A stretch of DNA of 62,797 nucleotides, filler included, from Collodictyon triciliatum (lineage: Eukaryota): the NCBI GenBank assembly GCA_043381765.1. It is 7 parts of 7 records of this genome, joined end to end, with 100 filler letters (N's around TTAATTAATTAA, not from the genome) between each part and the next. Parts side by side here need not be neighbours in the genome. Positions count along the whole stretch, not along the records: positions 9,075 to 18,509 come from JBHJMP010003014.1; positions 18,610 to 28,041 come from JBHJMP010003015.1; 5 more parts are not named here. One strand, written 5' to 3'. The notes beneath the pieces were generated by a model. It was not told the DNA's origin and did not search any database. It worked only from the letters and a program-made list of their open reading frames with translations. The translations under genes and the position numbers were made by a program. Numbering within the stretch: the stretch's first letter is position 1; each line of letters starts with the position of its first letter. Below are positions 1 to 62,797 of this stretch, in pieces.

Positions 1-115
1 GTCTCTGTCTCTGTCTCTGTCTCTGTCTCTGTCTCTGTCTCTGTCTCTGTCTCTGTCTCTGTCTCTGTCTCTGTCTCTGTCTCTGTCTCTGTCTCTGTCT
101 CACTCTCTGTCTCAC
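1..115. repeat. (GTCTCT)n microsatellite, probably intronic
   Basis: Perfect hexamer run at the window start, followed by a pyrimidine-rich stretch and a CAG acceptor at 156-158. Confidence 0.95.
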
Positions 116-158
116 TCTATTCTTCGACATCAACTATACTGCGCATCTTCCACCCCAG

Positions 159-610
159 CAAATATGACAGCCCCCCAGGCCGATGCTGACATCACACCCA
201 ACCGCAGGAAGCCGACTGATTCCACGGCGCTCCGAAACGACAGCGGACGAGACGACACATCGCTCTGCTCCACAGACTCGGACGGGATGTCATCGGCTTC
301 CTCCACCGTGTCAAAGGCTGTGCGGCCGGAAAGACAACACAGACGCTCGTTGTCCAGCGATTCCATCCGGCTCACAGACGGGAGGGCGGACGACTCTCCC
401 GCGCCCGGGCCAAACTCCGGCTCTGCGAGCGGAGAGCGTTCTTCTCACACGCCCGCCACACCCGCAAAAGGCTCCTCGTTGTTCAGATGGGCAAAGTCCA
501 CAACCTCAGCAAGCGCAAACTCGGCAGAGACTCTAACAAAGTCTCTTCAAGCCCACACAACTGCGGCTCACACCCCGTCGAAACCACCTCTGGCTAGAGA
601 TAGGAAGTAG
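159..610 (+). CDS. Probable terminal exon of an upstream gene; Ser/Thr/Pro-rich low-complexity protein of unknown function (5' partial)
   Basis: GC-rich open frame after the acceptor ccccag (158), ending in TAG at 608-610 and followed by AT-rich sequence. No recognisable domain. Confidence 0.55.
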
Positions 611-1018
611 TTGTGATTCTAGCTTCGCATGGTTGCTCGATTCAAGGGGCCGATTACTCTCCCTCTTTTTTTTTTTTTTTTTTATATTAAACTTTTATAT
701 TTTTTTTTTCATTCTTTTTTGTGGTTGTCGTTCGGTTCACCTCCACGTTATCCGTGTCTTTTTCTGCCTTCGCTTGGCTTTTGCACTCTGCCTTGTCGCT
801 CTTTCGCCTCCGGTGAATGCGGGCGACTCGCAGCTCTACCGCGAGCTTTTTTCTTTTCTTTTCTTTTCTTTTCTTTTCTCTTCCAAAGACGCTCCCAAAA
901 TAAAAAAGATAACCAAAACCACACAACTCATAAAAAGGAAAAGGACTGTAAACCCCGCATCTTTCTGGGTATACCGGCAATAACCCTAAACAGACAGAAA
1001 GCACCAGTCGGAGCAAGT

Positions 1019-4000
1019 ATGGAAGCAATCACCCAGGCTCAGCGCTTTTGGTCAGGTAAATCTATTTGTGACGGTTCTGAATAAACTAACAAGTTACGCA
1101 CACTCTTTTCCTCTTTTTTCTCTTTTTTCTCTTTTTCCTCTTTTTCCTCTTTTTCTCTTTTTCTCTTTTTTCGCTTTTGTGTCTTTTTTGTTTTTTGTCT
1201 TTTTTGTCTTTTTTGTCTTTTTTGTCTTTTTGTCTTTTCTCGCTTCCTCTTTTTCTCTTCTGTAAATGTAATTGATTACTTTGCGCAAAAAACGACGCAC
1301 CCATGAAAGGATTCGACCTCAATGCCCGACGTGCCCAGATGGATGCCCACAGCCTCGAAATAGCTGACCATCAGGAGACTTTCCTCACAAGCAGGAAGAA
1401 ACTTGCAGAATCCACAAAGCGTAAGTCGCTCTCCATCTCATACCCCATCACTTAAAGAAATATCATATTCACAAACTCCATCACAGGATTTTTGACTGGT
1501 CATGTTATTCAAAATAACCATGATTTTCACTCATTCTTCTATTTATTATTATTATTAATGTTTTTTTAAAAAAAAACGACTCGATAAATTAGAGTATAAG
1601 AAAGCAACTCAAGAGGAAAGAAATGCTCTTGTTGGTCCTCTCATTAAATTGTACCAGGTAGTTTATTTGCTTGTGTGTGAATGAAAACATGGAAACCTAT
1701 CGCCGATTCTAAATCTCTACATTGTCCAACCAGGACGAAATCGATGGTTTGACGAAGAGATGCAAATCCTCTGAGGGATTATTTCTTGGTTTGTATAAAG
1801 ACCTTGCGGACGCACCAGATCCAGCAACAGCCATCAACGTGGCACTCGTGATGATTCACTTGACCTTTTTAACTTTTTTCTTTTGAGTGTAACCCCTTCA
1901 TCCTTAATATGTTGATGTTTTTATATCATTTAAAAATCGCATGTGCTGTTGCCTTCTGACATTGAACTTATTTATACTGCCCACTCGTGTTGCTAATTCG
2001 AAGTGATTTTTAGGATTCTTATTATGTATGTATGCATTTGTTATGCTAAAAAAATGATATTTTATTATTCAAAAATACTATGCGAAGGAGCTCAGCAAAA
2101 ACATGGAGGATGAAGATGAAAAGAAAGAGGAAGTTAGAGTTTATCGAGAGGAAGTCGAAGAACTGCGCAAGGAGTTGTCCAAGGTCAAAAATCAGGTTTT
2201 TTTCTCTCTGTGTGATGCATATATCTTGAAATAACTAAACCCCACTTGCATTATTTTCGCTTCATTTTTAATTATGTAGTAAATTACAAACAGCTATTTG
2301 GTTTTGAGTTAGCTTTCCGCAGAATATTATGTTCCAAACAATAAAAATAATCTAACACGCAAAAACAAAAACTTCAAATACGCCCCTTATTTTCTCCCTA
2401 AGGATGTTACAATTCGTCTTTTAGAGGAGCAATTGAAAGAAGTGTCGACAAAAGTGAGAATTAAAATAATAACTACTTTCTTCTCGTCCACTTGTCATTT
2501 ATTTATTTTAACTATTCAAAATGCAGTCATCTAGTTTAATACAAGGCGAAATAGCAGCTCGTGAAAAAGCATGGAGTGACGAGCAACAAAGCCTTACTCA
2601 GTCCTTCAAAGAGAGGTATGAAAATATATGAGTAAATTAACATAAGATATTTTAGCTGAAGTGGAATACTCACGGAGGAGGAAGTAAGACCTCAATATAT
2701 AATTACATTTATTTTCCAGGTGCTTGTCATATATCTCCATAAGCCATTAATGCAGTCACTTTTTCTTCTGTTTGACTCATCCAGAGAAGCGCAGTTTTTA
2801 AGTCAGCTTCAACAAAAGGACGATTCGATCCGGCAGAATATAAAATATGCAGAAGAAGCACAAGCTGCGCTGATGGAACTACGATTAAAAAACGGTCAGT
2901 CCCTATTATATACTCTCTTTCATATTCGCACCGATCAGCATGGTAATCACACATAATTTTAGAGCAAGAACGGGAAAATTTAAACATGGCGAACGACTTA
3001 CTAATGACCCAGAATGAGCGTAATATGGAAACCATACTTTCAGTTGAGCGAGAGAGGGTATAATTCTAACTTCTTATTCTTTTCGTTTTACTACCACAAT
3101 AGCGCGCCCTTTTAGCATTTTTTTTTTTATGATTGTTGATTCAATATTTCTCCAAAGCTATGCTTGATATTAATTGTTTGTAGTAATTAACAAATATAGC
3201 CTTCTAAATTCTATTTTATTTCAAGGATAAACTACTATCTCAGATAGAGTCTATGAAGAAACAAGCCCAAAGCACGTAAGAAGAAAAAAAAGGAACCTTA
3301 TATTGATTTTCTGTTTATACATTTTTATAGAGGCGATTATGGTTTTGTCTTAGTTTGATTATCTTTAATGCTTATTTATTATTAATTTATTTTGATTTTT
3401 TTATCATGGCAATTATAAAAAAGAACAATTGAGCAGATATCAAATTGGTAGGGCCATGCAAAGGACAACAGAACTTGAAAAAGAGCTTGCAAAACAAGGG
3501 ACAGAAATGCAAGAGCTTATTTCTCAAGTCTCCAAGCTCCAAGGTGAGTTGGTCGATGAGAAGAATAAGTCATCTGCAACTTTCCACAAAATACACCAGC
3601 AAGTAAATTTCACATATTCTAAAATGGAATTCCAGAATGAATATTAAACAAACTTTTCTGCATTGATTTACCATACAACCTGATTGAATTTTTATTTTTA
3701 TGATTATAACCAATTTTGTGAATGCTTTCCACAGAACTCAGAAATATCCTCCTTGAAAGGAGAACTTGCATCAAGACCCACTAAAGAGCAGTTTATGGAA
3801 TTGAAAAAGAAAGTGAGGATGATAGAGGTAAATAACGGAACTTATGTAATGTCTGTTTTGCATGTTCGGTTGACTTTCTTTGAAAAAAATAAATTAAAAC
3901 GTACATGTTCCTTTGTTTTGTATTCATATGTTGGTTGACATGATAGCCATCAAATTCCCGACCAGAACGATTAACATGAGCTAAAATGCAGGTACTTGAG

Positions 4001-4753
4001 TTCAATGGAATAGTTGAGGATGATGGTGATGATTTACCCTCTCTGCTCTCTCAACTGTCCTCTGTCGAGTCCCTACTACTTGAAAAGCATAAAAAATCAG
4101 CTACGGAGTTGACAAACGTGAAAGTTCAATTGACGGAACTTCAAAACCAACTCAGAGAATGCCAAATGATTCGCCAGTCATTGCAAGAGAAAGTTTCCAC
4201 GCAAGAATTGCTAATCCGAAAGTTGGAGTCTGACCTGGCATCAGGTTTTAATGTTCTTGTTCTTGTTGTTCTTGTTGTTCTTCTCCTTTCTTATTTAGTT
4301 TCAAGTTATTAACATGCATATTTCCTTTGTAAAATTGTATTGCCGATGAAACTTCTAGGGTATATGGAGGCTAGTCGAAAAACTAGGAGTGCAATTATTC
4401 ATATTCAAGAGACCTCTTCCGTTCCAAGCGACAGCATCGAGCATACTCGTGTAATTGAAAGCGCTGCTCTGGAAGTGAACCAGGTTTTTGTTATGAGCTA
4501 CATCATTTTCCTTCAAACATTACCCATTGCAGCCATCTTTGCTCTTTTTGGTTTCCATCATCAATCTATTGGCTAGAGTGTGCAAGAAATGCCAAGGGAA
4601 AACAAGAATTCTATCCTCTCCATAATTACACAGCAGCGAGACCGATTCAAAACAAGAGTGGATGAGTTAGAAATGGTGTTGATTTATCTATGAAATATTT
4701 GTATGAATCTTATTGTTTTGGTTTTCTTCCATGCATTTCTTTTCTTTTCTTGC

Positions 4754-4851
<98 letters not shown>

Positions 4852-5886
4852 GATAATGATTCTCTAACTGTTGAAAACTTTTCTATATTAATAGACCGCT
4901 CGTTGTTTACTTTACTCGTTATACATAAACATGTCAGGAAAATCGAAAATTGAAGGACAATGTCGAGACACAGAAAACAGCATATACAAATTTACAAGCA
5001 GACAATGTAAAACTATACGAAAAAATTCGCTATCTCCAAAACTTCAACTCTCAGAAAGGCGGTGTAAGATTCATACCACCTCGAAAATCATCCATACTAT
5101 TTCATTTCTCATCATGTATAAATTTCCAACTGTCTCAAATTCTTTTCATAAGTAACAAATATGTAAATATATATGCCCGAATCTATATTCACATTATCCA
5201 TCAATCGAGGACTGACATGCTGTGTGTCTCATCCCTTTTTATTTGTGCAATTATCATTCCAGGATATCGAGAGCAATGACGATTCAGTAAATTCCAAGTA
5301 CCGAGCCCTTTACGAAGAAAGCATCCATCCTTTTGCTCAATTCAACAATAAGGTTCTTAAATTGAGTTTCGCCCACTTCACCAGCATAGACTTAATCAAC
5401 TTAGATTATACCCTCCAATACTTTTCCTTCATCTGTGAACTGAGCATATGTTTTTGCTCTCCATTTTCCTTATTTTTGTGTGCACTCCCGCGTTTATGTC
5501 TCATACCATCTTCGTTCAAAAACTAAATCTTCATAATTAATTTTTTGTTATTTTTTTAAGAAAAAAAAGAAAAAATAATGCATTTTTGTCTTCTGGAATG
5601 GCTTAGTCAGCAATTAATTGACTAACCAGCCTCGGTCTATCCCTGCATGTCCATAAATTCTTCTGATGCACAATTCTCTGTGTAGGAGAAACAGCAACGA
5701 TATCAGCAACTCAATCTCGCAGAGCGCATCATCCTACACACATCCACCTATCTGCTCGGCCACAAGCGAACGCGCATATTTGTCTTTTGCTATATCTTTG
5801 TGCTCCACTTTCTCGTCTTTACAACCGTCTCAGCTTTTGCGAACTACACATGTCCGGTTTTCGAAGCACAGCAACCTGCTCTCTAA
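1019..5886 (+). CDS. CASP: Golgin CASP (CCAAT-displacement protein alternatively spliced product / COY1-like), multi-exon
   Basis: Spliced translation gives MEAITQAQRFWSGFDLNARRAQMD...SRKKLAESTK...LIKLYQDEIDGLTKRCK...LADAPDP (CUX1/CASP N-terminus) and coiled coils. It continues IITQQRDRFKTRVDELE, LQADNVKLYEKIRYLQ, YRALYEESIHPFAQF, and a C-terminal TM segment RIFVFCYIFVLHFLVF with the conserved Y/H. Stop TAA at 5884-5886. Confidence 0.9.
4757..4851. repeat. (ATT)n microsatellite in a CASP intron
   Basis: Perfect trinucleotide run. Confidence 0.95.
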
Positions 5887-6837
5887 ACGAGAAAGTAAAT
5901 AAAGCAACCACGAGGCAACCACAAGAATCCCTTTGTGGAACCTGGTGCATAATCTCATCTCTTTCGCACAACACACAAACCACCCACAAGCGAAGAACAA
6001 ACCAATTCCAAATAAATCGACTGGCCGAATACACGCACTGCCACCGAATTCACTTGTGGAATTTTACCGAAATAGCTGAAATTCATTGAACATCAGGTAA
6101 TCATATATTCCCGCACTGTGGCGACGTTCAACGGCTTCTTGATTTGTGCCACTCATTTTTTTCAGAAAAATATCCTTTTAAATACAGTTTCATATATTCC
6201 GTCGGCCGTCCAATTGTGGATATACGCATTAGGCACACTCACTGTTTCCTTTGGGCAATGCCTCCACAAAACCGCCTCCAAAGCCGAGGAGAGCCTTTTC
6301 TCATGTATAAAAAAGGGAATCTATCGGAAAATATCATAGATATCACCCAATAAGGTTCAGGTTCGAGAATCGATCGTGGTGGGGATTTATGAAGGAGAAA
6401 TGAGAACGAAAATATGGAAAACCAAGAAAAAATAAAAGAAGGAAAATAAAAGAAAAGAAACGAACAGAATTGCCAGCGAAAGAAAATGGCAATGAAGGCC
6501 GAAACAGGACGGATATTTGTCATTCACTGCAGAAGCGCGGTTGGATCGTCCAGCAAAAGTTTGCTTTCGCGGGGCAGAAATGACGATTTCTCCTGCATCG
6601 AAGCAGCACAAAGTCGCTGGCGTTTGTACGATTTCCTCACACAGGCCCCGTCCAGCACACAAATCCCCTGCGATAAGTCGTCACACCAGCGACAAGTCGC
6701 CACCTGCCTGGATGCCTCCCAAGTCTTAAGCCCACCTGCCAGAGGCAAAGAGAGAGAGAGCACGCTAGCTTCCTGCGAAACGAACTCTTCCGCAACCACT
6801 CACCGACTGTTCCTGGCCTCACCCCCACAGATCCACG

Positions 6838-8752
6838 ATGGCCTCGATCGGCTCCACAGCGCTGCCCGACGATTGGGAATCCTCCTTCTACAAACTCACT
6901 CCGCTTTCCGAAAACCAAGTCGAAGTCTTCATGGAGACGCGGACAGACAAAGTAAAAGCACCAGGAAAGAAAACAAGAAACAAAAAACGAACAAAAAAAA
7001 AAAAGCCGACTTATCTGTGCAAACACCCCCAGACGCATAAAGCATGATGTAACTGAAGTGCGTTCAAGCGAAGTTAACCTAACCCGATATACTAGCAAAT
7101 CACGCTTAAGTCCACTCAGCCGGGATTCCAAAAGACAATGCTGTCGGCTCCTGTTTTGATCAGCGGCGCCTCGCAAACGCGCTTGGTAAAGTCGCAGTCG
7201 CAGTCACAACCAAACTCCCTTTCTACTTCGCTCTCACACTCAGCAGAATACCGAACCGCACCCGTCCAGCCGCGCCCTTTTCCATCCCCTCCAAGCCGGG
7301 TTCTGAAGAAAGAGGCCAAGCCGGGCTGGCCCAGTGTGAGTCTCTCTTTTCTCTTTTCTCTTTTCTCTTTTCTCTTTTTACTCATTCTTGCACCCGCGGT
7401 CGACAAATTCATAAAGTTTGGGACGTTCGATCGGCTGCGACATTATAATGATAATAGCCATCGTGTCTAATTATGGTATGATGCCGCGGTCGGATACAGC
7501 TCGACCTCTCTAGAAACATGTTTGACTACCTGTCACCATCCAGACTTCTTGGGCCTCGGCCTGATTCGACGAAGACGATCGATACACATAACCTTCGGGT
7601 AAGTCTTTCATAGCAGTTTAACTTTTTGTGTCTTATCTCACGGCTGATATTTTACCACTCTTTTGGTCCTTTGCTCTGTCATTCTGTCCAACCACCTTGC
7701 AGAAATGGCAACATAGCACCGTTGATTTTAACAATATTTGCGTAATCCAGAATCCAATGCTGCTGTATAGAAAGAGAAGCAATATCAACAATGGTACGTA
7801 CATCATATCTTAAGCAGCGACCAAAAACAAAAAAAAAAGCAATATTCTAAAAGTCTCTTTCTGTCCTGGAATATATGAAGATGGCAGAGTTTCTCCGTCT
7901 ATACAGTCTTTTTATTGACTAATCTCATCCCATTCGACCGTATGAACCAACAGAGGAAGTCTACGAGGAAATATACCGCATTACATCCACAAAACATGTC
8001 CCACCCCCTCGGTCAAAATCCACGTCGTCTGGTATCACTGTTCAAAGGTCTCCGTCGCATGGAACAGTCTCATCTGCCAATTCAACACTTACACATTCTC
8101 AGATTCGTTCGATTTACCGAAAGAATACTCTCCTGAGTTCTCTTCAATCTGGTGATATGTTATTCATCGCCTAAATAGTAATTCCCTCGTTTTACACGAA
8201 TACATCAAGATTTTATCTGCTAACTTGGACGTGTATGACATTAGATGCAGGAAAGGAGTTTGCCTCCGCAGATGACGGTGCTGCTCGCCCTATTCCACAG
8301 AGTATATTTTGTAGCAATCATTTGAATTGCACTATTTTAATTTTTTGCATTTATTGTTCTAGTTTGTGCATCTATCCATATTCCAATTACTTAATACCAA
8401 CAAACCCACTCAGTTAAGAAAGGCTCTAAGAATGAGAAAAATTCACAGAAATCGGCACAAAAACAAGCAAAAATAGAAGAAGATGCCATTAAGAAACAAA
8501 TTAAAGGTATCGTTATTATAATCATCATTTCACGCTACGCTCTGCGCCAATCTTTGTGATTTTTCTCAGAACCAGTCTCTTCACCATGTCCTTTAGAGCA
8601 ATTCTCAAAATACGACTTGAACGGTGATGGTCATATCTCCCGAAGAGAAGCTCTTATCCTCCTTCGTAAAGTCGTGGAGAGTGCCATGGTAAGCCTTGCA
8701 CATTTTATCACCGATGCGGGCAACAGAACTCATTTTGAATCGAGTGTTTCTG
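6838..8752 (+). CDS. EF-hand Ca2+-binding protein with long Ser/Pro-rich N-terminus, multi-exon, 3' truncated by contig end
   Basis: GT-AG-bounded exons at about 6838-6951, 7110-7335, 7513-7598, 7954-8151 and others. The exon near 8598-8752 encodes FSKYDLNGDGHISRREA, a canonical EF-hand loop. An acceptor just before 6838 suggests the true start may lie further upstream. Confidence 0.6.
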
Positions 8753-8894
8753 AGTATATGCTTCTGTTTGTTTCTTTGTTAGATTTCTTGATTGGTTGGT
8801 TGGTTGGTTGGTTGGCTGTGTCCTCTCCTTTTTTTTTTCGCACTCTTTATTTAATTTTACCATGCGTGATTATGTTATCTTTTGTTTGTCAATA

Positions 8895-8930
<36 letters not shown>

Positions 8931-8974
8931 TTTTTCAACTAGAATTATCAGAAAAAAAAAAAAAAAAAGGATGA

Positions 8975-9074
8975 NNNNNNNNNNNNNNNNNNNNNNNNNN
9001 NNNNNNNNNNNNNNNNNNTTAATTAATTAANNNNNNNNNNNNNNNNNNNNNNNNNNNNNNNNNNNNNNNNNNNN
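8975..9074. other. Artificial contig linker N44-TTAATTAATTAA-N44
   Basis: Identical 100-nt spacer whose core places stops in all six frames. Confidence 0.98.
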
Positions 9075-9180
9075 GAGTGAGAGAGTGAGAGAGTGAGAGA
9101 GTGAGAGAGTGAGAGAGTGAGAGAGTGAGAGAGTGAGAGAGTGAGAGAGTGAGAGAGTGAGAGAGTGAGAGAGTGAGAGA
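9075..9180. repeat. (GAGTGAGA)n microsatellite at contig edge
   Basis: Perfect octamer run immediately 3' of the WD40 receptor stop codon. Confidence 0.95.
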
Positions 9181-9183
9181 TTC

Positions 9184-12151
9184 TTAGAGAGAAATTGATG
9201 GACTTTCAGTAAAAATAATCATCTCTTTGTCTTTTTTTAAATCCTCCCATTTACCTCTTGTGTAGATAAAAATGGATGAATTCAAAACAGGGTCGAATAT
9301 AGGTTGCACCAGTCTCTCTACTTTTCCAAAGAAAGAAACGATGAACGCTGGGCCAGCTCTGTACAAAAAAACCACTGCAATCAACCCGTTAGACAATGTG
9401 ACTAGAGCCATAAGTAAATATTCGGCAAAAATGCTAAGGTCTGAATACCGAAACAAAAGACTTGTCATCAACGTGAAGTAAAGGACTGATATAGAGTAAA
9501 TTTGTGCCTCTTTGAGCACATTCGACATAAATGGGTTGAAGTAAATTGATAAGCCGATGCTTAATATCAAAATCCATGAACCAAAGTAAATTTGTAAAGA
9601 TGAAGAGAAAAGGACGCTTACAACAACAACAAGAAGCTTTTGCATCATAGTCACGATTTCCCAGTAATAACATCTTTCATTGTATCCATCCACCAAAAAT
9701 CGAAGCAAATTGTATGTATCGGATGTAGGATTTAGTAGTGATGACCTTTTGCGAAACATATAAGAGGCTAGAAGAAGTGGGCCACCAAAACAATACAGAA
9801 TCAGGTAAACCAATGAAAAAGATTTCCATATCAAATAAGTCGAGTCATTACACATAATTGACATATCAGCCTTCAAGTAACTTTCATCACCCAATCTCAC
9901 GCACCCAAATATATTTGATACCGATGATGTGATAGTTGGGTGAACAAAAATCAGCATAACCAGCATCGAAAATATAAATTCTTGATTCATCTTGTAGAGT
10001 GTTACATCTTTCATATCGATTTGGTTTGTCTTTAGTCTCCACACGGTCTTGAAAAATACCGCAAATGAGATTATGACCATCAAAACAAGTGGTGTGGCCA
10101 TTGCGCCTAATACTTTTTTGTATATATCCATGTCGAACTGACATTCCGTTGTATAATTGTCTATCGATAGGGAAAACGATAAAAAGCTCGGAATATTCAT
10201 CACGGAAACAATCGCCGAACTCCAGTTCACATCAAAGTTTGCAAGAAATGATAGAATTTGAAAATGTGTCGCTAGTGTCTTCAGAATTTGAATGTTGTCT
10301 GTTTTTGGTTGTCTTGACTGCTCTATCATATAAAAAACAAATGCTATAGGAAGGAGAATACTCAAAAAAACAAGAAATCCGTTGACCGTTCTTGATGTGC
10401 ATTCAATACAGAAATTTTCGCTTGCTTTTCCGTAACCTTGGTCACAAACACCACACAGTACTCCCTTGTAACCCTGTGCACATGTGATGTTGTTATCTCC
10501 TCCAATACAAGCTTCCTCATTTAGACATTTGTATGCGATATATTCTCCATTTGAGCTTGGAGCTTGCCAATATCCAGGATCGACTTTAAGCTTACTGCTT
10601 CCGTCACAATTAAATCCATAAGGGCAGTCCTTGCACTGTTTAGAACTTGATTCCAAGTAAGTTGAACGAAGACATAAACAGTCCTTAATCGTTGTTGACC
10701 CTGTTTTACCTCCATTCCACCCACTTCCACATGATATACATTCTGCTTGACCTGTTGCCGGGTTGTAAGTTCCAATGGGACATAATGGACATGATTCTTG
10801 ACCAGTGGATGGATTGTATGTACCAGCTGCACATGAAAGACATGCACTAACATTTGTAGAACCGGTTAATGGGTTGTATGTACCAGCTAGACATGAAATA
10901 CATGCATTGACACTTGTAGAACCATTTGATGGGTTGTATGTACCAGCTAGACATGAAATACATTCACGAATACCTTTCGAACCATTTTTAGGATTGTATG
11001 TACCAGTTGGGCATAAAGAACAAGATAAGGTTTCTTCAGCACTATAGCTCCCAGATGGGCATAATTGACAAGACTGTGAATCTGAATCATAAAACACGCC
11101 AGCAGCAGCACAAAGTCCCCAAATTTTGATTGTTCTATCATCACTCCCAGAAACAATTTTAGAACCATCAGGAGTGACAGTAACGCTGTAAACCCAATCA
11201 GTATGACTAGTCAATGTGCGAATCAGAGTTCCATCAGAAAGATTCCAAACTTTTATTGTATTATCACCACCTCCAGAAACAATCTTCGAACCACCAGGAG
11301 TAACAGCAACACAGCGAACCCATTTGGTATGACCAGTCAGTGTGCGAATCAAAGCTCCATTAGATAGGTTCCAGATTTTGATTGTATTATCAATTCCAAA
11401 AAAAGAATCATGACCGCCAGATATAATTTTTGAGCCATCAGGAGTAACAGCAACACTGACAATATAACTTGTATCATTCAATGTGCGAGTCAAAGTTCCA
11501 TCAGAAAGATTCCAAATTTTGATTGTATTGTCCCCGCTTCCAGAAACAATTTTTAAACCATCAGGAGTAACAGCAACACTGTTGACATACTTTGTATCAT
11601 TCAATGTGCGAGTCAAAGTTCCATTAGAAAGATTCCAAATTTTTATTGTATTATCCCAACTTCCAGAAACAATTTTTAAACCATCAGGAGTAACAGCAAC
11701 ACTTACAATATAACTTGTATCATTCAATGTGCGGATCAAAGTTCCATCAGAAAGATTCCAAATTTTGATTGTATTATCCCAACTTCCAGAAACAATTTTT
11801 AAACCATCAGGAGTAACAGCAACACTGTTGACATAATTTGTATCATTAAATGTGCGGATCAAAGTTCCATCAGAAAGATTCCAAATTTTGATTGTATTGT
11901 CCCAACTACCTGAAACAATTTTTAAACCATCGGGAGTAACAGCTACACTGCGAACCCAGTTGGTATGACCAGTTAGTGTGCGAATCAAACTATCTTTCCC
12001 TTCAACAAGGCGCAATTGGCAGTGGAGCATCAATCCTAACAATGTATTAATTAAAATTCTATGTGCTATAAAGTCAATGAAATTTAAACAATATGAATAA
12101 TGTCTCACCCAACAGCAACACAGCTGCAAAAGACTTTGAATGTAACCTCAT
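9184..12151 (-). CDS. Putative surface receptor: signal peptide + 7 WD40 repeats + Cys-rich GCC2/GCC3 (ephrin-receptor-like) repeats + multi-pass TM domain
   Basis: ATG at 12151 (MRLHSKSFAAVLLL), a 43-nt GT-AG intron at 12108-12066, then the long ORF. It has seven WD40 units (SVAVTPDGxKIVSGSxDNTIKIWNL), CxxCxAGTYNP repeats, a CAQGYKGVLCGVC motif and about 8-9 hydrophobic segments. Stop at 9184. Confidence 0.85.
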
Positions 12152-13773
12152 TCTAAATTAATGTGACATGTGTTTAAAATATTAAAATAAAATTTTATGG
12201 ATTTATCCTGTACCCAATAAAATTTTCATTTTTAAGATATTGTATGATTTCACCACTCAATTATCATTTATTGATTCAAAAATACATAACAATAGACCAT
12301 CTGCAGAACTTCAATAAATTTCATATAAAAATCTCTATAAAACACTCTTATTTATATCAATTAAAGCTTGAATAGTTCATTTGATTGTGTAGTGACTTAA
12401 TCAGTTGGTTCATGAAAATTATTAAAAAGTGGAATACAATCATCTTTTCAAAATAAATCGAAATGGAATGATATATTGATGAAGACTTTTAATATGGTTA
12501 ATTCATGTTTGGTAATATTTTTACATAGTCATTTTCTACCAATTATATGTAGATTTTGATGCAGTACTTAAAGAAAAATCTTAATGAAGTATTAGATAAA
12601 TCATGTCTTAAAAAACGAATAATTCAATACACAGCATACGAAAAACAATATGAAATATAAGACTCGTGCAAAATAGCCTTATTATGTATAGGAAATGAGA
12701 ATAAATCAATAAATATAGTTTAAAATTTAAGTTTAAGTGATGGACAATAAATACTTCAGTTTGAGGCAAATAGATTTGGTTTATCTTAGTTATAAATCAA
12801 TAAATTGTAATAACCAAAATAGCCGAAGATACCACAAAAGGACTTTCCAATCAATGATATATACTAAAAATCAAAATATTATACCGCCCCTATTTATTAA
12901 AATAATCAATTAGTTATCATTCAAAAATTTACAGGATTTCGAAACAATACAATATGATAAAATAGGTACGTGGTATTTGTATCGGAAGTTATGTGTATAT
13001 TAAAATTATGAATAAATCATGTTATCAAGGAAACCACGTCGAATATTTGCTACCATTATGCCAACAAACTTCGTAAATAATATTGAAAAAATAAATAAAT
13101 AATAAAGAGATTGGTTGATTAATATGTATCCGTTATAACAGCTTCTTAATTTACAAAACATTCTTATTTATTTTATTAATCGAGAAAAGTAAAATATATC
13201 AAATAAAACTTATCTCTTGTTTTCTATGCAATCCAAAATTGGATGAGCGGATGATATAATGTTTAAAAGTAAGAAGTTTTTAATGACATATTTTAATAAT
13301 TAATCGATTGGCATTTTGATTAGTCATAAAAGATGTATGGTAATATCATTAAAATTGAAGCGATGCAAGTTAATTAATTTAAAAGCAAGTATAATCGATT
13401 CCTCATTTGATGAATTAATACCAAAATATAATCTCATAAAATATTCATTACCAGAACCAGTGGTATCTTTTGAAAAATTACTTTACTTATTGAACATCTA
13501 TATTAATATTCACTATAAGAACTATGAATATCAATATATTCCAATAAAATTAATCAGGATATTTTTAATTATTCACTCTCACAATAGGCATATTTATCGA
13601 CATATACTGATTCGAATCGTTTTTTATTTCCGTAAAATATTAATGTATAACATTAATCAGATAATCATAACTGTAAAAATATTCATATTATTAGATAACT
13701 TATATTTGTTCAAAGATAAAAATAAATACGGTACACTGGACTACATCGAATAAATATCATAGGAGCAAACAAA

Positions 13774-14311
13774 GGGGGCAGACGTTGTAGTCCAGCTGGC
13801 ATGGGACAGCGTCTGACCTGCGCGAACGTGGTTTGAACTCCACAGGGTGTACGGTGTGTGTGATTCCGGCCCTGTATCACGCATTCCCTGAGCCCTCCTC
13901 CTGTGCCCTCAGTTATACCCAATCCAGGGCGGCCGGGGTGTGCTTCGCCGGACAACGGAGCACACCCCACAACATTCGAAGAAAATGACGTCACCAGAAG
14001 AGTGCTTCCTTGAGGAAGGAATGAGATGCCATATCTACGCCGAGCTTCGACCCCACAAAAAGACACCCCGCATAATTGTCCCCCCTTTATTCCACGTCTG
14101 CCCTTCTTGGAAAATCCCCCATGCCCCCCAGACACCCCTTTGTAACACCCAGGCCACAGGCCAAACCGCAGGATGCAATCCTGAGTACCGACTACTTCTC
14201 CGCCACCCGGCCGACAAGTAGCGCCCATACAAACGATGGCCAGCGAACCAAAGCCAACATCCCCACGGTCCTGCACAAAAATCGAAAGAAGAATAAAAAA
14301 AAATAATAATT
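13774..14311 (+). mobile_element. Full-length tRNA-derived SINE-like retroposon (~540 nt)
   Basis: 12-bp direct repeat GGAGCAAACAAA at 13762-13773 and 14312-14323. Pol III A-box-like TAGTCCAGCTGG at 13788-13799 and B-box-like GGTTTGAACTCC at 13830-13841. GC-rich body and A-rich tail. The homologous site on the other contig (about 23170-23215) is empty. Confidence 0.75.
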
Positions 14312-17223
14312 GGAGCAAACAAAAAGATTTTCTTTAGAACACGAATTTCGATTATCTCTGATTGAAATTATAATTATGATTTAATATAACTTAACAAATT
14401 GTCTTTGAGTCAACTATATTATTGATTATATATAAAAAATGTTGACCCTTGAAGTATAACCGTCTATGTACAAAATAGGGGTTCAAGCGAAGAATCACAT
14501 CCTATTATTCGGTAAAGTTTTATTAACAACCGATTGCAGTATTAAAAAAAGAAGTTGTGTGAGTATTGTATATCATCTCTAATATATTTTATGATTCACA
14601 ACCAGTTTCAGCATTATTTGCATTTATTTTCCTGATTCATATCAATTATTATCTCATTCTCTATCATAAGTCCCAAATATAGTGATTTTTAATTGACTTA
14701 TCTTTTAAAGGACATATTTTTCACAATAACTATAGTAATATAATAAATTGAACTAAAATCAACTATATTAATGAAAATAAATTCACTCTAATAAAATAGT
14801 GATTTATTATTTTGACTATTGATAGTGATATATTTCATGTAAATCCTATATTTCATTGAGAATTTGCAGACTATGTACTATAAAGATTCTTTGGAACTCT
14901 GAATAGAATAAGTCTATTACACTAAGGTCAGTACTAAAATTTTGATACAAATTATAATTATTGCCATGAGAAAGGCAACAAAAGTCTGAATATTAATAAT
15001 TTACTAGCACAATCGTTTCAAAGGTAATTCATAATTGAAAGTTTAGTCATTGAGGTATTTTACATGGCATCAATACAGATATAATGTTCCTAGTTGAAAA
15101 TTGGTAAATAATACATGATTAATTAAATTGAAATCATATTCAAATCTAGTACTCAGCCATATTTTGACCAAATATAATAAACTGAACAATATCAGACTTA
15201 ATAATATGAAATAATCATAGAAGTCATAATGTATGTGGTGGATTAAATAAATAAATCATTAAGAAATCAACATAAATATAAGAGACATATTTAGATACAT
15301 AAAAAGGATTTTTTTAATATACGTGAATGATGATAATCGAAAAAAATAAAAGGGCGTGAACCGTCTACTATATCCTTGGTTAGTCGGGGCACCGCAAAAA
15401 CGAATATCGGTTTGCTTTTTTATTACCTCTGGTTGATTTGGAATTGAAATTGGAAGGGGGAGGGTGGGTTTGTTGGATTCGATAAATCGACATCTATATA
15501 ACCAAGAGAGAAAATTAAACTAATTTAGATGATTTAACAACGATTAATTATCATATTGGTTTCTTCATTAAGCGATAAACCTACAAATCATTTCACTTGG
15601 AGAAACGAACAAGGTCTAGTAAGGGGAGGGGTATGGGCGTGAAGCTGTGGACAAATGATTGCAGGTCGGTCAAGGGGAGGGATGGTGTTTCATTCAGCGG
15701 CATCTGATTTTTAGCGGGGATATGTTAAGTGTTTTTTGATTTGGATATTAGAATGGTTCACATGTTAGTTAGTCGGTTTTTTAAAATTCACATTTGATGA
15801 AAAAGTGTATCTATTCATTTAATTAAAATGGAATTTAAAATACGGATAACAAGATTCTGCAGATAACAAAAACTCTGGTAGATACGTAGTTTAATGATTT
15901 TTTTTGTAGATTTAGTATTCATGAGGCGATATGAAATACGATTATTGAAAAATAAACGACGTTACATGACGATTCTGTAGGCAGACCATTCATCTTCATT
16001 AAACTTCATTATAAAATATATAGCTGAGACAATTATATTGTAAATATTAAAATATTGATTCCATGTTTTCATACTATATTAAATCTATCAACTGAATAAT
16101 AAAATAACTAGGATGGCCAGACTCTGATGATAATTCTTAATTCTATAGATTTTTGTTGTATCATTATTAGTAATAGTTTTACTACTGAAATATTTTTAAT
16201 TAAAATATTCGACTTTATACATGCTGTATTTTATATGTTAAATAGGCAATTTTTTCAAATTAAATAAAGCTTCCTTACCGCAAAAAAGGATATATGACTT
16301 TTGATTACAAAAATTTACAACGAATATTATTTTATTTATTTTTTGGTCTGAATGACTGGACAAAGACATACTTACTTCCACAACACAACACAACACCCCC
16401 ACTGTGCGTTCTTAGACCTTTACTTCAGACCATCGGGAAAACTAGGAGCCGCCGATCCACCACCCTCCCCCTCCTCCAAGTAGTAGATCGAAACAGTTCC
16501 CTTTCCCACGGATTTTGTCTTTTGTCCCTTCCAATTGCAACTGTATCTGAGTTTTGCCCATGACTTTAGTTTGAACATTTTCTAATTCAAGATGAAAAAT
16601 TAATGCTTAATATGATATATTGAATACAATAATGCGAGTTTTCAGCTAGTCCATGAAGTTATCCGATTGAACCATTTATCAAAACGAGACCTAAATAAAG
16701 AATGAAGTTTGATTGATAATTTGCTAAAAATGAGGCTTTATACACATGTACTTAAAATGTGCGTAATTGTTTATCTATCGTTGAATATCAAACATGTGGC
16801 GAATTTCCTGTCGTATAAATTTAAAATTTTTCGTACTTGTCAGATATGAAGAGAGTTAGAGGGTAAAATTAGACAAGAATCATACTTTTTTACCATTAGA
16901 ATCTTGGCCAATCTGGCCCAAAGATTGCACTATTCTTGTAATGCCCTCAAAGTTTTAATTATGAGTTTCTTTAATTATTATAAAAATTAGATTAATGGTA
17001 CTTGAAACCTTGAGATAAATAAATTTCGATGTTATGAATTGGTTTGGCCAACTTACTGTATGACTTGTTTATTACCAAAAAATGAGAGCTCCAGAGTCCC
17101 TTGTACGATGAAATGGAGTGACAGATAGACCCTTTCTGAAAGTACATCCAGTGCTATTGTAAATGGTATTTTTGAGTTCATCCTGATAAATAATCAAAAT
17201 ATTTAAAGAGTTGAAATTTTTGT

Positions 17224-17407
17224 CCTGGTCTTCCTTATGCAAGCATAAGACTCAGACTACAGGCCAAACTGCAGGATGCAATTCCTGATTACCGACTACT
17301 TCTATGCCACCCGACCACCAAGTAGCGTCCATGCAAACGATGGCTAGCAAACCAAAGCCAAAGTGTCCACCGTCCTGCACAAAATGGAATGGAAGAATAA
17401 AAAATAG
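17224..17407 (+). mobile_element. 5'-truncated non-LTR retroposon copy sharing the SINE 3' tail
   Basis: Matches 14147-14300 and ends GAAGAATAAAAAA. Occupies the same position within the repeat as the 20078-20261 insertion. Its TSD is degenerate. Confidence 0.75.
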
Positions 17408-18509
17408 TCTAAAATGTTGTATTAATTACATTAATATTTTTTATTTCCATGAAACCCCCTCTAATATCGTAGAAATTAACTCATGATTGATTTTTCCAAA
17501 TTGGCTATTTTTAATTCATACATTATTCAATATCGTATAAGCCTTATGAAAAGTAAAGGTAAAAATTAACTAGGATAGCAAATTATCAGAATCTACCGTT
17601 TATTTGGAATCATAAAAATACATGTAGAGAAATTCCCAAATATGTGTCATACATGAATCTGGTTGATTAAAGTATGATTTTGAGATTCAAAGAGTCAAGT
17701 TGAACGGATGACGGTTTTCAGACTATTAGAATGGATAATCCATTATTTATGTTTCCAAAACTTTGAGTAATATTATAGTTGCTAATTAAAAATAAAGGTA
17801 TAATTCTTCGGAGTCTGCAAAAATAATTTACAATATTATTGCCGGTTCCGCTTATACCTATCCTGAGGAAGTTATGCTGGATTGCCGACTGTTATATGTT
17901 ATCTGTTGAATACTAGACATACATAAGTCAAGGGTATTGGATCTGTAGTCTTGTAGAATGAACGAATGTAAGGAATCTGATAGTAAAGGAGGACAGGATA
18001 GTCGCGTGGACTTTCGCCACAAGGGTATTTGGCCTCCGATCAAATTGAAGTCAGAGTCCTTGGTAGTCGCACCTCTTAAAGGTTGCAACTATTCTCGACC
18101 CTATCGGTTGCATATTGATGAGCCATAAATCCAGATTCCATACGCTACTGGCCTGAATCCCTTAACTGACACATGTCACTGCTTTCAACCAAGATGCAAC
18201 AACTACGGCGTCCTGAAAATTTCTTAAACCCCCCTTCATTCACTTGTATGGAATAAAAGAAAATATGTGTAAACGAGGGATTTATTTTTTTCCACCATTA
18301 TGCGAATCCCATGAAAAAGGCCGAGTTGAGAAGAGAAAAGCAAACAGATAAAAAACCAACCTGAAAGCAAATCCAATATCTAAGAGACCTTCTTAAAGTC
18401 TACGTCTGAAGGATCTCCATCGAAGTGATCTTACTGTGGGCAGAGCAACCAGAGATTCAATCGCCCCGAAGCTCCTAGAAAGCATCACAAACTGCATGAG
18501 ATTGGAATA

Positions 18510-18609
18510 NNNNNNNNNNNNNNNNNNNNNNNNNNNNNNNNNNNNNNNNNNNNTTAATTAATTAANNNNNNNNNNNNNNNNNNNNNNNNNNNNNNNNNNN
18601 NNNNNNNNN
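18510..18609. other. Artificial contig linker
   Basis: N44-TTAATTAATTAA-N44. Confidence 0.98.
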
Positions 18610-18972
18610 CAAAGATGAGTCCCTTCAGCAAAACTTTATGTGATTGGCTCTAGTCTTGCCCAGCATAATCCCTGGGTTATGTTGCGCACGAACCGACCAA
18701 AACTCAAAATTCAAAACACATGAAAACTTATTTACATATCCAAATAAGAATAAATTAAACTATTCCTCCTTCCTGCGGAGGTTTTAGGGCCCTCATCATT
18801 ACGAATATTCGAAAGCCAAGGAGAGCTGGCATCTTCCGGATTTACGAGCCTTTCTGTTGCAAAGCATTGTTGGACACGCATCCACACTATATGAAATACC
18901 CCTTGATTCTATTTTTTTTGAAGCTTTAGCTGATTTGTCATTTTGCTGTTACTAAGAATTTTAAGTGAATTA

Positions 18973-21900
18973 TATTCCAATCTCATGCAGTTTGTGATGC
19001 TTTCTAGGAGCTTCGGGGCGATTGAATCTCTGGTTGCTCTGCCCGCAGTAAGATCACTTCGATGGAGATCCTTCAAACGTAGACTTTAAGAAGGTCTCTT
19101 AGATATTGGATTTGCTTTTAGGTTGGTTTTTTTGATCTGTTTGCTTTTCTCTTCTCAACTCGGCCTTTATCATGGGATTCGCCTATCGGTGGAAAAAAAG
19201 AAATCCCTCGTTTATACATATTTTCCTTTATTCGATACAAGTGAATGAAGGGGTTTTTTAAAAATTTTTATAGGACGGCGTAGTTGTTGCATCTTGGTTG
19301 AAAGCAGTGGCACGTGTCGGTTAAGGGGTTCAGGCCAGCAGCGTATGGAATCTGGATTTGTGGCTTATCAATATGCAACCGATAGGGTCGAGAATAGTTG
19401 CAACCTTTAAGAGGTGCGATTGCAAAGGACTCTGACTTCAATTTGATCGGAGGCCAAATTCTCCCTGGGGCGAAAGTGCACGCGACTATCCTGCCCTCCT
19501 TTCCTATCAGATTTCTTATATTCTTTCATTCTATTCGACTACAAATCAAATACCCTTGACTTATGTATGTCTAGTATTCAACGGATAACATATAACAGCC
19601 GGTAAACCAGCTTAACTTCTTCAGCATAGGCATTAGCGGAACCGGCAAGAATATTGTAAATTATTTTTTGCAGACTCCGAAGAAATATACCTTTATTTTT
19701 TAATTAGAAACTACAGTATTACTCTAAATTTTGGAAATATAAGTAATGAATTATCCATTCTAATAGTCTGAAGACCGTCGTCCATTCAACTTGACTCCTT
19801 GAATCTCAAAATCATACTTTAATCAACCAGATTCATGACACAATTTTGGGAAAATCTCTACATGTATTTTTATTACTAAATAAACGCTAGATTCTGATAC
19901 TTTGCTATCCTTGTTAATTTTTACCTGTACTTTTCATAAGGCGTAGATGATATTTAATAATGTATGAATTAAAAATAGCCAAGTTGGATAAATCAATCAT
20001 GAGTTAATTTCATCGATATTAGAGGGGGTTTCATTGAAACAAAAAAATCTATACGTAATTAATACAAAATTTTCGACTATTTTTTTTATTCTTCCATTCC
20101 ATTTTGTGCAGGACGGTGGAGATGTTGGCTTTGGTTCGCTAGCAATCGTTTGAATGGACGCTACTTGGTGGCCGGGTGGCGGGAAGTAGTCGGTATTCAG
20201 GAATTGCATCCTGCATTTTGGCCTGTAGCCTGGGTCTTGTGCTTGGATAAGGAAGACCAGGACAAAATTTTCGACAATTTAAATGTTTTGATTTTTTTTC
20301 AGGATGAACTCAAAAAACCATTTATAATAGCACTTCACGAACTTTCAGAAAGGGCCCATCTGTAATTCCATTTCATCGTACAAGGAACTCTGGAGCTCAT
20401 TTTTTTTGGCGATAAACAAGTCATACAGTAGGTTGACCAAGCCGATTCATAGCATCAAAAGGAAATTTATTTATTTCAAGGTTTCAAGTTTCATGATTCT
20501 AATTTTTATTATAATTAAAGAAACACATAATTAAAACTTTGAGGGCATTACAAACAATTGTGCAATCTTTGGGCCAGATTGACCAAAATTCTGATACTAA
20601 AAAAGCATGATTCTTGTCTAATTTTACCTTCTAATTCTCATCATAATTGAAAAGCACGAAAAATTTAAAATTTATATGACAGAAAATTCGTCACATGCTT
20701 GATATTGAACGATAGAAAAACCAATTACTCAAATATTTTGAGTACATGTGTGTAAAGCCTAATTTTCAGCAGATCATCAATCAAACTTCATTCTCAATTT
20801 AGGTCTCTTCTTCGATAAATGGTTCAATCTGATAACTTCATGGACTAGCTGAAAAATCGCATTACTTTATTCAATCTACCATATTAAGCATTAATTATTC
20901 ATCTTCAATTAGAAAATGTTCAAACTAAAGTCATGGGCAAAACTCAGATACAGTTGAAAATGGAAGGGACGAAAGACAAAATCCGTGGGAAAGGGAACTG
21001 TTTCGATCTACTACTTGGAGGAGGGGGGAGGGGTGGTGGATCGGCGGCTCCTAGTTTTTCTGAAGGTCTGAAGTAAAGGTCTAAGAACGTACAGTGGGGG
21101 TGTTGGGTTGTGTTGTGTGTGGAAGTAAGTATATCTTTGTCCAGTCATTCATGACCAAAAAATAAATAAAATAATAATATTCGTTGTAAATTTTTGTAAT
21201 CAAAAGTCATGTATCCTTTTTTGTGGTAAGAAGGTTTTATTTTATTTGAAAACGTTGCCTATTTAACATATAAAATACAGCATGCATAAAGTCGAAAAGC
21301 TTATAATTAAAAATATTTCAGTTGTAAAACCATTACTAATGATGATAGAACAAAAATCTATAAAATTAAGAATTATCATCGGAGTCTGTCCATGCTAGTT
21401 ATTTCATTATTCAGTTGATAGATTTAATCCTAACATAAAATACATGGAATCAATATTGTATTACTTACAATAAATACAATAATTCAGCTATATATTCGCT
21501 AATTAATTTTAATCGAGATGAATTGTCTGTCTAAAGCATCTGCATCGCTATGTCGTTGGTATTTGTAATATTCTTATTACGTATCGCCTTGTGAATACTA
21601 AATCTACAAAAAAATCTTTAAATTACGTATCTACTAGAAAGTTTCTGTTATCTGCAGAATCTTTGTATTCGTATTTTATATTACGTCTTAATTAAATCAA
21701 TAGATACAATTTTGCATCAAATGTGAATTAAAAACCAACTAATCAACATATGAACCATTATTATATCCAAATCGAAAAACACATACCATATCCCCGCTAG
21801 AAACCAGTTTGCCGCTGAATGATACACCACCCCTCCCCTTGACCGTCCTGCAATCTTTTGTCCACAGCTTCACACCTACACCCCTCACCTTACTAGACCT

Positions 21901-23330
21901 TGTTCGTTTCTCCAAGTGAAATGATTTGTAGGTTGACCGCTCAATAAAGAAATCTATATAATAGCTAATCGTTGTTACGTCATCTAAATTAGTTCAATTT
22001 TATCCCTTGGTTATATAGATGTCGATTTATCAAATCCAAAAAAATCCACCCCTCCCCCTTCCAATTCCAAACCAATCAGAGGTAATGAAAAGGTATTTGT
22101 GATATGTATTTTTATGTTCCCCTGACTAACCAAGGATATGGTAGACGGTTCACGCCCCTTTTTTTGTTTTACGATTACCATTGTTCAAATATATTAAAAA
22201 ATCCTTTTTATGCATACAAATTATATTTTCGTATATTTGTGTTGGTTTATATAACGATTTTTTAATTTATTCAACACATACAGTATGGCTTCTATGGTTG
22301 TTTCATATCGATGATTCTATCATTCTAATGAGTCCTTGATATTGTTCGGTTTATTCCTATTTGGTCAAAATATGGCCGAATACAAGTATTAATGCATATG
22401 CAATTTTATTGATAATCTACATTTTTCATTTTTTTATCAAATATTCGAATACAAGGATTCAATTTTTCAGCATTGGTAGAAATTTAAACCAATTGAATAG
22501 TTAAACTTTCAGTTCTAAAATATCTCTTGAAATGATTGTGCTTGTAAATTGAATAGTATCAATACCTTTTATTTTTAATCTTGTATCATGAGTTTTAGCT
22601 TCTTATAAACACTGATTTTATCTTGGGTTCCAAAGAAAATTAAATATCACATGGTTTAGAACTCTTCAACGAAATATAATATTTACATAAAACATATCGC
22701 TATTAATAGTCAAAAGAATATAGTCAAATTTTTATCGATATAACTTATGAGTGCTTTGGATTTGATTTAATGAATAATGTGAATATGGAAACTGACATAC
22801 GATTGGATTTAAGATAGTTGGTTGATTAGAACCCACAATTTAGAGCCTCCTTATAGAGAATGATATAATCACGATAAAACAGATACATGCAAATCTATAG
22901 TGAAACTGATCGCTAATCACTGAATCTCTTAGAGATGATACCCAGCTCTCACAAAACATCATATTTTGGTGTTTAAATCAGTTGTTAATGTAATTTTACC
23001 GAATATTAGGATGTGACTCATCGCTTGGCCATTTCCATACACATATGGGCGTACTTCATGAGTAAGCATAGTTCTAAAACAATTAGTAATACAGCTAACT
23101 GAAGGATGATTTCATATACTCAATTTTAGACTTTTAAATCCAGAACAAATTTTATCGGAGGCTATGTTCAAGGAAGATATCATTTTTCTCATATAATAAT
23201 TATTCGAAATAGTCAAGCAAACAGGGTTTCTTTAAAATTTAATTCAATATACATTATCTAATAACATGGCTGTTTTAACCTCTGGTTGCTTGATTAATTA
23301 CTGTGTGATTATATGGTTAGAACTAAGATG
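18973..23330. repeat. Copy B of the >=5 kb dispersed repeat
   Basis: Reverse complement of about 13600-18509 minus the SINE. 18610-18972 is probably further element sequence absent from the truncated copy A. Confidence 0.9.
20078..20261 (-). mobile_element. 5'-truncated non-LTR retroposon (184 nt) with 14-bp TSD
   Basis: TSD ACAAAATTTTCGAC at 20064-20077 and 20262-20275. A-rich tail on the minus strand. The 3' ~160 nt are shared with the SINE. Confidence 0.85.
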
Positions 23331-23860
23331 ATTCAAATAAATGGTTTTTTCTTATAACCTTTTTCATTATGATGATGAATAACAATTTATACGAATGCAA
23401 CAACCAAGAACATTTTTTATATAATTTGGAACTGACATTTATAATTGTAGGAATGCCCTAAAGTTCTAGCCGTCACAATTATTATATGCAAATAGTTCCA
23501 TTCTCTTTTAATTATTTTAGTCATTAATCAACTCATATGAAGCACAAACCCATGGTACTCTTATCTATCAAAATTCATTTGTATTTACAATCATACATTT
23601 TAGCTTATCGGTGAATATCTCGAGATGCTGAATAATAGATTATTTATCTGGTTTTTTTGAATTTGAAATATGAGAGAGGATTAAAATATTGAATCATGAT
23701 ATATGAGTGTACGAAAAAAACAAGTGGTTTACGGATATGAGATTGACTTATTACAAGGAAAGTTTAAAATAAAAATAAGAAAGTTAATGTAAAAAAACCT
23801 ACAAAAATATGAAAATAAATTTGTACACTAAAAAATTCATTCATTTTTCATAAGCAATAT

Positions 23861-23914
23861 TTTTTTTATTCTTCCTTTCAATTTTGTGCAGGATGGTGAA
23901 GATGTTGGCTTTGG
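23861..23914 (-). mobile_element. Severely 5'-truncated retroposon (54 nt) with 18-bp TSD
   Basis: TSD ATTTTTCATAAGCAATAT at 23843-23860 and 23915-23932. The insert is the last ~50 nt of the same tail plus an A-tract. Confidence 0.85.
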
Positions 23915-24336
23915 ATTTTTCATAAGCAATATATTTTATTGATTTATTTTTATAAATAATACATCTCTTTCATAATATCAACATTATATCACATGAAAAA
24001 TCTATAATATTTGATAAATAGACACAAAATTAAGCTTCCATTAGAGAATTCCTTTATTTAATACTGAATATTCTTGAAATCATGTTTGCTGAATATTCCT
24101 ATGTTTGGTGAATAAAATATCAGTAGAACTGATGATATTCAACTTACAGATAAATTTATGTAATAGAACAGAAATGTACTCGCCAGACGAAAAAAGAACT
24201 GATTTCCGACGCGATAATATCTTCGAATCGAGAATAATATCACTCAAAATTCCTGCAACGTGCGTTTCATAATTCAATCTGTGATAAATAAATTTGATTA
24301 ATTAGTCTTAATTTTAAATATATACCCAGAAATTCG

Positions 24337-27300
24337 ATGCTTTTGGTTGCCTTCATTGCCATCGTTTTCATTGTTTCATCGGCATCCTCAATTCATCCAC
24401 GTCAAAGGTATAGTTTGATTTATGAATATTTATAAAATACACTTTCAACTCAAATAAGAAAAACAGATGCCAGTATTCAAGAGATGAGTTGCTTTCCATG
24501 AAAGTCGAAGATGCATTCCAAATTCTGTTGAGCTACTACGATGAGACATGCCCTTTGTTAAAAGAGAGTGAAGATAGCTTTACAGGGTTGATGAATGGCT
24601 GGAAAGATGGAGATTACTCGCTAGGAAATGGACATGGTGCTGAATGGAATTATGGAAGAAAATTAACATCTAGTAAGGCCGATTTCTACAAAGAAATTCA
24701 TCCGCCAATACGAAGTGGAAACAGAGAACGGGGGTTGGAGAATAAAGAGAACCGAAGTGTGGCCGATGGAAATCCTGGGACCCAATACGAACTGCTTGTC
24801 CAACTTTACGATTCACTTGGTGGCAACAATTGGTTTCGGAACACTGGATGGAAGAATGAAACTATCCCGATTTGTGATTGGTATGGAATATCGTGTCATC
24901 AGAACTGCTCGGATGAAGACTATAAGGTAATTCCTTGAAATAATAATCTCTTTTGATTTCATTTTTAACATATTTTCCTTTATATTTATAGAGAAACACA
25001 TGCCCTATCGTGGAAATCAGGATGTCAGAAAACAATCTTAACGGTAACATTGAAGCTGCCTCGGCGATTTTTGAGAAGCTCCAATTATTAGATTCCTTGG
25101 ACATGAGCTTCAATTTCATTTACGGAAATCTTCCAGACTTTAATCTCCCAAGCATTACGTATTTGAACGTCTATGTTAATCAAATGACAGGAACGATTCC
25201 AGACTTTCAAGGAATGCCGAATATTGAACATCTTGATATTAATGGGAATGAATTGGAAGGAACAATACCAGATTTTTCTGAAATTCAGTCGCTAAAGAAA
25301 TTATACATTGGTGAAAGTGAAAAAATTACAGGTATCAAGTAACATCCAATATGATTTATTCTGAATTCTAATGATTTTTCCATTTCAGGAACTCTTCCTG
25401 ACTTCTCAGCGTTGCCCAATGTTCAGATTCTTGGAATTTATAGCTGCAAAGTTCATGGTTTGTTTTTTCTATTTTATTAAAAGTGAAGGTGTACTAGCGT
25501 AACTTATTTTTATTTCAGGCACAGTTCCAAACTTTAATGGAATTCCGAATGTTGAAATAATATATCTTGACAACAATCAATTAGATGGTAAGTTTTAACT
25601 ATTATTTCATGTATTATTATTAAAAAAAACTAACTTTACATTACAGGGACCATTCCAAACTTCAGTGGGATTCCAAATGTTGAAATAATTTCTCTTGGCA
25701 ACAACCAATTGACTGGTAATTATTGTTATAATTTCATTGTTGATATAAAAAACTGACTAAATTTATATAACAGGAACAGTTCCAAACTTCAGTGAAATCC
25801 AAAGTGTTGAAAAAATTTATCTAAACGACAATCAATTAACTGGTAAGTTTTGTGATAATTTTATGTATTATTTATAAAAATCTGACTAACTTTACATTAC
25901 AGGAACGGTTCCAAACTTCAGTGATATTCCAAAAGTTGAAAGAATTTATCTTTCCAGTAATCAATTGACGGGTATTTTTATAGTTATTCACATATACCTG
26001 GAAAAAAAAACTAACTTATATTATAGGAACGGTTCCAAACTTCAGTGAAATTCCAAAAGTTGAAAGAATTGGTATTTCTAGCAATCAGTTAATTAGTAAG
26101 TTTTATGACAATTTTATGTATTTTTGATGAAAAACTAACTTTTTATTATAGGAACGGTTCCAAACTTCAGCAAAATTGCAATAGTTGAAATTATTTTTCT
26201 CGGCAATAATCAATTAAATGGTATAGTTTTATGAATATTTCATGCATAAATGAAAAACTGACCTTTTATTACAGGAACCGTTCCAAACTTCATTGGGATT
26301 TCTAATCTCGAAAAAATTTACCTTGACAGAAACAGATTGAATGGTGATTTCTAATTATTTTCCCTTTTTTTTGATTTTCATGTTTCCTTCAATTTTAATG
26401 AGTAATTTTAGGCACAATCCCAAACTTCTCAAATTTGAGAAAACTGGAGATTTTTTCTGTTTATGAGAATCAACTGGAAGGAGAGGTTCCAGATTTCAAA
26501 GGTTGCGACAAAGTCAAGGAAATATTGTTGTTTCGAAATAAGTTGTCAGGTACATTGCCGATGTTCAATCTTAATAATCTGACAAGACTTGATGTGAGCG
26601 AAAACCAAATCAGTGGCTCTATCCCAGAAAATTGGATATTGCCATCAATTAAATACATCGACTTGTCTTGGAACAAAATGAACGGTACAGTCCCAACCTA
26701 TTTCCAGGAATTACCAGAACTGAAATCACTCGTTTTGTCTAACAACCGATTCTCTGGAAGCATGCCTGATTTATTCTGGAATCTGCCGAATCTAGTCACT
26801 ATTGATTTAAGAAACAACTCGTTTGCAGGTGATGTCAGGTTTTTTATTGTTCCAGCTTCAGGCAAATACGATTACTTTTATGAAAACCTGTTGCTTGATG
26901 ATAACCAAATCTATGGAGTATTGAATTATAGGGTTTTTGACTTCGTCCTCAGCATAAAAACATTAAGCCTTAAAAACAACAACATCACTTATCTTGATGA
27001 ACTTACAAATTTATTGAGATGGACCTCCCTTGACCTCACTGGAAATCCGATTGTTGGGAGCATTCCTGAATCATACATAGGATTTTCAAAGCTTGAGTAT
27101 CTGGGATTGAATGAAACATCTATGAATCACGGAACAGCTAATTTTCTTCCTGATTTCATGAATTTCACAACATCTTTCAATATTCAAGATGAATCAAAAC
27201 GCTACCTTTGTCCTTCCATTATTTCGAAATCTGGTCTGATTGAATTAGATGTTGACTTGAATCCAGAATACTATGACTTTGAATTTTGTAAATGTTTGCC

Positions 27301-27997
27301 TGGATATTTCGGCTTTGGAAATAATTGCGTTCAATGCCCAAGAGGATGTGATTGCCTTGATGGAACATCCTTGAAATTCTGTCATGCTTCACCAAGTATT
27401 ACCTCTGTGAAATCAATACTGCCGTGTCCACGTCGCGAGTCATGTGATGTATCGATTCCAGAGAAAAATTCGAATTCAAGTACCATGGTCGAAATCATAG
27501 ACATGTGTCAGGAAGGCTATGAAAGTTATGCCTGCTCAAAATGTCGGAATGGACACGGAAATCAAGGGAGGTCGTGTGTGAAATGCGATAAAGGAACAAT
27601 TTATTCAACCCTGATTCTTGGTTCGATTGGATTTTTTATGTTCATTTGCTATCTGTATTTCACAGAGACATCAAAATCAGGTAAATGTCACTAAATTATT
27701 TTCACTTTGATTCTTCCCATATTAATCAGAATATTTCATTCAGCGAAACTAAGGATAATAATGTTCCACATGCAAACACTGTCGATTGTGTCTAGTGGAC
27801 TCGTTCTTTCAGAAGATGCAAACAGCTTTATTGATGTTTCATCGTCAATTGGTTCAATCCAATTTCCCAACCTTTCCTGTGTCCTTGGAGTAGACGATGT
27901 GTTTGCTTCTCTGATGTTCAGTTTTGCAAGAATACCAATCTTTATCATAGTTGGCTCAGCCACGTACTATTTTGGATATGGGCACAAGCAGAACAAA
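24337..27997 (+). CDS. Putative LRR surface receptor: signal peptide + LRRNT cap + plant-type extracellular LRRs + Cys-rich region + TM segments; 3' truncated by contig end
   Basis: Signal-like MLLVAFIAIVFIVSSASS; cap LYDSLGGNNWFRNTGW...ICDWYGISC; LxxLxLxxNxLxGTIP repeats; CKCLPGYFG...CQEGYESYACSKC; then TM helices and KLRIIMFHMQTLS. A possible extra in-frame upstream exon starts at 24174. Confidence 0.88.
25389..26343 (+). repeat. Tandem array of eight 69-nt exons (one 23-aa LRR each) with related ~55-60 nt phase-1 introns
   Basis: Exons at 25389-25457, 25519-25587, 25647-25715, 25774-25842, 25903-25971, 26027-26095, 26152-26220 and 26275-26343. Most introns share AAAA(A)CT(A/G)AC branch motifs and ttacag/ttatag ends. 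Confidence 0.92.
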
Positions 27998-28041
27998 GTA
28001 AGGAGGAAAAATACTAATAATTGTAAATTCATCATATTAGT

Positions 28042-28141
28042 NNNNNNNNNNNNNNNNNNNNNNNNNNNNNNNNNNNNNNNNNNNNTTAATTAATTAANNN
28101 NNNNNNNNNNNNNNNNNNNNNNNNNNNNNNNNNNNNNNNNN
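28042..28141. other. Artificial contig linker
   Basis: N44-TTAATTAATTAA-N44. Confidence 0.98.
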
Positions 28142-28357
28142 CAACAGCAAACCAACTGTAACTGCAAAAAAAGAGTGACGAGAATCTTTAAAAACCACAA
28201 TCTAAATAACCATTATTTATTTTTCATCACCTTGCCTCAACCTTGCCAGAACATCTTGGGAATGATATCTCAACCCAGCACGCCAATAATAATGCATCAA
28301 TATTGCTTTATTTTCTTTCAACTTACCCCGCTTATATCCCATATAAATTGCAGCCAG

Positions 28358-29997
28358 ATGGCCGTTGACACCAGCGTTTTATTCCACTCCTATGCCGCGT
28401 TGAGTGCCGGAGCAGCTCTTGAGCCATGGACGTATCATCCCGCATCCCTGGCCCGCGCAACATTGAGTTCAAAATCACCCACTGGGAATCTGCGGTCGGG
28501 TGAGTGACCTTTGAAAAAAACACACAGAGGCTGCAGCAAGTTGTAAAGCTCAGCTTGTGATGAGAAGCAACGCCGCGCCGTAGACTCTGATGTTGTTGCT
28601 CCACTTATTCGTATTATTCACAACTTTACAGATACCATACCATCGATAACGACTGGAAGAGGTCAATCTATCCTATGGTTGTTGGACATGAGGTTATCGG
28701 CGAGGTTGTTGCCACAGGTTATAACATGACGAACCTGAAGGTAAGTCTCATAAAATAGATGCCATCCATGTAAAGCTTTGCATGTTACGTAGTCTTGCTC
28801 TCACCTCTCATCAATATCGACCTTCATTCAAGGCAGGAGATCGAGTGGGCGTGGGCGCTCCGTGTTTTGCCTGTCTGAAGCCCGATTTTTATGAGTGCAG
28901 CCACAAGGATAATCAATGCTGCCCAAAGAAAGTCTTCACCTACAATATACCCTACGCTGACGGTGAGCTCTCAAGAGGCGGATATGCCGACCGCGTTCGT
29001 CTCTTGTCCGATTTCGCCTTCCTCTTCCCAGAGAGTATCCCCTCTGATGTTGCTGCTCCTCTTCTAAGTGTTGGAATCACAGTTTTCGCTGCACTGAGGC
29101 GGTAGACATCGTTTAGACTCACAAATACCTAATTTATATAATTTCTTGATATAAGAAACGACGCGCTTTATTTTTACGTTTTTTTTTATAAGCAGTGACC
29201 GTGCGAGCAACGGAATCAAGGTGGTAATCATTAGTATCGGAGGACATGGGCATTTGGGAATCCAGTTTGCCAAGGTTTGTTTTCACTATGATATTTATGT
29301 TACAAAATAAAATAACTTCACGGCATATATCGCTTTAAAGAGGATTCATGTGTTTATATATTGAAAACAAAAAAATCTGCAGGCCCTAGGAGGCGACGTA
29401 ACCGCCATTTCTCACTCAAAGAAAAAGGAAGAGGAAGACATCAAGCTTGGAGCGAACCACTTCATCAACAGTAGCAACCCTGCATAAATCTCTGCTGCTG
29501 CAAAGACCGTTTGCGAATCAAACACAAAAATCCGTTAATATTGCTTACTAATGCTAAAATAAAGAAAGTGAAATTTGTTTTACAATCAGAATTTGTTAGT
29601 TGGATGTTATCCTTGTGACAGCCAACAGCAACGACATGAACTAAGGCGGGTATCTTTCACTTCTCCGCACTCAAAGAAAAATGGTCGTGGTTGGTCTCCC
29701 TGAAGAACCATCAAAATCGCGCCCTTCAATCTTATCATGAGCCATGTCGACCTGTGTGGCAGCGTCATCGGCTCCACTTTCGAAATCAAAGAAATGTTGC
29801 AATTTGCTTCCAAGTACAACGTCAGTCCTTGGATTGGAGTTCTGCCCATCCAAAACATCAATACTGCCCTCGAGCGCGTTCGTGCTGGTGGTGGCCGCTA
29901 CCGCTTCGTCCTGGAAAACAAGTTTGACCAAGCAACATCCCACCGCATCCCTGCATTCTACGCTGGCGCCCTATTCTTTTCGACCCTATGGACATAG
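28358..29997 (+). pseudogene. Zn-dependent medium-chain alcohol dehydrogenase (cinnamyl-alcohol dehydrogenase/ADH6-like), disrupted, intron-containing
   Basis: Motifs YPMVVGHEVIGEV, GDRVGVG...CxxC, GGYADRVR, VAAPLLSVGITVF, GHGHLGIQFAKALG and INTALERVRAGGGRYRFVL. Frameshifts in exon 1 (about 28450 and 28480-28500, destroying HCGICGS) and an in-frame TAA at about 29486. Confidence 0.8.
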
Positions 29998-32900
29998 CCC
30001 ATGATAAATACATATTTCGCGCCATGCTTCATCAGTGTGATGGTCTCTCACAATCTAAAATGAAATCCCTTAGCGGGGTCTGATATACAATCTAAAATGA
30101 AAACCCCTTCACCGCTACCACAAACCATTATGCCTGATTGAATATGATAGCCTGCCTTCTAGAAAATACGGTTTTATTCGTTTGCTTGTCTTTTTTCTAT
30201 CTGTATGCACCTACCCTGACGGTTTTCTCCCCATGTTTTGTTTGATTACATACATAGTTTGCTTGTGTTATCGTCACATAAACCTGGTATATTTTCTTTT
30301 CACGCAAAAAAACAAAAATAAAAAATAAAAAAACCAAAACAAAAATAAAAACAAAACAAATCAAAACAAATCAAATCAAATCAAATCAAATCAAATCAAA
30401 TCAAAAAACAAAAAAAGTAAGGAGTAAAGCAAAACAAATATTCTCAATCAATTCTAGCAAACATGATAACATTGTGGTATAGCTTTTATATTGACACGGG
30501 AAGAGATAAACCATAGAATCAAGGGGAAATTATTCAAATACACCAGAATTACCCCATTAAATCCCACGTTAATTTTTACTAGTTGCGTTATGATACTGGA
30601 TAAAAGTAGACAATAATCACGAAGAGCTCCCATTTTCTTTTTCATCAAATATTCTTACTTTCCCATCCAAGCACGAAGTCGCCAGTTGAGAGTGAAGAGG
30701 GTGGAATGCAACATCAGTGGCTGTGTCCGTGTACCTCACTATTTTATGTAAGACTGTTCCTTTGCGAAAGTCGTACAATTATGCAGGCTATATGAATACG
30801 TATCAGATTTTAGTCAACACTAGCCATTACTTCATATCGACCACACATTGTTGCTCTGTAAATTATAATTTTCATAGAAGAGACTCTATTATAGCATAAT
30901 TCATTGTTGTTGATGTTGTATATCATAAACTAATTATTCAGAATAATAAAAGTTGATTTGGCTCGCAATATGTATTTTTAAATTCAACAAACTTTGTCTT
31001 CTAATACGCAATCCAAAAATTGCAAACAAAGGGCTGTATGATATACCAAGTTCATGAATGCGGTTCATATGCCCCTCAAACCTCCGAACAAACCTGGGCA
31101 TTGTATTTGTGTGAAAAAAAGTATAAAAGTACGTAAATGGAACACTAAATAATAATAATAATAATAGTAATAGATGTGCTGCTTCATTTAGTCTAGTCTA
31201 AGCTGTTTTGATGCTTTACCAATTCGCTCTCAAGTCCCATAGCTTCACACAATTATCTGTGGCCGCAGTTAAAAAGAATTCATAAGACTCCTGTGGATGT
31301 GGTACATATTGAGAGTTTTCACACATTCTAACACTGAAGATTAAAGAAATAATCTACGCTACAATTATTATTATTTTTACAAAAATGATGATAGATAAAA
31401 AAAGGCAGAAAAAGAAACAACGAACCTGTGATTGCTGAATATTGGAAATCATGCGTATTATAAGATTGTCGGGACATAGGACGTTCTACGAGTATGCAAA
31501 TATATAATGATATGAAAACCTATGTATGGGGCGAGCATGTACACCAGGTATTTTCCGTGCTATCGATTTTATGACCATATCGAATACGGTGAGACTCTCA
31601 TCTGATGATGAAAAAATGACAATATCTTGACGTAGAAAAAAATTATCGATCAGTTAGAAAATATGAATGTAAAAATAATATGGTTAATCATGTCATAAAT
31701 GCCATACAGGTACAGGGAATAGTAAATAAGTTTTTTTTTTCCAGCGAAAGTGACCTAAATGGAAATTTCCTTACGTGATAAAAAGGAATTTATGCATGCA
31801 AAGTCTGTGATACTTTGGGCCTCTGATGATAATTTCACAGCTGATCTGTACTTATTGTTATTCTGGAACCCGTTTTTATATATTTTTATTAAATTTATTT
31901 CATCGATTTGAGGGTGTGTTATACATACAAGGATATTAGAGCAAAAACATCCTTTGAAAGGTACCATCTAAGATTGCAAGGCTTTCTTTCGCCATTACCG
32001 AAGGAGGTCGTCCTTAGGTGTTTCCTCAATCACGTATTCGTACCCAATCAACTTATTGCCGCAACTAAGAATACATTTATCCATATAATAGAACTTTGAT
32101 TGCCGAATTGGGCCTGAAAACTCTGGATTCTCTTTCATTTAATTTTTTTTAAAAGAGTGTAAAAAATATTGATAATTAAAAAAATATAAATAGCTATATT
32201 TATGGCCGTACTTAGGGAGTCCGTTTATGTATATGAACATAATCATTATGTTTTTAAAAGAAAAGACGGAGAAATCCAATACCCTTACATCATCCTTTGT
32301 GTTGTTGGCAACGTTCCGAAATACGACCACATGTGTTAGGATTTCCACTGCCCCAGAGCCGAACCGTTCTATCAGCAGAAAAAGTCAACAAATAATCATT
32401 CTTGAGACCATACGCAACTAAAAGAACCGGGGCGCTGTGTCCTATCCATCAAGTTAACAGGTAGATTATGGACAAGTGGTATAATAAGTAACTTACTTCG
32501 TCCACAATCCAGTGCCACTATATAGTGTTGGATACACAAGCAAAACCTGATGAGCTGAATGACACTTTATAAAATACCTCGATAATCTGTTCCTTCTCCT
32601 TTAAACTTTGTTAAAGGGAGCTTTATTTCACGAGTGACTTTATCAGACCCGCAGCTGGTTATTCTCTCTGCATTTCCTTGATTGATACAAATCGACAGTA
32701 TTAAGATTCGCTTTCTCTTCCTTTATTTTTAAAAACCATCATCACACAGAAACACCCAAGTGATAGGAAAAACAAGAAGGCAGTGATGTTGAAAAATATT
32801 CACTTGAATGAATCATGCGTAGAGTGGCGCCGGAGTGTGGCAGAATAGCATATCCCGAGGTTAAGGAACACGGGGAGGCTCACAATTTATGGGGTACTTT

Positions 32901-34112
32901 TTTTTTCCAGTAAGTTCCTATAATTTCAAGTGAAAGAATGCAATATCAAAACATATCTCAAAATTCTCATCTTTCCCAATAAATACGATTTTTTTTTCAA
33001 TTTGAAATCAGCTATTATTCATTCAGACATTGGCTTTCCTTTTAAAACAATTTAAAGAAAAAAGAAAAGATGATTATTATGTATATAAGCAAGCTGTATG
33101 TGTATGTGTGTGATTGACTCTTTTTAAAATTTATGTTATTTACTATATATAATTAAGTGCTGGTTATAAATGCAAAACCCTGATAAGCCTGATCTCTTTA
33201 AAGTTGTCTTTGGTTTTGTTGAGTTGACTGGAGCAGCTCCGTATCTTGATGACTTTACCCTTGAGTGAAATGTGATTGGGTCTTAACAATCTTTGGAACT
33301 TTTTCCTTCATAGTTGAGGAGGCTGAAGCCATACATGCAAAAAGAAGTGAAAAACACAGTTGAGATTACTTTATAACACATGCAACTTCTTTGTGTCAGT
33401 CAGTCCAATATGTAAAGAAATATTGCACAATACCCTTACGAATTTACCTCCATTTTAATCGTCTTGTAAACGAAATAGGTCATGGGAAATTGGATGAAGA
33501 AAAACACAATAATAAGTGAGATTAAATAAAATATACACAAGCTCTCCTCAATGTTAGGAAGGGGATTATCTTCCGCCTTGGGCCCTGGTTTGACTACAAA
33601 ATCCGTCATAAGGCAGGAATTGGCCGGCAGTGGCTTTGAAGGAAACACTGAAATGACTTCGTCACTTTGCTAGGTATTACACAGAGTGTTGAAGTTTTTG
33701 TTTATATTATAGATACAACTGATGTTTTATTCACATAGATGCATTTTTAATAGACTAATTATGATAATATATTTGTTTAATCGTAAGAAAGGGTAAATAT
33801 ATGAATATACAATTTGAATAGGATTTATAGTCGCGACGAAGCTAAATACTTTTGGAAGAAAATGATTGGCCATGCAGCGAAGGCACTTTATTTTAAGAAG
33901 AAAAAGACGGGTTAATTCTCTTACCACTTTCGAATGCTGGTCATTAATATTAGTAAACGAGAAAAATGAGATCCAATCAATATTATCACGACAAACCGGC
34001 GTGTCAGTGAAGGGACAAACGACATAATTCGATGCAGTAAACCCGACATGGGAAATGCTAAAGATGCCAATGATTGTGCTACTAGTGATTAAGTGGACGC
34101 TTCAAGAAAGGC

Positions 34113-34231
34113 AAGAAACAAAACAAAACAAAACAAAACAAAACAAAACAAAACAAAACAAAACAAAACAAAACAAAACAAAACAAAACAAAACAAAACA
34201 AAACAAAACAAAACAAAACAAAACAAAACAA
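34113..34231. repeat. (AAAAC)n microsatellite
   Basis: Perfect pentamer run. Confidence 0.95.
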
Positions 34232-35817
34232 AAAAAAGAAACAAAAAAAGAATAAAAAAACAAAAAAAAAAAGGAAAGGAAAGGAAAGAAAAGGAGAATT
34301 AGAAGCTTCATGGTCACCTTGTAAACAAATAATAGAGTTCGAGGAGGTCCGTCCTTCCGTCCTTCCTTTACTTTTTATTTAAAGAAAAAGTTAAATATAT
34401 TATGGACATTAAGCATATGTTCCCAAAGAAACGAAAAAATTTAGTACACATACTGGCTCATGTGTTTGGGATTCTACTTTAACTAGACCAACGGTTGTTC
34501 CAACCAGTTTTTGGTTTCCAAGTTTGGTTAAATCTGATTGTCTGAAAATACAAATAGATAAATCATTAGCGCAGAAGATGAAGTAAACTCCATTAAAAAA
34601 AGAGACGAGAAAGAAAGTGGCATTTTGATGGAATAAACAACACAACATTTATGCGTATAGTGAATTTGTGACCAGTTCAAATATGAACATACACACATAT
34701 ATATGAACATTACAAAGTCTGGTCAACAGCAAATATACTTTCGTCTTCGCCGTTATGGTGTGGTGTTTGGTCTGCAGCGACAGGAAGGAAATGAAGGGAA
34801 AGAATGCTACAGTCCACCTCGGGGTTTGGGGAAGAATGTCTTCCTCTGCAGGAATTGATTATGCCATTTGTTTCCAAGGAGGAACGCTCGATATCACGAC
34901 AGGCCCAGAGTCCGCTTGGCCATCGATTTCTTTGGAAAGCCTGGCTGAAAATCATGCATGTAAGTTCAATTCAGAGACAGCGACCTCCATGACCGTTGCT
35001 GGGTCTAGCTTGTAGAATCTGAGCTAGATGCACAAAATGAAAGTCCCTTCATTATGAATTCTCCATACCAACTACTTGAATATGACAAAATTGTATTCTA
35101 TGGCATGATTGTGGTTAAGTTGGTTGGTATTTCCTCCAAAGAGAGAGAAAAAAGAATCATGAAAGAAGTATAAAAGAGTTACGAATGGGGTTTGAAAGTG
35201 GATTATTATTGTTATTATTGTTATTAATCAAGTCTGAAAGAAGCATTACAGAACAAACAGAAAAACTCAGTGTATATATGAAACCTTTCCGTCAACTGAG
35301 CCCACCACAAATCGCTCATTGTCTGGGTCAATATCCAAGGACAACAACGGCGATGTGGACAGAATACCACTTTGGTAAACAAATTGTTTTTTGAAGGAGA
35401 TTCCATACTTTGAAGCTTCTATCTTCGCTGCAGGTCACTAGAAACTCGTCCTTTTTGCGCCAAACGCAGCTCATGTCATTCTTCGTTCATGAACCTCGAG
35501 AGGGATAATATGCTTTTTTTGTCTAAAAATATGAATCAGATTGATTTGTAGCAAGATGTAGACAGATAAAGACTTTTCACTCCCTGAGTTTTGAATTGAT
35601 AAACATATAACGAGGATTTCAATACCAATAAAAAAGAATTTTCTGACGGGTAAATAGATCAATTTTTTCAAAAAAAAATTACAAGGTCTATCGAAATTTG
35701 ACAGATGTCAAACGTATTATCAGCGGCCAGTCCGACAAAGGTTCCGGTTGGGTCGAATGTTATGAAGGATGCATCACCACAACCCATGAAATGGGATGCG
35801 ATTTTGTATCAACTTTG

Positions 35818-35931
35818 TAAACAATAAAAACAATAAAAACAATAAAAACAATAAAAACAATAAAAACAATAAAAACAATAAAAACAATAAAAACAATAAA
35901 AACAATAAAAACAATAAAAACAATAAAAACA
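35818..35931. repeat. (AAAAACAAT)n minisatellite
   Basis: 9-nt unit repeated about 12 times. Confidence 0.95.
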
Positions 35932-36499
35932 TAAGTAAATGGTAAAATATTCATAAGATAACATAACATAATTAAGCATAACAAACGTTTGCCTGGGTTT
36001 GTAGTATATCCCAAAGCAGCGTTACGTCCTTTGAAACAGTACAAATTTGAAACGATTAATCATAATCCAAAAAAAATAATTTAAATGACTAAAACGTTTG
36101 AATTACAGATATTTAATCATAAATTGTAGATAATTGTGTCATATATACTGGTTTATGCGTTTTTGATATTGTTTAACAGGATTATCGATTACCGAATCCA
36201 AACAAGGTGGAGCCCAATTGAAGCATAAGTGTTGAGTGGGCGTTGATGCGCACTTAGTAAAGTGACAGGCTAGGATTGCATATGTATAAGAGATTCGGTA
36301 TTAATCACAACAATGGAATGAAACTTCTAAAAAAAGTGTATTTTATTGACGAGATTAATCGACATGCAGAAAGGAAAGCATAAATATGAATAATTTCATG
36401 TAATTCAGATACGAATGCAGAAGCGTAATTAAGCTGGTTAGAAGGACAAACGGACTACCAAAAAAATAGTCATGACATGATGACGAACTCATAATAAAA

Positions 36500-36873
36500 G
36501 AAAATTGAAATAAAAGAAAAAGAAAAACGAAAGAAAAGGAGTGTAAAAGGAAAAGAAAAGAAAAGAAAAGAAAAGAAAAGAAAAAGAAGAAAAAGAAGAA
36601 AAAGAAGAAAAAGAAGAAAAAGAAGAAAAAGAAGAAAAACTAAAGAAAAACTAAAGAAAAACTAAAGAAAAACTAAAGAAAAACTAAAGAAAAACTAAAG
36701 AAAAAGAAAAAGGAAAGGAAAGGAACGGAAAAGGAAAAGAGAAAAGAGAAAAAAGGAAAAGGAAAAGGAAAAGGAAAAGGAAAAGGGAAAGGAAAAGGAA
36801 AAGGGAAAGAGAAAAGAGAAAAAAGGAAAAGGAAAAGGAAAAGGAAAAGGAAAAGGAAAAGGAAAAGGAAAAG
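36500..36873. repeat. Compound purine-rich simple repeats (AAAAG, AAAAAGAAG, AAAAACTAAAG, AAAAGG)
   Basis: Seen directly. Confidence 0.9.

Positions 36874-62797: not shown

Follow-up and report, generated by a model that had tools for sequence, protein, structure and literature searches.

Two distantly related surface-protein genes of Collodictyon triciliatum lie beside a younger non-coding repeat that is probably not a cassette serving them

Introduction

Fungal NOD-like receptors of the HET-E/HNWD type carry WD40 arrays of high internal conservation, as described in the available sections of two studies (PMC1805685, PMC2873952). In Tetrahymena, LRR genes are described as arrays of 90-bp, one-repeat exons with phase-2 introns; the available text also presents the family as large, fast-evolving, and concentrated in pericentromeric and subtelomeric DNA that is rich in repeats (PMC6564038). 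The ectodomain of plant CRINKLY4 has, according to a preprint available in part, a propeller described as WD40 and then a cysteine-rich domain, outside the membrane (bioRxiv 10.1101/2020.08.10.245050). Flc1 and fission-yeast Pkd2p are presented, in the available portions of the sources, as fungal TRP-like proteins of family PF06011 (PMC9600462, PMC6727746).

Here we analyze a 62,797-nt stretch of the Collodictyon triciliatum assembly GCA_043381765.1 (the window), which consists of seven contigs joined by N blocks. The original prediction for this DNA was of two receptor genes, with WD40 and LRR ectodomains on a common membrane module, both downstream of the same cassette. The WD40 and LRR genes belong, as distant relatives, to an ancient and very large protist surface-protein family. 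We suggest, with a probability of roughly 0.58, that the cassette is instead a passive, younger non-coding repeat beside two anciently diverged paralogues of this big family.

Results and Discussion

The two genes are on separate contigs, as was originally claimed. The WD40 receptor gene (9184–12151, minus strand; identified by ORF, sequence reading and Pfam) is in contig 2 (9075–18509; 9,435 nt). Exon 1 (12109–12151, with the ATG at 12151) is followed by a 73-nt GT..AG intron (12036–12108) and an exon 2 that continues to the stop at 9184. The LRR receptor gene (24337–28041, plus strand) is in contig 3 (18610–28041; 9,432 nt) and is incomplete, running off the contig end; its ATG is at 24337, and exon 1 (24337–24407) precedes an intron at 24408–24466. 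As read from the sequence with the first intron placed, exon 1 codes a signal peptide in both the WD40 gene (MRLHSKSFAAVLLL..) and the LRR gene (MLLVAFIAIVFIV..). The genetic code in the window is standard. An SMC3 fragment has its best match in Vermistella antarctica (85%) and also matches other Amoebozoa, a weak hint of affinity. Searches of the window with tblastn found module-family members on contigs 2 and 3 and none on the other five, and the telomere motif TTAGGG, in three copies, is absent from the window.

The predicted sharing of a cysteine-rich and transmembrane module is real but distant. Within the window, tblastn aligns the modules at 22% identity over 246–263 aa (E = 8e-5 to 1e-3), and profiles also match. 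In the WD40 gene (Pfam WD40, 2.6e-67; Ephrin_rec_like, 5.3e-20 in four stretches), a cysteine-rich stalk (10399–11103, minus strand) comprises Ephrin_rec_like repeats (10648–11103) and a DUF7630-like segment (10399–10530), as seen with Pfam, with the latter scoring 23.1 bits and under the 27-bit cut-off. The stalk also has a profile match to the cysteine-rich domain of EphA2 (2.6e-5). A multi-pass membrane tail follows (9217–10392, minus strand), with ~9–10 long helices in an AlphaFold2 model (pLDDT 86.2). A Foldseek search of the tail model against PDB returned nothing at E ≤ 1e-3, the best result of a wide VIA fold search (Z = 7.7) is a generic helical match, and a profile search against PDB sequences matched in the cysteine-rich part only, with no solved relative of the membrane domain.

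In contig 3, the portion of the common module that is present (27287–27997, plus strand) includes a cysteine-rich juxtamembrane region, the first membrane helix, an intron (27681–27743), and the next membrane exon. Compared with a profile of 30 family sequences, the cysteine-rich part of the LRR gene matches with a probability of 98.3% (E = 2.2e-14; DUF7630 scores 17.3 bits in Pfam), and the first membrane exon matches colinearly with a probability of 57.5% (E = 1e-4), where contig 3 holds only the first ~84 aa of the tail. Features of family membership found in both genes are membrane-tail homology, a cysteine-rich stalk before the first helix, and the N-terminal signal peptide read from exon 1.

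A full HMMER search with the WD40-gene tail matched 8,418 cluster representatives across eukaryotes at E ≤ 0.001 (best 1e-104), 2,440 of them at E ≤ 1e-10. Transcriptome proteins of Rigifila ramosa and Clastostelium recurvatum exemplify the family, with a variable ectodomain, Ephrin_rec_like (PF07699), DUF7630 (PF24633), and a multi-pass tail. Relatives are colinear with the WD40-gene tail over 400–450 aa at 25–35% identity, one metagenome fragment is 61% identical to it, and the order of stalk then membrane domain is identical in relatives and the WD40 gene. Across 22 relatives scanned whole, ectodomains include TIG, FG-GAP, PQQ-propeller, Chlam_PMP, and beta-helix; among the 150 best representatives, three bear LRRs and none has a WD40 domain like that of the WD40 gene. 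The notion of a modular receptor system therefore holds in that differing ectodomains are on one membrane chassis, but the system is not peculiar to this locus and is instead a property of a family that spans eukaryotes and has members by the thousand. A literature search found no paper naming DUF7630 or PF24633, and a broader search had no paper describing the family among the matches listed.

We propose that the WD40 and LRR genes are anciently diverged paralogues within this pan-eukaryotic family, whose members would each begin with a signal peptide and an interchangeable ectodomain, followed by a disulfide-rich Ephrin-receptor-like/DUF7630 stalk and a ~9–10-helix membrane domain. The ectodomain is predicted to bind an extracellular ligand, and the membrane domain may relay the signal, possibly as a candidate channel. 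The membrane domain also appears to be distantly related to fungal TRP-like proteins. To the extent that the available text describes them, PF06011 proteins resemble the family in placing a multi-pass membrane domain after an N-terminal part that is lumenal or extracellular. Five of 30 family relatives match PF06011 (best E = 3.4e-5), and within the nearest Atlas clusters 12–15% of members carry it; the WD40-gene protein itself has no PF06011 match at E ≤ 0.01. This huge group of eukaryotic surface proteins, in which interchangeable ectodomains are combined with a single type of multi-pass membrane domain that is possibly channel-like and for which no solved structure was found, may be a major route for protists to sense their surroundings.

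The WD40 ectodomain is a seven-blade array of 123-nt units (11113–11994, minus strand), in which blades 2–5 are 83–93% identical in DNA. Differences between blades cluster at a few loop and top-face positions, and 11 N-x-S/T sequons occur within 300 aa. Near-identical units that differ at a few loop and top-face positions are likewise seen in HET-E/HNWD receptors, as far as the available sections of those studies go. The nearest sequence relatives of the WD40 domain are multi-WD40 NACHT, NB-ARC, and kinase proteins of bacteria and fungi (41–53% identity in most matches). Unlike HET-E/NWD proteins, the WD40 gene has a signal peptide, N-glycosylation sequons, and a disulfide-rich stalk, and there is no NTPase family among the 25 listed of the 46 Pfam matches. 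Resemblance to this type of NLR is in repeat architecture only, and pN is below pS. Because of its signal peptide, 11 sequons, and disulfide-rich stalk, the array is predicted to face outward. Of all features of the locus, the most unusual is the use of a STAND/NLR-type WD40 array as an ectodomain. This type of array is known from intracellular STAND/NLR sensors, and its predicted use here outside the cell suggests that sensor modules are exchanged between immune-like receptors of the cell interior and those of the surface. In the available part of its description, CRINKLY4 has a similar order of propeller and cysteine-rich domain, a likeness by architecture description only, but CRINKLY4 is a single-pass kinase receptor.

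The LRR gene has an LRRNT_2-like cap (24780–24896, plus strand) and an array of eight 69-nt exons (25389–26343, plus strand), each coding one 23-residue LRR, with phase-1 introns of ~55–60 nt and a 127-nt period. According to the available text, Tetrahymena LRR genes are alike in having one LRR per exon, introns of a single phase, and tandem duplication of exon plus intron, but their exons are 90 bp and their introns phase-2, compared with 69 nt, phase-1, and the standard code here. Both ectodomains are internal repeat arrays, consistent with the original prediction, but LRR units are ~25% diverged and their duplication is not very recent. Similarly, changes are at exposed positions as had been noted, but diversifying selection is not demonstrated because pN/pS is below 1 in both arrays. 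Pooled across seven LRR exons, pN/pS is 0.41, and pN < pS in six of six pairs among WD40 blades 2–5, which were the only pairs used because blades 1, 6, and 7 are out of register. These values give no support for positive selection in the repeat arrays.

The same repeat is upstream of both genes and in the same orientation to each, confirming an earlier claim. Copy A (14484–18509, minus strand) ends at the end of contig 2 and copy B (18973–23027, plus strand) is in contig 3; when copy A is aligned to the reverse complement of copy B, 4,124 columns are 83.4% identical, and the copies share 20 inverted blocks of 78–98% identity. The stretch taken earlier to represent the element, 15350–18509, corresponds to a core (~15400–18509; 3.1 kb) that is ~90% identical between copies, but weaker homology (55–75%) continues beyond the core to 14484. 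Identity falls gradually toward the genes, from 98% to 55%. The 98% peak is at the end of contig 2, inside the repeat, where the last 72 nt of the contig form a block identical to contig 3. Contig 3 has an additional 363 nt past copy B (18610–18972) without a counterpart in contig 2. Toward the genes, homology ends at a common block, TTTACCGAATAWTAGGATGTGAYTC, with both of its occurrences in the window at this boundary; the block is conserved and is followed in both copies by an abrupt loss of homology. The boundary is separated from the WD40 ATG by 2.3 kb and from the LRR ATG by 1.3 kb, correcting the 1.0–1.5 kb estimated by eye for both. The repeat is assembled over 4.0 kb in contig 2, whose end truncates it, and over no more than 4.4 kb in contig 3, making the earlier figure of ~5 kb a guess. 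Two transposon copies would be expected to diverge evenly along their length; the graded identity, from 98% to 55%, does not fit this and counts against the reading that we favor.

Both copies are non-coding. One frame has 92 stop codons over 1,473 codons, and the ten longest of 17 ORFs of at least 55 aa have no Pfam match better than E = 0.057. The copies differ by 583 mismatches (transitions:transversions of 290:293), codon-phase bias at p < 0.05 is present in 1 of 27 windows along the repeat, and the lengths of most indels are not divisible by three. A coding gene hidden in the repeat was rejected given the stops and the lack of codon periodicity and of a Pfam family. The repeat has no tRNA and no Rfam family at the gathering score, with a single, chance-level match at E ≤ 1 (E = 0.84). 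No transposase or reverse-transcriptase remnant was found, based on stops and Pfam searches of the ten longest ORFs, and no terminal inverted or direct repeats are in the assembled part; the far end of the repeat is beyond the assembly. A 22-mer from the repeat located two loci in metagenome contigs, both chance 23-nt matches, and a 24-mer had 0 matches in a genome-contig collection. No RNA runs are among the sequencing runs listed.

A sub-motif of ~160 nt occurs inside copy A (17246–17404, minus strand) and copy B (20080–20245, plus strand). It is present again between copy A and the WD40 gene (14144–14302, minus strand), followed by a GC-rich stretch down to ~13760, and as a 57-nt fragment between copy B and the LRR gene (23858–23914, plus strand). 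Its folding is no better than that of shuffles (z = −0.79). Summed depth in metagenome contigs is raised at 20080–20245 and at 23858–23914, and at the latter there are loose ends with differing flanks. Depth derives from four of five metagenome runs (share of 0.05–0.08), in which short contigs, ~90% alike, match over all of contig 3 and no long pieces match. The repeat has a summed depth of ~0.9–2.3 times that of the gene (medians), a weak measure that does not equal copy number, and the sub-motif, by the same weak measure in related metagenome contigs, has 5–15 times that of the gene region. No homology between contigs 2 and 3 was found nearer to the genes than the sub-motif copies, which are 2.0 kb from the WD40 ATG and 0.4 kb from the LRR ATG. 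Two copies of the repeat among seven contigs suggest that there are many in the genome, and the end of contig 2 inside the repeat fits an assembly break at a repeat.

The genes are ~22% identical in protein and the repeat core is ~90% identical in DNA, so the genes are far older than the repeat copies. Since the repeat is far younger than the split between the genes, they are neither its cargo nor co-duplicated with it. We suggest that the repeat is separate, much younger, multi-kb, non-coding DNA that evolves neutrally. It could have arisen by duplication, either segmental or at a chromosome end, or be what is left of a non-autonomous transposon after decay. The genes would be beside it either as fast-evolving family members in a repeat-rich compartment or by chance. 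There is no indication of a cassette serving the genes, as the repeat is non-coding and neutral and ends well before both ATGs; the repeat is probably no such cassette, and a functional cassette is unsupported. If correct, this reading makes the locus itself unremarkable, with two genes of a big family adjoining a repeat. Nevertheless, of seven effectively random contigs, the two with the repeat are the same two in which tblastn found family members. For the counts seen, the chance of this under independence is ~1 in 21, halved by the matching orientation, and a real positional link is thus plausible.

It is unlikely, but conceivable, that the repeat is a high-copy dispersed transposon, non-autonomous or decayed and with random neighbors, beside which the receptor genes are coincidental. 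Two copies in seven size-sorted contigs, a contig break inside one of them, a conserved terminal block before sudden homology loss in both, and a smaller dispersed repeat nested within are what such an element would leave. But mobility-enzyme remnants and terminal repeats were not found in the assembled part, identity is graded rather than uniform, and depth is ~1–2 times that of the gene region versus 5–15 times for the sub-motif, on the weak measure used.

Alternatively, contigs 2 and 3 may adjoin, such that the copies are arms of one inverted repeat between divergent receptor genes and 18610–18972 is its central loop. Contig 2 ends exactly where the 72-nt identical block ends, identity peaks at the inner ends (98%), the 363 unmatched bases are at that end of contig 3, and the depth ratio of ~1–2, though weak, fits two copies. 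However, this arrangement requires that neighbors of 9,435 and 9,432 nt, within 3 nt of each other, are also adjacent in a size-sorted list, and there is no strand change among the metagenome-contig joints listed. We regard it as quite improbable.

It is very doubtful that the repeat serves the family as a functional platform upstream of its genes. In such a role it could be a shared promoter or leader or resemble an expression site, or ectodomains could be shuffled by ectopic recombination with the repeat as substrate. Its shared orientation to both genes and co-occurrence with the family, the additional sub-motif copy between repeat and ATG in gene orientation on both contigs, and ectodomains made of easily recombining units are in its favor. 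Against it, the copies diverge neutrally with no conserved islands, the distance to the ATG varies from 2.3 to 1.3 kb, inter-contig homology stops at the sub-motif copies, and the sample is two genes. As a family-associated platform held in fixed orientation, whether for shared control or to provide homology for ectopic recombination, it is more doubtful still. If true, a protist genome could swap or switch ectodomains, NLR-type WD40 and plant-type LRR, on one chassis. Last, adjacency and shared orientation would also fit a large mobile element with the receptor genes as cargo, but this is close to refuted, as no mobility genes were seen, the repeat is ~10% diverged while the genes are only ~22% identical, and homology stops 1.3–2.3 kb short of the genes and is not regained.

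Two Receptor Genes with a Shared Membrane Chassis

The window comprises 62,797 bases in seven contigs, c1 (1–8974), c2 (9075–18509), c3 (18610–28041), c4 (28142–37571), c5 (37672–47095), c6 (47196–56618), and c7 (56719–62797), with N blocks and a TTAATTAATTAA spacer between them. The complete contigs c2–c6 run from 9435 down to 9423 nt; neighbors in the window are therefore neighbors in size only. The DNA is eukaryotic, judging by its GC content (0.28–0.47), its GT..AG introns, which are short, and its long reading frames, which the standard code leaves open.

On the minus strand of c2, the WD40 gene extends from an ATG at 12151 to a stop at 9184. Its first exon (43 nt, encoding MRLHSKSFAAVLLL) is followed by a 73-nt intron (12036–12108) and a single long exon. 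Pfam assigned seven WD40 stretches (2.6e-67), four Ephrin_rec_like stretches (5.3e-20) and, C-terminal to the latter, a weak match to DUF7630, after which an AlphaFold2 model has a membrane tail of ∼9–10 long helices (pLDDT 86.2, pTM 0.83). The WD40 array is predicted to face outward because it is preceded by a signal peptide and followed by a disulfide-rich stalk with no membrane helix between, and has 11 N-x-S/T sequons in its 300 residues. The nearest relatives of the WD40 domain are bacterial and fungal multi-WD40 proteins with NACHT, NB-ARC, kinase, or TIR domains (41–53% identity in most matches). The most unusual element is this NLR-type WD40 array serving as an ectodomain. The array resembles the repeats of high internal conservation in fungal HET-E/HNWD receptors (PMC1805685, PMC2873952), but unlike those receptors the protein lacks an NTPase and its array is probably outside the cell. 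The phrase "extracellular WD40" and variants of it occur in two papers, one of which concerns plant CRINKLY4.

The LRR gene is on the plus strand of c3, from an ATG at 24337 (MLLVAFIAIVFIV..) to past the contig end at 28041. Its first intron is at 24408–24466. An LRRNT_2-like cap precedes numerous small exons, among them an array of eight 69-nt exons that each encode one 23-residue repeat (GTVPNFSxIPxVExIYLxxNQLx) and are separated by phase-1 introns of ∼55–60 nt. In the seven of eight exons compared, exon divergence (0.255) is like that of the introns (0.28) and variation is mostly at x positions. WD40 blades 2–5 are 83–93% identical in DNA and differ at the residue before the conserved Asp and just past the first strand, where they read NDT-x-Y-[VI]-x or GHT-x-W-V-x. 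Judged from these comparisons, both arrays are duplicated and variable where ligands would bind, as originally proposed, but diversifying selection is not supported: pN < pS in all six pairs among blades 2–5 (misregistered blades 1, 6, and 7 were excluded), and pooled pN/pS is 0.41 across the seven LRR exons.

The proposed Cys-rich and transmembrane module common to the two genes was confirmed. When searched against the window alone, the two proteins share 22% identity over 246–263 aa (E 8e-5 to 1e-3). The Cys-rich region of the LRR gene matched the A2 family profile (30 sequences, the window protein and 29 relatives) with 98.3% probability (E 2.2e-14), and the exon that follows is colinear with the first membrane segments of A2 (E 1e-4). 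No further family member was found on contigs other than c2 and c3.

A word-index-free HMMER search with residues 500–987 of the WD40 protein showed how widespread the module is: 8418 cluster representatives matched at E ≤ 1e-3, of which 2440 still passed a threshold of 1e-10 and 128 one of 1e-30. Those with a named source derive from transcriptomes of protists (Rigifila ramosa and Clastostelium recurvatum) or from metagenomes. The chassis match is nearly always C-terminal, in proteins of 273–6169 aa. Pfam assignments in six relatives include TIG, FG-GAP, and PQQ-type propeller ectodomains, and TIG is present in seven of nine relatives of ∼1000 aa. Within A2, stalk and tail domains are DUF7630 (14/30), Ephrin_rec_like (9/30), and PF06011 "TRP" (5/30, best 3.4e-5), and ectodomains are TIG (4/30), Chlam_PMP (3/30), and Beta_helix (2/30). 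Among the best 150 of the 8418 representatives, three have a window-like LRR region, and a WD40 domain resembling that of the window is absent from all of them. The modular chassis is thus an ancient, family-wide feature; the original prediction of two ectodomains on one chassis is true, but the pairing extends to several other ectodomains.

Profile comparison to solved structures matched the EphA2 Cys-rich domain only. For the membrane tail, Foldseek yielded no match to a solved fold at E ≤ 1e-3, a VIA wide search reached a best Z of 7.7 to generic helices, and the protein Atlas led to the same set of unnamed clusters, 12–15% of whose members carry PF06011. Any kinship of the tail with fungal PF06011 TRP-like proteins is distant at best. 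Searches for "DUF7630" and "PF24633" found no paper, and the best 20 and 25 of many literature matches held no description of the family. Proteins of ∼1000 aa from metagenome contigs (P0024, P0032, P0037, P0040, P0049, P0054, P0076, and P0094) form a tight subfamily that shares this membrane tail and places before it ∼300 residues without a domain assignment, one TIG domain, and a single Ephrin_rec_like repeat. Its members are unnamed or called "hypothetical protein" in their sources.

A Repeat Upstream of Both Genes

BLASTN aligned c2 14484–18509 to the reverse complement of c3 18973–23027 over 4124 columns at 83.4% identity, in 20 inverted blocks of 78–98% identity. The two copies have identical orientations relative to their genes, bearing out the predicted arrangement. 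In a global alignment, identity is 98% in the 100 columns adjoining the c2 end, ∼90% across a 3.1 kb core (75–96% per 100 columns), and then drops patchily to 55–75%; beyond a last conserved block (14492–14516 and 22995–23019), sequences are unrelated. The repeat is therefore real, but instead of ∼5 kb fading 1.0–1.5 kb before each ATG, it is assembled to 4.0 kb on c2, where the contig end cuts it, and at most 4.4 kb on c3, and ends 2.3 kb before the WD40 gene and 1.3 kb before the LRR gene.

The repeat looks non-coding and neutral. One of its frames has 92 stops, codon-phase bias is confined to 1 of 27 windows, most indels have lengths not divisible by three, and the 583 mismatches between copies are split 290:293 between transitions and transversions. 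Pfam matches to the 10 longest of 17 ORFs reached E 0.057 at best, Rfam gave no family at gathering score (one chance-level match, E 0.84), and neither a tRNA nor internal terminal repeats were found in the repeat.

A sub-motif of ∼160 nt has four copies in the window versus zero expected by chance, all in gene orientation: one in each repeat copy (c2 17246–17404, site 17352; c3 20080–20245, site 20102) and one between the repeat and each gene (c2 14144–14302, site 14248; c3 23858–23914, site 23882). In related metagenome contigs, its bins have a summed depth of 30–120 versus a few to ∼20 elsewhere, and loose ends whose flanks differ occur at its 5′ edge. The sub-motif is therefore an independent short dispersed repeat, one that appears to be high copy in those contigs. 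It looks splice-acceptor-like because it starts with a pyrimidine tract and CAG; it folds no better than shuffles and matches no Rfam family. Directly after the c2 copy nearer the gene is a GC-rich stretch of ∼400 nt (13760–14140), included in a 207-aa open frame on the minus strand (13710–14333) that matches neither a Pfam family nor any other part of the window.

Relationship between the Repeat and the Genes

With ∼22% protein identity against ∼10% repeat divergence, the genes long predate the repeat copies; since homology also breaks off well upstream of either ATG, the genes were neither co-duplicated with the repeat nor its cargo. We favor a passive repeat that lies beside two family members (probability of about 0.58). 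Repeat and chassis family occur on the same two of seven contigs in matching orientation, an outcome of ∼1 in 40 under independence given the observed counts (post hoc arithmetic), so a positional link is plausible. Family members may live in repeat-rich, perhaps chromosome-end, DNA, which the outward decay of repeat identity would fit.

A high-copy transposon with random neighbors is an unlikely but the next best explanation. Two copies among seven size-sorted contigs favor many copies. Related metagenome contigs (short, ∼90% alike; 80% likeness threshold) cover 30 of 30 bins of c3, and of the metagenome runs found, all with a small share only, four were used for depth. Median summed depth in repeat bins relative to gene bins was ∼2.3, 0.9, 1.2, and 2.0, which hints at few copies, although depth is not copy number. 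A scan of metagenome contigs for the repeat gave two chance 23-nt matches and no further copy, and a scan of genome contigs gave no match. It is rather improbable that the copies form a single inverted repeat joining c2 and c3, for which speaks that c2 stops exactly at a 72-nt identical block. Slightly less probable again is a functional platform. The originally suggested large mobile element with receptor cargo is highly improbable given the age of the genes and the limits of homology, and the sequences leave a common upstream cassette unsupported.

Other Features of the Contigs

Exons of an SMC3 cohesin gene are on the minus strand of c5 (42810–45532), and the N-terminal fragment best matches a protein of Vermistella antarctica (85% identity), then Cavostelium and Protostelium, a weak hint of an amoebozoan affinity. 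For an 1864-aa open frame on the minus strand of c6 (48165–53759) and an adjoining 414-aa frame (54111–55355), Pfam gave nothing at E ≤ 0.001. A 99-nt stretch of c1 (4753–4851) is 99% identical to c7 59246–59349 in opposite orientation, and is probably a short tandem repeat because it aligns in three registers 3–4 nt apart. Several contigs have extended tracts of (A6-8 G)n or poly-T at or near their ends (37672–38052, 36493–36873, 47608–47809, 56420–56618, 62599–62797, and also 9075–9180), and c2 starts with (GAGTGAGA)13; assembly breaks seem to be located at low-complexity tracts.

Follow-up and report, generated by a model that had tools for sequence, protein, structure and literature searches.

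Eight exons of identical length, each coding for a single leucine-rich repeat (LRR), stand in succession within a gene of a freshwater protist related to Diphylleia rotans, and they raise the question whether such an array serves to vary the protein, by splicing or by shuffling, or records how its ectodomain grew. We addressed this question in a window of 62,797 nt (the whole stretch of DNA analysed, filler included). The array region is the mid-ectodomain of an LRR receptor-like membrane protein. As read from its sequence, the product appears to begin with a probable signal peptide and an LRRNT-like cap and to continue through about 23 LRRs into a Cys-rich stalk and a multi-pass membrane tail (Table 1). 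The gene is cut at position 28041 by the end of its segment, with the spacer following at 28042-28141 and its own C-terminus missing. All 12 introns of the gene model are bounded by GT and AG, and retention of any one of them leads to an in-frame stop. The LRR_8, LRR_4, and LRR_1 families of Pfam (consensus LxxLxLxxNxLxGxIP) match with 67.8, 63.2, and 59.9 bits, above the cut-off, and the LRRNT_2 match in exon 2 reaches 20.0 bits against a cut-off of 20.7. An Rfam gathering scan of the window returned no match.

Table 1 Features of the LRR receptor-like gene and of its exon array, with positions along the window.
Feature	Position	Strand	Basis and remarks
Exon 1: start codon and hydrophobic N-terminus, probable signal peptide	24337-24407	+	Signal peptide judged by eye from translation
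Exon 2: N-terminal cap with LRRNT-like Cys motif	24467-24926	+	Pfam LRRNT_2 E 8e-4; splice sites
Exon 3: about five LRRs, uninterrupted 340 nt; last base is first of Gly codon	24992-25331	+	Pfam LRR_4 2.6e-13
Phase-1 intron before cassette 1, 57 nt	25332-25388	+	GT..AG; 50-62% identity to other introns (baseline)
Cassette exon 1	25389-25457	+	69 nt, phase 1-1; older, divergent LRR
Phase-1 intron between cassettes 1 and 2, 61 nt	25458-25518	+	55-62% identity; only last 7-12 nt homologous
DNA-level tandem array, 7 exons and 6 introns	25507-26350	+	Unit 123-129 nt; TRF, repeat search
Cassette exon 2	25519-25587	+	AG/69 nt/GT scan, identity, codon table
Array intron, 59 nt, CTAAC at -17	25588-25646	+	Identity and splice-signal check
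Cassette exon 3	25647-25715	+	AG/69 nt/GT scan, identity, codon table
Array intron, 58 nt, CTGAC at -21	25716-25773	+	Identity and splice-signal check
Cassette exon 4	25774-25842	+	AG/69 nt/GT scan, identity, codon table
Array intron, 60 nt, branch-like motif at -21	25843-25902	+	Identity and splice-signal check
Cassette exon 5	25903-25971	+	Scan, identity; confirmed by metagenome contig of run X1
Array intron, 55 nt, CTAAC at -16	25972-26026	+	Identity and splice-signal check
Cassette exon 6	26027-26095	+	Scan, identity; last base A
Array intron, 56 nt, CTAAC at -17	26096-26151	+	Identity and splice-signal check
Cassette exon 7	26152-26220	+	AG/69 nt/GT scan, identity, codon table
Array intron, 54 nt, CTGAC at -17	26221-26274	+	Identity and splice-signal check
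Cassette exon 8	26275-26343	+	Scan, identity; covered by X1 contig
Phase-1 intron after array, 68 nt	26344-26411	+	47-57% identity, non-homologous to array introns
Large exon, 1269 nt: about ten more LRRs, Cys-rich stalk, first membrane helix	26412-27680	+	Pfam LRR_8 6.8e-19, LRR_4, LRR_1; weak DUF7630
Phase-1 intron, 63 nt	27681-27743	+	Exon end S/G common to P0126 and P0137
Next exon: multi-pass membrane tail begins	27744-27997	+	Open frame; aligns to tails of Diphylleia proteins

A scan of positions 25300-26450 for 69-nt segments preceded by AG, followed by GT, and open in a phase-1 frame returned exactly eight exons. All eight measure 69 nt, each codes for one 23-residue LRR, and together they span 25389-26343. 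In each, the first two bases complete one junction codon and the last base opens another, which makes the whole array phase 1-1. A preliminary description of this DNA had reported the eight consecutive exons and their phase, eight beta-strand strings, and flanking LRRs in long exons; the first was borne out by the scan, the second was reproduced by the exon translations, and the third agrees with the 340-nt and 1269-nt exons on either side. Nine phase-1 introns follow one another here, each splitting the Gly codon of G-x-[IV]-P, with all 18 splice dinucleotides intact and no stop in the 8 x 23 codons. Because cassette exon 6 ends in A, the junction codon after it reads AGA (Arg) instead of Gly, which is odd for a constitutively included unit; the structural Gly is kept at the seven other junctions. 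A CT[AG]A[CT] motif lies 16-21 nt upstream of the acceptor in six of six array introns, and the donor sites differ among GTAAGT (three times), GTTTGT, GTATTT, GTATAG, and GTGATT.

The exon and its intron were duplicated in tandem as one unit, and homology now extends over seven exons and six introns. In pairwise DNA comparison, exons 2-8 reach 64-84% identity (mean 74.5%), and the six introns between them 63-80% (mean 72%), against a shuffled-pair baseline of 54 +/- 3.5% with a maximum of 64%. Tandem Repeats Finder gave a period of 124-127 with 6.2-6.6 copies, 72-73% matches, and an array start at 25507-25512 (period 127 at 25512-26350, 6.6 copies, 73%), and a repeat search of the window found one family of seven copies (D1) spaced 123-129 nt apart; the tandem duplication proposed in the preliminary description is thus upheld. 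Its wording that the introns are mutually similar fits the six between exons 2 and 8 and fails for the intron between cassettes 1 and 2 and the two outer introns, which at 47-62% identity are non-homologous. Cassette exon 1 likewise stands apart, with 48-57% DNA identity to exons 2-8 and at most 10 of 23 residues common with the other cassettes. Units 2-8 mutually share 16-19 of 23 residues and share no more than 13 of 23 with any other LRR of their own protein or of 18 relatives; being far closer to one another than to other LRRs, they mark an expansion specific to this gene lineage. A 20-nt motif of acceptor and exon start matched seven times against 0.01 expected, always on the plus strand and within the array. 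Two ideas about the introns were rejected: intron gain through a duplicated AGGT-containing exon piece, since the spliced junction lacks AGGT, and the use of introns as a neutral yardstick for dN, about one-third of each 54-61-nt intron being splice signal and the rest near the shuffled baseline.

On this evidence, the array is probably the outcome of tandem exon duplication during evolution, by which the LRR ectodomain grew longer, and not an isoform device. Its starting point was one 69-nt LRR exon between two phase-1 introns, each located in the Gly codon of G-x-[IV]-P; this exon was copied in tandem together with its intron (123-129 nt), and the copies stand after one older single-LRR exon. 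Since the phase is symmetric, such an expansion was possible in frame. All eight exons would normally be kept in the mature transcript, so that a plant-type solenoid of about 23 repeats would gain eight turns of 23 residues each, and the solenoid would sit atop the Cys-rich stalk and the multi-pass membrane tail. The array would then be a record of germline repeat-number evolution by unequal crossing-over or replication slippage.

Over 800-970 residues, beginning at residue 11-25, the spliced product aligns collinearly with Diphylleia transcripts at 28-38% identity; the full-length relatives examined were all Diphylleia rotans transcripts (16 of 18 clusters), and the transcriptome holds at least 16 distinct 90% clusters of the receptor-like family among those looked up. 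In eight full-length Diphylleia proteins with the Cys motif, the ectodomain upstream of this motif measures 764-1138 residues, a range that fits gain and loss of units over evolutionary time. A metagenome relative with 52% identity (P0126) keeps the position of the 26344-26411 intron, and its called ORF leads from an acceptor tract into an identical G/T-I-P start. When the large exon is aligned to P0126 and P0137, all Cys are conserved, and the called ORFs of P0126, P0137, and P0286 begin and stop at the borders of this exon.

The array could instead belong to an actively shuffling recognition locus, comparable to an immune receptor, with fast unit turnover under diversifying selection. The size of the family (at least 16 separate 90% clusters in a single transcriptome) and ectodomain lengths that differ by up to 374 residues among Diphylleia paralogues would suit such a locus, as would exposed positions that evolve three times faster than the framework. 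Over units 2-8, dN/dS is 0.29 overall, 0.21 at framework codons, and 0.68-0.76 at the concave x positions, the last being based on 4-5 codons in seven units with dS near saturation. The framework residues are under purifying selection, while the surface residues drift almost freely, in the concave strand and the preceding loop alike. A value of 0.7 at the x positions may be compatible with episodic positive selection; dN/dS nevertheless stays below 1 everywhere, including the exposed sites, where the preliminary description had proposed a variable binding surface and had itself named values below 1 as evidence to the contrary. That description had further contrasted a conserved framework with a variable beta-strand. 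Variation extends beyond the beta-strand, however: of the nine positions with at least three residues among units 2-8, five lie outside the LxxLxLxxN segment and four inside, which puts half of the variable positions off the concave face.

The age of the units also speaks against shuffling as an ongoing process. With a closest exon pair 84% identical and dS between copies of about 0.77, the copies are old; there has been no recent duplication or conversion, and shuffling is not currently dynamic. Repeat and motif searches found no inverted, dispersed, or inactivated LRR exon in the window, and an inverted-repeat search returned two matches at chance level only. Copies on the opposite strand, elsewhere, or inactivated within introns are what excerpts of PMC3341825 describe for Ectocarpus, and the window differs in having none.

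Metagenomes gave one further hint in favour of shuffling. A search for sequencing runs that contain the locus listed nine DNA runs from freshwater or unspecified metagenomes (shares 0.05-0.10) and no RNA run, a blank that does not bear on expression. Four of the nine (X1, X2, X4, and X6) were compared with the window; the contigs among those listed measure 131-265 nt, none spans the array, and 25550-25799 is without cover, again a blank. Where environmental contigs stem from the same organism, they agree with the window at 99-100% identity. Two from X1 cover 25847-26096 with two differences and 26226-26371 with none, and since these independent contigs match the array at 99-100%, an assembly artefact is excluded in those stretches. 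In X2, a relative 90-95% alike has a contig composed of cassette 1, an unlike stretch of 39 letters, and sequence that best fits upstream of cassette 5. The first joint leads from 25465 to 25887 (side 36, depth 4.3) and the second from 25981 to 26271 (side 20); the number or order of units may therefore differ in a close relative, although read joints of this kind often stem from repeats or other organisms. A pattern search of metagenome contigs with alignment gave 342 pattern matches, none confirmed. Four candidates from a search of DNA with the 20-nt array motif (L001-L004) were put down to chance, all four matching in the motif alone. Taken together, active shuffling is unlikely.

Combinatorial or stochastic cassette splicing, in which skipped 69-nt exons would yield isoforms with different repeat numbers and binding surfaces, is improbable. 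As all exons are symmetric (69 nt, phase 1-1), the frame survives the loss, gain, or exchange of any unit, as stated in the preliminary description, and combinatorial splicing is possible in frame and unsupported. Introns as short as these are generally recognised by intron definition, under which exon skipping is rare. The array introns, at 54-61 nt with strong branch-like motifs, leave no space for regulatory or docking elements, and both features argue against skipping. Donor sites of unequal strength point the other way, and so does the Arg junction, which would disappear with exon 6 skipped. Of 29 Diphylleia isoform pairs within 90% clusters, none differs by a whole 23-residue LRR, and the single indel in the LRR region amounts to 12 residues; this comparison is a weak one, as it involves clusters of sequences at least 90% alike, pairs that are non-independent within a cluster, and Trinity assemblies, which resolve repeats poorly. 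Precedents for cassette use are given in excerpts on Ectocarpus ROCO (PMC11378527), human NLRP3 exon 5 (PMC6642158), and Medicago SERK3 exon 3 (PMC3061892). According to an excerpt of PMC6142364, the mode that prevails in non-animal eukaryotes is held to be intron retention rather than exon skipping.

The membrane tail allows a broader proposal. The predicted structure of the relative P0217 (pLDDT 81.8) combines an LRR solenoid with a Cys-rich beta region and some nine membrane helices, and the best PDB matches of the whole model in Foldseek are plant LRR receptor-kinase ectodomains (E ~1e-9), which cover LRR ectodomains only. The tail modelled alone (pLDDT 65.4) reached a best Z of 9.4 against 48,161 chains (4m70_A, rmsd 3.6, 102 aligned); as this lies below the noise level for helical bundles, no fold was assigned. 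In the ESM Atlas, the tail fell among protist clusters without names, with PF06011 (TRP) on 12% of the members of one cluster and Ephrin_rec_like on others, which amounts to no more than a lead. Pfam searches of the window exons and five relatives gave only LRR families, LRRNT_2, and DUF7630, without TRP or ROC-COR; no 7TM match was found in the five relatives, and no kinase domain in the three of them that are full-length. This deep-branching Diphylleia-like protist could possess an undescribed receptor family, built from an ectodomain of repeats (LRRs here, WD40 in another gene of the window) together with a Cys-rich stalk and a membrane tail of unassigned fold with roughly nine helices; its symmetric single-LRR exons would serve both germline repeat gain and loss and in-frame skipping. 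If true, it would provide variable recognition surfaces for prey or microbes and represent an independent invention of the strategy of brown-algal ROCO and animal NLR proteins near the base of Amorphea; we regard it as quite improbable.

That the array is non-functional or artefactual, whether as a pseudogene segment in decay or as a tandem repeat assembled wrongly, can hardly be right: the truncation at 28041 and one non-consensus junction residue (Arg) would fit, against which stand an uninterrupted frame with intact splice dinucleotides, an overall dN/dS of 0.29, the independent contig matches to two array stretches, and collinearity of the product with expressed relatives.

Tandem exon duplication, the preferred reading, has parallels in other lineages. 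According to excerpts of PMC3341825 and PMC11378527, type I LRR exons of Ectocarpus and other brown algae are 72 nt long, code for one plant-type LRR each, and form tandem arrays through exon duplication. The likeness claimed earlier is real in so far as these excerpts go: both kinds of exon run from the G of G-x-x-P to just past N-x-L-x, and the junction codon has the same 1/2 split (72 = 2 + 69 + 1 in brown algae, 69 = 2 + 66 + 1 here). The present exons differ in length (69 nt or 23 residues, against 72 nt or 24) and in host, a Diphylleia-like protist as opposed to a stramenopile; unlike in Ectocarpus, no positive selection was detected at concave-face sites, and the hallmark of shuffling there, inverted, dispersed, or inactivated LRR exons (PMC3341825, excerpt), is absent here, the 54-61-nt introns containing no additional LRR exon. 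The LRR-ROCO proteins carry ROC-COR GTPase domains, in place of which a Cys-rich stalk and a membrane tail are found here. In Tetrahymena, as excerpted from PMC6564038, tandem 90-bp LRR exons share one uniform phase with an interlocking junction codon, and its authors read them as of clonal origin with successive expansion by unequal crossing-over; that system is said to be in 'phase 2', with tens of thousands of exons and an associated LINE-like element, whereas the DNA available here shows a single array, made up of eight 69-nt exons.

The plant-type LRR repeat measures 24 residues. Extracellular plant-type LRRs are shared with the plant SERK proteins, and the fold matches of P0217 are plant LRR receptor-kinase ectodomains; the present family differs from plant LRR kinases in having no kinase in the relatives scanned, 23-residue repeats, and a multi-pass tail rather than a single helix. 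In the excerpt of PMC3061892, exon 3 of the SERK family codes for the first LRR, and a transcript lacking it exists. The excerpt of PMC6642158 on vertebrate NLRP3 describes LRR exons of equal length with borders at the same place in the repeat, a modularity taken as a precondition for in-frame skipping; NLRP3 differs in its 171-bp exons with two RI-type repeats, its cytosolic location, and the experimentally shown skipping of one exon. The present protein shares with LGR receptors an LRR ectodomain that leads via a Cys-rich part to a multi-pass domain, here with about nine predicted helices and no Pfam 7TM match. Glycoprotein-hormone and LGR receptors consist of an LRR ectodomain, a Cys-rich hinge, and a 7TM domain, with their LRRs in separate in-phase exons. 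LH-receptor LRR exons are mentioned in the excerpt of PMC11378527. In the literature on LRR genes of Diphyllatea, no description of such arrays was found among the matches listed, and the text of a 2026 bioRxiv preprint on collodictyonid draft genomes contains no occurrence of 'LRR', 'leucine-rich', or 'intron'.

The layout thus has precedents in brown algae, ciliates, plants, and vertebrates, and we have here another instance of it; combinatorial splicing or rapid shuffling is the claim that would excite, and to date nothing supports it. An array in which every LRR has an exon of its own is a textbook way for binding domains to grow, and the Diphylleia-like host extends the record to a lineage hardly described at the genome level. 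The locus also brings into view a large family of receptor-like proteins, whose membrane tail has no known-fold match by the tools used, and the junction split of the array, like that of brown algae, bears on whether the intron position in plant-type LRRs is ancient or recurrent.

The LRR gene carries eight exons of exactly 69 nt on the plus strand within 25389-26343, each with AG directly upstream and GT directly downstream. Every one of these cassettes opens with two codon-final bases and closes with one codon-initial base, so all flanking introns are of phase 1. These borders and codon splits confirm the eight phase 1-1 exons of the preliminary description, whose eight beta-strand strings are the exact translation of the cassettes. 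The junction codon of exons 6 and 7 (26095/26152) is AGA, coding for Arg, because exon 6 ends in A, and the other seven junctions encode the structural Gly that is conserved in G-x-[IV]-P. The introns inside the array measure 54-61 nt. Tandem Repeats Finder reported a period of 124-127 nt at 25507-26350 (6.2-6.6 copies, 72-73% matches), and a repeat search found seven copies spaced by 123-129 nt. A 20-nt motif of acceptor plus exon start gave seven matches against 0.01 expected by chance, all of them on the plus strand and in the array. Two stretches are reproduced by short contigs of independent freshwater metagenomes, 25847-26096 with two differences and 26226-26371 with none, and are thus no assembly artefact.

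Positions of the modelled exons of the LRR gene and of the spacers between window pieces
Feature	Position	Strand	Content
Exon 1	24337-24407	+	hydrophobic N-terminus
Exon 2	24467-24926	+	LRRNT-like cap; Pfam 20.0 bits vs cut-off 20.7
Exon 3	24992-25331	+	about five LRRs
Cassette exon 1	25389-25457	+	one LRR
Cassette exon 2	25519-25587	+	one LRR
Cassette exon 3	25647-25715	+	one LRR
Cassette exon 4	25774-25842	+	one LRR
Cassette exon 5	25903-25971	+	one LRR
Cassette exon 6	26027-26095	+	one LRR
Cassette exon 7	26152-26220	+	one LRR
Cassette exon 8	26275-26343	+	one LRR
Large exon	26412-27680	+	about ten LRRs, Cys-rich region, first membrane helix
Next exon	from 27744	+	start of membrane tail
Spacers	8975-9074, 18510-18609, 28042-28141, 37572-37671, 47096-47195, 56619-56718		N44-TTAATTAATTAA-N44

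The gene is truncated at 28041 by the end of its window piece and matches LRR_8 (6.8e-19), LRR_4, and LRR_1 in Pfam. The exon model is supported by end-to-end alignments of the spliced product to proteins derived from transcripts, which span 800-970 residues at 28-38% identity. Many LRR proteins were matched by sequence search, few of the matches also spanning the Cys-rich part. Diphylleia rotans accounts for 16 of the 18 clusters looked up that cover this part, all as EukProt Trinity transcripts; the remaining two are metagenome fragments (52% and 62% identity) whose called ORFs start and stop where the large exon does, indicating two common intron positions. In the Diphylleia proteins, a C-x-C-L-P-x-Y-F-G motif precedes a common tail of about 460 residues, and the ectodomains upstream of the motif span 764-1138 residues. 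The AlphaFold model of one related protein, P0217 (pLDDT 81.8), has about nine membrane helices in addition to an LRR solenoid and a Cys-rich beta region. In the PDB, the model matched ectodomains of plant LRR receptor kinases, such as RGFR1, MIK2, FLS2, and BRI1 (E ~1e-9), and structure searches with the membrane tail by itself led to no fold assignment.

DNA identity among cassette exons 2-8 is 64-84% (mean 74.5%), and identity among the six intervening introns is 63-80% (mean 72%), against a baseline of 54 +/- 3.5% and a maximum of 64% for shuffled intron pairs. Exon 1 compared with the others (48-57%) and the introns preceding exon 1, following exon 1, and following exon 8 (47-62%) stay at baseline. 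The repeat at the DNA level is therefore confined to seven exons and six introns, which were added beside an older single-LRR exon. The preliminary description was right in claiming in-frame modularity and a duplicated unit. Any two of units 2-8 have 16-19 of 23 residues in common, and none of them matches another LRR, whether from the same protein or from 18 relatives, at more than 13 of 23; the expansion of these units occurred inside the gene's own lineage. This expansion is not recent, judging from a dS of about 0.77 among units 2-8 (Nei-Gojobori) and 84% identity for the most alike exon pair, against 99-100% identity between the window and environmental DNA of the same organism and 90-95% for a relative in one metagenome run (X2).

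As far as the sequence goes, any unit could be lost, gained, or exchanged in frame, and combinatorial splicing or shuffling had been proposed to give a variable binding surface. The proposal is unsupported, and three findings partly contradict it: dN/dS stays below 1, the units are old, and shuffling debris is absent. For units 2-8, dN/dS is 0.29 over all 23 codons, 0.21 for framework codons, 0.68 at the five concave positions (x2, x3, x5, x7, and x8 of LxxLxLxxN), and 0.76 at the four of these that vary; in this tiny data set near saturation, no codon set had dN above dS. Framework positions are conserved and surface positions relaxed, and the nine positions with at least three residues are divided between the beta-strand segment (four) and the preceding loop or the stretch after N-Q-L (five). 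No young unit is present in the array, and repeat and motif searches revealed no LRR exon that was inverted, dispersed, or inactivated. Two joints in run X2 might speak for some turnover, one passing in a contig of the 90-95% relative from cassette 1 across 39 dissimilar letters to sequence best fitting just before cassette 5 and the other from 25981 to 26271, but their sides are short (36 and 20 letters), their likeness is below 95%, and such joints often come from repeats or other organisms.

Indirect evidence on splicing also tends to count against exon skipping. Skipping is rare under the intron-definition regime of very short introns with strong signals, and the array introns are of this kind. 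All splice dinucleotides are intact, a CT[AG]A[CT] motif is kept 16-21 nt upstream of the acceptor in all six array introns, and retention of any of 12 introns brings an in-frame stop. Across 29 aligned isoform pairs from the Diphylleia clusters, no difference in the LRR region amounted to a complete 23-residue unit, a weak test because the sequences are Trinity assemblies and the pairs non-independent. P0134 and P0301, two transcripts of Diphylleia rotans with 99% identity, differ in the LRR region by 12 residues, the first of which is the G of G-P-I-P, at a site corresponding to the intron site in the window; either an alternative acceptor or an allelic indel could account for this stretch. 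In the rest of the pairs, the differences lie in the tail or at the ends. The array is probably best explained by an old tandem exon-plus-intron duplication that lengthened the LRR ectodomain, with all cassette exons constitutively spliced.

The array is a further case of the already known single-LRR-exon layout. In Ectocarpus, ROCO genes and 46 of the 164 other LRR loci have one 72-nt exon per LRR, the register being GxxPxxLxxxxxLxxLxLxxNxLx (PMC3341825), and nucleotides 3-71 of the brown-algal exon code for 23 residues (PMC11378527), so the junction codon would be split as in our array. Brown-algal genes are also reported to have additional as well as inverted exons within long introns, positive selection at concave sites, and splice variants (PMC3341825, PMC11378527), whereas in the Collodictyon array neither extra or inverted exons nor positive selection at concave sites were seen. 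Other reports describe about 50,000 LRR exons of exactly 90 bp and one intron phase in Tetrahymena, attributed to a clonal origin with unequal crossing-over (PMC6564038), 171-bp LRR exons with a fixed border place and one skipped exon in human NLRP3 (PMC6642158), and a Medicago SERK3 variant without the exon coding for the first LRR (PMC3061892). Particular to our array are the 69-nt exons, the very short co-duplicated introns, and the Diphylleia-like host, and its gene has a Cys-rich stalk and a multi-pass tail in place of the kinase of plant receptors or the ROC-COR of ROCO proteins. Neither the literature matches listed nor one preprint searched describes LRR exon arrays in Diphyllatea.

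The window consists of seven pieces, six of about 9.4 kb and a last one of about 6 kb; since they are joined by spacers, genes of different pieces should not be taken as neighbours. An SMC3-like hinge exon at 42810-43442 (minus strand) is 67% identical to a Diphylleia rotans protein, the next best match being a plant (40%). With the Diphylleia transcripts among the relatives of the LRR gene, this suggests as host a freshwater organism related to Diphylleia rotans but distinct from that strain. On the same strand lie an uninterrupted frame of 1864 codons, coiled-coil-rich by eye (48165-53759), and two open frames rich in F-G-F-G-Q-T repeats (60187-62611), which we take to resemble FG-nucleoporin. 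A long purine-rich, A-rich low-complexity tract adjoins a spacer at 37672-38100, its frames being Lys/Glu/Arg-rich on one strand and Phe/Leu/Ser-rich on the other.

One open frame of 987 codons at 9184-12147 (minus strand) encodes WD40 repeats (Pfam, 2.6e-67) and Ephrin_rec_like Cys-rich repeats (5.3e-20). Just past its stop, at the piece start, lies a perfect microsatellite, GAGTGAGA, of 13.2 copies (9075-9180). The WD40 repeats at 11417-11950 (minus strand) are arranged in tandem with a 123-nt unit (4.3 copies, 90% matches) and without introns, an expansion that is much younger than the LRR exon array. By tblastn, the frame also encodes a multi-pass tail akin to the one in the LRR gene (26% identity, E 3e-4), so the same stalk and tail appear to bear a beta-propeller in place of LRRs, which, if the WD40 part is extracellular, would be an unusual location for WD40.
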